Shown: positions 1-64,000 of the stretch, piece by piece | Position numbering within the stretch: position 1 is the stretch's first letter | Layout: each line of letters starts with the position of its first letter | NCBI GenBank assembly: GCA_943350765.1 | Contig: CALRAJ010000001.1 | Coordinates: 16,873 to 80,872, forward strand | DNA: 64,000 nucleotides | From: Candidatus Tayloriibacteriota bacterium | GTDB taxonomy: Bacteria; Patescibacteriota; Minisyncoccia; Phycocordibacterales; PALSA-1337 | Direction of reading: 5' to 3' | Notes under the pieces: generated by a model | What the model saw: only the letters and a program-made list of their open reading frames with translations | Told to the model about the DNA's origin: nothing | Databases searched by the model: none | Program-made: the position numbers and the translations under genes

Positions 1-16
1 CGAGGGACTAACACTA

Positions 17-232
17 ATGGGTAATATTGCTTTTATGTACGCAACATTGCTTGCCCCGATTGCACTCGTAATGACGGTAACCGCATATCAGCCTGCAATA
101 GTTTTTTTGATTGGGATAATTTTGACACTATATGTTCCCCACATTTCAATTGAAAAGATAACAACACGACATCTACTTCACAAGGGTCTGGCTATCGGTG
201 TGATGGTTTTTGCAAGTTATTTGTTGTACTAA
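17..232 (+). CDS. small hydrophobic membrane protein, 71 aa, unknown function
   Basis: The ORF encodes two predicted transmembrane segments. A GAGGG Shine-Dalgarno-like motif lies about 10 nt upstream of the ATG. Confidence 0.35.
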   Translation: MGNIAFMYATLLAPIALVMTVTAYQPAIVFLIGIILTLYVPHISIEKITTRHLLHKGLAIGVMVFASYLLY

Positions 233-282
233 TTTTCTTTTGGTTCGTTGTTTACTTTTCAAAAGTCTACTATACTTATCAT

Positions 283-1980
283 ATGGATTTATTTTGCCCA
301 GACGCTAGTCAAAATTTGTTTGGATTTTTTGATATCACACTTGCACCAAGACTTTTATTTTACTCCTATATACCGATCATCATAGTCGCTTTACTTTTTG
401 GATTTTACATTTTCACTAAGAACAAAAAGTCCCTAGACGGCAAATTAATTCTTTTAATATCGACCGCTTTTTCTGTCCAGATTTTAAATGAAATTATTCA
501 GTGGATTGCGGTGCATGTAAAAGTTGTGCATTTTAGCTGGCAATTATCAGCTATTTTACAAGTATCTATTTATGCATTTATAATACTTTTTGTCTTTTAC
601 TTTTTGAATAAACAAAAAGTACTTGCTTTTAGATACAAAGTACTACTTTTTTTAGGTGTTCTTCCTGTCGTGGCACTACTCTTTTCGGAGTATAATATAT
701 CTTCATTTGATTTAGTAAACTGTCAGGGTAATAACGGAATACTATGGTTTTACATATATGGATATGAGATTTTTTCGATTATTTTGGTTAGTTGGATGTG
801 TTTGAAAAAGTATTTTAGCAAAACAATAGACAAAAGTGCCAAGGAGGAAACATTACTCTTTATGTCTGGTGTTGTCCTTTTTTTGATTATTTTTACAATC
901 ACCAACATTCTAGGTGATGCAACACTCGTGTATCAGATAAACCTCGTGGGTCCTCTTGGTATGGTAGTTTTTCTCGGTTTTCTTTCTTATACGATAGTCA
1001 AGTTCAAGGCATTTAATATAAAACTTCTTGGTTCAGAAATACTTATTGCCGTTTTATTTTTTCTGGTATTTGCAATGTTTTTTGTACGAAGGATTGAAAA
1101 TGTAAAATATGTACTAGTTTTTACGCTAATATTTATAATTATTCTTGGCAGGTCTCTTATTCGAGGAGTAAAAAGGGAAGTGGCATCGCGTGAGAAAATA
1201 GAGGAGCTTGCCGATAGTCTGGTAAAATCAAATGACAAATTAGAAAATGCCAACAATCAACTCAAAGAGCTAGATAGGCTAAAGTCAGAATTCCTTTCGC
1301 TTGCTTCTCATCAAATCAGAAATCCGCTGACAGCGATCAAAGGCTATGCGTCGCTCGTACTAGACGGTACTTATGGGGAGGTGTCTCAGTCAGTACGAGA
1401 GGCTGTTGACCGTATGTATCAGTCTACCCAGTCTCTCGTAACCATTGTGAGTGATTTTCTCGATGTTTCCCGTATTGAGCAAGGGACAATGAAGTATGAT
1501 TTTACAAGTTTTGATATTAAAAAGCTGGCAATACAAGTGGTGGCGGAGTTTAAGCCAAGTATACTAAAAGCAGGTCTAGAGATTTCAGTAAAAGCCTCAA
1601 ATGAAGATTATTTTGTAAATGCAGATCAAGGCAAGATCAAGCAAGTGATCGGCAACTTTATTGATAATTCAATAAAATATACTCCGAAAGGTTCGATACA
1701 AGTGTCGCTCGCGAGGCACACCCTTTCTGATGGAATAAGCGGTCGTGTTAGGGTAATTGTTTCTGATACTGGTATCGGAATGGATAAGGAAGTTATTCCT
1801 CATCTTTTTGCTAGATTTACGCGTGATAAAGATGCTTTTCGGACAAATGTGAGTGGCACTGGTCTCGGACTTTACATTACCAAACAAATGATAGAGGCAC
1901 ATCATGGTAAAATCTGGGCAGAGTCTGATGGAAAAGGCAAGGGTTCGAGGTTTATTTTTGAGATTGATACGATAAGGTAA
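283..1980 (+). CDS. sensor histidine kinase with a multi-pass membrane N-terminal domain
   Basis: The N-terminal half is hydrophobic with 6-7 predicted helices. It carries an H-box (SHQIRNPLTAIKGYASL), an N-box (IGNFIDNSIKYT) and a G-box (GTGLGLYITKQM), followed by a stem-loop at 1989-2031. Confidence 0.85.
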   Translation: MDLFCPDASQNLFGFFDITLAPRLLFYSYIPIIIVALLFGFYIFTKNKKSLDGKLILLISTAFSVQILNEIIQWIAVHVKVVHFSWQLSAILQVSIYAFIILFVFYFLNKQKVLAFRYKVLLFLGVLPVVALLFSEYNISSFDLVNCQGNNGILWFYIYGYEIFSIILVSWMCLKKYFSKTIDKSAKEETLLFMSGVVLFLIIFTITNILGDATLVYQINLVGPLGMVVFLGFLSYTIVKFKAFNIKLLGSEILIAVLFFLVFAMFFVRRIENVKYVLVFTLIFIIILGRSLIRGVKREVASREKIEELADSLVKSNDKLENANNQLKELDRLKSEFLSLASHQIRNPLTAIKGYASLVLDGTYGEVSQSVREAVDRMYQSTQSLVTIVSDFLDVSRIEQGTMKYDFTSFDIKKLAIQVVAEFKPSILKAGLEISVKASNEDYFVNADQGKIKQVIGNFIDNSIKYTPKGSIQVSLARHTLSDGISGRVRVIVSDTGIGMDKEVIPHLFARFTRDKDAFRTNVSGTGLGLYITKQMIEAHHGKIWAESDGKGKGSRFIFEIDTIR

Positions 1981-1988
1981 AAATGGTA

Positions 1989-2031
1989 GAAGGGCTCAAC
2001 GGTAAATGGTTGAGCCCTTCTACCAAACGAT
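1989..2031 (+). terminator. GC-rich 17 bp stem-loop (GGTAGAAGGGCTCAACC/GGTTGAGCCCTTCTACC) directly after the kinase stop codon
   Basis: A perfect inverted repeat is read directly from the sequence. It belongs to the GGCTCAAC hairpin family. Confidence 0.5.
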
Positions 2032-2215
2032 GGCTTAAACTCGTCGAGGCTTGTTTTTGAGAATGTGGCTCTGTATAGGCACGCTAAACGGCTAAACACT
2101 AGTGTTTAGCCGTTTAATACTATCGGGCGTAGTATTGTAGTTTGTAACACGCTTCATGGTTTAGGTGGTGGGTAGTAATTTCCCGTTTTCTACTTTATTT
2201 GATATACTAAAGAGT

Positions 2216-3172
2216 ATGAAAAAAGTTTTATTATCAGGAATACAGCCTACAGGTCGACCACATATTGGCAATTATTTTGGTGCGATGAAGCAGTGGGTTG
2301 ATCTGCAGACAAGTCAGCCAGATACAGAGAAGTTTTTTATGATTGCCGACTATCATGCACTCAACTTTATTCAAAACAATGAAGAATTGAAGCAGAATAT
2401 CCTCGATGTTGTGCTGGACTATTTAGCTATTGGTCTCGATCCAAAGCAGTCAGCGATTTTTAAACAGTCAGATGTCTCGGCGCATACTGAGCTGGCGTGG
2501 ATTTTTGATACTATTACTACCATGCCGTATTTGATGCGTGCCCACGCATTCAAAGACGCCGAAGTAAAAAATAAGGAGATAGGGGTGGGGACTTTCAACT
2601 ACCCAATGCTCATGTCAGCAGACATTTTACTATATGACACAACTGTAGTACCCGTAGGTCAGGACCAGAAACAACATATCGAATATGCTCGTGATACTGC
2701 GGAAAAGTTTAATCGTATTTTTGGTGAGACATTTGTGTTGCCTGAAGCACTGATAATGAAGGAAGTGGCTGTCGTACCAGGTACTGATGGTCAGAAAATG
2801 AGTAAAAGCTATGGCAACACAATACCTCTTTTTGCTACCGATGAAGAGATTAGGAAAGCAGTGATGAGTATTGTGACGGATTCATCTGGCAGTATTCCGA
2901 AAAATGTCTACGAGATCCATAAACTTTTTCGTTCTACTACGGAGCTCGATGTTTTATACAAAGAGAAGTCAGGCAAGTACAAAGACTTAAAAGACGCCTT
3001 GATTGCTGATATTTCTGCATTTATAAAACCGCTACGGGAGAGACGGGAAGAGTTCGCTAAAAATAAAGATGCTGTATTAGCTATTCTCAAAGCTGGTGGA
3101 GAAAAGGCAAAGGCCAAGGCACAAGCAAAGATAGAGGTGGTGCGAGAAAAAATCGGGGTAAGGTTGTATTAG
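2216..3172 (+). CDS. trpS: tryptophanyl-tRNA synthetase
   Basis: HIGH-type motif (PHIGNYFG) and a KMSKS motif are present, and the size fits class I TrpRS. The ORF opens at 2165, but the MKKVLL start at 2216 matches TrpRS N-termini and follows a TGATATACT -10 box. Confidence 0.9.
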   Translation: MKKVLLSGIQPTGRPHIGNYFGAMKQWVDLQTSQPDTEKFFMIADYHALNFIQNNEELKQNILDVVLDYLAIGLDPKQSAIFKQSDVSAHTELAWIFDTITTMPYLMRAHAFKDAEVKNKEIGVGTFNYPMLMSADILLYDTTVVPVGQDQKQHIEYARDTAEKFNRIFGETFVLPEALIMKEVAVVPGTDGQKMSKSYGNTIPLFATDEEIRKAVMSIVTDSSGSIPKNVYEIHKLFRSTTELDVLYKEKSGKYKDLKDALIADISAFIKPLRERREEFAKNKDAVLAILKAGGEKAKAKAQAKIEVVREKIGVRLY

Positions 3173-3175
3173 TTA

Positions 3176-3286
3176 GGTTTTTCAAAATAGTCCTTTTTAA
3201 GGGTACGAGTATTTCCCTGGTAGGAAATTTCTGAAGTCTCGGCTACACGCCTGCGAACCCCCTTAAAAAGGACTATTTTGAAAAAC
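3176..3286. repeat. short divergent copy of the MITE-like palindromic element (core CGAGTATTTCCCTGGTAGGAAATTTCTGAAGTCTCGGCTAC)
   Basis: The arms TTTTCAAAATAGTCCTTTTTAAGGG / CCCTTAAAAAGGACTATTTTGAAAA form an inverted repeat. The core is shared with the other copies. Confidence 0.55.
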
Positions 3287-3322
3287 CTTTGTGGTGGTGG
3301 AGGTAGGTGAGAAGTTAAAAAT

Positions 3323-5140
3323 ATGTCCAAAAAAACAACAAAAGAACAATTTGGCTCTGTTTTAGAACTTTTACGCAATAGTAAGCGTCTCTTGAGGCTG
3401 GTATGGAAAGAGCAAAGAAAAATGATACTGATCATTGTTCTATTATCCCTAGGTATTTCTCTAATGCCTTTTTTGAAAAGCGGAGTACTCGCTCTTTTGG
3501 TAAATAATCTAACCAATATAAATACTGTGGGTACTGGAGCTATTACTTGGCTCTCAGTGCTTGCTGTGATGATGATTTTGGTACCAGAGTTGCTATATGG
3601 TCTAAAGAGTTATGTTGATCGTTGGTTCAGTATTGATTTACAAGAAAGTTTTGAAATCTTCTTTATTTCTAAAAAATCGACAATGGATATTGCGACCATA
3701 GAGGATCCAAAGTTTAATGACATATTGAATACTTTACAGGAGAGAGGTGTGTGGCCAATGGTAAATATGGTAGAGGACATGTTTATGAATCTTCCAAACA
3801 TTCTGGGGGTCATCATTGCTTCTATTATATTGTACACATTTAGTCCTTGGCTTTTTATAATCATTACAATTGCAGTGTTACCTAGAGTATTTGTTGAAGC
3901 GATATACGGTGATGGTGTATACGGCATATATCACGCTGAGGCATCGGTGCGAAGGCGTTTCTGGGCTTTCAGAGATTATTTTATGGATAAAAGAGATTTG
4001 ACAGAAATGAAGTTGTTTCAAAGTACTGGTTATTTTATCAAGATAATTGCTGATATTTTTCATTCGTTCAATACAAAACAAAAAACTGTCGAAAGAAAAA
4101 GAATTTTTTGGCATATGGTCGCACTTTTGGTAACGGGTGGAGCGATAGGTGGGGGTGTCATACTGGTGATTCGTAGTGTGCTCTCTGGTGAGACAGAAGT
4201 GGGGACAATGATTTTTGTAATTTCAGCTATTATTGAGCTAGAGTGGGCATTATCAGGATTTTTGATGAATTTGGCTAAACAATATAAAAACAGTTTGTTT
4301 GTATCTGATTTATTTAGGATACTGGATATAAAGTCAAATCTACCAAAGGCAAGTAATCCCTTTAAAATAAATCCAACTCAAACACCAAGAATTGTTTTTG
4401 ATGATGTTTCTTTTTCTTATCCTGGGACAAAACGAGAGGTGCTTTCTCATCTTTCTTTTACTATAGAGTCTGGAGAAAAGCTGGCACTGGTGGGTGTAAA
4501 TGGTGCTGGCAAGACTACTTTGGTAAAGCTACTCTGCCGAGTGTATGACCCTACTATTGGAAGGATATTGATAGATGGAAGGGATTTACGAGATCTGGAT
4601 ATACATAGCTGGCTTCATACACTCGGAGTACTTTTTCAAGATTACACTTCCTATCAAATGAAAGCTTCAGAGTCGATTGCATTAGGTAGAACCAGTGAGC
4701 CGTTTGACATGGATCGGGTAAAATGGGCAGCACAGGGAAGTGAGGCATCGGAGTTTATAGATGAATGGGAAAATGGATATGAACAGATGTTGGGTAAACA
4801 GTTTGAGGGTGGTATTGATCCATCAAAGGGTCAGCTTCAAAAGCTCGCTCTGGCTCGAGTGTTGTATCGTAATCCTGCTGTGCTTATTCTCGATGAGCCG
4901 ACGGCCTCCGTGGATGCCGAGTCCGAAGCAAAGATTTTTGCTAGGCTAGAGGCTTTACCAAAAGACAAGACAGTGATTCTTATTTCCCATCGCTTTTCGA
5001 CAGTGCGTACAGCAGACAAGATACTAGTTTTGAAAGACGGTATGGTGCATGAGCTGGGGTCGCATACTGAGCTGATCAAAAAAGCTGGGACCTATGCTGA
5101 AATATTTAAATTGCAAGCAAAGGGGTACAATACCGAGTAG
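3323..5140 (+). CDS. ABC transporter, fused permease/ATP-binding protein (exporter type)
   Basis: An N-terminal 6-TM domain is followed by Walker A (GVNGAGKTTL), an ABC signature-like motif (SKGQLQKLALA) and Walker B (LILDEPTASVD). Confidence 0.85.
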   Translation: MSKKTTKEQFGSVLELLRNSKRLLRLVWKEQRKMILIIVLLSLGISLMPFLKSGVLALLVNNLTNINTVGTGAITWLSVLAVMMILVPELLYGLKSYVDRWFSIDLQESFEIFFISKKSTMDIATIEDPKFNDILNTLQERGVWPMVNMVEDMFMNLPNILGVIIASIILYTFSPWLFIIITIAVLPRVFVEAIYGDGVYGIYHAEASVRRRFWAFRDYFMDKRDLTEMKLFQSTGYFIKIIADIFHSFNTKQKTVERKRIFWHMVALLVTGGAIGGGVILVIRSVLSGETEVGTMIFVISAIIELEWALSGFLMNLAKQYKNSLFVSDLFRILDIKSNLPKASNPFKINPTQTPRIVFDDVSFSYPGTKREVLSHLSFTIESGEKLALVGVNGAGKTTLVKLLCRVYDPTIGRILIDGRDLRDLDIHSWLHTLGVLFQDYTSYQMKASESIALGRTSEPFDMDRVKWAAQGSEASEFIDEWENGYEQMLGKQFEGGIDPSKGQLQKLALARVLYRNPAVLILDEPTASVDAESEAKIFARLEALPKDKTVILISHRFSTVRTADKILVLKDGMVHELGSHTELIKKAGTYAEIFKLQAKGYNTE

Positions 5141-5171
5141 TCAAAAGTCGAAAGTACGGAGTTGAAAGTGG

Positions 5172-5209
5172 AGAAATCCCCGAATTTTCAGTAGAAAATT
5201 CGGGGATTT
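5172..5209. repeat. hairpin module of the CCCCGAAAAT family (AAATCCCCGAATTTTC-AGTAG-AAAATTCGGGGATTT)
   Basis: A perfect inverted repeat is read from the sequence. Related copies lie at 31932-31976 and 54664-54693, with a variant at 9664-9710. Confidence 0.5.
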
Positions 5210-5228
5210 ATGGCAAAAGTAGGTAAAA

Positions 5229-5290
5229 ATGAGATTGGCTCTGCAGAGCCAATCTCATCGGCTAAACTCCGTGCTTAGCCGATGAGATTT
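5229..5290. repeat. composite hairpin module TGGCTCTGCAGAGCCA + GGCTAAAC-N-GCTTAGCC
   Basis: Two adjacent perfect palindromes. The same two-part module recurs at 9598-9657, 19093-19150, 45441-45497, 50921-50962 and 54702-54755. Confidence 0.55.
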
Positions 5291-5356
5291 ATAGGTAGAT
5301 AAGGTTAAATAACTAGTGCATCTACGCTATAGCGTAGATGCACTAGTTTAGGTTAC

Positions 5357-5497
5357 TCCAAATTACAAAATACCTTTCTTAGCATATCTTTTTGAAAGCA
5401 CGAGTATTTCTTTGGTAAAAAATCTCTCAAGTCTCAGCTACCCGCTTCCGAAGTCTTTCAAAAAGATACGCCTGCGACGGTATTTGGTAATTTGGTG
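5357..5497. repeat. MITE-like palindromic element, short variant in reverse orientation with a central deletion
   Basis: The termini are CCAAATTACAAAATACC...GGTATTTGGTAATTTGG, and the core CACGAGTATTTCTTTGGTAAAAAATCTCTCAAGTCTCAGCTAC is shared with the other copies. Confidence 0.6.
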
Positions 5498-5525
5498 TAG
5501 GTCGGTATTTTCTTTTGTGGATATA

Positions 5526-5735
5526 TGCTATACTGTTTTTATAAGCCCCTAACGCTCTGACAACGCGTCGTTTCTAGAAGGAAACAGGCTTTTTAAACAA
5601 AACTACAGAGGCTTTATAATAAGCGAATTGAGGTGGCACCACGACATGACCAACACTAGATGTGTTAGGCAAATATCGTCCTCATAAAATTATCCATCGG
5701 GTAGTTTTGTGAGGGCGATTTTAATTTTATCAAAA
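5526..5735 (+). promoter_or_regulatory. probable T-box riboswitch leader for aspS, with an extended -10 (TGCTATACT), a GAC specifier, a T-box core and an SD-sequestering hairpin
   Basis: The -10 box TGCTATACT lies at 5526-5534. A GAC triplet sits at about 5559-5561 in a loop context (CTCTGACAACG). The sequence AATTGAGGTGGCACCACGAC at 5626-5645 matches the T-box consensus AANNNGGGUGGNACCGCG and carries a UGGC bulge, which fits the G73 discriminator of tRNA-Asp. The downstream hairpin CCTCATAAAA...TTTTGTGAGG overlaps a GAGGG Shine-Dalgarno-like sequence. Confidence 0.55.
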
Positions 5736-7067
5736 ATGAAAAGAATATATATCAAAGAATTAGAAAATAATATTGGGCAAGAAGTATTGATTTCTGGCTG
5801 GGTGGATGTGCGTCGAGATCAGGGTAAAATGATTTTTTTTGAGTTTCGAGATGTGAGCGGAAAAATACAGGGAGTGATTTTACCAAATGCAAAAGAGGCA
5901 CATGTGGTGGGGAGTACCCTTCGTCCAGAGTGGGTGGTTTCTGTATTGGGTAAGGTAAACGCACGCCCTGAAAAAAATATTCAAAAAGACAAGCTTAATG
6001 GTGCTATCGAGCTTGAGATTTTGAGTATTGAGGTATTATCAGAGGCAAAGGAGGTACCCTTTGAACTTAATACCGAGGTGAACCTTGATACACATCTCGA
6101 TTACCTTCCTTTTACATTGAGAAATGCTCGTACTCGAGACATTTTTAAAATGCAGGCATCAATACTTAATGCATATCGAAACTCGCTAGCCTCACAAGGC
6201 TTTACTGAGTTTATTGCCCCGGCACTTGTGGGCGGTGATGCTGAAGGGGGGGCGGCAGCATTTAAAGTCGAATATTTTTATGATAAGACAGCTTTTCTTG
6301 CGACAAGTCCACAGCTTTATAAGCAAATAATGGTGGGCTCATTTGAACGAGTGTTTACTATCGCGAAAGTATTTAGAGCTGAAAAAAGTGCTACTACTCG
6401 TCATATATCCGAAATCACTCAGATGGATTTTGAAATGGGTTTTATTGAGGATGAGACTGCACCAATGCAGGTACTCGAAGCCGTTGTTCGTGACACGGTA
6501 GAAGCTGTCACAAAAAAGCATTCAGATATTTTTGCGAGATTTAATACTACCCCCCCTGAAATCCCTGCTAAAATACCAGTATTTACACTCAAGGATGCTC
6601 ATGCACTGATTGCAAAAGAATTCAATCGCACTATTGAAGATGTGTACGATATGGCTCCGGAGGATGAGAGACAAATTTGTGAGTATGCAAAAAAGAATCT
6701 GAAATCCGATTTCGTCTTTATAACCAAGTTTCCAACCAAGAAGCGAGCATTTTACACCTACGAGGAACCAACCGAAGCCCCGTTTTCCCGAGGTTTTGAC
6801 CTCCTTTTTCGAGGACTTGAAATTAATAGTGGTGCACAGCGTATTAATAACTACGAGTCACTCGTGGCTCGGATGAAAGACCGTGGACTTGATCCAGAAA
6901 AGTTCTCATTCTACCTTCAGGCTTTTAAATACGGCATGCCTCCTCACGGTGGTTCTTCGACTGGACTCGAACGATTTACTGCACGCATGCTCGAGATTAC
7001 AAATGTGAAAGAAGCAACCGCATTTCCGCGTGATTTAAATCGTATCGACACACTTTTGTCTCAGTAG
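5736..7067 (+). CDS. aspS: aspartyl-tRNA synthetase (archaeal-type size; possibly non-discriminating Asp/Asn)
   Basis: An OB-fold N-terminus is followed by class II motifs (FRAE, GLERF, PPHGG). It is about 443 aa from the ATG at 5736; the ORF track opens at a GTG at 5709. Confidence 0.85.
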   Translation: MKRIYIKELENNIGQEVLISGWVDVRRDQGKMIFFEFRDVSGKIQGVILPNAKEAHVVGSTLRPEWVVSVLGKVNARPEKNIQKDKLNGAIELEILSIEVLSEAKEVPFELNTEVNLDTHLDYLPFTLRNARTRDIFKMQASILNAYRNSLASQGFTEFIAPALVGGDAEGGAAAFKVEYFYDKTAFLATSPQLYKQIMVGSFERVFTIAKVFRAEKSATTRHISEITQMDFEMGFIEDETAPMQVLEAVVRDTVEAVTKKHSDIFARFNTTPPEIPAKIPVFTLKDAHALIAKEFNRTIEDVYDMAPEDERQICEYAKKNLKSDFVFITKFPTKKRAFYTYEEPTEAPFSRGFDLLFRGLEINSGAQRINNYESLVARMKDRGLDPEKFSFYLQAFKYGMPPHGGSSTGLERFTARMLEITNVKEATAFPRDLNRIDTLLSQ

Positions 7068-7080
7068 TTTTGATTAAAAT

Positions 7081-7815
7081 ATGATTGCCACCTACACCGT
7101 AAAACAAGCATCATTTGAAGGACCACTCGAGCTACTACTCGAGCTGATTGAAAAGCGGAAGCTTTTTATAAACGACATTTCTCTGGCACAAGTTACGGAC
7201 GATTTTATTGGTCGCATAGGAGATGGTGCGCAACATTCCATTGCTGATAGCGCACAGTTTATTCTGGTAGCATCGACACTACTTCTTATTAAGTCAAAAT
7301 CGCTTCTTCCGACGCTCTCTCTGACACAGGAGGAACAGGGAAGTATTGAGGATTTGAATAAACGACTAGAGGTCTATCAACGGATTAAAAATCTAAGTGT
7401 CCATATTAAAGAAAGATTTGGTTTATCACAGCTTTTTTTTCCAGTTCAGTCTAGGGTGTATGAACCAGTCTTTTCGCCAGACGCATCTATGACCGCAGAA
7501 AATATTCGGCAGGCAATGACAGATGTTATACTCCACCTACCAAAGAAAGAATCCTTGCCTAAGGTGCTGGTAAAAAAAGTGATTAGCCTCGAGGAGATGA
7601 TCGATAGTTTAACTTCGCGTATCCAGTCTAGTCTCAGAATGGCCTTTAAGACTTTTGCTGGTATTGGAAGAGAAGAAAAGGTCAATGTGATAGTGAGCTT
7701 TCTAGCTATGCTTGAGCTAGTGAAGCAAGGTATACTGATGGTGTCACAAGAGCAGGCTTTTGACGATATTCAAATGGAAAGTCGAGATATCGGAGTTCCG
7801 AAATATACGCTATAA
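7081..7815 (+). CDS. scpA: segregation and condensation protein A (kleisin)
   Basis: The N-terminus ASFEGPLELLLELIEKRKLFINDISLAQVTDDF is typical of ScpA. It is followed by scpB. Confidence 0.8.
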   Translation: MIATYTVKQASFEGPLELLLELIEKRKLFINDISLAQVTDDFIGRIGDGAQHSIADSAQFILVASTLLLIKSKSLLPTLSLTQEEQGSIEDLNKRLEVYQRIKNLSVHIKERFGLSQLFFPVQSRVYEPVFSPDASMTAENIRQAMTDVILHLPKKESLPKVLVKKVISLEEMIDSLTSRIQSSLRMAFKTFAGIGREEKVNVIVSFLAMLELVKQGILMVSQEQAFDDIQMESRDIGVPKYTL

Positions 7816-7832
7816 TATCACATAATTTATCT

Positions 7833-8453
7833 ATGGAACTATCCGCACAAATAGAAGCGCTACTTTTTTGGAAAGCTGAGCCGATTTCAGCAAAGAGACT
7901 CGTGCAAATCCTGAAAAAAGAACCCAAAGAAATCGAGTCTGCTCTTTTGAAACTCGAAGAACAGCTCGTAGGTCGCGGGCTGTGTTTGGTGTATAAAGAT
8001 GACGAGGTAACTCTCGCCACAGCAAGAGGATGTGCGGAAATGATCGAGACCCTGACTAAAGAAGAACTTACCAAAGATCTCGGTAAAGCTGGCCTCGAAA
8101 CACTGTCTATAGTAATCTACCGTGGTCCAGTGTCTCGTAGCGAAATCGACTATATTCGAGGTGTAAACTCAAACTTTATCCTTCGCAACCTTTTGGTGCG
8201 TGGGCTAGTAGAGCGAGTATCAAAGCCAGGAGATGAGCGGAGTTATCTTTACAAACCTACCTTTGACTTGCTTGCGTATATTGGGGTAAAGAGAGTTGAG
8301 GATTTGCCCGAGTATACCCGTATGCGTGAGGAAATAGAGACTCTACAAAAACAGACAGAAAATGATAGTAAGATTTCCAAGGCTGACCTAGAAGAAACAA
8401 TTTATCCGGAAAATTCTCCTTCAGATGAAAATCGTGATACACTAAGTAAATAA
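7833..8453 (+). CDS. scpB: segregation and condensation protein B
   Basis: The N-terminus LSAQIEALLFWKAEPISAKRLVQIL resembles ScpB winged-helix proteins. The gene is paired with scpA. Confidence 0.8.
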   Translation: MELSAQIEALLFWKAEPISAKRLVQILKKEPKEIESALLKLEEQLVGRGLCLVYKDDEVTLATARGCAEMIETLTKEELTKDLGKAGLETLSIVIYRGPVSRSEIDYIRGVNSNFILRNLLVRGLVERVSKPGDERSYLYKPTFDLLAYIGVKRVEDLPEYTRMREEIETLQKQTENDSKISKADLEETIYPENSPSDENRDTLSK

Positions 8454-8471
8454 TTTCATTATAATCTTTTT

Positions 8472-9551
8472 ATGCCAGTCATCCTCGATGTTGTAAAAGT
8501 ATTTTTCCCAGCTACATTAGCTTTTTTTATTGGGCTCGTACTTTCTGTAGCACTTTCGCATTATTTGTATGAATACAAGATGTGGAAAAAGAAGTCTGGA
8601 AAAATAGCGCCTGATGGTCGCGAGACACCGATTTTTAATTCTTTACACAAAGATAGAGAAGTCAGTACTCCTAAAATGGGTGGTATTGTGATCTGGCTTT
8701 CAACCTTCTTGACGATTAGCTTCTTTTGGCTAGTCGCCCACTTTTTCCCCACAAGCCTTACAGGTAAGCTCGACCTACTTAGCCGTAATCAAACATGGAT
8801 ACCACTCCTCACACTTATCCTCGGTGCATTGGTAGGGCTAGTAGATGATTTATACGAAATCCGTGGTGGTGGAGGGCATATCGCAGGAGGACTTTCGCTT
8901 CGTAAAAGGATCGGTATTGTAGCTATTATCGCTTTTCTCTGTGGTGTTTGGTTTTATACCAAGCTTGGCGTGGTATCACTTGGAGTACCATTTTTGGGAG
9001 ATGTGTCCATTGGCTGGCTCATTATACCTATATTTGTTTTGGTTATGACAGCTGTATATTCTGGTGGGGTAATAGATGGTATAGACGGTCTAGCTGGAGG
9101 AGTTTTTGCTATTATGTTTAGTGCCTATTCTATCATTGCTTTTTATCAACAACAGATAAATCTCGCTAGTTTTTGTGCGGTGATTGTGGGTAGCCTCCTA
9201 GCGTTTTTGTGGTTCAATATCCCACCTGCTCGATTTTATATGTCTGAGACGGGAAGTATGGCACTCACGATCACACTTTCAGTGGTTGCATTTATGACGG
9301 ACTCGCTCGGTGAGGGGCATGGTATTTTTGTCCTTCCGATTATTGCTTTTCCACTTGTCATTACGACACTTTCGGTGATTATCCAGCTTTTTTCTAAAAA
9401 GATGCGGAATGGCAAAAAAGTATTTCTAGTAGCACCACTCCATCATCATTTCGAGGCTATCGGCTGGCCTGCACACAAAGTAACGATGCGATATTGGGTA
9501 TTTAGTGTGATTTTCGCTATCATTGGGGTAACGGTTGCTTTAGTGGGATAA
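8472..9551 (+). CDS. mraY: phospho-N-acetylmuramoyl-pentapeptide transferase (glycosyltransferase family 4)
   Basis: A polytopic membrane protein with a DD motif (VDDLYE), a GIDGLAGG motif and the HHHFE motif characteristic of MraY. Confidence 0.7.
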   Translation: MPVILDVVKVFFPATLAFFIGLVLSVALSHYLYEYKMWKKKSGKIAPDGRETPIFNSLHKDREVSTPKMGGIVIWLSTFLTISFFWLVAHFFPTSLTGKLDLLSRNQTWIPLLTLILGALVGLVDDLYEIRGGGGHIAGGLSLRKRIGIVAIIAFLCGVWFYTKLGVVSLGVPFLGDVSIGWLIIPIFVLVMTAVYSGGVIDGIDGLAGGVFAIMFSAYSIIAFYQQQINLASFCAVIVGSLLAFLWFNIPPARFYMSETGSMALTITLSVVAFMTDSLGEGHGIFVLPIIAFPLVITTLSVIIQLFSKKMRNGKKVFLVAPLHHHFEAIGWPAHKVTMRYWVFSVIFAIIGVTVALVG

Positions 9552-9801
9552 ATGTTCAATCCTACCTAAACAGTCGAAAAACTCATTTTTTGGCAAAAAT
9601 GAGAATGGCTCTGTAGAGCCATTCTCATCGGCTAAACCCCGTGTTTAGCCGATGAAAACGGGGATTTGTATTCCACTAAATTTTCTACTGAAAATTTAGT
9701 GGAATAAACCTGTATTTTTTGTTAAAAAAACCTGTAGATGTATACTGTAATGTGTGGTCGTACGGTTGTGGTATACATGGCAAATGGTGCTGTTTTTTAA
9801 A

Positions 9802-9828
9802 TAAAAAAACCGAGCTTTTACACTCGGC
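9802..9828 (-). terminator. rho-independent terminator (CCGAGTGTAAAAGCTCGG followed by a T-run, read on the minus strand)
   Basis: A hairpin plus T-run lies immediately downstream of the stop codon of the minus-strand ORF 9849-10040. Confidence 0.5.
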
Positions 9829-9848
9829 TAAACTACCCATATATCTAT

Positions 9849-10040
9849 TTAATAGCCAGTATCCTCGCTGTATATGATTGAAACTATGTGTTTACCGCTC
9901 ATATCCACACAGTGAGTGTGTGAGACAACCGTGACCTTTTTATGTCTTAAAAACCACGAGTTAATCTCCCCTCCAACCATTTCTGTCGCATCGACAGCAC
10001 TGGATGTTTGTTTGTATGTAAAGAACTTAATTTTGTACAT
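9849..10040 (-). CDS. small protein, 63 aa, unknown function
   Basis: An AAAGGTGG Shine-Dalgarno-like motif precedes the ATG, and a clean intrinsic terminator follows the stop. No family was recognised. Confidence 0.45.
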   Translation of the reverse strand: MYKIKFFTYKQTSSAVDATEMVGGEINSWFLRHKKVTVVSHTHCVDMSGKHIVSIIYSEDTGY

Positions 10041-10155
10041 ATTCCACCTTTTCCTAGTTTGACCTACAATTATGAAATTACTTCTTTATAATACTACCTT
10101 ATAGATATATAGTCAAGTATTCTCTTTGCCGCTCTTTTACTGTACTATTGTCCCT

Positions 10156-11418
10156 ATGCGACAATCATTTCTCTTTACTAAGACTAGAAAAGAAGCACCA
10201 AAGGATGAGGTATCACAGAATGCCAAGCTCCTAATCCGTGCCGGGTTTATTCACAAGGAACTCGCTGGGGTGTATTCGTATTTACCTCTAGGTTTGCGGG
10301 TGCTAGAAAAAGTCGTGGGAGTTATCCGCGAGGAGATGAATACTATCGGTGGTCAGGAGGTGACGCTGACCGCACTTCAAGATAAAAAAGTTTGGGAGAC
10401 TACTGGTCGTTGGGACGACACAGTGCTGGATGTCTGGTTTAAAACAAAACTCAAAAATGACACTGAGCTAGGTCTCGGTACGACACACGAGGAACAGCTG
10501 ACAGCACTAATGAAAGATTATATTGCATCATATCGAGATTTACCTAGGTATGTATATCAGTTTCAGACCAAGTTTCGCAATGAGACACGAGCAAAGTCTG
10601 GTATTATGCGTGGGCGAGAGTTTTTGATGAAAGACCTGTACTCTTTTTCAGCAGACCAGAAGTCGCACGATGATTTTTATGAAAAAACAAAGCAGGCGTA
10701 CTCACGAATTTTTGCCCGACTCGGTCTCGGAGATCGTACCTATGTTACATTTGCTTCTGGTGGATCTTTTTCAAAATACTCGCACGAGTTTCAGACTGTT
10801 ACCGATGCTGGTGAGGATAGTATTTTTGTAGACGAAAATAGCAAGGTCGCAATAAATAAAGAGGTTTTTACAGATGAGACACTGAAAAGTCTTGGTTTGA
10901 GCAAGGAAGGGTTTGTTGAGAAAAAATCCGTAGAAGTTGGAAATATCTTTAGTCTCGGCACTAGATTTTCTGATGCATTCGGACTCAATTTTATTGCTTC
11001 AGACGGGACTAAGAAGCCAGTGATCATGGGAAGCTACGGTATTGGTCCAGGACGACTTATGGGTACTATCGTAGAACTGCTTTCTGATGAAAAAGGAATT
11101 ATCTGGCCTCTGGTGGTGGCTCCATTTAAACTCCACTTAGTTGCTCTTTTTGATAAAGAAGATAAGGTAAGGGTGTATGCGGATGCTCTGTATCAAAGGC
11201 TCACTGAGCAGGGTATGGAAGTACTCTATGATGATCGAGACCAAAGAGCTGGGGAGAAATTTGCTGATGCCGATCTCATCGGTATTCCATATCGAGTGAT
11301 AGTCAGCGACAAAACCATAGGTGAAAATGTTTTGGAATTCAAAAATCGAAAGACAGGAGAGACAACAAAAATCTCAGAAACAGAATTACAGAAAATGATG
11401 GCAAAAAAGACAGAATAA
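10156..11418 (+). CDS. proS: prolyl-tRNA synthetase (short form without an editing insertion)
   Basis: The N-terminus MRQSFLFTKTRKEAP is typical of ProRS. Class II motifs and a C-terminal anticodon-binding region are present. The ORF opens at 10126, and a TATAAT box lies at about 10070. Confidence 0.85.
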   Translation: MRQSFLFTKTRKEAPKDEVSQNAKLLIRAGFIHKELAGVYSYLPLGLRVLEKVVGVIREEMNTIGGQEVTLTALQDKKVWETTGRWDDTVLDVWFKTKLKNDTELGLGTTHEEQLTALMKDYIASYRDLPRYVYQFQTKFRNETRAKSGIMRGREFLMKDLYSFSADQKSHDDFYEKTKQAYSRIFARLGLGDRTYVTFASGGSFSKYSHEFQTVTDAGEDSIFVDENSKVAINKEVFTDETLKSLGLSKEGFVEKKSVEVGNIFSLGTRFSDAFGLNFIASDGTKKPVIMGSYGIGPGRLMGTIVELLSDEKGIIWPLVVAPFKLHLVALFDKEDKVRVYADALYQRLTEQGMEVLYDDRDQRAGEKFADADLIGIPYRVIVSDKTIGENVLEFKNRKTGETTKISETELQKMMAKKTE

Positions 11419-11423
11419 ATACT

Positions 11424-12488
11424 ATGGCTACTCCACTAAAAGAAAAAATCTACAGAATGTTTTCAAACGACATAGGTATCGATCTCGGTACAGCCAACAC
11501 ACTGGTCTATTTGCGTGGAAAGGGGATTGTGATCAATGAGCCATCAGTGGTGGCGGTCAATCAAAAAACAGGGCAAGTAGTGGCTGTAGGTTCCAGTGCA
11601 AAAGATATGTTGGGAAGAACACCAGCACATATCGTAGCTGTACGACCACTGGTAGATGGGGTCATTTCCGATTTTGAGGTTACAGAGGAAATGATTGCTT
11701 ATCTGGTAAAAAAGGCTGAAGCACATTCAAAAAAGTTTCTTGGTCCTCGGGTGGTAGTGGGAGTGCCTTCGGGGATTACTAATGTTGAGATTCGTGCTGT
11801 CCGTGATGCTACTCGCAATGCTGGTGCAAGAGAGGTGTATATAGTAGAGGAGCCTATGGCAGGAGCTATAGGTATCAGACTACCAGTAAATGATCCAGTG
11901 GGAAGTATGGTGGTGGATATTGGTGGAGGCACTACAGATGTAGCGGTGATTTCACTGGGTGGAATCGTGCGTTCCAAAAATCTTAAAATTGCAGGTGATA
12001 AGCTCAATAATGATATCATTTCGTACATTAGAAGTGAGTTCAAGATATTGATTGGTGAGAAAACTGCGGAGGCAGTAAAAATCGCTATCGGTTCTGTTTT
12101 GCCAGGACCGGAGCCACTCGAGACCTCTATTCGTGGAAGGGATTTGATCACAGGGCTACCTCGAGAAGTGGTGATTACCGACTCTGATATCCGCGAGGCA
12201 ATGGCGCAGTCTATAGATAATCTTGTAGAATCTGTCAAAGAAGTCCTCGAAACCACCCCTCCAGAAATCATAGCGGATATAATGAAAAATGGAGTGTATC
12301 TGGTAGGTGGCGGAGCTCTCATAAAGGGATTGGATAGACTACTCCATGAAGTATTAAAAATGCCTGTGCATGTGGCGGAAGACCCTTTGACTGCTATTGC
12401 TCGTGGCACAGGTATTATTTTAGAAGATTTGGAAAAGTATCAAGAGGCTCTCATTCAAAACGAAGATGAATTACCTCATAAAAAATAA
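11424..12488 (+). CDS. mreB: rod-shape determining protein MreB (actin homolog)
   Basis: Contains DLGTANT and GGG..D motifs with actin-fold phosphate loops. The size is typical for MreB. Confidence 0.9.
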   Translation: MATPLKEKIYRMFSNDIGIDLGTANTLVYLRGKGIVINEPSVVAVNQKTGQVVAVGSSAKDMLGRTPAHIVAVRPLVDGVISDFEVTEEMIAYLVKKAEAHSKKFLGPRVVVGVPSGITNVEIRAVRDATRNAGAREVYIVEEPMAGAIGIRLPVNDPVGSMVVDIGGGTTDVAVISLGGIVRSKNLKIAGDKLNNDIISYIRSEFKILIGEKTAEAVKIAIGSVLPGPEPLETSIRGRDLITGLPREVVITDSDIREAMAQSIDNLVESVKEVLETTPPEIIADIMKNGVYLVGGGALIKGLDRLLHEVLKMPVHVAEDPLTAIARGTGIILEDLEKYQEALIQNEDELPHKK

Positions 12489-13263
12489 TGTAAGAGGTGA
12501 AAAGGGTAAAAAAAGAACTCGTCTAATTGTCGGTTTATTTGTCATTATAAGTATTTTTCTATCATCACTATTTTCAGGACTTTTCTCAATGATTGGTGGC
12601 TTGATATGGAATGGTGAAAATGCTATTTCACATTCAATACAAAATACTTTTAACTTATTTAAGTCAAAAGATAGTTTACTCACAGAAAATAAAGAGTTAA
12701 ATGATAAAATACAAAGTATGACCTTTGATACATTGGCGATGGATATTTTAAGGGAGGAAAATAAGCAATTGAAGGAGGTTTTGGGTCGGAATGAAAATAA
12801 AAACTCAATACTCGCAAGTGTTTTACGGACACCACCTTTTTCTCCTTACGATACTTTTATTATTGATGTAGGTAAGGATAAAGATATTCAGATCGGAGAT
12901 TATATCTTGATCGGAGAGCATATTCTTTTGGGTGAGATAGTGGAGGTTAATCAGAGATCATCAAAAGCAAAGCTTTTTTCATCATCAGGTACGGTAACGA
13001 GGGTTTTAATAGGAAGCAAATCTATAGCTGTTGAGGCTATTGGTCGTGGAGCTGGCAATTTTGAAGTAGCACTTCCAAGAGAGGTCGGCATCAAGGTGGG
13101 GGATAAGATTATTATTCCAAACATAAGCTCTGTCGTACTCGGTGTAGTAGAACAAATCGATGAGGATCATACCAAAACCATCCAAAGGGTACTTTTTGCT
13201 AGTCCAGCAAATATCCAGTCCGTAAGATGGGTTACTGTAGTTAGTCCAGCTAGTGTAATATAG
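12466..13263 (+). CDS. mreC: rod-shape determining protein MreC
   Basis: The gene overlaps the end of mreB. The product has an N-terminal TM, a coiled-coil region and a C-terminal beta domain, and sits in mreBCD order. Confidence 0.7.
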   Translation: MNYLIKNNVRGEKGKKRTRLIVGLFVIISIFLSSLFSGLFSMIGGLIWNGENAISHSIQNTFNLFKSKDSLLTENKELNDKIQSMTFDTLAMDILREENKQLKEVLGRNENKNSILASVLRTPPFSPYDTFIIDVGKDKDIQIGDYILIGEHILLGEIVEVNQRSSKAKLFSSSGTVTRVLIGSKSIAVEAIGRGAGNFEVALPREVGIKVGDKIIIPNISSVVLGVVEQIDEDHTKTIQRVLFASPANIQSVRWVTVVSPASVI

Positions 13264-13267
13264 ATAT

Positions 13268-13519
13268 ATGTTTAGATTTTTCCTTTCATTTATTGGTTTA
13301 TTAAGTATTTTTTTATTCCCATGGTGGGTTGCTGTTACTTTGGGGATTATTGGTGTTTTGTATTTTGCATCGTATGTAGAAATAGTTTTATTTGGTATTA
13401 TTATTGATGCGTTGTACGGATATGGAAGTAGTTTTAATCGTTTTAGTTTTACATTAGCGGCAATTTTGATTTTGATAGTCGCACCGATTATAAAAAATAG
13501 ACTACTCGTGAGATCATAG
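13268..13519 (+). CDS. mreD: small polytopic membrane protein in the MreD position (MreD-like, unusually short at 83 aa)
   Basis: The call rests on synteny between mreC and mrdA, plus 2-3 predicted TM helices. Confidence 0.4.
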   Translation: MFRFFLSFIGLLSIFLFPWWVAVTLGIIGVLYFASYVEIVLFGIIIDALYGYGSSFNRFSFTLAAILILIVAPIIKNRLLVRS

Positions 13520-13527
13520 AGATACAC

Positions 13528-15237
13528 ATGAACCGTAAAATTAAAAAATATTTTAATGGACTTAAGAGAAAAAAGTATACAGAGATAGACCCCGATGAGA
13601 TTTTTCTGGATTCTAGTAATCTGCCAGAGTTCGATACACATCAATTTGAGGGTCGTATTGAAAAGTCAATATCCAAGACCAGCCTTTTTTTTCTGGGTTT
13701 TTTCTTTTTAATTATTGGTTTTGTGTATGTTTCTAAGGTTTGGGTACTTCAGATAAAAAAAGGTGATGAGTATGCTTTGATGAGTGAGAAAAATCGTTTG
13801 CGTAGTACTTTGGTTTTTGCTGAAAGGGGTATTATTTATGATAGAAATAAAAAAGAGCTTGCATGGAATGTACCGGGAGAAGATGTAAACTTTTCAGTAA
13901 GAAAATATATTGATAAACCGGGTTTTGCACATGTGCTTGGGTATGTAAAATATCCATCAAAAGATATTTACGGGTTTTATTACAGACCAGATTTTGAGGG
14001 CTTTGATGGCATTGAAAAGTTCTATAACGATATTTTAAAGGGCACACATGGATCAAAAATTGTTGAAGTTAATGCTCTGGGAAAAGTTCAGTCAGAAAAT
14101 GTTATTTCTCCAACAAAAGAAGGTACGAGCATCACACTTTCGATCGATTCTGATGTGCAAAGTAAATTTTATGAAAAAATAAAAGAAGTAGCACATGACC
14201 TAGACTTTGTGGGTGGTGCGGGTGTAATTATGGACATAGAGTCAGGAGAGCTCATCGCCTCAGTGAGTTATCCAGAATATAATTCGCAAGTACTTACAGA
14301 TGGAAGTGATAGGAGCCTAATCAATAGTTATGTAAATAGTAAAAGTCGAATATTTCTAAACAGGGTATCAAGTGGCACATATACCCCAGGTTCTGTTGTA
14401 AAGACAGTGATGGCAATGGGCGTACTAAATGAGGGTGTTATTGATCCGAGTACCAAGATTTTGAGTACAGGTTCTATTTCTTTACCTAATCCATATGACC
14501 CAACAAAGTTTTCAACATTTAAAGATTGGAAAGCTCATGGCTGGGTAGATCTGCGGACGGCGATATCCGTGTCATCAAATGTGTATTTTTATGAGGTTGG
14601 TGGTGGATACAAGGAACAAAAAGGTATAGGTATCGCAAATATCGAAAAATACGCAAAACTTTTTGGATTAGGTGAAAAGACTGGGATCGACTTACCAGGT
14701 GAGGTTAGCAAACCAATTCCTAGTCCTGCATGGAAGGCGGTAAATTTTCCAAATGACCCATGGCGAGTTGGGGATACTTATAACACCGTGATTGGCCAGT
14801 ATGGTTTTCAGGTAACACCTATTCAGATGGCGAGGGCTGTTACCGCTATCGCTAATTATGGTAAAGTATTTCAGCCAAGTTTGCTTCTCGGTGATTCATT
14901 CAGTACTGCAAAAATCGTAAGAACATTAGATATTCCAAAAAAGTATTTTGATATTGTCCACGAAGGTATGCGTCAAACCGTGGTTTCTGGAAGTGCGCCT
15001 GGACTGAGGCTTGATAAGGTTGCAGTAGCCGCAAAGACAGGTACCGCTCAGGTGGGTGTGGGTAAGCAGTTTATCAATTCATGGGTAATAGGATTTTTCC
15101 CATACGACAAGCCAAAATATGCTTTCGCACTTTTAATGGAGGAGGGTGATCTCGCGGGTGGATCTGCGTCTGTGAGAGTTATGCGTCAGATGCTTGATTG
15201 GATGTCGGTATATACGCCACAGTATACTAGGGAGTAG
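13528..15237 (+). CDS. mrdA: penicillin-binding protein 2 (elongasome transpeptidase)
   Basis: An N-terminal TM and dimerisation domain are followed by transpeptidase motifs, a SxxK-type motif (TPGSVVK) and a KTGTA motif. Confidence 0.85.
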   Translation: MNRKIKKYFNGLKRKKYTEIDPDEIFLDSSNLPEFDTHQFEGRIEKSISKTSLFFLGFFFLIIGFVYVSKVWVLQIKKGDEYALMSEKNRLRSTLVFAERGIIYDRNKKELAWNVPGEDVNFSVRKYIDKPGFAHVLGYVKYPSKDIYGFYYRPDFEGFDGIEKFYNDILKGTHGSKIVEVNALGKVQSENVISPTKEGTSITLSIDSDVQSKFYEKIKEVAHDLDFVGGAGVIMDIESGELIASVSYPEYNSQVLTDGSDRSLINSYVNSKSRIFLNRVSSGTYTPGSVVKTVMAMGVLNEGVIDPSTKILSTGSISLPNPYDPTKFSTFKDWKAHGWVDLRTAISVSSNVYFYEVGGGYKEQKGIGIANIEKYAKLFGLGEKTGIDLPGEVSKPIPSPAWKAVNFPNDPWRVGDTYNTVIGQYGFQVTPIQMARAVTAIANYGKVFQPSLLLGDSFSTAKIVRTLDIPKKYFDIVHEGMRQTVVSGSAPGLRLDKVAVAAKTGTAQVGVGKQFINSWVIGFFPYDKPKYAFALLMEEGDLAGGSASVRVMRQMLDWMSVYTPQYTRE

Positions 15238-15333
15238 GATGGTGGAGGAGAAAAACAGCCTAAAGGCTCAACGGGCGCCGTTGAGCCTTTGGGCTATTTG
15301 GGGCTTCTATACAGGCATATTTTGTGTATTTTA

Positions 15334-15543
15334 CCACCAAATTACCAAATACCTTTCTAGGCATATCTTTTTGAAGCCTATCGGTTAGGGATAGGCATCT
15401 GTAGACGAAGCCCTTGTATTTTCTTGCTAGAAAATCTCTCAAGTCTCAGCTACCGTCTGGCGCCGTCTACAGGGACACATCATCTAAACGATGTGAAAGT
15501 CTTTCAAAAAGATACGCCTGCGACGGTATTTCGTAATTTGGGG
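15334..15543. repeat. MITE-like palindromic element, full length, reverse orientation
   Basis: The termini are CCACCAAATTACC...GGTATTTCGTAATTTGGGG. It contains a CTGTAGACG...CGTCTACAG inner palindrome and the conserved core. Confidence 0.7.
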
Positions 15544-15715
15544 TACTATACTGAAGTAATCATTTTTTAGATTTTGTGAATTTTTAATTGAAAACCGCAC
15601 ACTGTTGGTGTGAGTTCGTGGCTTATCACTTGTGAGTCTAGGTAGTGTCGAGATGAATCGAAGATATACTTGGTCATCAGGTTCAGCTATCATTCTTCTA
15701 CAAACATAGTCCACT

Positions 15716-15724
15716 TTTTGCTAT
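15716..15724 (+). promoter_or_regulatory. extended -10 box TGCTATACT, 9 nt upstream of the ATG at 15734 (leaderless-type promoter)
   Basis: The same 9-mer recurs before aspS, dnaX and other genes. Confidence 0.4.
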
Positions 15725-15733
15725 ACTATCCCA

Positions 15734-18664
15734 ATGACCCCAAAGAATACCGAAGCTTTTGATACTGCATATAAAAAGCTCAATAAAAAGCAAAAGCTTG
15801 CCGTGGATACTATCGAGGGACCAGTGATGGTAATCGCTGGGCCTGGGACTGGTAAGACGACCATTCTAACTCTTCGTATTGCGAACATTCTTCGTCTCAC
15901 CGACACACCACCGTCTGGCATCCTTGCCATAACTTTTACTGATGCCGGTGTCAAAGCGATGCGAATGAAACTCCGCGAAATCATAGGTAGCCGAGCTGAT
16001 GAAGTGCATATCCATACCTTCCATGGTTTTGCTGTGAGCGTATTTGCGGAGTTTGCTGATCATGTTCCACACATTTCTCGTTGCAAGCAGATCACTGACA
16101 TCGAGGCTGAGGACATTATTCGGACTATTCTCAAAGATATTCAGTTCAAAAAGCTTCGCCCAAGCGGTGAGCCAGACTTTTATGTACGCTCTATTCTCGG
16201 TGCTATAAGTGAATCCAAAAGAGAGATATGGACACCAGAGAGGGTAAAAGAGAACGCGGTTTCTGAGATAGATTTTATAAAAAATGACGAGGCATCTATC
16301 TCTACTCGCGGCGCGACGAAAGGTCAGCTCAAAGCCGAGGCAAAAAGCCGTATCGAAAAGTATGAGAAGACCATTCTTTTTTCAGAAATATACGCAGAGT
16401 ATGAAAAACAGAAGCGGATACAGAAAAAGATTGATTTTGACGATCTTATCTTTGAGCTTGGACATGCCCTTCGCACCGATGAGCTTTTACTCAGACTATT
16501 GCAGGAAAAGTTTCTATATTTAATGGTAGACGAGCATCAGGATACTAATGACGCTCAAAACCTCCTCGTAGAGACCATCGCTACTTTTTTTGAAGAGCCA
16601 AATCTTTTTGTTGTGGGAGATGAAAAGCAGGCTATTTACCGCTTTCAGGGTGCTTCAGTCAAAAACTTTTTAAATTTTGAAAGTATCTGGAAATCTATGC
16701 GGGTGATCTCACTCGAGGACAACTATCGCTCCCATCAGCATATTTTGGATGCCAGCTTTTCACTGATAGAAAATAATTATAATGGTGATGAACATCAAAA
16801 ACTCAGAATAAAGCTTCGGACAGGAAATAGCGATACAGCCCGACCCATCGAGCTAGTATTGGCTGGCAACACTGCTTCAGCTGACAAAATTTTGATAGAT
16901 CGGCTCAAGGCGAGAGTGGCGATAGGGCAGACGACTGCGGTGATCGTGCGTCGTAACCGTGATCTGGAGCGAGTAGCCACTCTTTGCGATGCCCATGGTA
17001 TCCCAGCAGTTTCAGAACGAGGAGTAAATATATTCGAACACCCGATCGGCTCATTATTTTTCGATCTACTTGCATTTTTAGCTGATCCATCAAATCTCGA
17101 GGCTCTGGCAATAACCTTTGCTGGTGGTCTTTGGGGTGTACCTCTACCTACCTCATCAAAATATATTAGATTGATGCGAAGTGGTTCAATAGAGGAGGTG
17201 GTAAAGGCCGTGCCTGCTATTACCGAGCTTGTCAGCGAGCTTACCGAGCGTGGCTCGCTTAGCTATCTAATCTTTGTCGCTGAAAAATCTGGCTTGCTCC
17301 CACTCGCCCTAAAAAGTCCACTTTCAGCCGAGGTGTGGCGTGGTATAGTGGCCTTGGCGACCGAGCTATCCTCACGCAACCTTGCAGACGATCCAAGGGC
17401 TTTGATACAGGCATTGTTAGCTTATAAGGTGGCAGCTGAGTCTAGGAGTGTTAAGGTGCTTTCTGGTAGTCCAGATGCAGACATAAGAATAATGACTGCT
17501 CACGGCTCAAAAGGTCTCGAATATGATGAGGTAATCATTCCTTTTGCTGTCGAGGAGGCATGGCTTCCCAGACCTCGTTCCTCGTCATTTATTCTACCTA
17601 GACAAAAGACCGAGGGCGATGAGGTTTTAGATGGTCGCCGACTTTTCTATGTGGCAATGACTAGGGCTAGAAAACATGTTACGATCATCACTCCGCTCGA
17701 GGATTCTACAGGAAAAATATTTACACCACTTAGATTTCTATCTGAGATTGCAGAAAGTTCTGTTTTGAAAGTCGAGGTACCGAGCATACCAGACGACGCT
17801 CGAATCCTCGCAAATACTCGCGGTGAAAATAGACGAGGCGAAGCTCTGGTTTCTTATACCAAGTCTATTTTACTTGAAAAAGGCTTGTCTGTTACTGCAC
17901 TCAATCATTTTCTAAAATGCCCGCAAGAATTTCTATATAAAAGTATTTTAAAAGTACCAGAAGCACCCTCTGTAAGTTCGGAAAAAGGAAATGCTATGCA
18001 TGAAGCTATTAGGGGAGTATGGCATTTGAAGGATAAAAGTGAAACAGCTATCACAGAGGAGCTAGTATCTTCGGTAAAAAGCTATTTCGAAAAGTCACTT
18101 TTACCATCATTTGAAAAAGAGTCACTTTTACCAGAATTCCTTGAAACACTACCTCTGGTGGCTCATGCCCTCATAAACCATTTTGTTTTGGAGGGGGAGG
18201 TCGCAAGCGAGTCGTGGGCGGAGACTATTTTTGAAAGTAAATATGATTTGTTGTCGGTAAGTCTGCCTCTACACGGCAAGCTGGATACAATAGTTTTGCA
18301 AGGTGATCGTGTGCTGGTATTTGATTATAAAACCAAAGAAGCTATGACCACAGCTTCTATAAAAGGGGAGACGAAAAGTTCTGACGGAGGATATTTTAGA
18401 CAGTTGGTATTTTATAAAATCCTGCTTTTGTCGCAGGCAAAATATGCTGGAAAATCTATTATACCAATACTAGTTTTTGTAAAGCCAGATAGCAAGGGAC
18501 GGTGTGCAGAGGTAACACTTCCGATTACCGAAGATGATGTAGTAGAAGTCAAAAAGGAGATCGCTTCACTGGTCCATGCCGTGTGGTCAGGTAAGATTAT
18601 TTCTATGACTTGTGATGATGATATTTGTGGCTTCTGTAAGATGTCTCGGGTGGTAAGGGGGTAA
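15734..18664 (+). CDS. UvrD/PcrA-family helicase fused to a C-terminal PD-(D/E)xK (RecB-like) nuclease domain with a Cys cluster (AddA-like)
   Basis: Walker A (AGPGTGKTT) and UvrD motifs (VDEHQDTN, VVGDEKQAIYRFQGA, TAHGSKGLEYDEV) are present. A C-terminal VFDYKTKE motif precedes a CDDDICGFC cluster. Confidence 0.8.
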   Translation: MTPKNTEAFDTAYKKLNKKQKLAVDTIEGPVMVIAGPGTGKTTILTLRIANILRLTDTPPSGILAITFTDAGVKAMRMKLREIIGSRADEVHIHTFHGFAVSVFAEFADHVPHISRCKQITDIEAEDIIRTILKDIQFKKLRPSGEPDFYVRSILGAISESKREIWTPERVKENAVSEIDFIKNDEASISTRGATKGQLKAEAKSRIEKYEKTILFSEIYAEYEKQKRIQKKIDFDDLIFELGHALRTDELLLRLLQEKFLYLMVDEHQDTNDAQNLLVETIATFFEEPNLFVVGDEKQAIYRFQGASVKNFLNFESIWKSMRVISLEDNYRSHQHILDASFSLIENNYNGDEHQKLRIKLRTGNSDTARPIELVLAGNTASADKILIDRLKARVAIGQTTAVIVRRNRDLERVATLCDAHGIPAVSERGVNIFEHPIGSLFFDLLAFLADPSNLEALAITFAGGLWGVPLPTSSKYIRLMRSGSIEEVVKAVPAITELVSELTERGSLSYLIFVAEKSGLLPLALKSPLSAEVWRGIVALATELSSRNLADDPRALIQALLAYKVAAESRSVKVLSGSPDADIRIMTAHGSKGLEYDEVIIPFAVEEAWLPRPRSSSFILPRQKTEGDEVLDGRRLFYVAMTRARKHVTIITPLEDSTGKIFTPLRFLSEIAESSVLKVEVPSIPDDARILANTRGENRRGEALVSYTKSILLEKGLSVTALNHFLKCPQEFLYKSILKVPEAPSVSSEKGNAMHEAIRGVWHLKDKSETAITEELVSSVKSYFEKSLLPSFEKESLLPEFLETLPLVAHALINHFVLEGEVASESWAETIFESKYDLLSVSLPLHGKLDTIVLQGDRVLVFDYKTKEAMTTASIKGETKSSDGGYFRQLVFYKILLLSQAKYAGKSIIPILVFVKPDSKGRCAEVTLPITEDDVVEVKKEIASLVHAVWSGKIISMTCDDDICGFCKMSRVVRG

Positions 18665-18687
18665 AACATTCTTTCGTATTTGTTAAA

Positions 18688-18954
18688 TAAAGTTTAGCCT
18701 CGTCCTATCCCCGTAGCAAGCTATTCCCTCGGATTACCTCGGCGGGGTATTAGGCGAGGCATCCGCTTAGCGAGCAGTAGTCGTATGACTACATCAGGGT
18801 AAACTTTGTTGTAGTCATACGACTACTGCTCGCTCAATTGGAATTGAGCGGATGTAGAAGTGTCGGCTCCGCCGACCCCATCCTCATTCTTGCGGATTCA
18901 TCCCCGCGGCAAGCCGTCGGGGTATTCTCCACAATTGCAATAAAAAGCTCACAA
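18688..18954 (+). repeat. GC-rich highly structured element, copy A (a perfect 24 bp stem GCGAGCAGTAGTCGTATGACTACA/TGTAGTCATACGACTACTGCTCGC plus several CCCCG/CGGGG hairpins)
   Basis: GC content is far above its surroundings, and there is no ORF. An inverted, partly deleted second copy lies at 45586-45812. Confidence 0.6.
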
Positions 18955-19010
18955 ACCAAGCGTTGTGTGTGCAGGATTTGACCATGATGTTTTTTAGGTC
19001 GATGGCTCAC

Positions 19011-19050
19011 TGGTAATGATAAAAAAGCAGTGAGCCATCATAATTTTTTA
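19011..19050. repeat. hairpin GATGGCTCACTG...CAGTGAGCCATC flanking GC-rich element A
   Basis: An inverted repeat. A similar hairpin (GATGGCTCAGTG...CACTGAGCCAT) flanks copy B at about 45347-45388. Confidence 0.45.
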
Positions 19051-19181
19051 ATCAAAAATCGTTCACAAGAAGTCGTTTATGGTAAAAAGTCTAAATGGCT
19101 ATGTAGAGCCGTACTCAAAGGCTAAACACTAGTGTTTAGCCGTTTAATAGGGTATAGTCCAACCACTTTTATGACGGGTAC

Positions 19182-19934
19182 CTATTTCAGCTCAGATATT
19201 ATTGTATCCAAAATTGTCTTCATGTTTTCGTACGGGTACGCACCATTTAGTGGAATTGTAATTCCATCTTTTGTGATTATAAACACATAAGGCGTTCCCT
19301 TTACACCAGCTTTGACACCATCATCTAGATGTGACTGGATTTTATTTTTAAAAATTCCTGAAGCGAGGCAGGTATCAAATGAATTCCTGTCCACACCCAC
19401 CTCTACAGCTGTTTTTGCAAGTAAGCTTTCTTCAAGTGTATTGTTACCCTTTGTAATTTCAAAGATACGGTGTACAAATTTCCAGAACTTTTCCTCGCCA
19501 CCTAGCTTTGCTACACACTCTGACGCCTCGGCTTCTTTGCGAGCTTTTGGGTGAATTTGATCAAGCGGAAAGTGTCTATATACCCATGCAACTTTACCAT
19601 CTTTACCGTATTCATCTATAATGCGACGCATTATGGGGTGAAAGTATTGACAGGCAGGGCATTCGAGATCAGAAAACTCAACAATCTTGACTGGCGCATT
19701 GGGACTACCGAGAATATGATCGGCACTCGTTATGGGAATAATATTTACATTTGCCGAAGCGGGTAATGTATTTTCTACATTTGAAATCGGAACTGAAACT
19801 GGCTTCTTGCTATAATACAAAGCTCCTGCAATGAGAAGACCCGCAATAATAATAGCCATAGGTACGGTGAGAATGTTCTCTTTTGGATTTTCTGGATTAC
19901 TTTTGACAATGACTGGTTCTGGGTTATTTTCCAT
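19182..19934 (-). CDS. DsbA-family thiol:disulfide oxidoreductase, membrane-anchored
   Basis: An N-terminal TM is followed by a thioredoxin-fold CPAC active-site motif (DLECPACQYFH). Confidence 0.75.
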   Translation of the reverse strand: MENNPEPVIVKSNPENPKENILTVPMAIIIAGLLIAGALYYSKKPVSVPISNVENTLPASANVNIIPITSADHILGSPNAPVKIVEFSDLECPACQYFHPIMRRIIDEYGKDGKVAWVYRHFPLDQIHPKARKEAEASECVAKLGGEEKFWKFVHRIFEITKGNNTLEESLLAKTAVEVGVDRNSFDTCLASGIFKNKIQSHLDDGVKAGVKGTPYVFIITKDGITIPLNGAYPYENMKTILDTIISELK

Positions 19935-20023
19935 GTTGATTTTTTATTTAAATATATTTGTCTGATTATAGCATGTTCTTTGAGTTTTTGTCTTGTGTAT
20001 AAAAAAGACAACCTTTGATTTAC

Positions 20024-20032
20024 TTGGCTTTT
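20024..20032 (+). promoter_or_regulatory. extended -10 box TGCTATAAT, 16 nt upstream of the zupT start
   Basis: Read from the sequence. It belongs to the recurring TGCTATA(C/A)T family. Confidence 0.35.
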
Positions 20033-20048
20033 GTGCTATAATACATAA

Positions 20049-20768
20049 ATGATTATATTCATCGCTATTACCACAGTCGTTTTTACTCTTTTTGGGGGTC
20101 TGTTTGCAATCAAATATCAGGACAAGTTGCACCTTATTTTGGGCTTTAGTGCAGGGGCGGTGATTGGGGTGGCATTTTTTGACCTATTACCCGAGGCTAT
20201 AGAGCTTTCTGGGACGACACTGAGTATTTCAGAAGTTACTAGCGTAGTGGCTCTGGGTTTTATTTTATATATGCTTTTAGATCGTTTTGCTTGTGGTCAT
20301 GGGCATGATGCAGAAGATCATTGCGAAAATGAAAATCATCGTGGGCAGATTGGAGCGGGGAGTCTGTCGGTGCATAGTTTTCTAGATGGTATGGCAGTCG
20401 GACTGGCATTTCAGGTTTCAACAGAAGTGGGTACTGTGGTAACGATTGCGGTTTTAGCACATAAGTTTTTTGATGGACTGAACACTGTTAGTTTGATTTT
20501 GAAAAATGGTGGCACTCAAAAAGTGGCGTTTAAATGGTTGGTAATCGGTGCTATTGCTCCAGTATTAGGTATTATTTCTACCAGACTTTTTTCCTTGCAG
20601 GAATCGTCACTAGGTATCATGCTCGCTTTGTTTTGTGGTTTCTTTTTGTATATTGGTGCTAGTGATTTACTTCCCGAAAGCCACCATAGACACCCTACAT
20701 ACTGGACTACATTTGCTACTGTGCTTGGGGTAGCCGTTTTATACGGATTGATTAGGGTGGTTGGGTAA
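20049..20768 (+). CDS. zupT: ZIP-family zinc transporter
   Basis: A polytopic membrane protein with a His-rich loop (HGHDAEDHCENENH) and a ZIP signature (HSFLDGMAVGLAF; AHKFFDG). Confidence 0.75.
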   Translation: MIIFIAITTVVFTLFGGLFAIKYQDKLHLILGFSAGAVIGVAFFDLLPEAIELSGTTLSISEVTSVVALGFILYMLLDRFACGHGHDAEDHCENENHRGQIGAGSLSVHSFLDGMAVGLAFQVSTEVGTVVTIAVLAHKFFDGLNTVSLILKNGGTQKVAFKWLVIGAIAPVLGIISTRLFSLQESSLGIMLALFCGFFLYIGASDLLPESHHRHPTYWTTFATVLGVAVLYGLIRVVG

Positions 20769-20771
20769 ATA

Positions 20772-21012
20772 CCCCAAATTACGAAATGCGTTGAAGGCGT
20801 ATCTTTTAAATGGACTTTCACATCAGTTAGATGATGTGTTCCTGTAGACGGCGCAAGGTGGGTAACCGAGACTTGAGAGATTTTCTAGCAAGAAAATACT
20901 CGTGTCCCGTCTACAGATGGTCTATTAGTTAGGAATAGACATCTGTGGACGATCTATCACTAACCGATAGACCTTTAAAAGATATGTCGAGAAAGTGTTT
21001 TGTAATTTGGGG
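20772..21012. repeat. MITE-like palindromic element, full length, + orientation
   Basis: The termini CCCCAAATTACGAAATGCG...TGTAATTTGGGG form inverted repeats. It contains a CTGTAGACGG...CCGTCTACAG inner palindrome and the conserved core GTAACCGAGACTTGAGAGATTTTCTAGCAAGAAAATACTCGTG. Confidence 0.75.
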
Positions 21013-21061
21013 TAAATTCTGCACAACCGCGTTAGTACAGACGGTGGTTTTTTATAAAATC

Positions 21062-21769
21062 CTACTCTCTACGCATTGGAGCCTTTTTTACAATCTCTAA
21101 AATCTCTTCTATACTGTCTGTGATTGTGTAAATATCCATCTCCCTTTTATCAATAGAACCATGTTCCTCGTATAAATCATTAAAAATAGTGTTCTGAAGT
21201 GGTTGCCAAAAATCCTTGCCAACGAGTATTAGAGGTACTTTTGGAATCTTGTGTGTCTGTATTAGTGTGACTAGTCCAAAAAATTCATCTAGCGTCCCAA
21301 AACCGCCTGGAAAAAAGATATAGGCTTCTGCAGAAAATGCCAGAATCACTTTTCGAGTAAAAAAGTAGTTACATTCGATATATTTTTGAACAAATTTATT
21401 TATATGTTGTTCGTGAGGAAGTTTGATGGTTACTCCTAGAGATATTCCCAGAGCCTCACTAGCCCCTTTGTTGGCCGCTTCCATAATACCTGGACCACCA
21501 CCCGTAACAATAGCGTAGTCATGGTCAGTAGCAATCCTTTTGGCAAGATCGTAGGCTGTAATATAATGCGGGTTGTCATCAGCAAATCTGGCAGAACCAA
21601 AAAATGTTACAGACTTTTTGTGTGGGCGAATAAACTCAAAACCATCTCTTAGTTCTCGGTGGATCATCTCTAGTTTATCAGCAGTTTCCTGATCAAGCTC
21701 GCCACCGAGTATTGGCTCGCTATTATCCGAGTACATGGATTGTTTTAAAAGTTTTTTAAAAAGATTCAT
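21062..21769 (-). CDS. LOG-family protein (TIGR00730-type Rossmann fold; cytokinin-riboside-5'-monophosphate phosphoribohydrolase-like)
   Basis: Contains the LOG motifs VTGGGPGIMEA and GGFGTLDEFFG. Confidence 0.8.
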   Translation of the reverse strand: MNLFKKLLKQSMYSDNSEPILGGELDQETADKLEMIHRELRDGFEFIRPHKKSVTFFGSARFADDNPHYITAYDLAKRIATDHDYAIVTGGGPGIMEAANKGASEALGISLGVTIKLPHEQHINKFVQKYIECNYFFTRKVILAFSAEAYIFFPGGFGTLDEFFGLVTLIQTHKIPKVPLILVGKDFWQPLQNTIFNDLYEEHGSIDKREMDIYTITDSIEEILEIVKKAPMRRE

Positions 21770-21826
21770 GTAAATAGTATAGCATGAAAAACTTTTTTGT
21801 ATTATGACATTCTCAAATGTGCCTAT

Positions 21827-22657
21827 CTATTCCTCTGGATTTGTCATACTGAGACTTTGTAAAAAGTCTGTCAGCTCATCACCTTGGATTTCTCGATACT
21901 GCCCCTCATTTATCTCGCCGAGTTCTATATTCATAATACGAATACGCAAAAGGTCTAAAACTTCTTGATGTAGCACCATGCACATACGGCGTATCTGCCT
22001 TTTTTTGCCTTCGGTCAAGACCATTCGGAAATGTTGATCATCTAGCTTTACTATTTCACATGGTTTGGTCTGGTAGCCATCATCGAGCTTTACACCAGCA
22101 CCCATTCTCTGTATAAAGTTATCATTTATTGTTTTGTGGACACGGACGATATACTCCTTGCTGTGGATATATTTTGGGTTTAGGAGCTTGTCGGTAATAC
22201 GACCATCGTCAGTGAGGATAATAAGTCCTCGGGAGTCCTTGTCCAGCCTGCCTATTGGAAAGACTTTTTTAGGAAAGTGAGTGATGTTGATAATACTTTT
22301 TTCTCCACCTTGTGGAAGATTGGTCACAATACCGACTGGCTTGTTGTAGGCATAGTAGGTGCGTGTTTCGGGAGCAAAATCGCGTGGGAGATTGACTTCA
22401 ACACTATCACTCTCCTGCACTTTGTCACCCAAGGTTGCCTTTTTGTGATTGATAAAAACCTTGCCAGAAGAGATAAGCACATCTGCTTTGCGACGAGTGC
22501 AGTAGTTTTTGAGCGAGAGGTAACGGTTGATACGGATAGGGTATTCGATGGTCTGGGTTTCAGGAATAGAGGCTTTCACCACTCTTTTTATCTGAGTTTT
22601 CTCGATAGGCTTGGTTTTTGGTGTTTTTGCTCTGGGTTTATACATAAAGCGAATCAT
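21827..22657 (-). CDS. rluB: pseudouridine synthase, RsuA/RluB family, with an S4 RNA-binding domain
   Basis: A basic N-terminal extension is followed by an S4 domain and the catalytic motif PIGRLDKDSRGLIILTDDG. Confidence 0.8.
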   Translation of the reverse strand: MIRFMYKPRAKTPKTKPIEKTQIKRVVKASIPETQTIEYPIRINRYLSLKNYCTRRKADVLISSGKVFINHKKATLGDKVQESDSVEVNLPRDFAPETRTYYAYNKPVGIVTNLPQGGEKSIINITHFPKKVFPIGRLDKDSRGLIILTDDGRITDKLLNPKYIHSKEYIVRVHKTINDNFIQRMGAGVKLDDGYQTKPCEIVKLDDQHFRMVLTEGKKRQIRRMCMVLHQEVLDLLRIRIMNIELGEINEGQYREIQGDELTDFLQSLSMTNPEE

Positions 22658-22721
22658 AACACAAAACTATAGAAATTACAATGAAAAAGCGACTTTGTCC
22701 ATTTTGGGTCTGGAATGTTAT

Positions 22722-22751
22722 TTGACAAGTCTACTCTATGTATGATATACT
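22722..22751 (+). promoter_or_regulatory. sigma70-like promoter (TTGACA, 18 bp spacer, TGATATACT) upstream of the 22861 gene
   Basis: Near-consensus -35 and extended -10 elements are read from the sequence. A GC-rich leader of about 95 nt follows. Confidence 0.4.
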
Positions 22752-22860
22752 AGGGGGTAGAATAGTTGCCGAGCTGTTCACGGATGACATGAAGTATTTT
22801 GTAGGTCGCAAGCCTGCAAAATGGCCGAAAGCCCATGTTCCGCAAAAAAGGCGTTGACAA

Positions 22861-23541
22861 ATGAAAACAGAAAGCAAAGCTACGAAACTACGGATTGAGG
22901 AGTTGTTGGAAATCGTTCCTGCCGAGCTGGTAGAGGTTTATCAGCGGAGGAGTATTAATACCCAGTCGCTCGCAGAGATGGTACAACAGTACAAGGGTCT
23001 AGGAAAAGAGCGTTGGTGGGTATTTTTTCGTCTCCTCAGTTTGGTTGGCTTTTGGGCCTTGGTTAATTTGGGTGGTTTGCTCGATGCCTTTTTTGTTCGT
23101 TCCTTTCCATTTTTTATCATTTCAACCCTAGTTACTATACTTATCGGGGTGTTGCTCCTCAGGAGATCCGATCAATTGAGTATGGAAGGGTGGACACTCA
23201 AGGAAAAGTTCGATCAGTTTGAAAAGACTATCTGCAGACTCGACCCCTATAGCAAGGGCGAGGTTCATGCAGAACATCTTACTCACAGAGCTGTACACGA
23301 TCTGCTAGTGCAGTTTGCAGTCAATGTCATTGAAGTTGAGAGGAGAATCAAGGTAATGCGACCAGATTTTGGTTATCCAGTCATTACACTCTCGATTGCC
23401 ATCAATAGTCTCGCTTTTCGTGATGGAGAATTCACCGACCTGCTGTCTGTTGCTACCGACCTTGAGAGAGTGCCTGCCACTCAGGACAGGGCTTATTTCT
23501 TTCAAGTCGCAGAGCGTCAACTCGATGCCATGAAGACATGA
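22861..23541 (+). CDS. hypothetical membrane protein, 226 aa, GC-richer than neighbouring genes
   Basis: A long ORF with two central TM helices. No family was recognised. Confidence 0.5.
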   Translation: MKTESKATKLRIEELLEIVPAELVEVYQRRSINTQSLAEMVQQYKGLGKERWWVFFRLLSLVGFWALVNLGGLLDAFFVRSFPFFIISTLVTILIGVLLLRRSDQLSMEGWTLKEKFDQFEKTICRLDPYSKGEVHAEHLTHRAVHDLLVQFAVNVIEVERRIKVMRPDFGYPVITLSIAINSLAFRDGEFTDLLSVATDLERVPATQDRAYFFQVAERQLDAMKT

Positions 23542-23807
23542 TACGGCATAAGCACGAAGTCATGCGATACTCCCGAGTTAGTTGAAATCTCGATTCCGCC
23601 GACCTTTTCCCAAGGGTCTGCGGTTTTTTATTTAAAAAAATATCTCACAACTTTTGGTCGGATGATTTATTTACTATAATTTTTGATTTTTATACTAGAG
23701 TGCGATAGACTAGTGAGGTCGGCGGAAGGTTTAATGATAATTAAAATAATAACAAAATCTCTCGTGTTTTTTAGGGTAGTACACGATACGATTTTATAAA
23801 ATCAAAT

Positions 23808-24395
23808 ATGAGAAAATTAAGTACAAATGAATCGATTGGTGCAGGTGTTGGGGTGATTGTAGTCCTCGGATTACTAATATTTGGTAATCCTAGTATAAAG
23901 TTTTCGAATAACCCAGAGACTGCAAATACTCCAGATGAATTTGATCAGCCACCACAGAGAGATATAATACAGACAGAAATAGAAAGCGAGAATATTGAAA
24001 AAGTTACAGCTACGACAACAACCCCATTAAAAACAACTACAAAAATCATGCCAAAAGAAATCACTACAAAAGAAGGTCTCAAATATACTGATGTTGTCAT
24101 CGGTACAGGAGCTACAGCTGTGGCAGGTAAGGAGGTAACGGTGCATTATACCGGAACATTCGCAGACGGCAAAAAGTTTGATAGCTCGGTAGATCGCGGT
24201 GAGCCATTCCAATTTACACTTGGTGCTGGTAAAGTGATCAAGGGTTGGGATCTAGGGGTGGCTGGTATGAAAGTGGGTGGCAAGAGACAGCTCACTATTC
24301 CTGCGACACTTGGGTATGGAGCAAACAACTACGGACCTATTCCGGGTAATTCTACGCTTTTGTTTGATGTGGAGCTTTTGGAGGTTGGGAATTAG
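23808..24395 (+). CDS. FKBP-type peptidyl-prolyl cis-trans isomerase, membrane-anchored or secreted
   Basis: An N-terminal hydrophobic segment is followed by an FKBP domain (YTGTFADGKKFDSS...FQFTLGAGKVIKGWD...PATLGYG). Confidence 0.8.
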   Translation: MRKLSTNESIGAGVGVIVVLGLLIFGNPSIKFSNNPETANTPDEFDQPPQRDIIQTEIESENIEKVTATTTTPLKTTTKIMPKEITTKEGLKYTDVVIGTGATAVAGKEVTVHYTGTFADGKKFDSSVDRGEPFQFTLGAGKVIKGWDLGVAGMKVGGKRQLTIPATLGYGANNYGPIPGNSTLLFDVELLEVGN

Positions 24396-24421
24396 TTATA
24401 GAGAATTTTATTAAAGTTTAT

Positions 24422-24622
24422 AAATCCCCGAACTTCGTTGAAGGTGTATCTTTATAAAGGACTTTCACATCGTTAGATGATGTGTTCCTGTAGACGGCGC
24501 CATGCGGGTAGACGAGACTGAGAAAAATTTCACCAGAAATTTATGAGAGCCCCGTCTACAGGTGCCTATCCCTAACCGATAGGCTTTATAAAGATATACC
24601 GAGAAAGAAGTTCGGGGATTTA
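24422..24622. repeat. MITE-like palindromic element, variant subfamily with termini AAATCCCCGAACTT...AAGTTCGGGGATTT
   Basis: It shares the internal arms (GTTGAAGGTGTATCTTTATAAAGGACTTTCACATC...) and the inner CTGTAGACGG...CCGTCTACAG palindrome. The core is partly replaced. Confidence 0.65.
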
Positions 24623-24672
24623 TTGTAGTACCCATTCCTCTGTTATTGTAGTCATGGCATAAAAAATAAAAA

Positions 24673-25923
24673 ATGAAATTCACAATTGAAAAAAAGTTAT
24701 CTGGCAAGCTAGGGCGTGCTGGAAAAATAGAAACACCACATGGGATAATAAATACCCCTGCTTTTATTGTGGTAGGAACAAAAGCCACGGTTAAGGCAAT
24801 GACACCTGAGCAAGTCAAAGACCTCGGTGCGCAAGCTGTTCTTGCAAATACTTACCATCTCTATCTCGAGCCTGGCGAGAAGATTGTTAAAAATGGTGGG
24901 GGATTACACAAATTTATGAACTGGTCTGGACCCACTTTTACTGACTCAGGAGGATTTCAAGCATTCTCTCTTGGTGTTGCTTTTGGTACGACTATTAGTA
25001 AACTTTCTAAACCACAATCAAACAGTTTTGATGAGCGTGAAAAAAAGAGTGAGTCCGTGCGAAGTGAGGGTATGCCACCGCTTGCAAAGATCACCGAGGA
25101 CGGCGTGATATTCAAGTCATACCGTGATGGTAGTGAGCATTTTTTCTCCCCTGAAAAATCCATTGAAATACAAAATAGCATAGGTGCCGATATTATTTTT
25201 GCATTTGACGAGTGTACCTCGCCGACCGCTGATAAAAAGTATCAAAAAGAGGCGATGGACAGGACACATAGGTGGGCGACTCGAAGCCTTGCTAGGCATC
25301 GAGAGTTACAAGTCGAAAGTACAAAGTCAAAAGTTGGGGAGAAAAAAAGCGAACAAGCGATCTTTGGAGTAGTCCAAGGTGGTCGTTTTGAGGATTTACG
25401 AAAAGAAAGCGCGGGAGTTATCGGCTCGATGGACTTTGACGGCTTTGGTATTGGAGGCTCATTTGATAAAGAGGATATTGGCACGGCGGTATCATGGGTA
25501 AACAAAGAGTTGCCAGAAGGGAAGCCACGGCACCTGCTTGGTATTGGTGAGCCAGAAGACTTTTTCCTTGCTATAGAAAACGGCTGTGATACTTTTGATT
25601 GTGTAGCGCCGACGAGGCAAGCACGCAACGGCACTTTGTATACCAAGCAAGGCAAAATACATATTGATAATGCAAAATATCGTGAATACTTTGCACCGAT
25701 TGAGGCAGATTGCATGTGCTATACCTGTAGCCACTATACTCTCGCATATATTGCTTATCTAGCTCGTACCAAGGAGCTTTTGGCACACACACTGTCCTCG
25801 ATACATAACTTACATTTTATTGTTCATCTGGTAGAGGATATTCGGCAGTCTATACTCAACGAAACTTTTGATAAATTTAAAAATAGTTTTTTGGAGGGGT
25901 ATAGGAAGACTGAGAAAAATTAG
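24673..25923 (+). CDS. tgt: queuine tRNA-ribosyltransferase (tRNA-guanine transglycosylase), with two short insertions
   Basis: Contains the Tgt motifs LANTYHL, GGFQAFSLG, DEC and LLGIGEPEDF, plus a zinc site (CMCYTCSHYT). At 416 aa it is somewhat longer than typical Tgt. Confidence 0.85.
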   Translation: MKFTIEKKLSGKLGRAGKIETPHGIINTPAFIVVGTKATVKAMTPEQVKDLGAQAVLANTYHLYLEPGEKIVKNGGGLHKFMNWSGPTFTDSGGFQAFSLGVAFGTTISKLSKPQSNSFDEREKKSESVRSEGMPPLAKITEDGVIFKSYRDGSEHFFSPEKSIEIQNSIGADIIFAFDECTSPTADKKYQKEAMDRTHRWATRSLARHRELQVESTKSKVGEKKSEQAIFGVVQGGRFEDLRKESAGVIGSMDFDGFGIGGSFDKEDIGTAVSWVNKELPEGKPRHLLGIGEPEDFFLAIENGCDTFDCVAPTRQARNGTLYTKQGKIHIDNAKYREYFAPIEADCMCYTCSHYTLAYIAYLARTKELLAHTLSSIHNLHFIVHLVEDIRQSILNETFDKFKNSFLEGYRKTEKN

Positions 25924-26189
25924 TTTGATCGGTAAATGTATTAAAAACCCTTAGTTTGATTTGGGGTATAGTATGGCTATAAAGAGCCATTTGAACGGCT
26001 CATCAGGGCTGTTGAGCCGTTCAAAAACCTTGACTTATTTTTTAAACTAGAATAGTATATAAAGTATGAATCAAACAATTCATTTTAAGAAGCGATATAT
26101 TTGGATGGTCCTCAAACAAGATTTGAGCGCTTCTTTTTGTGATTGTTAATTTTCTCCCATTTCGCTAACCTTTAAACAACAATCCTAAA

Positions 26190-26222
26190 AACGAGCTCTC
26201 AAATATGAGGGCTCGTTTTTTG
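26190..26222 (+). terminator. intrinsic terminator (ACGAGCTCTC-loop-GAGGGCTCGT followed by TTTTTT) with no annotated gene upstream
   Basis: A hairpin plus T-run lies in a 550 bp ORF-poor region. Only a 27-codon ORF (MNQTIHFKKRYIWMVLKQDLSASFCDC) precedes it. Confidence 0.45.
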
Positions 26223-26480
26223 CTAGAAGTATCGAAACATCATGAATTTCAACCAAATCATAACCAAAATGGCATTAAGTAAAGTTTCTCTCAAAGGACT
26301 CTTTTTTTGGCTGGGCAAGATGCATTTTTATTATTATGCATCATTGTGTTTGGATTTTGGCCAAAGAGGTATCGTGAGCATGACAGGATTAGGGTAAGGA
26401 CTTTTTAGCCAGCATCTAAACCAATTTGGTTTAGGCGATATGTTGGTTGTTCCTTGTAACCTATTGCAGAAGTAAATCCT

Positions 26481-27488
26481 ATGAGTGCCACCTACTACAT
26501 AAATCGTGTCGGTTCGTTCAATGAAGTCCTCAAGCGTCGTCGTCAGGATAAAGGTCTGATTCGTTCGTATGTTGACGATTTTGTTGACAAGTACTACGGT
26601 ATCGCTGGGTTCAGTGACCTTGTGCAGTCTCACCTTCCCTTGCCGGTGCAAGAGGCCATCACTCGCTGTCAGTCTGTTGGTGTGCTTGCGAGACAGGTTC
26701 CGGGGATATGTGCCGAAGATGTGGCGATGTATCTCTTGTGTAGTAAGCTCGGTCTTTTGCCTCTGGCTTTGTCCTTTACTCGTGACACTTTTGTAACAAT
26801 GAGTCATGACAAGCGCCATCGTGTGAAGATTCCCTGGGTGGAATGGAGCAAGTCACATAATCCGATCGTCAGATATGAAGACATTTCGGTAGGAGGCATT
26901 GCTAGTATCGAGCGTTGTCGACTGGATTCGATTACAGTCAAAAATGCTCCGTCACTGATCAGCTACCATGAGGGTGTGCGTCAGCAGGTTTTTAACGGCT
27001 CATATCCAATGGGCGATGTTTCCAAGCTTCATGGGGAGTTGCTCGCTCGTGCCACACGCCACATACCAGAAGCGGTGTATCGTGAGGTTGGCAAGATGGA
27101 CACCTTGGTCAACGGATCATATACGGCAGAGGAAGCTCGGGCACTCATTATTCGGCCACCGTCTGAATGGTATTACCCGCTGTATCTCTCGATGTTTGTT
27201 ACTGGTGAACTCGTCCTTCTAGACACTTACGAAAACCCAGATGGTGGGGTTCCAGAAGCGAAGGCACTCTTCGAGAAAACCATGGACGGTCTTGTGCAAG
27301 AGTACGGCTGGATGCCCTTGGTAGTCCAGACAGCTCCACTATGTCTCGATATGATGTTCTGCAACAGACACCTGCTCAGTACGCCCGGTTCAGTGGAAGG
27401 ATTGTGTGATCGAGCAAAATTGTGGCACACGACGACCTACGATGCATCTCGGCATTTTGCTGACATGGCAGTGATGTTTCGTGGGTAG
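26481..27488 (+). CDS. hypothetical protein, 335 aa, in a compositionally atypical (about 50% GC) segment
   Basis: A long ORF with balanced, non-repetitive amino-acid composition, followed by a terminator. No family was recognised. Confidence 0.55.
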   Translation: MSATYYINRVGSFNEVLKRRRQDKGLIRSYVDDFVDKYYGIAGFSDLVQSHLPLPVQEAITRCQSVGVLARQVPGICAEDVAMYLLCSKLGLLPLALSFTRDTFVTMSHDKRHRVKIPWVEWSKSHNPIVRYEDISVGGIASIERCRLDSITVKNAPSLISYHEGVRQQVFNGSYPMGDVSKLHGELLARATRHIPEAVYREVGKMDTLVNGSYTAEEARALIIRPPSEWYYPLYLSMFVTGELVLLDTYENPDGGVPEAKALFEKTMDGLVQEYGWMPLVVQTAPLCLDMMFCNRHLLSTPGSVEGLCDRAKLWHTTTYDASRHFADMAVMFRG

Positions 27489-27513
27489 ATAATCACATGT
27501 TCTACATGTGTCA

Positions 27514-27550
27514 TGTGTTGGGCTATTTTCAAACCCCACACATGTTTTTT
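27514..27550 (+). terminator. intrinsic terminator (TGTGTTGGG...CCCCACACA followed by TGTTTTTT)
   Basis: A hairpin plus T-run lies directly after the stop of the 26481-27488 gene. Confidence 0.45.
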
Positions 27551-27598
27551 AGTTATCTGTTTTAGATAAAGGTTGTTATAATTAATTATATTAGTAAT

Positions 27599-28582
27599 AT
27601 GAAAGTAAAAAATGAAAAAGTATTCAAATCAATAAATGGCGTAAAGGCACTTACCAGACTAGGTACTAGACAAGGTATTGTAGCCGAGCGTGCTCGGGAG
27701 TATATTTGCAAAGTTTTGGAACAATATCAGACACCATTTGTTGTCGAGAATTTTGATACAGATATTCCTGTATTCAAAAAAGCTACACTAATGATTAATG
27801 GTAAAAAGGAGCCGTGTATCGGATGTGGAATGACAAGTGGTGAAATCCCTACTACAAACATCGCGAGTTCTCTCATGTCCTCTAGATTTTTGATAGACAC
27901 GCCTACAATCTATATAAACCAAAAATGTTCCGTCGCCTCGCCTACCAACTTTTCTTTTGCACCAGCGATAGCCATTTCTCCAAAGACAGCTAAAAAGCTT
28001 CTCACCGCGAAAAAAGCACAAGCTTCCCTCGAGGTCACAAGACAGAAAACTTCTGCCAATTTACTGATCGTAGGGAATACTACCGACCCAAAAACAATAA
28101 TTTTCTCTCATTACGATTCTTTAGGTCCAGGAGCGATCGATAATGCAAGTGGTACATCTGTGGCACTCACTGTCGCTCTAAGGTGTTTTAAAGAGGGTAT
28201 TTTAGACCAGGTGCTTTTTGTTTTTGATGGTAATGAAGAGATTTCCTATGATTATCCAAAATACTGGGGACATGGTTACCGAGTGTTCGAGGAACGATAT
28301 ACGAAAGTGTTAGAAAACGCTAAAGAAGTCTTGGTTGTCGATTGTGTTGGTAATGGGGTGAATAGTTTTATTCAGGACGAAGAAATCTTAAAACTTGCTT
28401 TTCCGCTAAAAAATATTGCTCAAATTAAAGACAAAATCTTTTTGCTCTCTGGTGATATCGATGATTTGATGACGGTCTATCACTCGGAGAAGGACACTCA
28501 ACAGAAAGTCACCTCGAAATCACTTGAGCAAGCGGAGAAACTCCTTTTTGAGCGTATTTACGAAGGTACTAAAAAATGCTAG
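27599..28582 (+). CDS. M28-family zinc peptidase (aminopeptidase-like)
   Basis: Contains the M28 signatures HYDSLGPGAIDNASGTSVAL and FVFDGNEE. Confidence 0.7.
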   Translation: MKVKNEKVFKSINGVKALTRLGTRQGIVAERAREYICKVLEQYQTPFVVENFDTDIPVFKKATLMINGKKEPCIGCGMTSGEIPTTNIASSLMSSRFLIDTPTIYINQKCSVASPTNFSFAPAIAISPKTAKKLLTAKKAQASLEVTRQKTSANLLIVGNTTDPKTIIFSHYDSLGPGAIDNASGTSVALTVALRCFKEGILDQVLFVFDGNEEISYDYPKYWGHGYRVFEERYTKVLENAKEVLVVDCVGNGVNSFIQDEEILKLAFPLKNIAQIKDKIFLLSGDIDDLMTVYHSEKDTQQKVTSKSLEQAEKLLFERIYEGTKKC

Positions 28583-28592
28583 TATCCTCCTC

Positions 28593-30689
28593 ATGTCCAT
28601 TTTTGCACTCACATCAGAATTTGAGCCAGCGGGGGATCAGCCAAAGGCTATTGAGGCTTTGGTAAAAGGTTTCAAAAAGGGTATGCGACACCAGACACTG
28701 CTCGGTGTTACAGGCTCAGGTAAGACTTTTACGGCTGCCAATGTGATCGCACAGCTCGATAAGCCCACCCTCGTCATAGCTCACAACAAAACTCTAGCTG
28801 CCCAGCTCGCACAAGAGTACCGAGAATTTTTCCCTAAAAATGCGGTACACTACTTTGTCTCATATTATGATTACTATCAGCCAGAGGCGTACATGCCCAT
28901 CACAGATACTTATATCGAAAAAGAGGCAATGATCAATGATGAAATCGACCGCCTTAGACACGCTTCGACCCAAGCACTTTTAACTCGAAAGGATGTGATT
29001 ATCGTGGCATCAGTTTCCTGTATCTATGGTCTCGGCTCGCCAGTAGAGTATGAAAAAGTGAATCTTAAACTCGAGGTCGGCGCCACATTACCCAGAGCAG
29101 ACCTACTTCGGAAGTTGGTGGAACTGCATTTCAAAAGAACTCATGCCGATCTGGAGCCTGGGACTTTTCGTGCTATCGGTAACTCAGTGGAGATAATGCC
29201 AGTAAATGAACAGATTATTTTCCGTCTCGAGCACGATGGCTCAATAATATCTGGTATAACCAAAATCGACCACATTTCTCGTCGGCTCATTGAGGTTGTA
29301 CCTGTTTTCTACCTTTTTCCTGCAAAACATTTTATTTCTGATTTGGCTCAACAGAAAAGAGCTTTTAATACCATCAAAGCAGAGTTGGAAAGTCGCCTCG
29401 TGGAGCTGACAGCACAGGGTAAAAATCTTGAAGCCGAGAGACTCAAGCGACGAGTGAGCTATGACCTCGCACTTATACGAGAGGTAGGCTATTGCAATGG
29501 CATCGAAAATTATTCCCGACATTTTTCAGATAAAAAGCCCGGCGAAGCACCTGACTCACTACTAGCGTATTTTCCTCGTACCGTAGATGGCAAGCCTGAC
29601 TTTATGACAGTGATAGACGAGTCGCATGTAACCGTGCCACAGATAGGTGGTATGTATGCTGGAGATGCTTCGAGAAAAAAGACACTTGTGGAGCATGGCT
29701 TTCGACTTCCTTCGGCGGGGGATAATCGACCGCTAAAGTCAGAGGAGTTTTTTGAGCGTGTTGGTCAGATTCTCTACACATCTGCCACGCCGAGTGATCA
29801 TGAGAAAAAGGTGAGTGAGCAAATAGTACAACAAGTGATCCGACCGACAGGACTAATCGATCCAGAAATAGTCGTCAAACCAATTATTGAAAGTGGCGAG
29901 TACCGGGCTAAATCATCTACTGATGATCGCCCGACCCATCCAGAGGATGGGTATAGGGGGCAGATTTTTGACTTTATTTCTGAAGCAGAAAAAGTTATCA
30001 AAAGAGGTTTTCGAGTGATCGCGACAACACTCACTAAAAAGATGGCGGAAGACCTGAGTATTTATTTAAAGGAAAAAGGTATCAAGTCAGAATACTTACA
30101 TAGTGATATAAAGACGATGCAAAGAATTGAGATTTTGACTCAGTTTAGAAAAGGGGAGTTTGACTGTATTGTGGGGGTAAACCTGCTTCGAGAGGGACTC
30201 GATCTTCCTGAGGTAGAGCTTATTGGTATTCTAGATGCAGACAAAGAAGGTTTTTTGCGTTCTGAGACGGCACTTATCCAAACTATTGGTCGTGCGGCTA
30301 GAAATGTGCTAGGTCGAGTAATCCTCTATGCAGATGTAATGACAGGTTCTATGACTAGAGCAATAGCTGAGACAAACCGTCGCCGTGCTTTGCAAACTGC
30401 CTATAATACAGCTCACAATATCACACCGCAAACCATTATTAAAAAGATTCACGATATCACCGACCAGATGCGTACTGAGCATGATAAAGCAATCAAAGTC
30501 CTTTTGGATGTTGACCGTGCCTTGTATGCTAAAAATCCCAAAAAAGTAATGAAGGAAAAAGAAAATCAGATGGCTGAGGCTGTGAAAGAGCTTGATTTTG
30601 AAACTGCCGCGATTTTGAGAGATGAGATACGGGTGTTGCAGATACCTGCAAAAGCTAGGAGTACTAATAATAGTAATAAAAAGAAATAA
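28593..30689 (+). CDS. uvrB: excinuclease ABC subunit B
   Basis: The N-terminus reads FEPAGDQPKAIEALV and carries Walker A (GVTGSGKTFT). Helicase motifs are present, and a C-terminal UvrB/UvrC interaction motif (ELDFETAAILRDEI) closes the protein. The ORF opens at 28524 and overlaps the previous gene; the start at 28593 was chosen because it gives a UvrB-like N-terminus. Confidence 0.9.
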   Translation: MSIFALTSEFEPAGDQPKAIEALVKGFKKGMRHQTLLGVTGSGKTFTAANVIAQLDKPTLVIAHNKTLAAQLAQEYREFFPKNAVHYFVSYYDYYQPEAYMPITDTYIEKEAMINDEIDRLRHASTQALLTRKDVIIVASVSCIYGLGSPVEYEKVNLKLEVGATLPRADLLRKLVELHFKRTHADLEPGTFRAIGNSVEIMPVNEQIIFRLEHDGSIISGITKIDHISRRLIEVVPVFYLFPAKHFISDLAQQKRAFNTIKAELESRLVELTAQGKNLEAERLKRRVSYDLALIREVGYCNGIENYSRHFSDKKPGEAPDSLLAYFPRTVDGKPDFMTVIDESHVTVPQIGGMYAGDASRKKTLVEHGFRLPSAGDNRPLKSEEFFERVGQILYTSATPSDHEKKVSEQIVQQVIRPTGLIDPEIVVKPIIESGEYRAKSSTDDRPTHPEDGYRGQIFDFISEAEKVIKRGFRVIATTLTKKMAEDLSIYLKEKGIKSEYLHSDIKTMQRIEILTQFRKGEFDCIVGVNLLREGLDLPEVELIGILDADKEGFLRSETALIQTIGRAARNVLGRVILYADVMTGSMTRAIAETNRRRALQTAYNTAHNITPQTIIKKIHDITDQMRTEHDKAIKVLLDVDRALYAKNPKKVMKEKENQMAEAVKELDFETAAILRDEIRVLQIPAKARSTNNSNKKK

Positions 30690-30725
30690 TAGCATAAACC
30701 ATACTGGCTGTGGTAAATTGCTTTA

Positions 30726-30965
30726 TTGCATAATTTAATATATAATCAAACTATGAAAAATATCTCATCAAGTGACTTATTTGCAAGGCCGTCATTTATA
30801 GAGGGGATTGCGCGTATCGTTGATTTGGGCGGAAATCTTCAGGAATATAATGTATCTGAGACCGAAGCTGAAGCAGATGAAAATGCAATAGGAAATGATT
30901 GGCGGATCGTCGGTCAGGATTTGAGTAATTCTTTTAAGAGATATGAACGCGGTTCCACAAAATAA
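30726..30965 (+). CDS. small hypothetical protein, 70-79 aa, overlapping the start of the next gene (possible operon partner)
   Basis: The ORF overlaps the next gene by 23 nt with a frame shift. No family was recognised. Confidence 0.3.
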   Translation: MHNLIYNQTMKNISSSDLFARPSFIEGIARIVDLGGNLQEYNVSETEAEADENAIGNDWRIVGQDLSNSFKRYERGSTK

Positions 30966-31347
30966 AAAAAATGCTGTTGTAATTCAACGAAGCTCATCTT
31001 CTTTTTCTGGACCACTGCCACACCCAGATATTTTGAGGAGTTTTGATGAAGTTGTCCCTGGATCGGCCGAAAGAATTATAAAGATGGCAGAGGAGCAGTC
31101 TAGTCATCGTAGAAATCTTGAAAATATGGTGATTGATTCAGATATTAAAAGATCTAAGTGGGGTCAGGTTTTGGGTTTTATACTTTCTCTTATTGGTTTG
31201 GTTGTGGCTGGTTTTGTCTCTGTATATGGTAATCCAATTGCAGGTAGCGTTATCGGTGTCGGTACACTAGGTTCTTTGGTCGGTATTTTTATGTACGGTT
31301 CAAAGACAAGGAGTCGTGAAAGAGATGATAGGAAGGAAAATAAATAA
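30943..31347 (+). CDS. DUF2335-like membrane protein
   Basis: An N-terminal GPLPHPDILRSFDEVVPGSAERIIKMAEEQSSHRR motif resembles the DUF2335 family. Two C-terminal TM helices follow. Confidence 0.45.
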   Translation: MNAVPQNKKNAVVIQRSSSSFSGPLPHPDILRSFDEVVPGSAERIIKMAEEQSSHRRNLENMVIDSDIKRSKWGQVLGFILSLIGLVVAGFVSVYGNPIAGSVIGVGTLGSLVGIFMYGSKTRSRERDDRKENK

Positions 31348-31409
31348 TCTAGTCTTTACATTTTGCTTGGCAGTAGTACAATTACCCATACATAATCATT
31401 AATATACAT

Positions 31410-31820
31410 ATGGCAGACACACAAATCGGTACATCTCTCGAGGGGAAAAAAGTAATGTGGGTAGAGGACGATAATTTCCTCAGTGGACTTATTGGTAAAA
31501 AGCTTGCACATGAGAAGGCGATTCTTTTTAGTGCAAACAATGGTGAAGATGCTGTAGTGATGATAGAAAAAGAGCATCCAGATGTGCTTTTGTTGGATAT
31601 TTTGCTTCCAGGTATCACTGGTCTACAGGTACTTCAAAAGATAAAAAGCAATCCTACTACAAAGGATATTCCTGTACTTTTACTTTCAAACCTTGGTCAG
31701 AAAGCAGATATTGATAAAGGAGCACAGCTCGGGGCGGAAAAGTTTCTCATCAAAGCTACGCTGTCTCTCGATGAGATAGTACGAGAAGTAAAAAGTGTGA
31801 TTGCAAAAAAGACAGTATAA
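31410..31820 (+). CDS. single-domain response regulator (CheY-like receiver), orphan
   Basis: A REC domain with an acidic pocket (VEDD), the phospho-acceptor context LLLDILLPG, and LLSNLG / KFLIK motifs. There is no output domain and no adjacent kinase. Confidence 0.75.
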   Translation: MADTQIGTSLEGKKVMWVEDDNFLSGLIGKKLAHEKAILFSANNGEDAVVMIEKEHPDVLLLDILLPGITGLQVLQKIKSNPTTKDIPVLLLSNLGQKADIDKGAQLGAEKFLIKATLSLDEIVREVKSVIAKKTV

Positions 31821-31931
31821 TTTGGGGTATAAACCTAAACGGCTAAACACTAGTGTTTAGCCGTTTAAAGCTAGTACTAGAGCCGTATTTTAGCTCAAAG
31901 GCTCAACGGTGTTTATCGTTGAGCCTTTGAT

Positions 31932-31976
31932 GGAGGTATCCCCCGAAAATCATTAGATTTTCGGGGGATACCTCCA
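31932..31976. repeat. perfect 20 bp hairpin GGAGGTATCCCCCGAAAATC / GATTTTCGGGGGATACCTCC (CCCCGAAAAT family)
   Basis: Read from the sequence. It sits between the response-regulator gene and uvrA, together with GGCTAAAC and GGCTCAAC hairpins at 31841-31935. Confidence 0.5.
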
Positions 31977-32029
31977 GTAATTCACTATTTTTATTGTGTA
32001 TAAGCTAAAAACCTGATATAATCCGTTTT

Positions 32030-34690
32030 ATGTCAAAAGCACAGTACCATCACCCGGGTATAGATTCTATTGTTATAAAAGGAGCGAGAACTCATAATCT
32101 AAAAAATATAAGTGTCGAAATACCACGCAATAAAATGGTGGTTTTTACGGGTTTATCTGGCTCTGGAAAATCATCACTTGCTTTCGATACTATTTTTGCT
32201 GAGGGTCAGAGGCGTTATGTCGAATCATTGTCCTCATACGCTAGACAGTTTCTCCGTCAGATGCAAAAGCCAGATGTCGATGAAATCACAGGACTTTCGC
32301 CAGCTATTTCTATTGATCAAAAGTCACGGTCAAACAACCCTCGTTCGACTGTCGCCACAATTACTGAGATTTATGACTATCTCCGTATTCTCTATGCTCG
32401 CATAGGTAAGCCCCATTGTCTCGAATGTGGTTCAGAAATAAAAAAGTTGTCGAACGAGGAAATAAAAAACTTTGTACTTGAAAAAGTAGACAAGGCTTCA
32501 TCTCACCATGCCGATTTTATAGAAATATTTTCACCACTGGTGCGAGGACGAAAAGGCGAGTATTACCAGCTTCTATATGATCTACTGGGCAAGGGCTATA
32601 GTGAAGTCCTTATAGATGGTAGTAGAAAAAAGCTTCGTGAGCAGATAGTTTTGACTAAAAATAAACGCCACGATATAGCGGTACTTGTAGACCGTATTCG
32701 TATTGTCGATTTTAAAACTGATACAAGGTCATCACTCGAGCGACTCAGCGAGTCATTGGAAAAAGCTTTGCAGGAGTCAGATGGTCTTATTCGCATTATT
32801 CTTTCAGACACTACTAAACAAGTAAAAGACAAAATCGAGGCAAGTGATAGACCAGATCTAGCGGGAGCCATTTCCCCAGTCATGCTTGAAACCAAAGATC
32901 TGAGTATTAAAGAGGATTTTCTGATGTCTTCTAAATTTGCTTGTCCAAAAGATGGCTATTCGTATCCAGAAATAGAGCCGAGACTTTTTTCATTTAACTC
33001 ACCATACGGAGCCTGTCCAGAATGTAATGGTTTGGGTACAAAGCAGTTTTTCGGTGATGAGCCATGTGAAAAATGTAAAGGGGCTCGTCTGCGTGAGGAG
33101 GCGCTTCATGTTACAGTGGGTGGGAAAAATATCGTTGATTTTACCACACTTTCGATATCGGATTCAGAGGTATTTCTTGCCGATTTAAAACTCACAGCAA
33201 CTGAGAAAAACATTGCAAAAGTTATTTTAAAAGAAATAGAAAGTCGGCTCACCTTTATGATCAATGTCGGTATAGAGTATCTATCTCTCAATCGTCGAGC
33301 GCATACTCTTTCAGGTGGTGAGGCACAGCGTATCAGACTAGCTTCACAGCTCGGCTCAGGTCTCGTCGGTGCATTGTATGTATTAGATGAGCCGACTATT
33401 GGGTTACACTCTCGTGATAATGACCGACTGATAAAAACTCTTGTAGACCTTCGAGATGCAGGTAACAGTATTTTGATTGTTGAGCATGATGAGGATACTA
33501 TCTATGCATCTGATTTTATTGTGGATATTGGACCAGGGGCGGGAATACATGGTGGTAAAATAGTGGTGGCAGATTATCTAGAGCCACTCTTGACCGCAAA
33601 GAAAAATGATTCAGAATCGCTTACCCTCGACTATCTCCGTGGTGAGCGAAAAATAGAAATACCTAAAACTCGCCGTGATAAAGACAAAGGCAAGATAATG
33701 ATCCGTGGAGCGAATGTATTTAATTTGAAAAATGTCAATGTCGATATTCCACTCGGCAAGCTCGTGCTGGTGACTGGTGTATCTGGGTCAGGTAAATCAT
33801 CTCTCATCTATGAGGTGGTCTATAAGAATCTCCAAGCTCGACTAGAGAGGCGTCATCGTACAAATGATGTTTACTACTGCGCCTCATTTTCAGGGAGCGA
33901 ATATCTAGGTAGAGTGGTGCTTATTGACCAGTCGCCAATAGGTCGTACACCTCGCTCAAACCCTATGACCTATACTGGTGCTTGGAGTTTTGTGCGAGAG
34001 CTTTTTGCGGAGTCTGCTGAGGCTCGAGTGCGTGGCTGGAAGGCAAATCGTTTTTCATTTAATGTAAAAGGTGGCCGTTGTGAGGCGTGTCAGGGTAACG
34101 GTGAGATAGCGGTAGAGATGCACTTTTTGCCAACCGTCTATGTGCCGTGTGAAGTATGTGAAGGTAGGCGTTTTATGAAAGAGACACTCGAAATAAAATA
34201 TAAACACAAAAATATATATCAGGTATTGTGTATGACGGTGGAGGAAGGGCTGGTATTTTTTGAAGATATTCCTGCGGTGTATGATAGGCTCAAGAGTTTG
34301 AATGATGTAGGTTTGGGATATTTGGAATTGGGGCAATCCGCTACCACTCTTTCTGGTGGGGAAGCTCAGAGAGTCAAGGTTTCCTCCGAGCTGTATCGTC
34401 CACATATTCAAAAAACTATGTATATTTTAGATGAGCCATCTATTGGTCTGCACTATGAGGATGTGCGAAAGCTAATAGAAATCGTCCAAAAGCTCGTAGA
34501 CAAAGGTAATACGGTGGTGGTCATCGAGCATAATATGGATATTGTAAAGTCTGCGGATTATGTAATCGATATTGGACCCGAAGGTGGGGACAAGGGTGGA
34601 AAAATCGTGGCAAAAGGTACGCCCGAGGATGTGGCAGGGAATGAAAAGTCTTATACAGGACATTATTTGAAAAAGGTGCTAAAGAAATAA
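32030..34690 (+). CDS. uvrA: excinuclease ABC subunit A
   Basis: Two ABC ATPase modules are present ([10 protein letters not shown] / [10 protein letters not shown]), with LSGGE signature motifs and zinc-finger cysteines (CPKDGY...CPECNG; CEACQGNG...CEVCEG). Confidence 0.9.
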
Positions 34691-34725
34691 TTTGGGGTAA
34701 ATTAAGACCAATAGTATCCAAAACA

Positions 34726-34753
34726 AAAAGGGAGTTGCCGGAACTCCCTTTTA
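34726..34753. terminator. bidirectional hairpin AAAAGGGAGTT-GCCGG-AACTCCCTTTT between convergent genes
   Basis: A perfect 11 bp stem is flanked by an A-run and a T-run. It lies downstream of uvrA on the + strand and of the small ORF on the - strand. Confidence 0.5.
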
Positions 34754-34951
34754 GATTTGCAGACCATCAGAGTCATGAGAAACTCTTTTCTCAGATCGAA
34801 CAAATCTGGATGCTGGTACAGTCTCCTCAATTGTTGTAAAGACCCATCGAACACGGAGGCTATCCGATCGAGTGAGTGGCTCTATGACCAAGGCGCGTAG
34901 CCCATCACTCGTGACCACATACTGTCCAGCAAATATCTGGTATGCTTGCAT
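34751..34951 (-). CDS. small hypothetical protein, 66 aa, GC-rich
   Basis: An AGGAAA ribosome-binding-like motif lies upstream. The gene ends at the bidirectional terminator. No family was recognised. Confidence 0.3.
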   Translation of the reverse strand: MQAYQIFAGQYVVTSDGLRALVIEPLTRSDSLRVRWVFTTIEETVPASRFVRSEKRVSHDSDGLQI

Positions 34952-35054
34952 ATTTCCTTTCCGAGCTAATTACGAATTGGCTCTAATTTGTGCTTTTATG
35001 TAGTCTACTCCTCGTTTGTATCGAATGCAAACTAAAGACTTCGCTCTAACATCC

Positions 35055-35660
35055 CTAAAAAGGCAGTGTAAATGTCATGGCACTCTCTTTTTTATCTTGC
35101 CATTTAGAAGTGTCGAGCTTGATTTGTTTTAGCTCACCATTGTCTTTGTATTTTAAATGGTTATTTGCGAGAGCGTATTCGTAGACTTCTTTTGTGATTT
35201 TTACATCTTCAAGGCAGTATTTTTTAATCTTCTCAATTTCACCTTGTTTGTACCATTCGACTGCTTCGAGACCATGTCCGATTTTCTTTTTACCTAGTGT
35301 GGCTTCTGCGACACTGTCGAGCTTTAGCCTTCGTCCTAGTACTGCCCGTATTTCGACGAGTAAGTCGAGACTTTTTATTTTACTGAGATCACCTGGATAA
35401 TATTTGTTCAGCAGTGGAATGTCAAAATGATCGCCGTTGTAGGTGATGAGCATGTCGGCACTTTCTATAATAGGCCAAACCTGTTTTAGTTCTTTGTCTG
35501 TGTAGGCAGTGTATGTATCGGTACTGGAGTCGTAGATGCCGATGACTGAGATGTCGAGTGCCGCTGGGTCATTACTACCCACTTCCTCAAAAAGGTTCTT
35601 GGTTTCAATATCAAAGATAATTTTACGCATGGGTGATATTGTACCAGATTTATATTTCAT
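35055..35660 (-). CDS. DEDD-type 3'-5' exonuclease (RNase H-like fold, PolB-exonuclease-like)
   Basis: Exo I-like (IIFDIETKN), Exo II-like (YNGDHFDIPLL) and Exo III-like (YCLEDV) motifs are present. Confidence 0.6.
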   Translation of the reverse strand: MKYKSGTISPMRKIIFDIETKNLFEEVGSNDPAALDISVIGIYDSSTDTYTAYTDKELKQVWPIIESADMLITYNGDHFDIPLLNKYYPGDLSKIKSLDLLVEIRAVLGRRLKLDSVAEATLGKKKIGHGLEAVEWYKQGEIEKIKKYCLEDVKITKEVYEYALANNHLKYKDNGELKQIKLDTSKWQDKKESAMTFTLPF

Positions 35661-36107
35661 TACAAAATAAAAAGCCCGACATTTAAAAATGTAGGGCAGG
35701 GGAATACGCCCTAAACCAGATCCGTGCGAGTGCCTGAGTACGGCTACACAGACCTACAGCCCAACAGAGGTGGTTGCAGAACAGCCACATACATGAGCAC
35801 ACAGATTTCTGAAAAAGAGCGACAAGGATTACATTACCCATCACAGCATAAATGCTAGGCTATTTGGAACATATGACAACCAAACTTCCTTAGCACCCAC
35901 GCTCCAAGTAATACTCAAACCCCTACCCTAGGGTATTTATAGCTTATCTTAATAGATCTGACAATACTTGACAAGTATGGTATACTTGTGCTATTATTAA
36001 TGATAAGTTTCCAACCTAAATAAAAGTCTGATTGTGCTTTTCTTTACAAACCCAACGGCTCAACATGCCTGTTGAGCCGTTGGAATGGCTAATCTAAGGC
36101 TTATTTA

Positions 36108-36533
36108 CTATTTTAAAGAATCACCCTTCGGCTTGATTATGTAAGGTAATCCAATGAAAAAGAGGCTCCATATCGTCAGAGCAGGAAGAATGACCAGCAT
36201 CAAATCTCCACCTGGCTCAAATAAGTATCTAACACACTCCCAAGTAAAAATAATGTATGTGCTTGTGACTGCATAGAACAAGAATTCTTCAATTGGTAGG
36301 TCGAATACAAATAACCCCAAAGTATCTTTGCGGTTAAATTGCCAAAGCCACAAGGAATCCCTTGATCCATGTTTTGTGGCCCAGATATCCCACACACTTC
36401 CAACAACAGTAATACCGATAGTAAAGATCATCAACTGTAGTAAATTTATCTGGTCAAGTATAAAATAACCCTCAACAAGCATGGGTATTAGAAATACAAA
36501 TACTAGGCTTCCTAAATAATAAAATCTTCTCAT
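36108..36533 (-). CDS. small polytopic membrane protein, 141 aa (weak resemblance to the lycopene-cyclase-domain family)
   Basis: Four predicted TM helices. It carries a PIEEFLFY motif. The gene overlaps the stop of hisS by 4 nt. Confidence 0.45.
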   Translation of the reverse strand: MRRFYYLGSLVFVFLIPMLVEGYFILDQINLLQLMIFTIGITVVGSVWDIWATKHGSRDSLWLWQFNRKDTLGLFVFDLPIEEFLFYAVTSTYIIFTWECVRYLFEPGGDLMLVILPALTIWSLFFIGLPYIIKPKGDSLK

Positions 36534-37849
36534 TTTTGTTTAACTATTCCCACAATCTCTTTTTCTGTCGCAACTTTTTCCTCTCCCGTTGTCATGTTTT
36601 TGACTTTAAACTGACCAGATTTGACTTCGTCTGCACCGATGACTGTTACGAAAGGAATCTTATTTTTGTCGGCATACTTGATCTGATCACCTATTTTTTT
36701 ATCAGAATAATCGAGGGCAACAGAGACACCGGCTTCACGCAGATTTTGAGCTAGGTCTTGGGCAAAGGCTGTGGCAGTATCGTCCGCAAGAGCAATATAT
36801 AGACGAGTTTTTGAGGTCTCGGCTGGGAGTAGTCCGTAAGTTTCGAGTAAATCCTTCATCACCACATCTCCTGCACCAAAACCGATCGTAGGGACTTTTT
36901 CTTGACCAAAAATTGCGAGTAGGTCATCATAGCGTCCACCACCAAAGACTGATCGACGGTTGTCGGGATTAGTATCAAAGATTTCAAAAATCGTGCCGGT
37001 GTAGTAGTCAAAGCCTCGCATGAGGGTTTGGTCAAAGATGACATTGGTAATACCGAGTTTTTCGAGATTTTCTATCACGGCTTTTGTTTCTAGGATACCT
37101 TCGTAGGTCTGCATTGAGACGGGGAGTATGGAGATAAAATTTTCAAAGTTCTGGGAGTTGATAAGCTCCTTAAATAAATCATACTTTAGTCCGACTATCG
37201 CCTCAGTTTTAGATTCAAATTCGTTCGCTGGCATTTTTGCTTTTCGGTCAATAATTTTCGCAAGTGCATGTGCGTTATCCGCTGAAAGCTCGAGGACTTC
37301 ATTCATGATAAAATTAACAATTTTACGATTGTTTACTCGTACAGCAAATTGTTGATCCTTGAGACCAAACGCCCGCAGGATTTCCACTGCCAGAGAAATC
37401 ACCTCTACTTCTGCCTGAAGTGATTTTACACCAAACAAATCTACATTGAGTTGCCAATGTTCACGGAGGCGACCACGCTGAGGCTGTTCGTAGCGAAAAA
37501 GGTTTGGTATCGAATACCAACGGAGAGGGAATGAGAGCTCACGCTTTTTGCCCGCTACCATACGGGCGACGGTCGGTGTCATTTCTGGGCGGAGCGTGAC
37601 TTCACGCTCACCTCGGTCTATAAAGGTGTAAGTCTGCTCATTTACCAGCTCCTCACCAGACTTTGCACGATAGAGCTCGGCTGGCTCGAGAACCGAAGCA
37701 CTGTATTCCTGATACCCAAATTTCTCCACTACCTTTTTACATGTTGCAAAGATGTGATTTTGTATCGCCATATCAGAAGGGTAAAAGTCGCGGACACCTT
37801 TGTAACTTTCGGTGGAAATCTTTTTTATTTTTGATTTATTTTCTGACAT
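36530..37849 (-). CDS. hisS: histidyl-tRNA synthetase
   Basis: Class II motifs (FRYEQPQRGRLREHWQ; GGGRYD) and a C-terminal anticodon-binding domain are present. The size is typical at 439 aa. Confidence 0.9.
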   Translation of the reverse strand: MSENKSKIKKISTESYKGVRDFYPSDMAIQNHIFATCKKVVEKFGYQEYSASVLEPAELYRAKSGEELVNEQTYTFIDRGEREVTLRPEMTPTVARMVAGKKRELSFPLRWYSIPNLFRYEQPQRGRLREHWQLNVDLFGVKSLQAEVEVISLAVEILRAFGLKDQQFAVRVNNRKIVNFIMNEVLELSADNAHALAKIIDRKAKMPANEFESKTEAIVGLKYDLFKELINSQNFENFISILPVSMQTYEGILETKAVIENLEKLGITNVIFDQTLMRGFDYYTGTIFEIFDTNPDNRRSVFGGGRYDDLLAIFGQEKVPTIGFGAGDVVMKDLLETYGLLPAETSKTRLYIALADDTATAFAQDLAQNLREAGVSVALDYSDKKIGDQIKYADKNKIPFVTVIGADEVKSGQFKVKNMTTGEEKVATEKEIVGIVKQK

Positions 37850-37923
37850 TGATATATTCTAGCAAATTAATTGATTTTTTGAAACAAATTGGCTTTGCCA
37901 ACATAAATGATATACTATACTTT

Positions 37924-38538
37924 ATGAATAAAATATATATTTCAGCTACGCTTACAGCACTAGTACTTGTGAGTGGGGGGTGGTATATTTTTAATAGTAA
38001 TACAAAAGACATGATACCGAAACCCGAAAGCCAAACAGCTAGTATTACTAACGAAAAAATTATGAACACCACATTCAAAACCAATAAAGGAGACATTGTA
38101 ATTGAGTTTAATAAAGAGGGTACTCCAAACACCGTTGCCAATTTTACCAAACTCGCTCAGGCTAACTTTTATAACGGAGTAAAATTTCACCGTGTGATCA
38201 AAAACTTTATGATCCAAGGTGGCGACCCATTGACCAAGGACGATTCCCAGATGGCTAGGTGGGGGACTGGTGGTCCAGGGTATACCTTTGCAGATGAGAT
38301 TGGTGTAAATAATAAAAATCTAGCTGGTACTATTTCAATGGCAAATGCTGGAGCAAATACAAACGGCAGTCAATTTTTCATAAATACAAAAGACAATAAT
38401 GGTTTAGATTCAAAACACACAGTATTTGGTCGTGTAGTAGTGGGTATGGATGTTGTAATGAAAATCGAGAACTCCAAAACAGATTCCTATGACAGACCTA
38501 TCGACCCTGTGATTATTGAGAGTGTTGTACTCAAGTAG
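37924..38538 (+). CDS. cyclophilin-type peptidyl-prolyl cis-trans isomerase, secreted or anchored
   Basis: An N-terminal signal/TM segment is followed by cyclophilin motifs (FHRVIKNFMIQGGD; SMANAG.NTNGSQFFI). The ORF track opens at 37663; the internal ATG at 37924 follows a TGATATACTATACT box. Confidence 0.85.
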   Translation: MNKIYISATLTALVLVSGGWYIFNSNTKDMIPKPESQTASITNEKIMNTTFKTNKGDIVIEFNKEGTPNTVANFTKLAQANFYNGVKFHRVIKNFMIQGGDPLTKDDSQMARWGTGGPGYTFADEIGVNNKNLAGTISMANAGANTNGSQFFINTKDNNGLDSKHTVFGRVVVGMDVVMKIENSKTDSYDRPIDPVIIESVVLK

Positions 38539-38564
38539 AAGGCTTTCCTAGTTATATGATATAA

Positions 38565-40724
38565 ATGAAACTTACAGAAAACGAAAAAAGAGACGTTATA
38601 AAATACTTGGATGCTGGTAAACCTTTGCCAGACAAGTATCGATTTTTGCTATTCAAGGATGATAGAGAGGTTGAGCTTGTATGGAATGGAAAAACAAACG
38701 AGGTTACCAATGTGGTTTTACCTTTTCAAATTATTGAGCAGATAGATGAACCGAGAGAGGGCAAAGAGTTTGGAGATGGTGGAACGCTTTTTGATACATC
38801 GGGAAAACAAATAACGGGCTGGACCAATAAACTTATTTGGGGCGATAACAAACTCATTTTATCATCGCTCAAGAATGGTCCGCTTAGAAAAGAAATAGAA
38901 GCACAAGGAGGATTGAAACTGATTTATATAGACCCACCATTTGATGTCGGGGCTGATTTTTCTGTGCCAATTAAAATTGGCGAAGATGATGAGGAAAGTT
39001 TTACTAAAAAACCGTCAGTGATTGAAGAGGTTGCTTTTCGTGATACTTGGGGTAAAGGAGCTGATAGTTTTATCGCTATGATGTATGAGCGATTGAAATT
39101 GATGCACGATTTACTTGCGGAGGACGGAAGTATTTATGTTCATTGTGATTGGCGAGTAAACAGTTATATGCGTTTGATTTTAGATGAAGTATTTGGAAAA
39201 GATAATTTTCTTAATCAACTTATTTGGCATTATCAAGCAGGGACTGCACCCATAAAAGGATTCGCAAAAAAGCACGACTACATTATTTCGTTTGCAAAAA
39301 ATAGGGAATCAGTAATTTTTAATCAGGTTCGGCTTCTTGTAAAAGACGAGAGTATATATCCGTTGTTTGATGAAGACGGAAGAAAATATAGAATGTCTGG
39401 CAATAACAACGCAACAAGATATTATGCTGACGAGGGACGAAAAGCTGATGATGTTTGGACTTGGTTGGATAGAAAAGAAAATAACATTGTACAGGTATTC
39501 AACGCACTACCAGAGCATATAAATTATCCAACACAGAAACCAGAGAAGTTAATTAGGAGAATAATAGAGGCATCTTCAAACGAAGGTGATTTAGTCGCTG
39601 ATTTTTTCTGTGGCTCGGGTACAACTTTAGCCGTAGCAGAGAAGCTCGGCAGAAAATGGATTGGTTCAGACTTGGGAAAGTTTGGTGTTCATACCTCAAG
39701 AAAAAGAATGATTGGCGTGCAGAGAGAGTTAAAAAAAGAAAGCAAAGGGTTCAGAGCTTTTGAGATTATGAATGTTGGTAGATATGAACGAGAAAACTTT
39801 ATCTCTACAAATAATGATTTGCGAGCCGAAGAAAAAGCGAAACAAATAGAAAAGAAAGAAAAAAAGTTTGTCTCGCTTATTCTCTCCGCATACAAAGCAG
39901 AGCCAGTAGAGAATTTTGAGAACTTTGTTGGTAAGAAGAGAGACAGGCTTGTCGCTATCGGTCCCATCAATCTACCCGTGTCCTCAAAGTTTATCGACTT
40001 CATCCTCGAAGAATGTACTATCCATAAAATTACCAAGGTTGATGTGCTTGGATTTGATTACGAGATGGGGCTAGATTTTACAAAGTCTAAAGATTTGGGC
40101 ATTGATATAGAATTTAAGGTTATTCCAAGAGAGGTATTTGATAAGAGGGCGGTGGAACGAGGACAGGTAAAGTTCTACGATGTCGCTTTCATTGAGTGTA
40201 AGCCGATTGTGTCGGGGAAAGGTGCTACAAAAGAACTATCAATAGAGCTAACTGATTTTTCCGTTTTCTATAACCAAGACAACACTGGAGAGATTGAGCA
40301 GGATTTGCGAGCGGGAGGTACAAAGGTTGTCGTTGAAAACGGACAAGTTATAAAGATTTCCAAAGATAAGAAAACTGAAATCGTTACTCGTGAGGTTCTT
40401 ACTAAAAAGTGGAGTGATTGGATTGACTACTGGGCTGTGGACTATGACTTTGCTGATAGAAAAGAAATAATTCGAGTACCAAAGACACACGGCGATAATC
40501 TGTTTGAGAAAGGTAAGCAACAAGACCTCATAGAGTATGAGGAAGTTTGGACTGGAGACTATATCTTTGATAACGAGTGGCAGAGTTTTCGTACCAAAAA
40601 GAAACGCAATCTTGAGCTTGTTTCTGCTCCAAAAGAATTACCGAAAGGAAAATATAAAGTAGCAGTTAAGGTCGTGGATATTTTTGGGAACGATACGACA
40701 AAAGTAATTGAGGTGAAAATATAA
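38565..40724 (+). CDS. mod: Type III restriction-modification methyltransferase (Mod, N6-adenine)
   Basis: Motif IV DPPF (IYIDPPFDVG) and motif I (FFCGSGTTLAVAEKLGRKWIGSDL) are present. The size is typical for Mod, and a Res gene lies downstream. Confidence 0.85.
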   Translation: MKLTENEKRDVIKYLDAGKPLPDKYRFLLFKDDREVELVWNGKTNEVTNVVLPFQIIEQIDEPREGKEFGDGGTLFDTSGKQITGWTNKLIWGDNKLILSSLKNGPLRKEIEAQGGLKLIYIDPPFDVGADFSVPIKIGEDDEESFTKKPSVIEEVAFRDTWGKGADSFIAMMYERLKLMHDLLAEDGSIYVHCDWRVNSYMRLILDEVFGKDNFLNQLIWHYQAGTAPIKGFAKKHDYIISFAKNRESVIFNQVRLLVKDESIYPLFDEDGRKYRMSGNNNATRYYADEGRKADDVWTWLDRKENNIVQVFNALPEHINYPTQKPEKLIRRIIEASSNEGDLVADFFCGSGTTLAVAEKLGRKWIGSDLGKFGVHTSRKRMIGVQRELKKESKGFRAFEIMNVGRYERENFISTNNDLRAEEKAKQIEKKEKKFVSLILSAYKAEPVENFENFVGKKRDRLVAIGPINLPVSSKFIDFILEECTIHKITKVDVLGFDYEMGLDFTKSKDLGIDIEFKVIPREVFDKRAVERGQVKFYDVAFIECKPIVSGKGATKELSIELTDFSVFYNQDNTGEIEQDLRAGGTKVVVENGQVIKISKDKKTEIVTREVLTKKWSDWIDYWAVDYDFADRKEIIRVPKTHGDNLFEKGKQQDLIEYEEVWTGDYIFDNEWQSFRTKKKRNLELVSAPKELPKGKYKVAVKVVDIFGNDTTKVIEVKI

Positions 40725-40729
40725 ACAAT

Positions 40730-40954
40730 ATGGCAAGAATAAATTTTAATCAGATATTTAATAGAAACCCTCAAACTGGTGCAATAACACCGAGAGCCAT
40801 GGTTCGAGTTGGCGGGGTTACTTTTGGTACTGGAGTTACCTTTGGTGCAGGGGTTTCATTTAGCGGTATTGATTTATCACAATTTATAAATAACGACTTT
40901 GAAGTTGATGTTGAAGGAGAGTTGTTTGTTATAAAGGGAATTTATACTCAATAA
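40730..40954 (+). CDS. small Gly-rich protein, 74 aa (repeat GVTFGTGVTFGAGVSFSG), inserted between mod and res
   Basis: The ORF lies in the 5 bp-spaced gap after the mod stop. No family was recognised. Confidence 0.35.
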   Translation: MARINFNQIFNRNPQTGAITPRAMVRVGGVTFGTGVTFGAGVSFSGIDLSQFINNDFEVDVEGELFVIKGIYTQ

Positions 40955-40958
40955 TTAT

Positions 40959-41261
40959 ATGGCAAAACAAGAACCGCAAATAAAATTTAATGACCCGATT
41001 GAAACAATAAATAAAAAACTGGATAATTTTTTCTTGATTCTTTTTTCAGTCGGATTTGTATTTGTCATAACTCTTATTGTTATGGTTGTAACTTTACTTA
41101 TCGATTCTTTTCATTTTAATTCTGCTACCTATAAAGAGTATGCAGAAAAAACAGATGCGGTAGAAGCTACGCAAAAAATCAATCAACAACTCCTAGAGCA
41201 AAATGCTAAGAATCAGCAGATGATTATTGATTTAGCAACTCAGCTTTTACAGAAAAAATAA
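40959..41261 (+). CDS. small single-pass membrane protein with a C-terminal coiled-coil, 100 aa, inserted between mod and res
   Basis: One TM helix (FFLILFSVGFVFVITLIVMVVTLLI) and Q/K-rich heptad-like C-terminal residues. It is tightly packed, with 2 nt before the res start. Confidence 0.4.
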   Translation: MAKQEPQIKFNDPIETINKKLDNFFLILFSVGFVFVITLIVMVVTLLIDSFHFNSATYKEYAEKTDAVEATQKINQQLLEQNAKNQQMIIDLATQLLQKK

Positions 41262-41262
41262 T

Positions 41263-43947
41263 ATGGCACTCCATAAAGATTTTCCTAAAGACCCATACGC
41301 AATCCTAGACCCGAACATTCGGTGGTTTCCTGCTGATGAAGACTTACGAGAGAAAGGTTTTGATAAGCTCATACCGCCCCTAGTAGCAACGCTAAGAAAG
41401 GAGGTGCAAGAATGGAGAAATAATAAATACGAGGGTGCGAGCGAGACATCCAAAGCACTTCTAGACTGGTGGTTCAAAGAGGAGCATATTATCTATAATA
41501 CAGACGGCTCATCCTATAATTTCCGATACTACTTTGCTCAGAGAGAAGCCCTAGAGACTGTTATTTGGCTCTACGAGGTCGCTGGGGTCAAAGATAAGTA
41601 CGATTTGATAAGATACAACTCTACTGGCGTACTAAGTCCTCAAATGTTCACTGAGGATTGGCTTAGATTCGTGATTAAAATGGCGACAGGGGCAGGTAAA
41701 ACAAAGGTAATGAGCTTAGTCGTTGCTTGGGCATATTTCCATAGGTTGTACGAAAAAGATTCGGGACTGGCTAAAAACTTTCTTTTGATTACGCCAAATG
41801 TCATTGTCTTTGAAAGAATTAAAAAAGATTTTGAAGGTAGTGGTAATATTTTTTTTACAGACCCAGTAATACCTGAAAATGGTTATCAAGGTCAAAACTG
41901 GAGAGATGATTTTCAAGTAACTTTACATCTGCAAGATGACCTACGAGCTATCTCTGATACAGGTAACATTTTTCTCACAAACATTCACCGAGTTTTTGAA
42001 AGTGATGTAAGTGAGGCGGGTGCGGAAGACGAGGACACTTCGGAGTATTTTCTTGGTGATAAGTCAGTAACTAAAACAAACGATTCAACTGTTGATTTAG
42101 GAATGATAATCAGAGACATAGAAGAGCTTGTTGTCATCAATGACGAAGCTCACCATATTCACGAAGAAAATGCGTGGTTGAAGTCCATCCGTGATATTGA
42201 TAACAAACTAAAACAAAAAGGTGGTCGGCTATCCTTGCAGTTGGATGTTACGGCTACTCCAAAGAAAAATGATGGCTCAATTTTTGTGCAGGTTATTTCT
42301 GACTTTCCACTTGTCGAAGCTATACACCAAAGAATAGTAAAAAATCCTGTGGTTCCCGATGAGGCAAGTAGAGGTAAATTAAAACCAAACCAAAGCACTT
42401 TATTCAGTGAAAAATACAGAGATTATATAAATCTTGGTATTGAGGAGTGGAGGAAGACATACAAGGAGCTTGAGCCGACTGGCAAGAAATCAATTCTTTT
42501 TATAATGACTGACGACACCAAGAATTGTGATGAAGTTGCCGAATACATAGAGACAAGTTTTGCTGATTTGAAAGGTGCAGTGCTAACGATTCACACAAAC
42601 AAAAGCGGAGAGATTTCAGAGACAGTTTCTGGTAAGAATAAGGATGAGCTTGATACCCTTAGAAAACAAGCGAATGACATAGATGGCTGGGGTAGTCCGT
42701 ATAAGGTCATAGTATCCGTTATGATGCTCAAAGAGGGCTGGGATGTTAAGAATGTGACGACTATAGTCGGTTTACGCCCCTACGCCTCAGATTCAAAGAT
42801 ATTGCCCGAGCAGACGCTTGGTAGAGGTTTGAGACGAATGTATTTCGGCAGGGACGACATTGATGAGTATGTGAGCGTCATCGGTACGCCTGCGTTTATG
42901 GACTTCGTTGAATCAATCAAAGGCGAGGGTGTATTACTTGAAAAACGACTTATGGGAAGTGGGTCCAAGCCAATTACTCCTATGGTTGTGGAGGTAGACA
43001 AAGACAATCCAAAGAAAGATATTGAGAAACTTGATATAGAAATCCCTGTAATGTCGCCGAGAATACAAAGGGAATATAAAAACCTTGCCGAGTTAGATGT
43101 GTCTAGGTTTGGTAATAAAAAAGTCGCAATCAAGACCTTCTCAGAGCAAGAAAAACGAGAGATTGTGTTTAAAGATGTAGTAGACGAGAAAGTGCATCAC
43201 ACCACCATACTTACTGGCGATATTGAGCCGAACTATCAAAGCGTGATAGGTTTCTTTGCACAGGCGATAATGCGAGAGCTACGGCTCTTTGGTTGCTACG
43301 ATATTCTCTTTGGCAAAGTGAAGGATTTTGTAGAGAATCAGATGTTTGATGGCTCGGTCAATCTTTCGGACATGAACCTACTCCGCAATCTATCAGAGAT
43401 AGAGTATATAAAACTTATTAAAGATGTTTTCAAGAAAGGCATCAATGAGCTTACGGTGGAAGACAAGGGAGATACTGAGATAAAAAACTATATAAAAATC
43501 AGTGAAGCGAGACCATTCGTGGTGAACGACAAATCTTTCTTAATACCGCAAAAATCTGTATTCAACAGAATCGTTGGCGACAGTGGTTTTGAGCTTGAGT
43601 TTTCTGCTTTCTTGGACAAGTGCGATGATGTCGTTTCTTTTGCTAAAAACTTTCAAAATAAAGAAGCGAACGCTCTCCGCATTGAGTATAAAAATGCGGA
43701 GGGTTTTATCGCTTACTATTACCCCGACTTCTTTGTGAAAGTTGACGACAAAAATATATTCATAATTGAAACCAAAGGCAGAGAGGAAGAAGACGACAAG
43801 CTCAAGTTTGATCGGTTGTTAAAATGGTGCGAAGATGTAAATAGCAGGCAGACCAAAATGATTTACAAAGCTCTGTATGTAAAACAGGAAATTTGGGATA
43901 AATATAAGACAAAAGACTTCAGGGAATTAATTTCGATATTTAAATAA
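41263..43947 (+). CDS. res: Type III restriction endonuclease subunit (Res, SF2 helicase-nuclease)
   Basis: Walker A (MATGAGKTKVM), a DEAH box (VINDEAHH) and helicase motif VI-like (LGRGLRR) are present. The size is typical for Res. Confidence 0.85.
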   Translation: MALHKDFPKDPYAILDPNIRWFPADEDLREKGFDKLIPPLVATLRKEVQEWRNNKYEGASETSKALLDWWFKEEHIIYNTDGSSYNFRYYFAQREALETVIWLYEVAGVKDKYDLIRYNSTGVLSPQMFTEDWLRFVIKMATGAGKTKVMSLVVAWAYFHRLYEKDSGLAKNFLLITPNVIVFERIKKDFEGSGNIFFTDPVIPENGYQGQNWRDDFQVTLHLQDDLRAISDTGNIFLTNIHRVFESDVSEAGAEDEDTSEYFLGDKSVTKTNDSTVDLGMIIRDIEELVVINDEAHHIHEENAWLKSIRDIDNKLKQKGGRLSLQLDVTATPKKNDGSIFVQVISDFPLVEAIHQRIVKNPVVPDEASRGKLKPNQSTLFSEKYRDYINLGIEEWRKTYKELEPTGKKSILFIMTDDTKNCDEVAEYIETSFADLKGAVLTIHTNKSGEISETVSGKNKDELDTLRKQANDIDGWGSPYKVIVSVMMLKEGWDVKNVTTIVGLRPYASDSKILPEQTLGRGLRRMYFGRDDIDEYVSVIGTPAFMDFVESIKGEGVLLEKRLMGSGSKPITPMVVEVDKDNPKKDIEKLDIEIPVMSPRIQREYKNLAELDVSRFGNKKVAIKTFSEQEKREIVFKDVVDEKVHHTTILTGDIEPNYQSVIGFFAQAIMRELRLFGCYDILFGKVKDFVENQMFDGSVNLSDMNLLRNLSEIEYIKLIKDVFKKGINELTVEDKGDTEIKNYIKISEARPFVVNDKSFLIPQKSVFNRIVGDSGFELEFSAFLDKCDDVVSFAKNFQNKEANALRIEYKNAEGFIAYYYPDFFVKVDDKNIFIIETKGREEEDDKLKFDRLLKWCEDVNSRQTKMIYKALYVKQEIWDKYKTKDFRELISIFK

Positions 43948-43951
43948 AAAA

Positions 43952-45253
43952 ATGAAATCTATTTTAAAACAAATCATACCTAAGCAAATATTTTCTATTT
44001 ATCATTATATCTTGGCGGTCAGCTCATCTTTATATTACGGTGAACCATCAAAGAAGCTCATCATCATAGGTGTCACTGGTACAAAGGGTAAAACCTCAAC
44101 CGCCAATTTTATCTGGACAGCTCTAAATCAAAAATATAAAACAGGACTGATCAGTACTGCAAATATCCGTATCGGTGATCACCATGAGTTAAATAGCTAC
44201 CACATGACCATGCCCGGTCGTTTTACTATTCAAAGACTTATTAGAAAAATGGTAGGCGAAGGCTGTGTGTACTGTGTCGTCGAAACAACCTCTGAGGGTA
44301 TCAAGCAGTTTCGACACAAGGGTATTTATTACGATACTCTAGTATTTACCAATCTCACTCCAGAGCATTTACCCTCACATGAGGGAAGTTTTGAAAAATA
44401 TAAAGAGGCAAAGGGTACTATTTTCAGGGAACTTTCTACTAGACCTAAAAAAGTCATCGGCGGACAAGAAATCCCAACTAGCATTATCGTAAATGCTGAT
44501 AGCGAACACAAAGACTATTTTCTAAGCTTTGACGCCGATAGTAAGGTCACATACAGTATGAATAACCCAGCTGACTTTCAGGCAACAGGTACTTCTCACA
44601 GTCCAGAAGGCCCCTCATTTGCCCTAGGTAACGAGCGTTATCATCTTTCGATACTTGGTACTTTTAATATCTACAATGCCTTGCCAGCGGTTATAATCGC
44701 CAAAAATGCAGGTCTTGATTCTGAAGAAATTCAAGTTGGTTTGGACAAGCTCGTACTTATTCCTGGGAGAATGGAGCTGATTAGTGAGGGGCAGAAATAT
44801 ACAGTAATAGTAGACTATGCCCATGAAAAAGAAAGTATGACAGCCTTGCTTGCTACAGCTAGTTTGATAAGGGAAATGGGTAAAAAAATTATTATTGTTC
44901 TCGGAGCTGAGGGTGGAGGGCGTGATAAGACAAAGAGATCTGCAATGGGAACTATTGTCGGAAAGGAAGCAGACTTTGTGATCGTGACAACAGTTGATCC
45001 GTATGACGATGATCCAATGGAAATAATCGAGGATATAGCAGTGGTAGCCGAGCAAATGGGCAAAGTTCGAGAGAAAAATCTATTCCCCATACTAGACAGA
45101 GAACAAGGGATTGTAAAAGCACTTTCACTTGCTCAGGAAGGCGATATTGTACTCATTACAGGCAAAGGTGCCGAGCAGTCTATGGTTACAAATGCTGGTA
45201 CTATTCTGTGGGATGATAGGGAGGTGGTGAGGCATTTATTGAAGTTGAAATGA
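43952..45253 (+). CDS. Mur ligase family protein (MurE-like)
   Basis: A P-loop (GVTGTKGKTST) and a Mur ligase motif (FTNLTPEHLPSHEGSFEKYKEAK) are present. A GC hairpin (CCCGCGGCG-AGTA-CGCCGCGGG) lies at about 45304-45326. Confidence 0.7.
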   Translation: MKSILKQIIPKQIFSIYHYILAVSSSLYYGEPSKKLIIIGVTGTKGKTSTANFIWTALNQKYKTGLISTANIRIGDHHELNSYHMTMPGRFTIQRLIRKMVGEGCVYCVVETTSEGIKQFRHKGIYYDTLVFTNLTPEHLPSHEGSFEKYKEAKGTIFRELSTRPKKVIGGQEIPTSIIVNADSEHKDYFLSFDADSKVTYSMNNPADFQATGTSHSPEGPSFALGNERYHLSILGTFNIYNALPAVIIAKNAGLDSEEIQVGLDKLVLIPGRMELISEGQKYTVIVDYAHEKESMTALLATASLIREMGKKIIIVLGAEGGGRDKTKRSAMGTIVGKEADFVIVTTVDPYDDDPMEIIEDIAVVAEQMGKVREKNLFPILDREQGIVKALSLAQEGDIVLITGKGAEQSMVTNAGTILWDDREVVRHLLKLK

Positions 45254-45585
45254 GGGTAACTCGATAGCTAAAATTACATACCCAGAATTACGAAAGAGTA
45301 AGACCCGCGGCGAGTACGCCGCGGGCGGAACCGAGCATAAATCCATTCGATGGCTCAGTGCTTTTGTATAAAAACCACTGAGCCATTACTATTTTTATAC
45401 CAAAAATAGGTTAAAAATAGTATAAAAAGCAAAAATCAAATATGGCTCTGTATAGCCATACTCAAAGGCTAAACGCTAGCGTTTAGCCTTTGAGTATTTG
45501 TGGCATAAAGTCAAAACCGCCTGATAAGGCGGTTTTGACTAGAACATTCAGAAAACAAAATTCGCAGACATATTACTGCTGTTGC

Positions 45586-45812
45586 TTTTATTGCAATTGT
45601 GGAGAATTCCCCGACGGCTTGCCGCGGGGATGAATCCGCAAGAATGAGGATGAGGCTGGCGGAGCCGACACTTCTGCATCCGCTCAATTCCGATTGAGCG
45701 AGCAGTAGTCGTATGACTACAACAAAGTTTACCCTGTCGTCTCGCCTAATACCCCGCCGAGGTACTCCGAGGGGATAGCTTGCTACGGGTATAGGACGAG
45801 ACTAAACTTTAT
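45586..45812 (-). repeat. GC-rich structured element, copy B (inverted relative to copy A; missing the 5' arm of the long stem)
   Basis: Its reverse complement aligns with 18688-18954 along its length. There are scattered substitutions and an approximately 37 bp deletion. Confidence 0.6.
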
Positions 45813-46186
45813 GCTATTGGCGAAGCCTCATCTTTTGAAGACGCAAATCCGAGTGCAAGAATCACCACTCCCAGTACTACATGGAGCCAGTTGTCAGCAC
45901 CATTTACCTCAATAAATCCAAGGAGTGGGCTAGTCATAACAAAACCGAGAAGAGCGACCAGTAGATACACCACACCGACCACCTTTAAGACAAGTGCCGC
46001 CTTATCTACCGCAAATAAAGCTACTGCAAGTAGGACAAGACCTACGATCAAATGGACTAGGTCATGGGCAGTATTTGTGTGAAATAATGCTCCAGTATCG
46101 CTTCCGACTATTGGAGTACCAATCATTCCCAATACCGCAACTAAAACAAACACTACACCCAATACAAGACTTGTTGTTTTTGCCAT
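45809..46186 (-). CDS. small membrane protein, 4 TM helices, DUF4383-like
   Basis: A hydrophobic 125 aa protein with a pattern resembling the DUF4383 family (FHTNTAHDLVHLIVG). Confidence 0.5.
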   Translation of the reverse strand: MAKTTSLVLGVVFVLVAVLGMIGTPIVGSDTGALFHTNTAHDLVHLIVGLVLLAVALFAVDKAALVLKVVGVVYLLVALLGFVMTSPLLGFIEVNGADNWLHVVLGVVILALGFASSKDEASPIA

Positions 46187-46328
46187 ATATTTTATGTATT
46201 AAAATTAAATTATTATACTATTAAGCAAAGTACCGACCATTCTTAATACTAAATTATATACCTCAATATCATAAAAATATATACCGAATGTGGATAACTT
46301 AAATGAGTATCTGCTATAATGTGGTTTA

Positions 46329-46567
46329 CTCCAAATTACAAAATGCGTTGAAGGCGTATCTTTTAAATGGACTTTCACATCAGTTAGATGATGTGTTCCT
46401 GTAGACGGCGCAAGGTGGGTAACCGAGACTTGAGAGATTTTCTAGCAAGAAAATACTCGTGCCCCGTCTACAGGTGGTCTATTAGTTAGGAATAGACATC
46501 TGTGGACGATCTATCCCTAACCGATAGACCTTTAAAAGATATGCTGAGAAAGCAATTTGTAATTTGG
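46329..46567. repeat. MITE-like palindromic element, full length, + orientation, lying in the zwf 5' leader region
   Basis: The termini are CTCCAAATTACAAAATGCG...CAATTTGTAATTTGGGG. It carries the inner palindrome and the conserved core, and is about 96% identical to the copy at 20772-21012. Confidence 0.75.
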
Positions 46568-46577
46568 GGTAAATTAA

Positions 46578-47999
46578 ATGGAAAAAGCTATATTTACTGA
46601 TTCGGGGCAAGTTACTCCGACTATATTTATCATCTGTGGTGTTACAGGTGATCTGGCTCAGCGAAAGTTACTGCCTGCACTACTTAGCTTGTATGTAAAA
46701 AAGCTATTACCTCACAAATTTAAAATTGTGGGTTTTTCAAGGCGGGAATTTTCTGATCAGGACTTTAGGCTTTTTTTACGCGAAGAAATGCATATAAATC
46801 ATAATGTATACCGACCTGAGGACATACATCGTTTTTTAAACAACATTGTTTATCAGCAGGGGCAGTTTGATATCTCTACCGCGTATGAAAATCTGGCAAA
46901 GAAACTTCTACATATTGATGAGGTAGAATTTAAACAATGCTCAAATAAATTATTTCATCTTTCGGTGGCACCTTCATTCTATGAGACTATTTTGGGTCAT
47001 CTTTCAAATTCGGGACTTACTATTCCTTGTGGTGGTAATCTCGGCTGGACTCGGATACTCGTGGAAAAGCCATTTGGCAATGATATAGAAACAGCAAAAA
47101 AGCTCGACATTTTGCTAGGGACTCTTTTTAAGGAGGAGCAAATCTTTCGCATCGATCATTACTTTGCAAAAGAAGCACTTCAAAATATCTTAGCTTTCCG
47201 TTTCTCAAATTCACTTTTTGAGCCTTTATGGAACAACAAATACATTGATTGTGTGCATATACAGCTACTTGAAAAAATAGGTATCGAGGGTCGAGGTACC
47301 TTTTACGATAGTGTCGGTGCATTGAAGGATGTTGGTCAAAATCACATTCTTGCGATGCTTGCACTACTTGCTATGGATAAGCCCGATGCTTTTGACGCAC
47401 AAAGCATTAGAAAAAAGAGGGCAAATGTTTTAAAAAATCTACTACCTATTAATAAAAATATATGTGATTCCGTTGTCCGCGCCCAATATATCGGATATTC
47501 TGAGGAGTCAGGTGTTTTGGCTAATTCGACGACTGAAACATATTTTCAGCTCAAAACTTTTATTGATACAAAAGTTTGGAAAGGAGTACCATTTTATCTT
47601 GAAAGTGGCAAAGCATTAAATGAAAATAGGGCTGAAATCTCTATTTATTTTAAAGATACTACAGGCAAGGATAAGACAAATGTGCTTTCTCTTAGAATCC
47701 AACCAGATGAAGCAATCAAGATTCGTTTTTGGATAAAAAAGCCCGGTTTTGATATGGAAACAGAGGCGAAAACCTTATCATTTCACTACAAAGATTTTCA
47801 TAGTACCGACTCAATCCCCGATGCCTATGAGAGGGTGCTGTACGATGCTATTATCGGAGACCAAACACTTTTCACTAGCACAGACGAGGTAAAGTACGCG
47901 TGGAGGTTCATCACACCCATTATTGATATGTGGAAGACAACACCTCTATATAAATATAAAAAAGGTAGTCGTGGTCCAGATAGTACCGATCAATCATGA
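46578..47999 (+). CDS. zwf: glucose-6-phosphate 1-dehydrogenase
   Basis: An NADP-binding motif (GVTGDLAQRKLLPAL) and the G6PD active-site motif (RIDHYFAKE) are present. Confidence 0.8.
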   Translation: MEKAIFTDSGQVTPTIFIICGVTGDLAQRKLLPALLSLYVKKLLPHKFKIVGFSRREFSDQDFRLFLREEMHINHNVYRPEDIHRFLNNIVYQQGQFDISTAYENLAKKLLHIDEVEFKQCSNKLFHLSVAPSFYETILGHLSNSGLTIPCGGNLGWTRILVEKPFGNDIETAKKLDILLGTLFKEEQIFRIDHYFAKEALQNILAFRFSNSLFEPLWNNKYIDCVHIQLLEKIGIEGRGTFYDSVGALKDVGQNHILAMLALLAMDKPDAFDAQSIRKKRANVLKNLLPINKNICDSVVRAQYIGYSEESGVLANSTTETYFQLKTFIDTKVWKGVPFYLESGKALNENRAEISIYFKDTTGKDKTNVLSLRIQPDEAIKIRFWIKKPGFDMETEAKTLSFHYKDFHSTDSIPDAYERVLYDAIIGDQTLFTSTDEVKYAWRFITPIIDMWKTTPLYKYKKGSRGPDSTDQS

Positions 48000-49090
48000 A
48001 AAATCAAAAAATAGATAAAGTTTTTTTGTTTAGTGTAATTTTCCTAACAGTTGGAGGGTTTTTTATTTTTAGTTCAGCGTCTCTGGGTTTATTGGCTAGA
48101 AGTGGAACACAATTTGATTCGATTGCCCTGACACAAGGATTGGGTTTGATTCTAGGGTTTATTGGCATGGCTTTTACAGCACATCTTGACTACAATATCT
48201 GGCGCAAATACGCTTTCTACATATTTCTTGCATCAATAATTTTAAATATAATTATTTTTATTCCAGGACTTGGTATTGAGCATGGTGGCGCAAAAAGATG
48301 GTTGGATATAGGACCGATCTCATTACAGCCGTCCGAGTTTTTAAAAATTGGCTTCATTATATATTTTGCTGCCTGGCTATCTGGAGTAAAAGACAAAATA
48401 TCCCTATTTCGATATAGCCTTTTACCACTTCTCGTAATCGTCGCCATTCTCGGTCCAATTTTATATTTACAAACAGATACTAAAACACTGGTAATCATTT
48501 TTATGGCTGGTATCGCTATGTTACTGGTCGGGGGTGCACAGTGGAAACATATTGCGATTCTGGGTCTAGTTTCTATAATGGCTATCAGTGCCTTGGCATA
48601 CACTCGACCATATATAAAAGAGAGGTTGTTTACTTTTGTAAATCCAGCGAGTAACCCACAAGGTTCTGGGTATCAAATACAGCAGTCTTTGATCGCTATT
48701 GGCTCAGGTCAAATGTTCGGTAGAGGGTTTGGTCAGAGTGTTCAAAAATTCAATTTTCTACCTGAGCCTATTGGAGATTCTATTTTTGCAGTACAGGCTG
48801 AGGAGTTTGGTTTTGCTGGAAGTGTTACTCTCATTTTTGTATTTCTATTCTTTGGTTTTAGGGCGCTCCGAATAGCCTCAAAAAGCACCAACCAATTTGG
48901 TGGACTATTGGTCGTGGGAATTGTTATACTAGTGTTATCGGAGTCTTTTATGAACATTGCTTCGATGCTCGGTGTGATACCGCTTTCTGGAATGCCTTTA
49001 CTTTTTGTTAGTCATGGAGGTACAGCACTCCTACTAGTATTGGCAGAAGTAGGTATGATTTTGAATGTTTCCAAATATCAAAAAAAGTAA
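47996..49090 (+). CDS. ftsW: SEDS-family peptidoglycan glycosyltransferase (FtsW/RodA)
   Basis: Ten TM helices and the SEDS motifs (PSEFLKIGFIIYFAAWL; GQSVQKFNFLPEP) are present. The gene overlaps the zwf stop (ATGA). Confidence 0.8.
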   Translation: MKNQKIDKVFLFSVIFLTVGGFFIFSSASLGLLARSGTQFDSIALTQGLGLILGFIGMAFTAHLDYNIWRKYAFYIFLASIILNIIIFIPGLGIEHGGAKRWLDIGPISLQPSEFLKIGFIIYFAAWLSGVKDKISLFRYSLLPLLVIVAILGPILYLQTDTKTLVIIFMAGIAMLLVGGAQWKHIAILGLVSIMAISALAYTRPYIKERLFTFVNPASNPQGSGYQIQQSLIAIGSGQMFGRGFGQSVQKFNFLPEPIGDSIFAVQAEEFGFAGSVTLIFVFLFFGFRALRIASKSTNQFGGLLVVGIVILVLSESFMNIASMLGVIPLSGMPLLFVSHGGTALLLVLAEVGMILNVSKYQKK

Positions 49091-49094
49091 AATT

Positions 49095-50222
49095 ATGAAA
49101 ATACTATTAACAGGTGGTGGTACGGGTGGACACTTTTATCCAATAATTGCTATTGCATCGGCTATCCGTGAGGTCGCTCGAGCTGAAAAAGTGATTGCCC
49201 CACAGATATATTATATGGCTGAGACTCAGTATGATAGCCGTGTACTTTTTGATAATGAAATTACATTCATACCTATTTCTGCTGGAAAGATGCGTAATTA
49301 TTTTTCAATATTAAATTTCTTCGATCTATTTAAAACTATTTGGGGAACCATCAAGGCGACTATTGATATGTTTAGTATTTACCCTGATGTTGTTTTTGGA
49401 AAAGGTGGATATGTCAGTTTTCCCGCACTTTTTGCTGCGAGGATTTTACGTATTCCAGTAATTATTCACGAGTCAGATAGTGTACCTGGTAGAGTAAACA
49501 AGTGGGCAGGTAAGTTTGCTCAGAAAATCGCTGTTTCATTTAAAGATGCTGCCGATGAATTCCCAGCAGAAAAGGTGGCTTTTACGGGCAACCCTATTCG
49601 GCATGAGTTACTCACACCCCTTAAAAATGGCGCGCATGAATTTTTAAAGCTCGATCCCAATATACCCACCATCTTAATCATTGGCGGTTCGCAGGGTTCA
49701 CGAGTGATCAACGACACTATTTTAGATATTGTGCCTAACCTTGTCGAAAAGTATCAGATAATCCATCAGACGGGTAAAGATAATTTCGCAGATGTTTCTG
49801 GTCGCTCACAAATAATTTTACAGAAAAACCCAGAGAAGGATCGTTATCATCCGTACGATTATTTAAATGTCTTAGCTTTGCGTATGGTCGCAGGTGTGGC
49901 GGATCTGGCTATATCTCGTGCAGGGTCTACTATATTTGAAATCGCTTGTTGGGGTATGCCAGCTATTCTAATACCCATTGAAAATTCTCATGGCGATCAT
50001 CAGCTAAAAAATGCTTTTAATTATGCACGGGAAGGTGGGGCGGTGGTAATAGAGGAGGGCAATCTCACTCCACATGTACTACTCGGAGAGATAAATAGAC
50101 TAATGGAAAGCAAGGAGATTCGTTTAAAAATGTCCCAATCTGCCAAGGCTTTTGCACGCACTGATTCGGTGACTGTTATTGCAAAAGAGATACTCTCTAT
50201 TGCTTTGAGGCACGAAAATTGA
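49095..50222 (+). CDS. murG: UDP-N-acetylglucosamine--N-acetylmuramyl-(pentapeptide) pyrophosphoryl-undecaprenol N-acetylglucosamine transferase
   Basis: Contains the MurG G-loop MKILLTGGGTGGHFYP. It is a GT28 two-domain protein. The ORF track opens at 49065 inside ftsW. Confidence 0.85.
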   Translation: MKILLTGGGTGGHFYPIIAIASAIREVARAEKVIAPQIYYMAETQYDSRVLFDNEITFIPISAGKMRNYFSILNFFDLFKTIWGTIKATIDMFSIYPDVVFGKGGYVSFPALFAARILRIPVIIHESDSVPGRVNKWAGKFAQKIAVSFKDAADEFPAEKVAFTGNPIRHELLTPLKNGAHEFLKLDPNIPTILIIGGSQGSRVINDTILDIVPNLVEKYQIIHQTGKDNFADVSGRSQIILQKNPEKDRYHPYDYLNVLALRMVAGVADLAISRAGSTIFEIACWGMPAILIPIENSHGDHQLKNAFNYAREGGAVVIEEGNLTPHVLLGEINRLMESKEIRLKMSQSAKAFARTDSVTVIAKEILSIALRHEN

Positions 50223-50282
50223 TTGTATGCTATACTATATGCAGTTGGGCTTAATTATTAATTATTTTATAATATAAAATAT

Positions 50283-50795
50283 ATGGAGCAAAATACACAA
50301 GGATCACCGTTTGGAGAGGACAATAAGTCATATTATGTTTGGATTATAGCGATAGTTATCATTATTTTACTTGGCTTTTTTGGTTATAAGATGTATACAA
50401 AAAACAGCACTCCGACAGATGGAGACGACTCTGGCTATGGTCAAAATGGTGGTGTAAATGACGGCACTTCAAAGCCTACAGGTGATATTGAGGTGAGTAA
50501 TCAGATCCCTGGCAATACTGTCTATTTGACATCAGTTACTCTTTCACACCCAGGTTTTGTCGCAGTTTCGATCACCAAGGGTTCGAGTGCTGGAAAGGTT
50601 ATTGGTTCAAAGGCTTTTTCAAAGGGTACAAATCCAGGTCAAGTTTCAGTCTCAGAAAAAACGGTAGAAGGTGAGATATACACGGCTAGTCTCTATGCTG
50701 ATGATGGCGATGGAGTATTTAACGCCACAAAAGACATGTTTATCGTTGAAAAGACATTCCGTGCTACCAAGTACTTGGATTATATAAAGGGGTAA
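50283..50795 (+). CDS. hypothetical membrane-anchored protein, 170 aa
   Basis: An N-terminal TM is followed by a Gly/Ser/Thr-rich linker and a beta-rich C-terminal domain. The gene is preceded by a TGCTATACT box. Confidence 0.5.
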   Translation: MEQNTQGSPFGEDNKSYYVWIIAIVIIILLGFFGYKMYTKNSTPTDGDDSGYGQNGGVNDGTSKPTGDIEVSNQIPGNTVYLTSVTLSHPGFVAVSITKGSSAGKVIGSKAFSKGTNPGQVSVSEKTVEGEIYTASLYADDGDGVFNATKDMFIVEKTFRATKYLDYIKG

Positions 50796-51030
50796 TAATA
50801 GGGGTAGGTAGATATCAGATTTGAGAAGGATAAACGGTCAACGGCTCAATGGTTTAATAATAAAACCATTGAGCCGTTGTCGTGTTTTAGTCTAAACAAG
50901 CTAAAATCTAAACGGCTCTATATAGCCATTTTAATCGGCTAAACACGGGGTTTAGCCGATGGACTATATGTACCACAATTACAATAAAAATCCCGACTGA
51001 TGTGTCGGGGGTGCGGTCTTGCAGTGGGGA

Positions 51031-51450
51031 TTACTGAGGGAACATATCCACCACAACCATATCTTTCCTCATGGATAGGCGGTGTTTGGGAATGTCTGGA
51101 AACTCATCATGGAGGCGAGCTCTGGCTACGCCAAGGGTCTTTAGCAGAAATATGTCGAGTTGTGCCAACTCCGTTTCCAGCTGATGAATCACAGTGTCAC
51201 TAAGTCCTACAGTGAATCTAATTCTGTCGGTAGCAAAATCCTGATAGAACCTCCACAACAGAATCAACATTTTGTTGGTGGTTGTGCCAAGTATTTCTTC
51301 ATGTGGTTGGGGTTTGAGCATTAGCGGATTTGCTAGAACATTGTGATGACCCAGTAAAATCCTTTGGGGTTTATTCCAATTAATTTTTTCCATAATTCTA
51401 TAATTTGTACGATCCGCTAGTATAATAACTGATAACTCTATGAGTGTCAA
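51031..51450 (-). CDS. hypothetical protein with a HEPN/DUF86-like Rx4HxxF motif (ARARLHDEF)
   Basis: The Rx4-6H-type motif lies near the C-terminus of a 139 aa protein. The 3' end of the gene is GC-rich. No minimal nucleotidyltransferase partner is adjacent. Confidence 0.35.
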   Translation of the reverse strand: MTLIELSVIILADRTNYRIMEKINWNKPQRILLGHHNVLANPLMLKPQPHEEILGTTTNKMLILLWRFYQDFATDRIRFTVGLSDTVIHQLETELAQLDIFLLKTLGVARARLHDEFPDIPKHRLSMRKDMVVVDMFPQ

Positions 51451-51504
51451 GTATTTTCGATATTTTGTTTGCGAAATGATCTATTTCAGTGCTACACTTG
51501 CTTG

Positions 51505-52500
51505 ATGATAAAAGGTTTTTGGGATGGTATTAAAAAACGTTCTGGCACAGAGCCATTTTTCGTGATGGCACCTCTTGCGGATGTTACGGATATTGCTTTT
51601 CGAGAAATTATTTCAAAATATAGTAGACAGGGAAAGGAATATGGTGGACCAGCGGTACTTTGGACTGAGTTTGTATCAGCGGACGGATTGTGTTCTCCTG
51701 GTAGAAAAGTCTTAGAAAGAGATCTCGCATATACTGAAGGACAGAGACCGATAGTAGCCCAGCTTTTTACTGCACATCCTGACAAAATGCGAGAAGCTTG
51801 TACACTCGTACGAAAGCTCGGTTTTGATGGTATTGATATAAATATGGGCTGTCCAGACAAGTCTATTGAAAAGCAATGTGCTGGGGCGGCGATGATTAAA
51901 AATCCTGAGCTTGCTCGCGAGGTAATAAAATCAGCACGGGAAGGCGCTCTAGATATTCCTGTGTCAGTAAAGACGCGTATTGGTTATAATAAAAATGAAA
52001 TTGAGACATGGATTGCTTTTTTACTTGAGCTAAAACTGCCAGTACTCACGGTACATCTCCGTACACGAAAGGAAATGTCCGATGTACCTGCCCACTGGAA
52101 TTTGATGCCATCTATTATTGCGTTGCGAGACAAGATTTCACCAGAGACTTTGATAATCGGCAACGGTGATGCGATGAGTTTAGAAGACGGTAGACAAAAA
52201 GCGATTGTGAGTGGGGCAGATGGGGTGATGTTTGGACGAGCAATTTTTGGCAACCCGTGGCTTTTTGATACCCATAAAAAAGTGGTGTCTACGCGAGAGA
52301 GGCTGGAAGTGATGCTCGAGCATACGATGCTTTTTGAAAAGCTACTTGGTGATATAAAAAACTTTGCTATCATGAAAAAGCACTACAAAGCGTATGTAAC
52401 AGGCTTTGATGGTGCAAAGGAGCTTCGGGTGAAGCTGATGGAGACAAGTAGTGCCGAGGAGGTGAAAAAGATCGTGGGGGAGTATTTGGGGTCGATATGA
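51505..52500 (+). CDS. dus: tRNA-dihydrouridine synthase (TIM-barrel flavoenzyme)
   Basis: Contains the Dus motifs PLADVTDIAFR, the catalytic-cysteine context NMGCP and VKTRIG. The ORF opens at 51469. Confidence 0.8.
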   Translation: MIKGFWDGIKKRSGTEPFFVMAPLADVTDIAFREIISKYSRQGKEYGGPAVLWTEFVSADGLCSPGRKVLERDLAYTEGQRPIVAQLFTAHPDKMREACTLVRKLGFDGIDINMGCPDKSIEKQCAGAAMIKNPELAREVIKSAREGALDIPVSVKTRIGYNKNEIETWIAFLLELKLPVLTVHLRTRKEMSDVPAHWNLMPSIIALRDKISPETLIIGNGDAMSLEDGRQKAIVSGADGVMFGRAIFGNPWLFDTHKKVVSTRERLEVMLEHTMLFEKLLGDIKNFAIMKKHYKAYVTGFDGAKELRVKLMETSSAEEVKKIVGEYLGSI

Positions 52501-52614
52501 TATAAATGTATTATAATATGCAACTCACCTAAAAAACTATTATTATTTTATATAGTTAATATTTAAATAAATTTAAATAAAGTTATCCACACCTCTCCCC
52601 TCACTACAAACCTA

Positions 52615-52818
52615 GTGTATAATAGGAACATGGAAAAAATTTACAAAATAACAAAAGGTCAGTTAGCTACCCTGTGGATTTTCGGTGTTTGGGTTTTGTT
52701 TTGGGCGATGGATAAAGACGATATGGGTTCAGAATGGGCAGGATTTATCGGTATAATAACCGTTTCGATCCTTGTTTTTTATACTATTGGTTGGCGTAAT
52801 TATCGTAAGAAGGTTTGA
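52615..52818 (+). CDS. small two-TM protein, 67 aa
   Basis: An ORF with hydrophobic helices only. The coding call is weak. Confidence 0.25.
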   Translation: MYNRNMEKIYKITKGQLATLWIFGVWVLFWAMDKDDMGSEWAGFIGIITVSILVFYTIGWRNYRKKV

Positions 52819-52907
52819 CTTACTCCATAGGTCTCTTTTTAGCAACATTATGTGCTATAATTTACTAATTGTCGCTTTTAACCTAGAAAGGTGGTATACT
52901 GAACTAT

Positions 52908-53234
52908 ATGGAAAATGACAAAATGAATTACGGGATGATATTTGCAGGTTTCAATGTCTCTGAAGAAGAAAAGTTCAGAGTTGGGACAGAGATCACAAAA
53001 GTTGGTAGTTTGACTTTCGATAAGATCGAAAAGAGTGCTGAAGGCTGGTTTGCTCAGTGTAAAGAGATTGAAGGAATAATTGCAGGTAGTACAAATCCTA
53101 CTCCGACAAACACAGAAATCGAATCTGAAATCAGGCAGGCAATATTTTCTGCTTTTAATGTTAAAATAATAGAAACACCAACTGAAACACCTTTTAAGTT
53201 TGAATACGGGAGAGCATTAAAAAACCAAGATTAA
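52908..53234 (+). CDS. hicB: HicB-like antitoxin (UPF0150 / RNase H-like fold)
   Basis: The pattern EGWFAQCKEIEGIIAGSTN...ESEIRQAI resembles the HicB consensus E.G.Y.A..PE.PG..SQG.T.EEA..N..EAI. The gene is preceded by TGCTATAAT. Confidence 0.45.
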   Translation: MENDKMNYGMIFAGFNVSEEEKFRVGTEITKVGSLTFDKIEKSAEGWFAQCKEIEGIIAGSTNPTPTNTEIESEIRQAIFSAFNVKIIETPTETPFKFEYGRALKNQD

Positions 53235-53237
53235 GAA

Positions 53238-53531
53238 ATGGCTGGTACTAGTATTAAAAACCAACAACTGAAAGCGGGTTTAGGTAACGTTGGTTTTAAG
53301 GACTGGATTAAGTTTGCGAATGGTAAAAACCTTCTGGTTATAGCTGGCGGTAGTGGCTCACATTACACAAATATAAGAAACCCCCAAATACCTGATCCGA
53401 AAGACCCCCGTGGTTTAATTACAACTATTACACCAAACTGTTTCAAGCAAGCCAACGAAGAGATTTTTAAGAGATTTCTTAAGTTCGGTATATCTGAGGA
53501 CGATATTTGGCGAGGACTCGGAAAATTATAA
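53238..53531 (+). CDS. hicA: HicA-like mRNA interferase toxin (divergent, 97 aa)
   Basis: The motif GSGSHYTNIRNP and the tail IFKRFLKFGIS resemble the YcfA/HicA fold (GSHxxxxxP...Ixxxi.kQaGi). The gene lies 3 nt after hicB. Confidence 0.35.
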   Translation: MAGTSIKNQQLKAGLGNVGFKDWIKFANGKNLLVIAGGSGSHYTNIRNPQIPDPKDPRGLITTITPNCFKQANEEIFKRFLKFGISEDDIWRGLGKL

Positions 53532-53564
53532 TTATAAAATCTTATAGTACTTATAAACAATAAT

Positions 53565-53573
53565 TTGCTATAC
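53565..53573 (+). promoter_or_regulatory. extended -10 box TGCTATACT, 7 nt before the dnaX ATG (leaderless-type)
   Basis: Read from the sequence. It belongs to the recurring family. Confidence 0.4.
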
Positions 53574-53580
53574 TACCCAC

Positions 53581-54609
53581 ATGTCGCAAGTCGCACTATA
53601 TCGAAAATATCGTCCACAAGCATTTAAAGAAGTCCGTGGTCAGGAGGCGGTGGTTACTGTGCTTACCAATGCTATTGCTCAGGGTACTATTTCTCACGCT
53701 TATCTTTTTTGCGGTTCTCGGGGTACAGGTAAGACGAGTGTGGCTAGAATATTTGCTCAGGCTATCGGCACGACACCAGAAGATCTGTACGAGATAGACG
53801 CAGCTTCAAACCGTGGTATCGATGATATCCGTGAGCTTCGTGAGTCGGTCAGTACCTTGCCATTTAAATCAAAATACAAAGTCTATATTATCGACGAGGT
53901 ACACATGCTCACAAAGGAGGCTTTTAACGCCCTTTTAAAAACTCTTGAGGAGCCACCAGCTCATGTGGTATTTATTCTCGCCACTACAGAGATGCACAAG
54001 CTTCCAGAGACTGTTGTATCTCGTTGTCAGTCATTTACTTTTCGCAGACCCAGTCGGGAAATTTTAAAAGAAGTAATCCTCAAAACAGCTGAGAAAGAGG
54101 GGTATGCGATAGACAGTCCATCTGCTGAGCTTGTGGCATTGCTCGGTGATGGCTCGTTTCGAGATACGCATGGGATTTTACAAAAAGTAATTGGGTCAGT
54201 AAAAGGTAAAAAGATTACCTTAGATGCTGTACAAAGTGTAACTGGCGCTCCAAAAGGCGAGCTGGTCAATGAGTTTGTTTCGGGTCTAGCACTAAAAAAT
54301 AAAGATAAATGTTTGAATGCTATCGCCTCGGCAGTAAGCGAAAATCTGGACATGAAAATATACCTCACACTGATTTTACAGAAAGTTCGTGCGGTATTAC
54401 TCATTAGAAATAGCGAGACTGCATCAAAAAGATTAAAGGAGGAGTTTTCAGTAGAGGATTTTGATTTACTAATAAATCTCTCAACATCACCAATGAGTGC
54501 TATTTCCTCTAACACGCTTGTCGAGCTTTTAAACACCTACGACCTTATTGGTATTTCGGCTATCGAACAGCTACCACTCGAGCTGGCGGTGCTAAAGGTG
54601 TTGGGGTAA
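53581..54609 (+). CDS. dnaX: DNA polymerase III subunit gamma/tau, short form (AAA+ clamp-loader ATPase)
   Basis: The N-terminus LYRKYRPQAFKEVRGQE, Walker A (GSRGTGKTS), Walker B (IIDEVHML) and sensor motifs are present. The C-terminal tau domains are absent. Confidence 0.75.
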   Translation: MSQVALYRKYRPQAFKEVRGQEAVVTVLTNAIAQGTISHAYLFCGSRGTGKTSVARIFAQAIGTTPEDLYEIDAASNRGIDDIRELRESVSTLPFKSKYKVYIIDEVHMLTKEAFNALLKTLEEPPAHVVFILATTEMHKLPETVVSRCQSFTFRRPSREILKEVILKTAEKEGYAIDSPSAELVALLGDGSFRDTHGILQKVIGSVKGKKITLDAVQSVTGAPKGELVNEFVSGLALKNKDKCLNAIASAVSENLDMKIYLTLILQKVRAVLLIRNSETASKRLKEEFSVEDFDLLINLSTSPMSAISSNTLVELLNTYDLIGISAIEQLPLELAVLKVLG

Positions 54610-54663
54610 TAAAACTATACTTTTTTTCAGTGTACACTCGCTGGTGTATTTTTATGCACCCCA

Positions 54664-54755
54664 CCCCCGAAATTGCAGTAGCAATTTCGGGGGCTAGTTT
54701 TCATCGGCTAAACCCCGTGTTTAGCCGATTAAAATGGCTCAACAGAGCCATTTCG
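54664..54755. repeat. three consecutive hairpin modules (CCCCCGAAATTGC...GCAATTTCGGGGG; GGCTAAACCCCGTGTTTAGCC; TGGCTCAACAGAGCCA)
   Basis: All three are perfect inverted repeats from the same families seen elsewhere in the window. Confidence 0.5.
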
Positions 54756-54793
54756 AAAAAGTGGTTTTTTAGCCAAAATCGCCGCTTTATGGT

Positions 54794-56671
54794 ATGATAA
54801 AACCCATATATTTTATGAATCTAGACAAAGAATCATTACTCAAAAAATTGCGAGAGCATATTTTTTCAATACAAACACAGATTGCAATAATTCGTGATGA
54901 CTTGCTCATTATTGGCAACAAAAGTATAGGGGAAGTCCGTTCTCTGGCAGTAGAAGATCGGATGACACATTGGCAGATAACATATTATAAGGACCAGCGT
55001 ATAGAAGAGCTTCGTCAGCTAAATCTCTCGCCTTATTTTATAAAATGTGAGATACAATACGAGGGCAGTGATGAAATAAAAATTGTGTATTTCAGTAAAT
55101 TTCAGCTTATCGAGCAGTCTATATATTCTTGGATTGCACCTGTATCTACGGTGCGTTTTGAAAAACCAGGACCATTTACTTTTAGATTACCTGACGGACG
55201 AAAGAGGACAGGAACACTTTTATCAAAAGACCAATATCTCATAGTAGACGGTAAACCAGTTTTTTTTGCAACCGAGTCACTTTTATACCCGCGTACACTT
55301 GTTTATCAAGAACACTTTTCTACAAAGAAACAGGGTTTTGTTTTGCCAGAAATTGTGGAATTAATGGAAAAAACACAAGATCAGGTGATCCGTGTGTCCG
55401 GAAAAGGTTCCCTCGTAGTCGGTGGACCAGCTGGGTCAGGAAAGACAACTCTTGCACTACATCGCATCGCATATCTCTTGCAGTCACCAGATACGGCTAG
55501 GCTATATGATCCAAGCACTATTTGTATATTGGTGCAGGATATAGGCTCCAAAAAGTATTTCTCAGGTCTCTTGCCAGAACTTGGTATAAAATATGTTCAG
55601 ATAAATACTTTTTCTGAATGGGCTATGGCTATTCTCGGTTTAGGTCAGGAAATAAAATATGTCCATAGTTATGATCATCAAGGGGCTGATGTGTATGTCT
55701 ATGAGCAGAAAAAACTCGAATTCCTGCGGGCAAATAGTATAGCAATAAATACAAAATTACCTTTTGTGTATCTTGAACGAAAATACAAGGATTATTTTTC
55801 AGAACGAGAGATGGCTATATTTTTAGAACAGAAAAAGCATGGCGTGATTGATAGGATAGACCTCACTATTTTGCTGACTAAATTCTTTGAGAAAAATGGT
55901 AGTTTTTCTACTACCGAAAAGAGAACAGTCTACACAGAAGCTGGGACTCTCGTATCACGAACTCGTAAAAAGAAGATAGCCCACTCACTTATCCTTGTTG
56001 ATGAGTTTCAAAACTACTTACCCGAACAGCTTGCACTTTTAAAACTAGCTTTGGACTCGGAAAATGGCTCAATGCTTTACATCGGTGATCTTGCCCAGCA
56101 AACACGACTAGGGTCAATACGAAATTGGAATGAGATAGGGGAAGAAATCCCAGCCGAGCGAAACATTTGTCTGCACAAAGTTTATCGAAACACAAAACAA
56201 ATTCTAAAATACATTAGAGAAGTTGGTTTCGAGGTCGTAATTCCAAACGAGATAAAAGAGGGAAGTGTGGTGGTGGAAAAAGTACTACAAACCGCGCAGG
56301 AGGAAGTCGAGTATGTTATTTCGGTACTAAAAGATGTAAAATTTGCCTCAGTCGGTATACTTGCAAAAAATAAGGAATATCTTGAAATGTTCAGAACAGC
56401 TTTTGTGGGTCAAATGGAAATACATATTTTGTCTATTCACGAAGCTCAGGGGCTTGAGTTCGAATGTGTATTTTTGGTAGGTGTAGGTTATTTCGATGTG
56501 GGTTATATACAGGAATATAAGGAGTCTCTTCGGGTCGAGGTTAAAAAGATCTATAAGGATTTGTTGTACATTGGCTTGACCCGATCAATGTCTATTTTAC
56601 ATGTACTAGGTGATAGGAAACTCTCGGAGGTATTTCATGGATTTTCGATTGGAGGTGGGACTCTTGAGTAA
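54794..56671 (+). CDS. UvrD-family DNA helicase, HelD-like
   Basis: Walker A (GGPAGSGKTTLALHRIAYLL), motif II (LVDEFQNY), motif III (GDLAQQ) and motif V/VI (IHEAQGLEFECVFLVG) are present. Confidence 0.7.
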   Translation: MIKPIYFMNLDKESLLKKLREHIFSIQTQIAIIRDDLLIIGNKSIGEVRSLAVEDRMTHWQITYYKDQRIEELRQLNLSPYFIKCEIQYEGSDEIKIVYFSKFQLIEQSIYSWIAPVSTVRFEKPGPFTFRLPDGRKRTGTLLSKDQYLIVDGKPVFFATESLLYPRTLVYQEHFSTKKQGFVLPEIVELMEKTQDQVIRVSGKGSLVVGGPAGSGKTTLALHRIAYLLQSPDTARLYDPSTICILVQDIGSKKYFSGLLPELGIKYVQINTFSEWAMAILGLGQEIKYVHSYDHQGADVYVYEQKKLEFLRANSIAINTKLPFVYLERKYKDYFSEREMAIFLEQKKHGVIDRIDLTILLTKFFEKNGSFSTTEKRTVYTEAGTLVSRTRKKKIAHSLILVDEFQNYLPEQLALLKLALDSENGSMLYIGDLAQQTRLGSIRNWNEIGEEIPAERNICLHKVYRNTKQILKYIREVGFEVVIPNEIKEGSVVVEKVLQTAQEEVEYVISVLKDVKFASVGILAKNKEYLEMFRTAFVGQMEIHILSIHEAQGLEFECVFLVGVGYFDVGYIQEYKESLRVEVKKIYKDLLYIGLTRSMSILHVLGDRKLSEVFHGFSIGGGTLE

Positions 56672-56755
56672 TTAGTGTTTTTACAGTATTGTTTACGGTA
56701 CCGGGATAATAGTTGTGTTACTAGGAGGGTGTAGTAAGATTGAAATATATAATAT

Positions 56756-56826
56756 TGCGGGATCGTCTAATGGTCGGACATACGCCTTTGAAGCGTAGAA
56801 TTTTGGTTCGATTCCAAGTCCCGCAG
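56756..56826 (+). tRNA. tRNA-Gln, anticodon TTG
   Basis: The sequence folds manually into a cloverleaf. The acceptor stem is TGCGGGA/TCCCGCA with a U1:A72 pair, as in E. coli tRNA-Gln. The D-stem is GTCT/GGAC, the anticodon stem is TACGC/GCGTA with loop CTTTGAA, and the T-loop is TTCGATT. A TATAAT box lies just upstream, and CCA is not encoded. Confidence 0.7.
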
Positions 56827-56985
56827 CCGATTTTTAAGCGTAAAAATCGCGTCGAAATTACCAAATATTCGGCGTAGACTAAATAGCGTTTTTACAAAAA
56901 GACCTACCACTTTTATTCGTGAGAGCCATTGATGTCAAAGAATGGTGGCTGACCCCAGTATTAGTTAACATACTATAATCAATCC

Positions 56986-57312
56986 ATGTCTGAATTAGAA
57001 CCGTTACCTGAAATGGGAGAACAAAAACCTGATTACTCAGAATATATAGCCTGTGCTAGGGAATTGTCTGAAAGAAAAGAAAAGTTTACATTTCCAGGAC
57101 TTAATCCAGAATACTATGTGCAATTAAAATCATCAGAGGTGGATTTTCCAGGGTTTACAACACCTATCGATGAATTGATTGCACAATTACAAACTTCAGG
57201 TATGAAAGTTGTTTCTGGTCCAAATCCAGACAGTGGAAATATATACATACTACCATTTGATAGCACTGACATTAGTATGGACTCCCTGTTTCCAAGACAT
57301 CTTGATATTTAA
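56986..57312 (+). CDS. hypothetical protein, 108 aa
   Basis: A TATAAT box lies 10 nt upstream of the ATG. The product is acidic. No family was recognised. Confidence 0.45.
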   Translation: MSELEPLPEMGEQKPDYSEYIACARELSERKEKFTFPGLNPEYYVQLKSSEVDFPGFTTPIDELIAQLQTSGMKVVSGPNPDSGNIYILPFDSTDISMDSLFPRHLDI

Positions 57313-57394
57313 GCAGACATGGATCCACGACTTGCACAGTTGATACGCTTTGATATAGATAGAAAAGTCAGACATTCTTAATTTACATGCAAGT

Positions 57395-57676
57395 ATGAAT
57401 ACAGAACTATATTATACCTACATACTCGAGTGTAACGATAAGACTTTATATGTTGGTTTTACCAATGATTTAGAAAAGCGTGTTCATCAACATAATAATT
57501 CTAAAAATGGTGCACATTATACTAAAATCCGCCGACCTGTGGTGCTTAAATATTCCGAAACATACAAAACCTTTTCTGAGGCACGCAAGCGGGAAGAGGA
57601 GTTAAAAAACTGGACAAGAGAGAGGAAAATCTCGTTAATTAGTGGTAAATCAAAAGATACTGTGTCTCGAAACTAG
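57395..57676 (+). CDS. GIY-YIG nuclease-domain protein (UPF0213/YhbQ-like)
   Basis: Contains the GIY-YIG motifs YTYILECNDKTLYVGFTNDLEKRVHQHN ... ARKREEELKNW. Confidence 0.75.
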   Translation: MNTELYYTYILECNDKTLYVGFTNDLEKRVHQHNNSKNGAHYTKIRRPVVLKYSETYKTFSEARKREEELKNWTRERKISLISGKSKDTVSRN

Positions 57677-57904
57677 TTTTGCTAAACTAAGTATCTTTGC
57701 TACCCTTATGTCACGAGGCTTCGAATCCTGCTGGGCAGGAATTTCTCGACCTACAGTCGCAGTACAGGTTGTCGATATTTTGTTTCGAAAACTCACAAAA
57801 TATCTGGCAACCTTTTCGAATCCTGACGAAAGCCGTCTCCACGGCTTTCTCTCGCGGAGCCGCAAAAATATAAAGTTCCCAAAAGGGGCAGTTATTTTTA
57901 TCGG

Positions 57905-57977
<73 letters not shown>

Positions 57978-58109
57978 ATATTTATTATTTGTAATACTTA
58001 ACCACGCACCATAATTTTAGAGCTCCTGAGCTACCAAAACATCTCTCCAACACCTCATATACTACCCAAAAAGTACTAAAAAGTAAACAAGACTGGTATT
58101 ATAGTAATT

Positions 58110-58328
58110 ATGTATATAAAAGTAAGGGTACTAGCCGATGCTAAAAAAGAGATATTTCATGAGGTGAGCCCAGATCATTTTAGAGTTTCTGTATGCGAGC
58201 CAGCCGAGCAAAATAGGGCAAATCGTCGCGTTATCGCCATCTTTGAGGAGCATTTTGATGTGTGTGGAATTCGTCTCATAAGCGGACATCATTCGCCCTC
58301 AAAAATTCTTAGTATTCCAGAAAAATAA
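58110..58328 (+). CDS. DUF167 (YggU-like) family protein
   Basis: The pattern KVRVLADAKKE...PAEQNRANRRVIAIFEEHF...IRLISGHHSPSK matches the YggU/UPF0235 pattern (PKASRD...PPVDGQAN..L.KFL...F...V.I..G..SR.K). Confidence 0.55.
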   Translation: MYIKVRVLADAKKEIFHEVSPDHFRVSVCEPAEQNRANRRVIAIFEEHFDVCGIRLISGHHSPSKILSIPEK

Positions 58329-58381
58329 GGTGTATAATGTAGTGGCAGAGGTTGAGTATTATTCGCTAACTACATACTTAT

Positions 58382-58756
58382 ATGCAAATCACCATAAAAG
58401 CTACCAACATTGAATTGACCGAGGCTATTAGAGAATATGTAAATAAAAAATTTGGTTCTATTTCAAAGTTTATTAAGAAGACTGACGAAAGTGCTCTTTG
58501 TAGGGTAGAGGTCGGCAAAATAACCAATCATCATAAAAAAGGTGATGTATTTCGTGCAGAAGGTAAACTTCATATTGCAGGAAAAGAGTTGTATGCTGTT
58601 TCCGAAAAAGAAGATTTGTTTTTTGCTATAGATGATGTAAAAGATGAAATTATTAGGGAATTACAGTCAACAAAGGAAAAAAAGATTGATATGATTCGTA
58701 GAGGTGGGGCGCGGATTAAAAATATGTTAAAGGGATTGTATGACTGGAGAAAGTAA
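58382..58756 (+). CDS. hpf: ribosome hibernation promoting factor (short HPF/RaiA type)
   Basis: The N-terminus MQITIKATNIELTEAIREYVNKKF matches the HPF/YfiA consensus MQLNITG.N.E.T.ALREYV..K. Confidence 0.8.
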   Translation: MQITIKATNIELTEAIREYVNKKFGSISKFIKKTDESALCRVEVGKITNHHKKGDVFRAEGKLHIAGKELYAVSEKEDLFFAIDDVKDEIIRELQSTKEKKIDMIRRGGARIKNMLKGLYDWRK

Positions 58757-58938
58757 AAATAACTTTTACAATTTTGATTTAAAACAAAAGATAAACTCCG
58801 GTTTGTGTATCGTTTTTCTGCTAGTGGCTACATTTTGGGTAGTACTTCAGTACTCAATAGCAAAGGCTTACGATATCGAACATTCGATGTCAGGTAAAAA
58901 TGCCGAGAGGTATAAATTGATGATAGGTGAGTAAACTA

Positions 58939-59144
58939 CCCCAAATTACTAAATGCGTTGAAGGCGTATCTTTTAAATGGACTTTCACATCAGTAGATGA
59001 TGTGTTCCTGTAGACGGCGCCAGACGGGAGCCGAGACTTGAGAGATTTTCTAGCAAGAAAATACTCGTGCCCCGTCTACAGGTGTCTATCCCTAACCGAT
59101 AGACCTTTAAAAGATATGCCGAGAAAGCATTTGGTAATTTGGGG
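58939..59144. repeat. MITE-like palindromic element, full length, + orientation
   Basis: The termini are CCCCAAATTACTAAATGCG...CATTTGGTAATTTGGGG. It carries the inner palindrome and the conserved core. Confidence 0.75.
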
Positions 59145-59152
59145 TAAACTAG

Positions 59153-60007
59153 CTACTTCTTTAAGAAGTCCGAGTACAGAATCTCCTTTCTAGCCTCGGG
59201 AATCACTTTTTTGATTATAAAAGTATTATCTACAAAGTCCGCATCGGTAATAATCACCCGAAGCTTCTTACCATCACTTTCTACAAAAAAATAGCTTGTC
59301 GGCCAACCCTTATACGCATGAAATTTAAGGTAGTTTGAACGATGATCGCCAGAAAGATCGATCAGGCCGTCTTCCTTTAATATTTTTTTGGTAAATGTAG
59401 CTTTGGTATGATCTTGATCAACCGTCTTTATGTCCCCAGCAATCCACGGGGTAATGTTTTTAGAAAGAAGTATTCCGCCTATTGTGCCCAGTAGTCTACC
59501 TAGAGCTTCTGCAGATGGAGGCCAGTTGGCGATATGTATTTTTTCTTGGGCAACTAGTGGACCATGATCCATTTGTGCGTCCATAAGCATAATACTGACA
59601 CCTGTCTCACGCCTATCTTCTAGTATTGCTGTTTCGAGTGGGGTTGCACCTCGAAGTAAAGGCAGTAGAGACGGGTGAACATTTAAGGTTTTATATTTGG
59701 GGATATCTAGGGCTCTTTGTGGAATGATTTTGCCGTATGAAGCCACTATGAAGAGATCACATTCAGTGGATCTGAGTCCATCACAAAAAGTATCGTCGAG
59801 CTTTTCTGGTGTCAGCGTGGGTATGCTATTTTTATCTGCCCAAACTTTTACTTCGGTCGGGGTCATCACGAGCTTTCTGCCTTTTGGTCTGTCTGGGGCA
59901 GTGATGATACAGGTAGGAATAAAACCAGCCTCTTTAAGTTTTTCCAGCACAATAACTGAAAAAAGCGAAGTTCCAAAGAAAGCGATTTTAGGGTTAAGGT
60001 TTTTCAT
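59153..60007 (-). CDS. fmt: methionyl-tRNA formyltransferase
   Basis: The N-terminus reads KIAFFGTSLFS. The formyltransferase core contains the catalytic motif NVHPSLLPLLRG and the C-terminal domain is present. The ORF extends to 60061; the start chosen is at the MKNLNPK methionine. Confidence 0.85.
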   Translation of the reverse strand: MKNLNPKIAFFGTSLFSVIVLEKLKEAGFIPTCIITAPDRPKGRKLVMTPTEVKVWADKNSIPTLTPEKLDDTFCDGLRSTECDLFIVASYGKIIPQRALDIPKYKTLNVHPSLLPLLRGATPLETAILEDRRETGVSIMLMDAQMDHGPLVAQEKIHIANWPPSAEALGRLLGTIGGILLSKNITPWIAGDIKTVDQDHTKATFTKKILKEDGLIDLSGDHRSNYLKFHAYKGWPTSYFFVESDGKKLRVIITDADFVDNTFIIKKVIPEARKEILYSDFLKK

Positions 60008-60512
60008 TGTTCTCGTGCGCTTCTCTGATATCTGTCGCGTGGTCAATAAACAGTATACCATTTAGATGATCTATTTCGTGCTGAAAGATTTGAGCTAAAA
60101 GACCACTTCCTCCTCGCTCAAATACTTCACCTTTTTCATTGTACGCACGGACAGTCGCCTTGGTTGAGCGAATTGTCTTGCCATAAAAATGTCTGACACT
60201 GAGACAGCCCTCCTCCATCTCAAGTTTATTTTTTGAAAGTTTAGTAATGACTGGATTGATAAAAATCAGGTCGTCTGGCTGATTTTTATCCCTTTTTAAA
60301 TCTTCAGTCAGTGCAAAACCAGCCACCACAAAAATCCGAAGGGATATCCCTATCTGTGGGGCAGCCAGAGCCACACCGTCTTTTTGTTTAGCAAGAGAGA
60401 CCTTCATATCTGCAAGTATTTTTTGTATACGAGGCGAGACAATATCCGAGATAGGGACTTCGGTGGCATTTTGTCTCAGTACAGCATCGTCTTTTTGGAC
60501 TATTGTAAGCAT
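59994..60512 (-). CDS. def: peptide deformylase
   Basis: The Def motifs G.A.PQIG, EGCLS and QHEIDHLNG are present. The def-fmt operon arrangement is conserved. Confidence 0.85.
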   Translation of the reverse strand: MLTIVQKDDAVLRQNATEVPISDIVSPRIQKILADMKVSLAKQKDGVALAAPQIGISLRIFVVAGFALTEDLKRDKNQPDDLIFINPVITKLSKNKLEMEEGCLSVRHFYGKTIRSTKATVRAYNEKGEVFERGGSGLLAQIFQHEIDHLNGILFIDHATDIREAHENNEKP

Positions 60513-60580
60513 GGATTGATTATAGTGAAAAATAGGTTTTGGGGCAAGTAATTGTTTTGCATTCTAGATATATTAGCGTC

Positions 60581-60625
60581 CAATGGCTCAACGGACACCG
60601 TTGAGCCATTCGTTGAGCCATTCCG
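60581..60625. repeat. tandem GGCTCAACGG hairpins (TGGCTCAACGGACACCGTTGAGCCA followed by TTCGTTGAGCCA)
   Basis: A perfect inverted repeat of the GGCTCAAC family lies between the convergent def and priA genes. Confidence 0.5.
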
Positions 60626-60678
60626 CCTAGACACGCCTATGTTTGGCTCTATTTGAGTGATTTTGGTTAAATTTCACC

Positions 60679-62598
60679 TTACAAAAGACTATCAGGATCG
60701 ACTTTTATACTAACACTCGGCGGGAGTGACTTGAGCTTGGCGAGGAGGTCGGGGTCGATCCATTTTCCACGGGGGAGTTTGATCAAGCCGTGTAGCACAT
60801 AGTTGCCTTTGACTGTGTGGGTAAAAGCAGGAAAAATATCTGCCACATGCGGAGTTAGGGTGTTTTGAATACTATCCATTTGAGCTACTATGGCATCACG
60901 CGACCCTTCCAGAGTAATTTTTATCAAGGTATTAAATGGTGGATAGTCAAATTGTTTCCGTGCCTCTATTTCTGTGCGATAAAAGTCGATAATATTGCCA
61001 CGCAGGGCGTATTCGAGTACCTTTTCCTCGGCGTTTCTAGTCTGCATGAGAAATATATTGCGTGTCATGTAGCGTATTTTTAAAAGTAGATAAAAAATCT
61101 TTTCACTAATACGAAAATCCGGTATCGAGAAAAGTGAATCAATAGAAATGATAGCTGAGTTTTCTATTTTTTCGTGCAGATAAGATAATGCCATTTCGGT
61201 ACCGAGGAGGATACTACCTGGTGATGAATAAAACTGGGCTATTGTATCGATTACCTTTTTTTCTGTTTTAGTGGTATCAGAGTCGATACGAAAAACTTTG
61301 ACTTCTGGAAAACGGTCTTTGATCTTTTGGTCGATGAGGTCAATACCGATGCCGACCGTGCCGAGCTTCCAGCTTCCGCAGACCTTACACATCTCCTCTG
61401 CACTCCGTCTCTCACCACAGCGATGGCATAGAAAAAAGTTTTGTGCCTCATCCTTGCCTTTATGGAGAGTGATAGAAGCACTACATTTTGTACAAGTAAC
61501 AATGTTTTGACAATCTCCGCAGACGGTAGATGGTGCGAGACCTCGGCGAGTAGAGAGGATAAAGAGATGCTCGCTGTTTTCGCGACTTTGCTCGATGAGC
61601 CGTTCTACTTCTGGACTGAGAATCTTGAAACTCGCCTGTGTGCCGTCTGGCTTCTTGTGTTTACGCATATCGATAAGCTCCTGCTTTGCGGTCGAAAGTG
61701 AGCGGAGGGTAAGGGGAGTAAGCTCGACTAGCTCACCGTTTTTGTGTCGCCAAATAGTTTCGGTACGGAGTGAGATATCTCCCATTACGAGCCGAGCGTG
61801 TATCCTTTCAGCAAAATATTCTGCAAAAGTGCGAATATCTAAAAAAGGTCTGGTTTGGATTTTGTATGATTTTGAGTTTTCTTTTTCGAGAATAATGGTG
61901 GCAATATCTGTACGGGGTATCGAGAGGAATGCACCTGTCGCAACAATGAGGATTGGGTGTGATAAATCTTGAAGCTGTTTCCAGATTTCGACAAAGGACT
62001 TTTTTGCAATACCACCATGAAGGACGATAGTGTACTTTTCGATACCTTTTTCGAGGGCTTTGGCTGAGATTTTTGCATCTTCGATAGTGGGGACGCAGAA
62101 AAAGACCGAGGACTTTTTGGCAAATTGTTCACGAATGAGGCTTCGGTAGTTTGCAAAACGGTCAGCATCATCGCCTTGGACGATATATTTTTCTTGGGGT
62201 TTGTGGGCGTGGATATCTACGGATATTTTAGTTTTTAATGAGGTGATATTTTCGAGAATGATTTTTGGAAGGAGGGTATAGAAAGATGCTCCAGCAGTAC
62301 CTGCAAAGTAGTCTGCAGTGTGGAGGACGCTCTCTACATATTCTGGGCGGAGGAACTGTTTGGCTCGGAGCGAGTCGACTTTTTTGACTGCAAAGTCAGA
62401 GGACTTTAGCTCGGATTTTAGCTCGCTGGCTTTTTGGCTTTCGACGACTATCGCAGGTACTATTTTTGACCGTATTGGTACAGACACGAGGGAACCAGGT
62501 ACCACTTCCTTGGCACTAAAATATGAGAGCGTTTCTTTGCCTATGCCTTTGGCAATAGGAATAACCTGCACGATGTACATCATACTAGTATACGCCAA
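60679..62598 (-). CDS. priA: primosomal protein N' (replication restart helicase)
   Basis: A Cys4 zinc-binding domain (CGDCQ...CTKCS...CHRCG...CKVCGS) sits within an SF2 helicase core. Confidence 0.85.
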   Translation of the reverse strand: MAYTSMMYIVQVIPIAKGIGKETLSYFSAKEVVPGSLVSVPIRSKIVPAIVVESQKASELKSELKSSDFAVKKVDSLRAKQFLRPEYVESVLHTADYFAGTAGASFYTLLPKIILENITSLKTKISVDIHAHKPQEKYIVQGDDADRFANYRSLIREQFAKKSSVFFCVPTIEDAKISAKALEKGIEKYTIVLHGGIAKKSFVEIWKQLQDLSHPILIVATGAFLSIPRTDIATIILEKENSKSYKIQTRPFLDIRTFAEYFAERIHARLVMGDISLRTETIWRHKNGELVELTPLTLRSLSTAKQELIDMRKHKKPDGTQASFKILSPEVERLIEQSRENSEHLFILSTRRGLAPSTVCGDCQNIVTCTKCSASITLHKGKDEAQNFFLCHRCGERRSAEEMCKVCGSWKLGTVGIGIDLIDQKIKDRFPEVKVFRIDSDTTKTEKKVIDTIAQFYSSPGSILLGTEMALSYLHEKIENSAIISIDSLFSIPDFRISEKIFYLLLKIRYMTRNIFLMQTRNAEEKVLEYALRGNIIDFYRTEIEARKQFDYPPFNTLIKITLEGSRDAIVAQMDSIQNTLTPHVADIFPAFTHTVKGNYVLHGLIKLPRGKWIDPDLLAKLKSLPPSVSIKVDPDSLL

Positions 62599-62683
62599 TT
62601 CGAGGATTTATGAAGGGAGTGGTTGAGGTTATGTAGAGTTATGCACTTAGTATAAAAACAAATGTGTGTAATCATGTAAGTAC

Positions 62684-63082
62684 ATGAAAAAAGAATATAA
62701 TGAGTGGCATAATAAAAAGAAAGTTTTAAATGAACGAAAAGATATAGACAATATATTTTTCCGTGTAAAAGAAGTTTGGTGGACGGCACTTGGGGTAAAT
62801 ATAGGCTTTGAGCAAGATGGAAAGGGTGAGGAGTTTCGCCGACCCGTTTTAATTTTAAAAAAGTTTAATAAATATGTGGTGCTTGTTGTTCCACTTACAA
62901 CTAAGATTAAGAAAGACAATAAATATTATGTGTCATGCTCTATTGCAAATGATGATATTTTGCGTATGGCAATTATCTCGCAAATTCGCCTGATAGATAC
63001 AAAAAGGTTTATTGATAAACTCGGCGTAGCGAGTGAGGATTCGTATATAAAAATCAAAAACGCGATTAAGGCTATGCTCTAA
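62684..63082 (+). CDS. mazF: MazF/PemK/EndoA-family endoribonuclease toxin with an approximately 20-25 aa N-terminal extension; no adjacent antitoxin gene
   Basis: The product aligns well with B. subtilis EndoA: FRVKEVWWTALGVNIGFEQDGKGEEFRRPVLILKK versus [29 protein letters not shown], and ISQIRLIDTKRFIDKLGVASEDSYIKIKNAIKAML versus [35 protein letters not shown]. Confidence 0.65.
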   Translation: MKKEYNEWHNKKKVLNERKDIDNIFFRVKEVWWTALGVNIGFEQDGKGEEFRRPVLILKKFNKYVVLVVPLTTKIKKDNKYYVSCSIANDDILRMAIISQIRLIDTKRFIDKLGVASEDSYIKIKNAIKAML

Positions 63083-63216
63083 TCGCGTTCTCGAATTTGT
63101 CTGATTCGTCTTGCAACGAACCGAGCCCGAAGGCCATTTGTACTCAAAGTATATGTCTTTGCGTAATAATAGTCAAGCTCTTGTTTTCTGAGTCAAAAAC
63201 AGGTATAATTGTAAAC

Positions 63217-63450
63217 ATGAATAAATTACTAGTCACTTTTTTGTTACTCGTTGGACTGTTGTCGGTCTCGACCTCAGTGGATGCACGGACGGTGCTTGTA
63301 AAAGGCTACTATAAGCCGAGTACTGGTGCTTATGTGATGCCACATTATAAAACTACACCGAACAAGACCAAGATTGATAATTTTTCTGCAAAGGGGAATT
63401 ATAATCCGTATACAGGGAAGAGTGGAGAGGTAGATCCTTATAAATCGTAA
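63217..63450 (+). CDS. small secreted protein, 77 aa, unknown function
   Basis: A signal-peptide-like N-terminus MNKLLVTFLLLVGLLSVSTSVDA is present. A TATAAT box lies 8 nt upstream. Confidence 0.4.
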   Translation: MNKLLVTFLLLVGLLSVSTSVDARTVLVKGYYKPSTGAYVMPHYKTTPNKTKIDNFSAKGNYNPYTGKSGEVDPYKS

Positions 63451-63451
63451 A

Positions 63452-64000
63452 TATGAAGAAACAATTTTTAGTTATAATTTTTTCGATAATCCTTATTCCA
63501 CAAATGGTCATGGCTTCTTGGTGGAACCCCACAACATGGAAAATATTTAATAAAACAAATCAACCCTCAGAAATTGACAGATTGAGAAGTGAGGTCGAAG
63601 AGTTAAAAAAGAAAACCGCTATATCCACTACAATCTCTATTGAAGCCCCTGCGTGCAAAGGATTTTTTTGCAATTCTGTTGTATCAAAACCAAGTACATC
63701 ATCCGATGCTCTTAAAAAGAATACACCTATAACAAAAATAACAAAACCAGTTGCTCCTGCTGGTTCAGTTAAACTTTCAAATGCACAAATAATCAAAAAA
63801 GTTAAACCAGCTACTGTTTACATTTCAACAGATGATGGTTCGGGAAGTGGGATGGTTTTTTCATCAGATGGGTATATCTTGACCAATGCCCACGTTGTCA
63901 AAGGAGTTAGTGGTGTAAGAGTTTCTCTGTCTACAGGCGAGATAATTGGTGGTACGGTTGTAGGTAGAGATGAAGAGGTTGATTTGGCGGTAATAAAATT
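63452..64000 (+). CDS. trypsin-like serine protease (HtrA/DegP S1C family), 5' portion; continues beyond the window
   Basis: An N-terminal TM is followed by the S1 catalytic His motif (ILTNAHVV). The ORF is open at the window end. Confidence 0.65.

Follow-up and report, generated by a model that had tools for sequence, protein, structure and literature searches.

A probable T-box riboswitch with an ultrashort specifier hairpin and a predicted intrinsic terminator in the aspS leader of a Patescibacteria genome

In this computational study, we found that the leader of aspS in a 64,000-nt stretch of Patescibacteria DNA (hereafter the window) is probably a T-box riboswitch that controls its gene by transcription attenuation and still responds to tRNA. 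We assign this full statement a rough probability of 0.7, a value that leans mainly on the weakest of its three component estimates. It is very likely that the leader descended from a T-box and is organised as one, and likely that its expression platform is a terminator, not a sequestrator of the Shine-Dalgarno (SD) sequence; that the copy in the window is still responsive to tRNA is held as probable. T-boxes are textbook tRNA-sensing riboswitches known mainly from Firmicutes and Actinobacteria. The first-pass annotation of the window had proposed an aspS T-box with a GAC specifier and a UGGC bulge, and this proposal is supported by a match to the Rfam family RF00230, two predicted exclusive folds, nine homologous leaders and compensated base pairs.

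The regulated gene, aspS, occupies positions 5736-7067 and, like all parts of its leader, lies on the + strand. Its 443-aa protein matched the profile NF003483 with 451.8 bits against a cut-off of 353, and its N-terminus aligned with those of its relatives. The profile match identifies the product as a predicted non-discriminating aspartyl-tRNA synthetase, that is, an aspartate--tRNA(Asn) ligase. The best 80 relatives of this protein all came from metagenome-assembled Paceibacterota, Nomurabacteria, Kaiserbacteria or 'Saccharibacteria'. An extended -10 promoter box, TGCTATACT, is located at 5526-5534. This box occurs six times in the window against 0.46 copies expected, and at three of the other copies an ATG follows 6 nt downstream. 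A box of this kind also stands at a distance of 6-7 nt from the ATG of many other window genes. Genes of the window therefore often appear to be leaderless, and the 201 nt that separate the -10 box from the aspS ATG at 5736 are exceptional. With a transcript start that would lie near 5541, the leader measures about 195-200 nt. The leaders of relatives likewise begin right after a TGnTAnnnT box. An unusually long aspS leader of about 200 nt that opens with a recurring -10 box had been described before, and both observations were borne out. A promoter-like site inside the leader (TTTAAA-17-TATAAT, 5592-5620) was dismissed, as such sites occur in the window at chance level (51 against 48 expected). 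The A/U-rich stretch before the aspS ATG resembles that of the internal operon genes of the window, and the intergenic DNA around the leader is full of dispersed repeats.

Stem I of the leader is ultrashort. Fold prediction and homology placed it at 5552-5568, with a helix of ACGC/GCGU and a 9-nt apical loop, UCUGACAAC. The specifier GAC (5559-5561, within CTCTGACAACG) is located in this apical loop and is followed by the purine A5562, so that the earlier description of a GAC followed by A in a loop context proved correct. As a codon for Asp, it agrees with the synthetase gene that the leader precedes. Right behind the GAC, at 5562-5564, stands AAC, a codon for Asn. In the Rfam alignment, 33 nt replaced 90 Stem I positions of RF00230, and the hairpin proper takes up only 17 nt. 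Neither a long Stem I nor an internal specifier loop is present in the window leader, and the distal platform, made up of the AG bulge and the distal loop, is missing as well. The GA motif of a K-turn was also absent from the base of Stem I, and other registers of the window leader that were searched did not contain it; where a K-turn reads CC-NNN-GA-N ... N-GA-GG, the window has CC-CCU-AA-CGC ... GCG-U-CG-UU. A K-turn and a distal AG bulge had been named in the first-pass annotation as features to look for in Stem I, and neither was found in the window leader.

A second hairpin, GUUUCU-AGAA-GGAAAC, with a purine-rich loop, was predicted by folding at 5570-5585, the position that Stem II takes in relatives. 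In the window leader this region is only a simple hairpin, with no GUAGAA and no A(A/G)GAA strand pair of a Stem II S-turn. An outer helix, AAGCC/GGCUU (5543-5547 and 5587-5591), is tentatively predicted and would close a three-way junction. We also considered a canonical internal specifier loop that uses AAC-A at 5583-5586 before the GGCUU helix. This candidate was rejected, as it lacks the AGUA/GAA S-turn and homology favours the apical GAC.

The 3' half of the leader contains the T-box core. Stem III (GCUU-UAUAAU-AAGC, 5611-5624) was aligned by RF00230 and is present in the minimum free energy (MFE) fold of 5604-5686. Its purine flanks within 5605-5629, 5' ACAGAG and 3' GAAUU, fit the RRRxG-Stem III-AA motif defined in a review (PMC7583486). 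Directly behind lies the predicted antiterminator, or discriminator core, at 5630-5683, which was delimited by the RF00230 alignment, folding and covariation. It consists of helix A1 (GAGG/CCUC, 5630-5633 and 5680-5683), the 7-nt T-box bulge UGGCACC (5634-5640), which is identical in all ten leaders, and helix A2 (ACGA/UCGU, 5641-5644 and 5676-5679). A 31-nt insert with a hairpin of its own (5650-5669) sits on top of A2 at 5645-5675. The 20-mer AATTGAGGTGGCACCACGAC at 5626-5645, which had been recognised as a T-box core from its letters, was confirmed as such by its alignment with the core of RF00230, and GGTGGNACCRCG is unique within the 64 kb. At its foot, helix A2 has an A-U pair in the window (G-C in relatives) and not the conserved G-U wobble, which is described as the main sensor of aminoacylation (PMC7583486).

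A terminator scan and folding identified a predicted intrinsic terminator at 5675-5731, composed of a 20-21-bp hairpin (5675-5719) and the U-run TTTTAATTTTAT. The hairpin is the one that had been reported before the ATG. The stretch TTTTAATTTT, which directly adjoins its 3' end, is a feature absent from the first-pass annotation. The 5' arm of the terminator reuses the 3' strands of A2 and A1 (5676-5683), and its 3' arm, GAGGGCGA, lies at 5711-5718. When the 3' arm was left out, the MFE fold of 5604-5686 consisted of Stem III and A1/bulge/A2 at -18.1 kcal/mol. When it was included, the terminator reached -43.7 kcal/mol against -26.7 kcal/mol for the forced antiterminator. In these folding models, the antiterminator and the terminator are mutually exclusive. 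The window has a modest excess of sites that combine a hairpin with a T-run (22 against 13.9 +/- 3.9).

A scan of the whole window at Rfam gathering thresholds reported two tRNAs only. In a permissive local scan of 5140-5800, RF00230 matched 5521-5686 with 29.7 bits (E = 1e-4), against a gathering cut-off of 93. The match aligns Stem III with its flanks, A1, the bulge and A2, with 29 extra nt in the A2 loop. The covariance search of the leader, which had been suggested as a check, thus gave a specific match with a score below the gathering cut-off.

Homologous leaders were found in nine Patescibacteria (L004, L011, L020, L021, L031, L207, L212, L259 and L260) when about 90 other aspS loci were examined. 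Eight of the nine stand directly before aspS, and in L020 an ORF of 96 aa intervenes. All nine contain the bulge UGGCACC, A1 as AGGG/CCCU and A2 as GCGA/UCGC, and in each the antiterminator overlaps with a terminator that leads into a U-run; with the window included, a hairpin plus a U-run is present in ten of ten leaders. A short CCG...CGG hairpin with the loop N-NU-RAC-A(A)-C was likewise found in all nine, the loops among the leaders taking the form CNGACA or NNU-RAC-AAC. The specifier is GAC in seven relatives and AAC (Asn) in L011 and L020. Both are sensible because the enzyme charges tRNA-Asp and tRNA-Asn. The K-turn (CC-NNN-GA-N ... N-GA-GG) is present in eight of the nine and absent from L020, both strands of the Stem II S-turn, A(A/G)GAA and GUAGAA, occur in five (L011, L021, L031, L207 and L212), and a IIA/B-like pseudoknot was seen by eye in several.

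Only two of the nine relatives matched RF00230 at E <= 0.01, with 30.7 and 32.3 bits. Standard annotation therefore misses the whole group. A covariance model, R1, was built from six of the relatives and recovered L020. R1 missed the window copy with default filters; with the filters off, it matched at 13.1 bits (local E about 9e-4). Other weak matches of R1 (window 40264, window 5139-5262 and L080) fell in coding or unrelated sequence and were dismissed. The window copy can be regarded as the most divergent member of the group because it has no K-turn and S-turn, a long A2 insert, an A-U foot and a score of 13.1 bits against R1. The loss of the K-turn and S-turn in L020 was perhaps independent of that in the window copy, and the A2 inserts of the window, L020 and L260 have no obvious common sequence.

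The distribution of the leader is patchy. The closest relatives by aspS protein lack it: L001, L002, L078 and L005 at 77-83% identity, and L201, L202 and L205 at 84%. In these seven, the aspS ATG follows a -10 box at a distance of about 7 nt. The same ABC-transporter gene is located upstream in L078 and in the three loci at 84%. L004 is the sole leader-bearing locus among the closest relatives examined (77-84% protein identity). The comparison of aspS leaders that had been proposed for related genomes was thus divided in its outcome, with nine relatives sharing the leader and the closest ones, except L004, leaderless. The leaders of the more distant relatives rescue the case for a T-box despite the sub-threshold Rfam score and the leaderless closest relatives. 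The leaderless relatives also provide a natural comparison set for gain and loss.

An ordinary intergenic region with a terminator could carry a T-box-like 13-mer by chance, and the frequency of such 13-mers was informative in this respect. Of 167 occurrences of the 13-mer core in unrelated metagenome and viral loci, only 14 had the 8-nt complement of A2+A1 downstream, and these look like genuine T-boxes. The remaining 153 had no partner strands and were attributed to chance. In scans of viral contigs with 15- and 16-mer cores, which served as a negative control, none of 46 occurrences had the complement and no T-box was found. These results indicate that the core alone is no proof of a T-box. 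When metagenomes were scanned with GACAN{55,85}GGTGGCACCNCGA, most matches were due to chance and fell in coding DNA of high G+C content; about 14 looked like genuine T-boxes, none of them recognisably of the aspS-leader class. In L024, the T-box-like GGTGGAACCGCG is part of a hydrolase gene, and a core match with one mismatch at window position 30948 (- strand) has no partner strands; both were set aside as chance. Against the 153 partnerless occurrences, the core in the window does have its downstream 8-nt complement, together with an overlapping terminator, a cognate codon and a presumably matching discriminator base, and it stands directly upstream of an aminoacyl-tRNA synthetase gene. The local E-values were 1e-4 with Rfam and 9e-4 with the model of the relatives. 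The nine homologous leaders already effectively refute a chance resemblance, to which we give a negligible probability.

Covariation was examined in an alignment, A3, that was built by hand, its helix segments being hand-chosen by their position beside the invariant bulge and loop. Compared with all nine relatives, five base pairs differ in the window, and all five changed on both strands; each of these compensated changes stems from one sequence, the window copy. Two are in Stem I (C-G to G-C and G-C to C-G; the relatives have CCG/CGG), two in A1 (A-U to G-C and G-C to A-U) and one in A2 (G-C to A-U). Both A1 changes are matched again in the 3' arm of the terminator, where AGGGGCGA became GAGGGCGA. 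In A3, 100% of the cells were paired, a value that none of 500 shuffles reached, and pairing fell to 29-47% when the partners were slid by one to three columns.

These substitutions bear on whether the leader is a decaying relic, a T-box descendant that no longer binds tRNA and serves as a constitutive partial attenuator or as an inert leader on its way to loss. Such decay would account for the missing K-turn and S-turn, the seven leaderless close relatives (77-84% identity), the mere 13 bits of the window copy against the relatives' model and the dispersed repeats that abound in the nearby intergenic DNA. However, all five changes are compensated, across three helices, and for two of them the terminator arm supplies a third matching strand, which makes a decaying relic hard to reconcile with the alignment. 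The 7-nt bulge, the CUGACA loop and the flanks of Stem III are intact, and an unregulated 21-bp terminator before an essential gene would be costly. L020 also has no K-turn, yet it retains all other elements. We therefore consider a relic unlikely, and favour a leader that is still responsive to tRNA.

The first-pass annotation had assigned the leader to the translational variant of T-boxes, in which the terminal hairpin sequesters a GAGGG as the SD sequence and uncharged tRNA would free it for ribosomes. The ultrashort Stem I with an apical specifier and the A2 insert are mainly features of translational T-boxes (PMC7583486), and a GAGGG is indeed present in the 3' arm of the hairpin at 5711-5715. 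However, this GAGGG is the complement of the 3' strand of A1 and as such is obligatory in any T-box terminator, and 20 nt separate it from the ATG. A U-run stands behind the hairpin in all ten leaders, and the spacing between hairpin and start codon differs among them, with values of 16 to about 55 nt. The gene that follows in L020 is a different small ORF (96 aa) and not aspS. Many window genes appear leaderless, with a -10 box 6-7 nt from the ATG, and an SD-like motif (GGAG, GAGG or AGGA at -18 to -3) was found at none of 62 first-ATG ORF starts in the window. Because of the U-run, the variable spacing, the 20-nt distance of GAGGG, the ORF in L020 and the lack of SD motifs, we read the platform as an intrinsic terminator. 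The SD-sequestering assignment was therefore abandoned, and translational control is regarded as very unlikely.

For a T-box that acts by transcription attenuation, we infer tRNA binding, termination itself and the physiological response to proceed as follows. Transcription would start just past the -10 box at 5526-5534. The GAC in the apical loop of the very short Stem I would then pair with the presumed GUC anticodon of tRNA-Asp. If this tRNA is uncharged, its free 3' end, G73-C-C-A, could pair with the UGGC of the bulge, and this pairing would stabilise A1 and A2, that is, the antiterminator at 5630-5683. With the antiterminator formed, polymerase would read through into aspS. When the tRNA is charged or absent, the stronger hairpin at 5675-5719 would capture the 3' strands of A2 and A1 and, together with the U-run, would end the transcript before the ATG.

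The effector of this switch is most likely tRNA-Asp, as suggested by the GAC specifier and an assumed G73. The UGGC of the bulge requires a G73 discriminator base. tRNA-Asp generally carries this base; neither the window nor the 60 scanned loci of relatives contained a tRNA-Asp gene. In the window, the tRNA-Asn gene has G73, and since the loop reads GAC-AAC, sensing of tRNA-Asn, or of either tRNA, is conceivable. A non-discriminating enzyme charges both tRNAs, L011 and L020 have AAC in place of GAC, and in five of the ten leaders RAC is directly followed by AAC. However, four relatives read GACAC without the second AAC, and what comes after the AAC at 5562-5564 is not a free purine but the closing base pair. 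An effector other than tRNA-Asp alone is considered doubtful, though less so than a relic.

The aspS leaders were compared with known T-boxes. Like class I T-boxes (RF00230; for example tyrS and glyQS of Bacillus subtilis), they have a 7-nt UGGNACC bulge between A1 and A2, purine flanks around Stem III and, ahead of a U-run, a terminator built in part from the 3' strands of the antiterminator. The specifier with its following purine fits the synthetase, and the N of the bulge fits the discriminator base of the tRNA, here the G73 assumed for tRNA-Asp. Unlike class I T-boxes, the aspS leader has no long Stem I, distal platform or internal specifier loop, and its codon is apical; the window copy furthermore has no K-turn, a 31-nt A2 insert and an A-U foot of A2. 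A T-box that controls tRNA-dependent amidation and a 'two-codon T-box' have been reported for Clostridium acetobutylicum (Saad et al. 2012, 2013). The leader in question is reportedly a Firmicute T-box with a canonical long Stem I, on a route to Asn-tRNA via a non-discriminating AspRS. The aspS leader likewise precedes the gene of a non-discriminating AspRS and may also offer more than one codon, but its possible tandem GAC-AAC would be confined to an apical loop of 9 nt, and dual sensing by it is a conjecture.

A review states that transcriptional T-boxes generally depend, for quick capture of the tRNA, on a long Stem I whose platform binds the elbow of that tRNA, and that an ultrashort Stem I with the specifier in its apical loop belongs to translational, mainly actinobacterial T-boxes (PMC7583486). 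According to the same review, the K-turn and the Stem II S-turn are essential in T-boxes with a short Stem I, and A2 inserts are frequent in them (PMC7583486). In TBDB, class I is transcriptional, and class II, with a truncated Stem I, is translational. The aspS leaders resemble the class II ileS T-boxes of Actinobacteria (Mycobacterium tuberculosis and Nocardia farcinica; Sherwood et al. 2015, summarised in PMC7583486 and PMC7778990) in their ultrashort Stem I with an apical specifier about 15 nt from the 5' end, in the K-turn of eight relatives, in the S-turn strands of five and in the A2 inserts. They differ from them in having a platform of hairpin and U-run and no SD sequestrator, in a host without SD motifs, in a specifier for Asp or Asn and not Ile, and in belonging to the phylum Patescibacteria. 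The window copy also differs in lacking the K-turn and S-turn that this class reportedly needs.

The Patescibacteria leaders thus appear to combine a decoding module of class II type with a terminator of class I type. In having an intrinsic terminator behind an ultrashort Stem I, they depart from the rule that ties such a Stem I to translational control (PMC7583486). A full-text search of an incomplete literature collection yielded no report of a T-box for the candidate phyla radiation, Patescibacteria, Parcubacteria or Saccharibacteria, which is absence of evidence only. The T-box family is well known; what appears to be undescribed is its occurrence in this phylum, the pairing of ultrashort Stem I and terminator, and the minimal forms without K-turn and S-turn. 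With the aspS leaders, the known range of T-boxes would come to include the candidate phyla radiation. Since the Rfam model misses these leaders, riboswitch censuses of such genomes undercount T-boxes. If the copies without K-turn and S-turn (the window and L020) are indeed active, they would lower the known minimum of parts with which a T-box can read a tRNA.

Beyond this, we tentatively raise a broader and rather speculative reading, that Patescibacteria harbour an undescribed minimal class of T-box. Members of this class would decode the tRNA with a hairpin of about 15 nt that has the codon in its loop and would achieve antitermination without a Stem I platform for the tRNA elbow, and in the window and L020 also without K-turn and S-turn. 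The long A2 insert and the unusually long terminator stem might compensate through extra contacts or time for tRNA binding. In this minimal class, half of the examples may present tandem GAC-AAC, which would correspond to both tRNA substrates of the non-discriminating AspRS. The staphylococcal glyS T-box (PMC9177973) differs from the aspS leader in gene, tRNA and phylum, and its 'stem Sa' is likewise a lineage-specific extra stem in the antiterminator/terminator domain.

The T-box leader, the stretch of about 200 nt before the window aspS gene (5736-7067, plus strand), was present at 9 of the approximately 90 other aspS loci examined. It was absent in the closest aspS relatives (77-84% identity; loci L001, L002, L005, L078, L201, L202 and L205, compared with window 5141-5735). 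In these leaderless relatives, the gene upstream of aspS was the ABC-transporter gene of the window wherever the upstream gene was looked at. This comparison of loci argues that the T-box leader is patchily distributed among aspS genes, with repeated gains or losses even among close relatives.

The specifier codon was compared among the ten leaders, those of the window and nine relatives. In two of the relatives, L011 (2841-2985) and L020 (2508-2660), the Asp codon GAC at the specifier position was replaced by the Asn codon AAC. The specifier triplet RAC (GAC or AAC) was immediately followed by AAC, within a 9-nt loop, in five of the ten leaders (window, L004, L020, L259 and L260). Judging from these codons, sensing by the leaders of this non-discriminating aspartyl-tRNA synthetase could shift between the two amino acids, Asp and Asn, or cover both. 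The tRNA-Asn(GUU) gene of the window (57903-57977, minus strand) has the discriminator G73 and is directly followed by CCG; its CCA end is thus only partly encoded. At L020, the first ORF after the T-box terminator encodes 96 amino acids (2670-2960), and aspS begins only after it, at 2998. The N-terminus of the 96-aa product is hydrophobic and signal-peptide-like (MKKVIIILVILLAIFIIAGQ...). Since the ORF lies between the terminator and aspS, this small unrelated protein seems to be under putative T-box control.

The 62 first-ATG ORF starts of the window, for example those at 15734, 20049, 21769 (minus strand), 32030 and 53581, all lack an SD-like motif (GGAG, GAGG or AGGA) at -18 to -3. At many genes, an extended -10 box (TGnTAnnnT) ends 6-7 nt 5' of the ATG. 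The two observations together imply that leaderless mRNAs are probably widespread in this genome. On the read-through RNA, the aspS start at 5736 has no SD and lies away from the 5' end, as do the starts in L004, L021, L031 and L212. Therefore, neither SD-dependent nor leaderless initiation would obviously fit these starts. In L031, a TATAAT box lies 4 nt 5' of the aspS ATG and may mark a second, leaderless promoter.

Upstream of the T-box promoter, from the end of the ABC-transporter gene (stop at 5140) onwards, window 5141-5525 is made up of dispersed palindromic repeats, with a fold z-score of -9.4. Perfect palindromes of 15-19 bp lie at 5174-5209, 5229-5258, 5251-5289 (overlapping the preceding one) and 5311-5348. 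One repeat element is 150-250 nt long; its ends are conserved (CCAAATTACAAAAT ... ATTTGTAATTTGG), and its interior holds nested palindromes. This region may represent an element of the MITE or REP type, or alternatively a family of structured RNAs. At least five copies of the 150-250-nt element occur within the 64 kb, including a shortened one at 5354-5499 and further ones near 15335-15531, 20795-21010 (minus strand), 46326-46567 and 58962-59142.

Follow-up and report, generated by a model that had tools for sequence, protein, structure and literature searches.

The two inverted repeats in the 64,000-nucleotide stretch of DNA analysed here as a whole (the window) are very probably non-autonomous, gene-less elements of the IS200/IS605 family, that is, PATEs (palindrome-associated transposable elements), the equivalents of MITEs in this family. 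On this reading the pair represents ordinary selfish DNA rather than a new RNA gene or an inversion switch, and the inverted placement of the copies at a distance of 26.6 kb is a chance outcome of two insertions. PATEs are already known as a kind of element; new here is another member, which documents gene-less elements of the IS200/IS605 type in Patescibacteria. By definition, PATEs lack inverted terminal repeats, carry similar near-terminal palindromes, cause no target duplication and are too short for a transposase, with terminal-only forms of ∼52 bp derived by deletion between the palindromes (PMC3119063). PATE-like elements also accompany ISGst elements (PMC10055086). A non-autonomous mobile element was among the options of an earlier, sequence-only reading of the same DNA, and it is this option that is upheld by the PATE architecture, by the hairpins that flank Y1 genes elsewhere and by the short, element-less spacers of relatives. 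Also, a match to a known IS family, one of the refuting outcomes named beforehand, was found.

Architecture of the repeat pair

The segments 18687-18946 (+ strand) and 45586-45812 (- strand), which hold copies A and B, align as an inverted repeat with 94.7% identity (215/227), differing by 12 substitutions and one 32-nt indel. The sequence-only reading had recognised both inverted copies, and also a perfect stem whose 5' arm is missing from copy B; in copy A this stem measures 25 bp (18769-18793 paired with 18810-18834, loop 18794-18809). The CCCCG/CGGGG, GTCGGC/GCCGAC and CATCCGCT/AGCGGATG helices described as nested in copy A were all located, and the reported lack of an ORF stands as well, the copies of the element being 221-253 nt long, too short for a transposase, with only mechanical ORFs of 47 and 58 aa listed. 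Other details required correction. The deletion in copy B exists but comprises 32 nt by alignment rather than ∼37 bp, and the GC content is 51-52%, not ∼60%, over a background of 40%. The supposed inverted blocks of ∼460 bp dissolve, since colinear homology ends at 18946/45586 and the flanking modules are separate dispersed repeats. Within the 64-kb window no copies other than A and B were found; these two are ∼5% divergent and give no sign of recent mobility.

Features of both copies are collected in Table 1. The top strand is the tnpA/tnpB-sense strand, assigned by homology from relatives that bear tnpA and tnpB, and on this basis the top strand of copy A is the minus strand of the window. 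Each copy carries two hairpins on the same strand, HP1 near the right end (RE) and HP2 near the left end (LE), so that the pattern CCCG-NN-GCAAGC-N(3-21)-CGGGG-WATT yields four matches against none expected. In HP1 of copy A the bulge is expanded by 19 nt and the TATT is a guide-like tetranucleotide. The inner stem of HP1 covaries (TAG/CTA, TGG/CCA, CGG/CCG, CAG/CTG), and HP2 shows a compensatory change from CGG/CCG to CCG/CGG. Terminal inverted repeats are absent: compared with the right 30 nt in reverse complement, the left 30 nt agree at just 7 of 30 positions. Both copies have ATAAA at both borders, an arrangement that looks alike with or without a 5-bp target duplication. The TEM position of copy A is conserved in two autonomous elements described below (loci L195 and L103) and in MITE relatives, while the terminal ATAAA of copy B (45808-45812, minus strand) includes the stop codon, TAA (45809-45811), of the DUF4383 gene.

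Table 1. Features of the two element copies in window coordinates.
Feature	Position	Strand	Remarks
Copy A, gene-less IS200/IS605-type element (very probable PATE)	18687..18939	-	LE 18939, RE 18687; from repeat alignment and relatives
Copy B of the element	45592..45812	+	LE 45592, RE 45812; top strand is window plus strand
ATAAA on + (top strand TTTAT) beside copy A LE	18940..18944	-	Presumed target/TAM
ATAAA on + (TTTAT, top-strand 3' tip) of copy A	18687..18691	-	Presumed TEM, right cleavage site
TTTAT at LE flank of copy B	45587..45591	+	Presumed TAM
HP1, copy A, RE subterminal hairpin	18707..18751	-	ATCCCCG-TA-GCAAGC-...-CGGGG-TATT
HP2, copy A, LE subterminal hairpin, ATCCCCGCGGCAAGCCGTCGGGGTATT	18900..18926	-	Consensus and strand as HP1
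HP2, copy B	45605..45631	+	AATT in place of TATT after the hairpin (hairpin strand)
HP1, copy B	45748..45792	+	Reads ATACCCG..., one stem mismatch
Helix P1, copy A	18689-18696 with 18800-18807		Encloses HP1 (with P2); covaries in alignment A3
Helix P2, copy A	18697-18705 with 18753-18760		Encloses HP1 (with P1); covaries in alignment A3
P3 hairpin, GTCGGC-TCC-GCCGAC, conserved core	18862..18876		Covariation
P4, outer stem around HP2	18891-18896 with 18928-18933		TGCGGA/TCCGCA vs CGGTCA/TGACCG in relatives
Ins1, 32 nt, copy A only	18764..18795		Missing from copy B and from 14/14 A3 relatives
Ins2, 43 nt, both copies	18812..18854		Missing from 14/14 A3 relatives

A Y1 TnpA, supplied by another part of the genome or present only for a time, would recognise HP1 and HP2 on the single-stranded top strand and cut on the 3' side of TTTAT, in the left flank as well as at the right tip. 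The AATA (top strand) at the foot of each hairpin may serve as a DNA guide to the cleavage site by pairing with it. The element would thereby be excised as a circular ssDNA and then reinserted 3' of another TTTAT, in the 'peel and paste' manner worked out for IS608. Neither a Y1 transposase gene nor a TnpB gene was found within the 64-kb window. Insertion of the IS608 type favours the lagging-strand template. By GC skew the + strand is leading throughout the window, with no origin or terminus between the copies, and the top strand lies on the lagging-strand template in copy B only, which counts against the PATE reading.

Both copies sit between convergent genes, in the DsbA-helicase and DUF4383-MurE spacers. 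These spacers measure 517 and 555 nt here, versus 70 nt (L188-L190) and 57 nt (L185-L187) in genomes where the element is absent, and the terminator hairpin of the DUF4383-MurE spacer is conserved in L185-L187. The element-less Patescibacteria genomes are only 72-78% identical in protein, a divergence at which the insertion junction is not readable, and the extra spacer DNA here also holds other repeat modules besides the element. The element accounts for two oversized intergenic regions and for assembly breaks at those sites. Among the neighbouring modules, the X+Y module D2 is a direct + strand repeat (19084-19149 and 45431-45496, 80% identity) with six copies in all, some of them at other intergenic sites without the element core. 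The Y hairpin likewise recurs away from the core, and the one beside copy A is kept at the orthologous site of the core-less L188.

Autonomous relatives and distribution of the hairpins

At three loci (L195, L103 and L110) a gene for an IS200-type Y1 transposase lies between the hairpins. On a plasmid of Ca. Megaera polyxenophila (L195, NZ_CP104168.1, element at 2491-3030), one side reads AATAAA/agaa-ATCCCCGCCGCAAGCAGCGGGGTATT and is followed by tnpA on the opposite strand (2535-2978), the product of which matches Pfam Y1_Tnp with E = 1.6e-37; the other side reads CGCCGCAAGCGGCGGGGAATA...GATTAAA. The right end of this Megaera element, GGGGAATATACCCAAAAGAGATTAAA, has an identical counterpart at the right end of the gene-less copy L099, and the end of L088 is similar. 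The same layout is found in a Nitrospirales MAG (L103, CBDCWC010000003.1, about 1045-1573) and in Methanosarcina spelaei (L110, NZ_LMVP01000101.1, about 4466-5084), where tnpA was found by tblastn with the Megaera TnpA. The TnpA-homologous region of L103 is 69.5% identical, aligning in two overlapping pieces (possibly frameshifted), and TnpA identity in L110 is 44%. No autonomous element was found at any Patescibacteria locus examined.

Four haloarchaeal elements (L129-L132) encode a TnpB with the Pfam domains OrfB_IS605 and Cas12f1-like_TNB, and their LE consists of TT(T)AT(C), ∼12 nt and GAATA-CCCCG..CGGGG-ATGAA. In two of them, L129 and L132, the LE is the reverse complement of HP2 with equal spacing, the GCTTGA loop included (87% identity over 38 nt); L130 departs from this in the stem and L131 in the loop. 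For ISGst2 TnpB2, experiments have established TTTAT as the TAM (PMC10055086). A phage contig encoding TnpA and TnpB (L007) was considered as a partner and rejected, its ends being unrelated to the solitary hairpin about 5.5-6 kb off. The phage collection gave no match.

More than 160 loci, spread over the Archaea and numerous bacterial phyla, carry the same hairpin, in almost every case within a gene-less unit of 60-260 nt. A first hairpin pattern gave at least 120 genome-contig loci and a second one 49 metagenome loci, one of which (L133) is a chance match. The loci listed include Methanosarcina, Woesearchaeota, Anaerolineae, Nitrospirales, Gammaproteobacteria, Rickettsia, Synechococcus and Patescibacteria, among others, and multi-copy genomes are those of Methanosarcina spelaei, a Gracilibacteria MAG and an Anaerolineaceae MAG. 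Gene-less relatives of the element span 60-206 nt; about 20 loci have two hairpins spaced by 60-160 nt, and five (L139, L143, L175, L176 and L179) are single-hairpin minis. L122, with hairpins 809 nt apart, was considered as an IS200 and turned out to be two gene-less copies around an ordinary host gene. No recurring neighbour protein was found around the at least 120 loci.

The borders are also shared. Most loci have an xTAAA next to their hairpin motifs, most often ATAAA (42 of 74 hairpins downstream, 94 of 114 upstream), and the hairpins with an adjacent ATAAA are mostly followed by TATT (42 downstream, 88 upstream). The consensus CCCCG-NN-GCAAGC-NN-N-CGGGG with ATAAA-type borders is common to Methanosarcina, Rickettsiales, Nitrospirales, Chloroflexota and the CPR, and provides a simple search key for annotating such elements and locating their cognate Y1 transposases. 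L103, L195 and the gene-less L128 and L137 have ATAAA at one border and TTAAA at the other, each motif tracking the tetranucleotide by the adjacent hairpin (TATT vs AATT or AATA), which fits a pairing of guide and cleavage site and not a target-site duplication. A position-wise complement rule between guide and site accounts for TATT/ATAAA and AATT/TTAAA but fails for the Methanosarcina RE (TATG with ...ATCAAAG). The covariation of tetranucleotide and border motif amounts to a prediction of the guide/cleavage-site rule for a new subfamily.

Accessory helices and alternative explanations

Besides HP1 and HP2 the element contains four covarying helices, P1-P4, that the IS608 model does not demand, and these count against the PATE reading. 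In the alignment of relatives (A3), 93.1% of the cells of these helices are paired, vs 36-48% in slid controls, and 21 pairs are changed on both sides, vs 3-8 in the controls; the compensatory substitutions that the sequence-only reading had proposed to look for are thus present in relatives. A single compensatory change distinguishes the two copies and falls in P2 (18698 C/T with 18759 G/A), and P3 appears in relatives as GCGAGC/GCTCGC, AGCGGC/GCCGCT and GGCGGC/GCCGCC. The covariation of P1-P4 does not tell RNA from ssDNA. G-T wobble pairs favour the top strand in the close family (∼9 vs 2) and the other strand in the wider set (26 vs 11, or 19 vs 6 internal), where they are dominated by one P2 position that is a conserved T.G or a bulge. 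Copy A folds much more stably than shuffled sequences, whichever strand is taken (z = -10.4 and -9.8).

The 25-bp hairpin of copy A, judged from the alignment, is the product of two complementary lineage-specific insertions. Ins1 provides its 5' arm and also the 3' half of the CATCCGCT strand (18760-18767), the first four bases of which (CATC) are ancestral. Ins2 provides the 3' arm (18810-18834) except for the first two bases, and also a small hairpin, CTCAATT-GG-AATTGAG, and AGCGGATG. As the A3 relatives are without either arm, the hairpin is a lineage-specific addition to the family design. Copy B, which had been taken for a degenerate copy, is therefore nearer to that design than copy A.

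An element that is, or encodes, an independent structured RNA, either an omega-RNA/reRNA-like guide or an antisense or regulatory RNA, is an improbable explanation of these helices. IS200 of Salmonella offers a precedent for a regulatory or antisense RNA. In the omega-RNA variant, transcription of the top strand would run across the right end into the flanking DNA and a TnpB would use the RNA in trans, which has a precedent in PATEs, as these often encode omega-RNAs used in trans (Meers et al., PMC10055086). Covariation that extends past the transposase hairpins, the compensatory change between the two copies and the LE of related hairpin type in the haloarchaeal TnpB elements speak for such an RNA, but the helices could equally stabilise an ssDNA intermediate. 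TnpB is absent from the window and from the neighbourhood of ∼170 pattern-matched loci, that of L007 lying ∼6 kb off with other ends, and every autonomous relative found belongs to the tnpA-only IS200 type, which lacks an omega-RNA. The search of both copies against Rfam 15 that had been suggested (gathering score and E <= 10) matched no curated family; sub-threshold matches were spurious ones of miRNA-precursor models to the long hairpin only, the rest of the output being tRNAs. Copy A has no sigma-70-like promoter match. Over ∼160 loci, the orientation of the element relative to genes is unbiased (287 ORFs on the same strand vs 273 on the opposite one; 56 vs 61 for upstream genes). The proposal of a new structured ncRNA family is not supported in the form given, in view of this lack of orientation bias, of the missing promoter match and of the identity of the conserved parts, which are transposon ends. 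There is likewise a small chance that this PATE lineage is more than inert selfish DNA, its four extra helices, retained even between the two copies of the window, reflecting a transcribed structured RNA (an omega-RNA-like guide, or an antisense RNA that regulates in trans), or that it is propagated in Patescibacteria by an enzyme other than a resident Y1 transposase, conceivable because no partner was found at any CPR locus. Were this the case, the near-invariant hairpin, common to Archaea and a dozen bacterial phyla, would mark a successful, horizontally spreading superfamily of ssDNA elements, undescribed as such.

It is very unlikely that the inverted copies are recombination sites flipping the 26.6-kb segment, be it through a dedicated recombinase or as a homologous-recombination switch. 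Inverted copies of 227 nt and such identity would be enough for occasional RecA-dependent inversion, but the 12 substitutions and the indel between them argue against frequent exchange. The orientation of the segment in assemblies, proposed as a check, was examined and is single in all: DsbA adjoins the helicase in 5/5 contigs with an exact DsbA, and among the six contigs with the exact DUF4383 protein the MurE ligase neighbour is kept in L001 and in three similar places, the contigs of L002 and L003 ending before the gene next to DUF4383. With one gene order in every informative assembly, and with no recombinase gene noticed beside either copy in the gene tables viewed, the suggested inversion is not sustained; the same family, moreover, occurs as single copies at more than 160 unrelated loci. 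Still less credible is that the repeats are not IS200/IS605 derivatives at all, being instead REP/BIME sequences kept by a RAYT, or a 3'-UTR stabiliser or terminator of the host. RAYTs, the REP-associated Y1 transposases, are also Y1 enzymes working on hairpins. Also, the copies of the window start at, or 22 nt past, a stop codon on the sense strand of the gene and are for this reason probably co-transcribed as 3' UTR. REPs, however, are of 20-40 nt with a GTAG head and occur in inverted pairs, unlike the units of 60-260 nt described here, whose ends are defined and whose two hairpins point the same way, and in the autonomous relatives tnpA stands between same-strand hairpins, as in IS200. The random orientation relative to neighbouring genes argues against a cis element, as does the native terminator of the DUF4383 gene, which lies past the element and is kept in element-less genomes. 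A sense-strand 3'-UTR module, considered because a stop codon precedes both copies of the window and 14 of the first 20 close cases, was rejected when the full count proved unbiased. For genome annotation, one candidate 'new ncRNA' and one candidate 'invertible segment' are thereby removed, the pair being assigned to gene-less IS200/IS605 elements.

Comparison with known systems

The PATEs of Haloquadratum walsbyi and the PATE-like elements of Geobacillus stearothermophilus are gene-less and without inverted terminal repeats, as are the elements described here. Both they (PMC3119063, PMC10055086) and the present family include terminal-only minis formed by deletion between the palindromes, and have other small repeats nested inside. 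They differ from the present family in host, here Patescibacteria, and in the hairpin consensus, which here spans both domains; in addition, the window subfamily has the four extra covarying helices and the two private insertions.

The tnpA-bearing L195, L103 and L110 resemble the window element in hairpin sequence, in strand relationship and in the ATAAA at the RE border, and the RE hairpin of L103, ATCCCCGCCGCAAGCGGACGGGGTATT, recurs without change as HP1 or HP2 in several CPR copies. They differ by carrying a gene for a Y1 transposase of 145-147 aa. On the LE side, the bacterial L195 and L103 have TTAAA with a guide-like AATT or AATA, whereas the window element has ATAAA with TATT. In these two, 2-4 nt separate the RE hairpin from the border; the RE hairpin of the window element is wrapped in P1/P2.

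IS608 of Helicobacter pylori has an LE composed of cleavage site, spacer, guide tetranucleotide and hairpin, and an RE composed of guide, hairpin, spacer and cleavage site. The window element has the same layout, with imperfect hairpins of a CCCC...GGGG stem and one extrahelical base on the 3' side in both cases; IS608 inserts 3' of a fixed target of 4-5 nt without duplication, and the window element is presumed to do likewise. The target/TEM pair is TTAC/TCAA in IS608 vs a presumed TTTAT/TTTAT here, and the hairpin sequence also differs. While IS608 carries tnpA and tnpB, the window element is gene-less, and its guide-site pairing is inferred from covariation only. IS1341-type elements have an omega-RNA at the RE. 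Those of haloarchaeal plasmids differ from the window element in encoding TnpB and, in L131 and L132, in an RE hairpin and tip unlike the HP1 domain; they resemble it at the LE, which in L129 and L132 corresponds to HP2 at an equal distance from TTTAT(C).

The two window copies and their surroundings

Both copies of the repeat (copy A on the minus strand, copy B on the plus strand) are PATEs, gene-less elements of IS200/IS605 type, in every defining feature tested, target duplication at copies A and B and a cognate transposase left aside. PATEs carry no genes, inverted terminal repeats or target duplications, and their near-terminal palindromes, similar between the two ends, are kin to the palindromes of IS605-type transposons (PMC3119063). 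PATE-like elements have been described in Geobacillus by Meers et al. (PMC10055086).

The inverted repeat recognized in the sequence-only reading is present (18687-18946, plus strand, versus 45586-45812, minus strand), with 215 of 227 positions identical (94.7%) in a global alignment and one gap, in copy B, of 32 nt instead of about 37. GC content is 51-52% rather than the proposed 60%. No third copy was found in the window, either by sensitive blastn with copy A or by a hairpin search allowing 3 mismatches. The 460-bp blocks previously taken as a single inverted repeat break down into separate parts: colinear similarity stops at 18946/45586, the adjoining X+Y module (family D2, six copies) is repeated in direct orientation, on the plus strand, and occurs without the core at further intergenic sites, and the Y hairpin next to copy A is kept at an orthologous core-less site (locus L188).

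Each copy contains two same-strand hairpins (HP1 and HP2) with the consensus ATCCCCG-NN-GCAAGC-(3 or 21 nt)-CGGGG-TATT, a pattern matched four times in the window versus zero expected. ATAAA occurs at both borders, and terminal inverted repeats were not found, the termini agreeing at 7 of 30 positions. Both copies lie between convergent genes, copy A starting 22 nt past the stop of a UvrD/PD-(D/E)XK helicase gene and copy B exactly on the stop codon, TAA, that ends a DUF4383 gene. Downstream of copy B, an intrinsic-terminator-like hairpin (CAAAACCGCC-ttatca-GGCGGTTTTG) is kept in the element-less loci L185-L187, directly after the DUF4383 gene, indicating that the PATE is placed here between stop codon and terminator; copy B is probably transcribed as the 3' UTR of that gene.

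On both strands, folding of copy A surpasses that of shuffled sequences by about 10 standard deviations, and copy A forms a perfect 25-bp hairpin whose 5' arm is missing from copy B. Relative to the aligned relatives, copy A contains two private insertions, Ins1 and Ins2, that are mutually complementary and together form this long hairpin, which thus lies outside the family design, so that copy B is not simply "degenerate", as had been suggested. Most likely, the hairpin either stems from a template switch that duplicated Ins2 in inverted form or retains an arm lost by copy B.

Coordinates of the PATE copies, their parts and other repeats in the window
Feature	Position	Remark
Copy A	18687-18939	minus strand
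HP1 of copy A	18707-18751	hairpin consensus match
Ins1	18764-18795	copy A only; private insertion
25-bp hairpin arms	18769-18793, 18810-18834	copy A
Ins2	18812-18854	copies A and B; private insertion
HP2 of copy A	18900-18926	hairpin consensus match
Terminator-like hairpin	45512-45537	downstream of copy B
Copy B	45592-45812	plus strand
TIR-type repeat	5334-5499	
TIR-type repeat	15335-15545	
TIR-type repeat	20770-21018	1.8 kb from copy A; direct repeat of 46327-46575, 96% identical
TIR-type repeat	24420-24623	
TIR-type repeat	46325-46576	0.5 kb from copy B
TIR-type repeat	58932-59146	
X/Y hairpin pair	2054-2119	
X/Y hairpin pair	5222-5285	
X/Y hairpin pair	9594-9659	
X/Y hairpin pair	19084-19149	
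X/Y hairpin pair	31805-31870	
X/Y hairpin pair	45431-45496	
X/Y hairpin pair	50901-50966	
X/Y hairpin pair	54697-54756	

Gene-less and gene-bearing relatives

At least 120 matches to the hairpin pattern were found in contigs representing one genome per species, and 49 metagenome contigs match a second pattern specific for the HP1 side. Hosts among the matches listed include Methanosarcina (many, often at contig ends), Woesearchaeota, Anaerolineae, Nitrospirales, Gammaproteobacteria, Rickettsia, Synechococcus, Verrucomicrobiota and Patescibacteria, including Gracilibacteria and Saccharibacteria; this breadth of taxa with one hairpin consensus, and Patescibacteria as a host, are mildly notable. 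One of the 49 metagenome contigs, L133, was discarded as fortuitous, its match lying in GC-rich coding sequence. Where whole units are readable they share a plan of ATAAA, an optional variable stem, hairpin 1, core, hairpin 2, TATTC, about 6-20 nt and (A/T)TAAA, ATAAA being the commonest motif adjoining the hairpins. Units measure 60-260 nt and, among the matches listed, the two hairpins lie 60-160 nt apart in about 20 loci; no recurring neighbour protein was found among the matched loci listed. Units of about 180 nt come closest to the window copies (L134, L142, L148, L151, L155, L160, L174, L107 and others).

Five metagenome loci (L139, L143, L175, L176, L179) hold single-hairpin minis of about 60 nt, apparently left by deletions that joined HP1 to HP2. 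Small extra insertions occur within the hairpins of L148, L160, L173 and the second of the two copies in L122 (4760-4870 and 5545-5720). These forms echo the "terminal-only" PATEs and nested small repeats of Haloquadratum, terminal-only forms of about 52 bp having been attributed to deletion between the two palindromes (PMC3119063). Also, the metagenome contig pairs L155/L168 and L160/L173, one of which has an identical element as well, have a common right-end (RE) flank and wholly different sequence right past the ATAAA of the left end (LE); this switch could mean that the element is a site of rearrangement or recombination, or that strains differ in gene content. In one Parcubacteria genome (L128, ~5105-5345, = L162) a 15-nt direct repeat, ATTAAAGATAAAGGA, brackets the element, with one copy in the left flank and the other at the right end, which falls outside the prediction of simple insertion 3' of a pentanucleotide. 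A gene-less copy (L194, 3003-3135; AATAAA...ATCCTCGCGGCAAGCTACGAGGTATT...CGCAGCAAGCTGCGGGGAATC...GATTGAA) is present, unannotated, on 51 Piscirickettsia salmonis plasmids, most of those sequenced from this fish pathogen, among IS30, IS6 and IS3 transposase genes.

Autonomous forms were found in three loci. In a plasmid of Ca. Megaera polyxenophila (L195), one side reads AATAAA, then agaa-ATCCCCGCCGCAAGCAGCGGGGTATT, followed by a 147-aa gene on the opposite strand and by CGCCGCAAGCGGCGGGGAATA-tacccaaaaga-GATTAAA; the product matches Pfam Y1_Tnp (IS200-like transposase, E = 1.6e-37). In tblastn searches with this protein, the same arrangement was recovered in a Nitrospirales MAG (L103; TnpA identity 69.5%, in two overlapping pieces, so that a frameshift is possible) and in Methanosarcina spelaei (L110, 44%). 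The gene-less L099 (labelled Rickettsia typhi MAG) has exactly the Megaera right end, GGGGAATATACCCAAAAGAGATTAAA, and the Rickettsia endosymbiont copy L088 has a similar end. L195 has a second, divergent IS200-type tnpA (3712-4149), 31% identical to the first, at whose element ends the CCCCG...GCAAGC hairpin was not seen; both genes lie amid Tn3-family transposase gene fragments (3137-3637, 4236-5036), which suggests insertion into a Tn3-family transposase gene.

Kinship extends to tnpB-bearing elements. Copy A matches haloarchaeal replicons at HP2 (blastn against plasmids, 87% over 38 nt), where an HP2-type hairpin forms the left end of TnpB elements. Two tnpB genes are intact, in L131 (annotated TnpB-family protein) and L132 (Pfam OrfB_IS605 and Cas12f1-like_TNB); L129 has a 74-aa N-terminal TnpB remnant and L130 no adjacent TnpB gene. 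Read along the TnpB-sense strand, this end consists of TT(T)AT(C), a stretch of about 12 nt and GAATA-CCCCG..CGGGG-ATGAA, with the same TTTAT-to-hairpin spacing as window HP2. L129 and L132 have a GCTTGA loop in common, L131 a different loop and L130 a variant stem.

Element-free sites and putative mobility

Both sites are free of the element in related Patescibacteria genomes with the same flanking genes: the DUF4383-MurE ligase spacer measures 57 nt versus 555 nt here (DUF4383 78% identical; terminator hairpin kept) and the DsbA-helicase spacer 70 nt versus 517 nt (DsbA 72% identical), the genomes being too diverged for base-by-base reading of the junctions and the extra window DNA also holding other repeat modules.

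In all autonomous and TnpB cases the ATCCCCG reading and the transposase or TnpB gene lie on opposite strands, which assigns the top (tnpA/tnpB-sense) strand to the window minus strand in copy A and the plus strand in copy B, HP2 being the left-end and HP1 the right-end hairpin. GC skew is positive throughout, so that the top strand is on the lagging-strand template in copy B only, which says little with two copies. The left end of IS608 is ordered as cleavage site, spacer, guide tetranucleotide and hairpin, the right end as guide, hairpin, spacer and cleavage site, and the window element has the same layout. By analogy, a Y1 HUH transposase acting in trans would take the element through excision and insertion as single-stranded DNA. 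It would bind the top strand at HP2 and HP1 and make its cuts 3' of TTTAT, one in the left flank and one at the right tip, with AATA at each hairpin foot as putative DNA guide. TTTAT is the transposon-adjacent motif (TAM) of ISGst2 TnpB2 (Meers et al., PMC10055086). In L103, L195, L128 and L137 the border motifs are unequal (ATAAA at RE, TTAAA at LE) and track the hairpin-adjacent tetranucleotide, ATAAA with TATT and TTAAA with AATT or AATA. Over all hairpins, TATT is paired with ATAAA in 42/53 downstream and 88/100 upstream cases, and AATT with TTAAA in 3/4. This pattern fits guide/cleavage-site pairing and not target duplication, yet the Methanosarcina right end falls outside the simple guide rule, which is therefore only suggestive.

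Compensatory substitutions, named in the sequence-only reading as a check on the helices, were found in an alignment of 16 relatives: the pairing frequency over 44 proposed pairs is 93.1% versus 36-48% in slid controls, 21 versus 3-8 pairs are changed on both sides, and 0 of 500 shuffles reached the observed covariation score. Even copies A and B show one compensatory change relative to each other, in P2. This excess implies that helices P1-P4 (P1/P2 around HP1, P3 in the core, P4 around HP2) are constrained beyond the transposase hairpins. They may stabilise the single-stranded DNA intermediate or represent regulatory structures left over from the parent IS; that they specify an RNA is less likely. 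As to which strand folds, G-T wobble pairs lean to the top strand in the close family (about 9 versus 2) and to the other strand in a wider set (26 versus 11), in which one conserved P2 position dominates. Over about 160 loci there is no orientation bias relative to genes (long ORFs 287 on the same and 273 on the opposite strand), which speaks against a role as sense-strand RNA within host mRNAs, and the new RNA family once envisaged finds on the element only sub-threshold Rfam matches to miRNA precursors, in the long hairpin, the window's Rfam matches being two tRNAs. An omega-RNA locus was rejected for want of TnpB, neither Y1 transposase nor TnpB being encoded within the 64-kb window, and a REP/BIME assignment failed as well. 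Inversion of the intervening 26.6 kb was likewise rejected, all informative contigs having one gene order: DsbA is beside the helicase in 5/5 contigs with the exact DsbA protein, and the MurE ligase neighbour is kept with the exact DUF4383 protein in L001 and three similar contigs, two further such contigs stopping short of the neighbouring gene. That the element acts in trans as a structured RNA, or is mobilised by an unknown enzyme, appears improbable.

Other repeats in the window

A second, unrelated repeat family has six copies of about 165-250 nt (most 205-250) in the 64 kb, with terminal inverted repeats of about 40 nt (TACCCCAAATTAC...GTAATTTGGGGTA), and looks like a classical TIR-type MITE. 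Also, GC-rich short hairpin pairs, "X" (GGCTCTGTAGAGCC-type) and "Y" (GGCTAAAC-N6-GTTTAGCC), are dispersed among intergenic regions. The helicase-DsbA spacer has a Y hairpin (GGCCAAACACTAATGTTTGGCC, then a T-run) that is conserved in the PATE-less L188, suggesting that at least some X/Y hairpins are resident terminator-like or REP-like sequences and do not belong to the repeat under study.

Follow-up and report, generated by a model that had tools for sequence, protein, structure and literature searches.

The 64-kb stretch of DNA analysed here as a whole (the window) contains seven copies of a foldback element that behaves as a discrete, non-autonomous mobile unit bounded by terminal inverted repeats (TIRs) and that carries a core for which selection is supported. 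The family consists of dispersed non-coding foldback repeats of a Patescibacteria clade of Taylorbacteria-like relatives. The explanation we favour, with slightly better than even confidence, is a non-autonomous foldback element resembling Correia elements, with a selected structural module that would function as a single strand. The genomes of Patescibacteria are very small and believed to be poor in repetitive or mobile DNA, so a repeat present at about one copy per 10 kb without a visible transposase was unexpected.

Copies in the window

A covariance model (R1) was built solely from copies of other genomes and then run on the window with filters off. It returned exactly seven strong matches (35–103 bits; Table 1), at the places where the original prediction had put seven copies. 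Below these seven, every R1 match in the window was a generic hairpin that scored on both strands. A 37-nt core pattern with at most three mismatches was matched four times in the window and never in 100 shuffles, and the motif TACCCCAAATTAC with at most two mismatches was matched 15 times against 2.0 expected; ten of these 15 matches are the termini of copies 46329, 20772, 58939, 15334 and 5357. An eighth copy lies 10 kb beyond the window, giving eight copies in about 84 kb. All seven window copies (7/7) are intergenic, as had been claimed, and they measure 110–243 bp; small, non-coding and multi-copy, they fit what is expected of MITEs (about 100–250 bp). The window as a whole has 40% G+C.

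Alignment of the seven copies (A1) brought out common termini (TA-CCCCAAATTAC...GTAATTTGGGG-TA), common arms and a core in seven of seven. The CCCCAAATTAC/GTAATTTGGGG termini are those of five window copies and of one copy in a related locus (L040); the claim that TIRs bound each copy holds for those five, copy 3176 having none, like the plain hairpins, and copy 24422 ending differently. The focal copy, which lies upstream of zwf, starts where it had been predicted to start, while its right end is 2 nt further on, at 46569. Folding of this copy gave a branched hairpin (−104.5 kcal/mol, z = −10.7). Two large copies 25 kb apart, at 20770–21018 and 46327–46575, were 96% identical over 249 nt according to a repeat finder, which also recovered the repeat families.

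The large forms in the window have three extra hairpin modules, which are also found separately or in permuted order in other genomes, and the inner palindrome CCTGTAGACGG...CCGTCTACAGG is seen in the alignment in the large copies, which number four or five. The long accessory hairpin of the focal copy has a short version in other copies, CTATC-CCTAACC-GATAG. Copy 5357 consists of the TIRs, the internal loop and the core without accessory hairpins, and copy 3176 takes up all of the intercistronic DNA that separates an aminoacyl-tRNA synthetase gene from an ABC-ATPase gene. In a related locus (L022), a short-form copy follows an FKBP gene orthologous to the one beside copy 24422.

The core had been described as invariant in all seven copies, which proved too strong: 37 nt are identical in three window copies, a fourth has three mismatches, and the other three have diverged further. 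In copies 15334 and 24422 the cores are partly decayed and the stems intact. The further claim that the core is kept better than the arms was borne out strongly only when other genomes were added, a contrast that is inflated because those copies were retrieved by their core, and only slightly within the window, where mean pairwise identity was 77% for the core and 72–74% for the arms.

Table 1. Coordinates of the element copies in the window and of features of the focal copy (R1, match to the covariance model)
Feature	Position	Strand	Remarks
Focal copy, large form, whole foldback element	46329-46569	+	TA at 46327-46328 and 46570-46571
Left terminal inverted repeat CTCCAAATTAC	46329-46339	+	
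Right terminal inverted repeat GTAATTTGGGG	46559-46569	+	
Asymmetric internal loop, 5' strand GCGTTGAAGG	46345-46354	+	Partner strand CTGAGAAAG; direct sequence reading
Asymmetric internal loop, 3' strand CTGAGAAAG	46544-46552	+	
Accessory hairpin CACATC-AGTTAGAT-GATGTG	46376-46395	+	Large forms only
Inner palindrome CCTGTAGACGG...CCGTCTACAGG	46398-46474	+	Around core; large forms
Conserved core of focal copy	46412-46461	+	R1 46386-46479(+), 67 bits; covariation
PX tip GGT-GGGTA-ACC	46414-46424	+	Within focal core
Junction GAGACTTGA	46425-46433	+	Within focal core
P3 hairpin, then GTG	46434-46458	+	Bulged A 46455; AGCA loop 46444-46447
Accessory long hairpin	46476-46530	+	Includes 33-nt insertion otherwise present in copy 20772 only
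Native zwf extended -10 box TGCTATAAT	46312-46320	+	-35 TGGATA at 46291; ATG at 46578
Copy 20772 (large form)	20772-21012	+	TA at 20770-71 and 21013-14; R1 20829-20922(+)
Copy 58939 (full, without the 33-nt hairpin extension)	58939-59144	+	TA at 58937-38 and 59145-46; R1 58995-59087(+)
Copy 24422 (full)	24422-24622	+	Termini differ: AAATCCCCGAACTT...AAGTTCGGGGATTT; lower P3 degenerate; R1 24475-24567(+), 35 bits
Copy 15334 (full, reverse orientation)	15334-15543	-	Core 3' side mutated (ATACAAGGG); R1 15390-15488(-), 39 bits
Copy 5357 (short form)	5356-5497	-	TA at 5354-55 and 5498-99; R1 5381-5479(-), 103 bits
Copy 3176 (plain short form)	3175-3288	-	26-bp stem and core, no TIR motif; R1 3186-3284(-), 101 bits

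The zwf site and mobility

The focal copy had been placed between the -10 box and the start codon of zwf, and comparison with relatives upheld this. The native zwf promoter, whose extended -10 box is TGCTATAAT, matches the consensus at 10 of 12 positions, has the TG, and is the best promoter match in the region. Relatives whose zwf is 81–82% identical have the same gene order (DUF4383, zwf, ftsW, murG), and their leader reads ...TGCTATAGT-ATAGGG-TA-ATG, with 7–8 nt from box to ATG; the leader in the window reads ...TGCTATAAT-GTGGTT-TA-CTCCAAATTAC...GTAATTTGGGG-TA-AATTAA-ATG. The spacer between DUF4383 and zwf measures 150–163 nt in these relatives (L044, L046 and L047) compared with 391 nt in the window. 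This difference in length falls wholly at the element (alignment A6), with the break at TA/TIR...TIR/TA, and because the whole spacer difference aligns to the element, we conclude that the element sits between the extended -10 box and the zwf ATG. A single TA is found near the empty site, where the alignment is exact only within about 6 nt. The focal insertion would turn a near-leaderless zwf into a gene whose transcript starts at the first base of a 243-nt hairpin.

The search of relatives for insertion differences that the original prediction had recommended found such differences at two sites. The site upstream of zwf is without the element in the three contigs L044, L046 and L047, which represent two relatives, and the otherwise syntenic L032 lacks copy 5357 at the orthologous position. 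These filled and empty sites are differences between species; among contigs of the same species no insertion polymorphism was seen. No copy was found in the 56.5 kb of L044, L046 and L047, of which L046 and L047 largely overlap.

TA stands on either side of all six copies (6/6) of the subfamily to which the focal copy belongs. A TA target-site duplication would fit these data, but TA is its own reverse complement, and the right flank reads TA-AA in five of the six copies with no mirror on the left, making the flanks asymmetric. We withhold an IS630-type assignment, as the self-complementary TA also lengthens the inverted repeat and a cognate transposase was absent from the DNA searched.

The 84 kb made up of the window and its two 10-kb flanks contain no annotated transposase, integrase or reverse transcriptase, so the original observation that the window has no transposase also holds for the 20 kb around it. 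All called genes in the window and its 10-kb flanks are housekeeping or defence-related, and the Pfam matches of the window itself are housekeeping only. Neither the 84 kb nor 297 kb of related loci contained a cognate transposase or an autonomous insertion sequence with matching ends. When the 339 ORFs of element-bearing loci were compared all against all, no family occurred in more than three loci except ABC ATPases. Small three-locus ORF clusters were also present among these loci.

Filled and empty orthologous sites, TA at both ends, the 96% identical pair and the lack of a nearby transposase support the proposal, made from the start, of a non-autonomous mobile element. With its TIRs, empty sites, near-identical copies and missing transposase, it behaves as a bacterial MITE of the Correia/ERIC/RUP kind. 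The element would be mobilised in trans by an unseen transposase. In classical elements of the MITE kind, the termini are the conserved part. Contrary to that pattern, the termini here differ among copies of one contig and the core is constant.

A covarying three-way junction in the core

Among species-representative genomes, the core pattern was confined to two Patescibacteria MAGs, FW305_bin.8 and a Candidatus Taylorbacteria. The homologues of zwf carry the labels Patescibacteria, Taylorbacteria or Paceibacterota, and the zwf protein of the window occurs in identical form on a 197-kb metagenomic contig. When metagenomes were scanned with the pattern, 29 loci came up, including one false positive. 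Together, the pattern, genome and model searches yielded 63 copies (61 distinct) within 361 kb of related contigs. Five matches on viral contigs were judged false positives, as the surrounding sequence had no enclosing hairpin. Plasmid and phage collections gave no match to the element, and BLAST with the whole element revealed no core-less relatives. We found no description of the element in the literature on MITEs, repeats or noncoding RNA of Patescibacteria/CPR.

In about 63 copies the core is a three-way junction of about 58 nt, always closed by a long helix (P1) that differs in sequence from copy to copy, the enclosing stem varying freely. The consensus runs R-S-UUCG-S-A, a 3-bp stem with a GGGUA loop, GAGACUU-S-A, a 10-bp hairpin with one bulged A and an ASCA loop, and GUR. 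The irregular hairpin with the GGGUA loop is PX and the 10-bp hairpin is P3; the purines of the junction are conserved.

The pairs ranked highest by mutual information were exactly the proposed base pairs. At the junction, a purine–purine pair covaried from A.G to G.A in 37 of 38 cases, and the lone pair 28–54 switched from C-G to G-C. In 38 short forms, 97.5% of pairs were canonical, compared with about 49% (range 43–51%) when the partners were slid, and 25 of 32 pairs had changes on both sides; none of 500 shuffles reached the observed value. RNAalifold independently returned P1, PX and P3 and added two invariant pairs that lengthen the GGGUA hairpin. Diverged copies supplied extra compensated pairs, such as 57–80 (A-U to G-C) and 55–82 (becoming G-C). 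The search pattern predetermined some positions of the core and left those of the covarying hairpins free, and the 22 copies found by the model alone obey the same pairing rules. Selection on the core is supported by its recurrence in other species within unrelated stems and by the covariation of its helices, in keeping with the selected function that the original prediction had implied. On the core-sense strand, 52 G.U pairs were counted versus 22 A.C pairs (24 versus 15 in a smaller set, which is not significant); as the copies are not independent, this excess is only a hint that one strand folds.

At the gathering threshold of Rfam 15, only two tRNAs were found in the window, and cmscan with the large and short forms at E<=10 gave only generic hairpin and miRNA-precursor matches, far below thresholds. 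Being a compact junction with strong covariation and conservation across species, and absent from Rfam, the core makes a tangible candidate, within an uncultured lineage, for a structured RNA of a new kind or for a signal in folded single-stranded DNA. We tentatively set aside hammerhead, tRNA-like and T-box-like interpretations of the junction, whose strands probably do not fit the respective consensus in order and length. A pseudoknot between the GGGUA loop and a UACC loop of P3 found no support, as the P3 loop varies (ACCA, AGCA, AGUA) and GGGUA stays unchanged. A resemblance to boxA was also set aside; UGCUCUUU occurs in one subtype, inside a paired stem, and is not general.

The copies fall into forms that differ outside the core. 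An asymmetric internal loop (5' YGTYGAAGG, 3' CCGAGAAAG) is present in about half of the 61 copies and goes with the outer helix form CCSRAATYRCRAAAT, of which the window termini are one version. Copies on one contig may differ in the outer helix, each helix being self-complementary, and paralogs may be identical in their inner parts and yet differ entirely in the outer helix. In relatives, a promoter-proximal subtype has the form A6-GAG-core-CTC-T6 with conserved CGGAG/CGTAG flanks. Eleven of its copies have TTGAC-N16-18-TAnnnT at a fixed offset, versus 0 of 44 with other stem polarities, and a few bases after this sigma-70-like promoter comes the ATG of rpsP, rpsT, the S10 operon, nusG or gatC. 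The element marks promoters of translation genes in these relatives, and the subtype (A-tract, core, T-tract, TTGAC-N17-TAnnnT) may be an exapted terminator or insulator.

Known repeat systems and alternative explanations

Reviews of bacterial MITEs name small size, TIRs, TA termini, target duplications and long stem-loop transcripts as their traits; Correia elements are further said to come in two size classes, to have a conserved internal segment and promoters, and to be affected by RNase III (PMC2229807; PMC2649163). As described there, the Correia/NEMIS repeats (CREE) of Neisseria resemble the present element in being small non-coding intergenic foldback repeats with TIRs and TA termini, in their two size classes defined by an internal segment, in their conserved central part, long stem-loop transcripts (predicted for the present element) and possible placement between promoter and gene, and in that no transposase is identified there (PMC2229807; PMC2649163). 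Unlike Correia elements, the present element is hosted by Patescibacteria, its central part is a covarying three-way junction conserved across species in unrelated stems, and its termini vary among copies of one genome and, by description, differ from those of the Neisseria repeats. Correia elements have an IHF-binding site in the internal segment of the long form; here the IHF consensus WATCAANNNNTTR matched the window six times, no more often than expected by chance, and no match lay inside a copy.

The RUP and ERIC MITEs have in common with it a TA insertion site, TIRs, a length of 100–250 bp, intergenic placement and, as predicted for the present element, stable hairpin transcripts (PMC2229807). 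The present element differs in its asymmetric flanks, in having an internal structured module as its most conserved part, and in that the loci searched contained no IS630-like partner. RUP has been proposed to be moved by IS630-Spn1. REP/REPIN sequences are likewise high-copy extragenic palindromes that pair into large hairpins, with conserved spacers and GTAG and CGTC motifs, and REPs of the CGTC type are also without a known transposase (PMC3733652). However, a REP unit is a 20–40-bp self-palindrome with a GTAG or CGTC tag, and dimers are tagged in both arms (PMC3733652), whereas the arms here pair only with each other, with CGTCGAAGG in the 5' arm and CCGAGAAAG in the 3' arm; true TIRs are present, and no RAYT was found among the searched loci. 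The CIR repeats of Caulobacter/Brucella, like other interspersed repeats whose RNA structure is conserved, are also intergenic and expose a short motif in a predicted RNA structure that is phylogenetically conserved (PMC2229807), but their motif and fold are different, and the conserved unit here is a 58-nt junction with statistical support from covariation. Four features set the element apart from these repeats, namely the Patescibacteria host, the lack of an IHF site, the variation of termini within a genome and the covarying junction with no Rfam counterpart; the MITE traits are otherwise shared, the target duplication as a possible one.

The main rival to a mobile element is a structured RNA or DNA element that serves the host in the manner of a REP or a terminator/insulator, having spread by duplication and recombination and being kept by the host rather than selfish. 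In that case, the core would signal protein binding or processing, and the long stem would stabilise or terminate the mRNA. We give this a minority chance. Orthologous copies are indeed better conserved than the genes around them, with compensated changes: window copy 3176 and its counterpart in L032 are 94% identical versus 75% in the flanks, and a copy shared by L004 and L037 is 90% identical, with three compensated pairs, versus 76–84% in the flanks. Copies often fill the entire intergenic space, 0–40 nt from the neighbouring start and stop codons; the core stays constant while stems differ within one genome; and the fixed offset of the subtype before the promoters of rpsP, rpsT, the S10 operon, nusG and gatC, together with its terminator-like A6...T6 polarity, also speaks for a host function. 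Against it stand sites that are cleanly filled or empty and bounded by TIR and TA, two copies at unrelated loci that are 96% identical, and two window copies with decayed cores in intact stems. Orientation relative to genes is random as well (7 sense, 13 antisense, 11 divergent and 8 convergent), which also counts against the reading we favour, a sense-RNA function then being possible for only some copies. The window copies have a T-tract 5' and an A-tract 3' of the core-proximal stem and are therefore not intrinsic terminators; no T-run follows the element, and no terminator was found at the end of the focal copy. The mobile-element reading and this rival may both be partly true. For the Correia-like element that we favour, the module would act as a folded single strand, most likely RNA from read-through of flanking transcription, and the junction would be a recognition or processing module atop a long double-stranded stem that affects the fate of the mRNA, much as RNase III does on Correia hairpins.

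Three further explanations were weighed. The element might be a single-stranded DNA hairpin transposon of the IS200/IS605 or REP-RAYT type, the core being the folded site of an HUH tyrosine transposase and TA a target rather than a duplication. Structure is kept more than stem sequence, unpaired motifs are strand-specific, G.T pairs are tolerated on one strand, the flanks are asymmetric with TA-AA on the right only, and GTAG, which occurs both in the PX loop and in sequence flanking the promoter-linked subtype, recalls REP tags, as does CGTC in the 5' internal loop (PMC3733652). We nevertheless consider it improbable, because neither arm forms a palindromic REP unit by itself and only one arm carries the CGTC tag, true TIRs are present, the cut sites would lie at a variable distance of 20–58 bp from the core, and no Y1 transposase or TnpB was found among the searched loci. 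Nor is there an orientation bias relative to local GC skew (23 against 32 copies; three minus-strand and four plus-strand copies in the window, where the skew is positive throughout), which also led us to reject a link to replication; the IS200/IS605-derived class was rejected on the absence of a replication-direction bias and the presence of TIRs. That the core is a new small self-cleaving ribozyme, or another catalytic or ligand-binding RNA riding on a repeat as known ribozymes often do, seems very improbable to us. Its compact three-way junction, invariant junction nucleotides, covarying helices and lack of an Rfam family match would suit such an RNA, but it is unlike the hammerhead, twister, pistol, hatchet and HDV consensus (cmscan at E<=10 gave nothing relevant), and the large forms persist although their CUUCGG junction strand is replaced. 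To the original suggestion that the core is a promoter, here a sigma-70 promoter (TTGAGA-N16-AATACT) carried by the element, we attach almost no credence. The match to consensus at 46430–46457 is 9 of 12, but such matches occur at chance frequency in the region (three found versus 2.2 expected), and promoters adjacent to genes in this clade are much closer to consensus. Moreover, TTGAGA is TTCAGA in one subfamily, where the change in the '-35' G is compensated by C-to-G at column 28, 26 nt upstream, and the spacer is a covarying hairpin.

A bolder proposal, which we regard as rather doubtful, is that the 58-nt junction represents a new class of functional RNA, protein-recruiting or catalytic, that has been spread by the foldback and repeatedly exapted by its hosts (as insulator or terminator before ribosomal-protein promoters, and as intercistronic processing sites), and that streamlined CPR genomes would carry about a hundred copies per megabase, as extrapolated from eight copies in 84 kb. 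In practical terms, the element splits promoters from the start codons of near-leaderless genes such as zwf and gives rise to spurious ORF calls. The ORFs called across the copies in the window are short antisense artefacts, as had been suspected.

Other hairpin families in the window

We observed a second dispersed repeat family in the window, composed of two-hairpin doublets (GGCTCTGTAGAGCC together with CGGCTAAAC(N4-6)GTTTAGCCG) that lie mostly directly 3' of genes. One of these doublets is kept at the orthologous site in L032, a contig of a related genome, and the family probably represents terminator-like repeats. A third hairpin family, GGCTCAACGG...CCGTTGAGCC, is intergenic like the others. 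Further hairpins have the form CCCCGAAnTTTT-CTACTG-AAAAnTTCGGGG, with a stem-loop resembling the reverse complement of a variant (AAAATTTC-AGTA-GAAATTT) of P3, the 10-bp hairpin of the element's core; similar hairpins were found in other genomes 5' of the promoter-proximal subtype, the copies at a fixed offset upstream of sigma-70-like promoters.

Positions of hairpins, solo terminus-like sequences, promoter-like boxes and defence-type genes
Feature	Sequence	Positions
Hairpin doublets	window	2054-2119, 5222-5291, 9592-9661, 19084-19149, 31829-31870, 45431-45496, 50899-50968, 54698-54737
Third hairpin family	window	1993-2016, 15265-15287, 31900-31925, 36057-36078, 60585-60607
CTACTG hairpins	window	5167-5216, 9662-9713, 31925-31981, 54660-54704
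Solo right-terminus-like sequences	window	31817-31829, 34687-34699, 25956-25968
TATAAT-like box near ATG	L044	7790-7822
TATAAT-like box near ATG	L046	9970-10003
TATAAT-like box near ATG, 3' of the repeat	L004, L024, L037, L038	
Defence-type genes	window	38565-43947, 62684-63082

Solo terminus-like sequences and double cores

Sequences resembling the element's right terminus are also present solo at three sites in the window. Two of them are occurrences of ATAATTTGGGGTA that share bases with a stop codon, in genes whose ends are at 31820 and 34690; the third, TTGATTTGGGGTA, lies at 25956, ~30 nt beyond the preceding ORF. Such sequences may be remnants or may mark preferred targets; alternatively, the terminus may mimic a native motif. 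In addition, AAACTCGTCGAGGCTTGTTTTTGAG at ~2040-2068 resembles the element's 5' arm and internal loop, lacks the core and 3' arm, and is possibly a truncated copy.

Two related contigs carry two cores each, arranged head-to-head in L003 (6507-6689) and in tandem in L005 (6185-6363). The accessory hairpin block of L005 lies on the opposite side of the core relative to the large form in the window, as if the modules had been permuted.

Neighbouring genes

Downstream of the focal copy, zwf, ftsW and murG are closely packed (46578-50222): zwf and ftsW overlap by 4 nt, and murG comes next, no more than a few bases away. This order is also kept in relatives, and such coupling of a pentose-phosphate gene to cell-wall genes is unusual. 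Genes of this clade frequently seem to lack a leader, their ATG being preceded at 7-9 nt by a TATAAT-like box; examples include rpsP, rpsT and, in relatives, zwf.

Defence-type genes also occur in the window: a ResIII helicase-like gene comes after an N6/N4 methyltransferase gene, and a PemK toxin is encoded as well. On the related contig L044 (212-3875), an M78 peptidase and an HTH gene accompany a ubiquitin-like/ThiF/BubE cluster.
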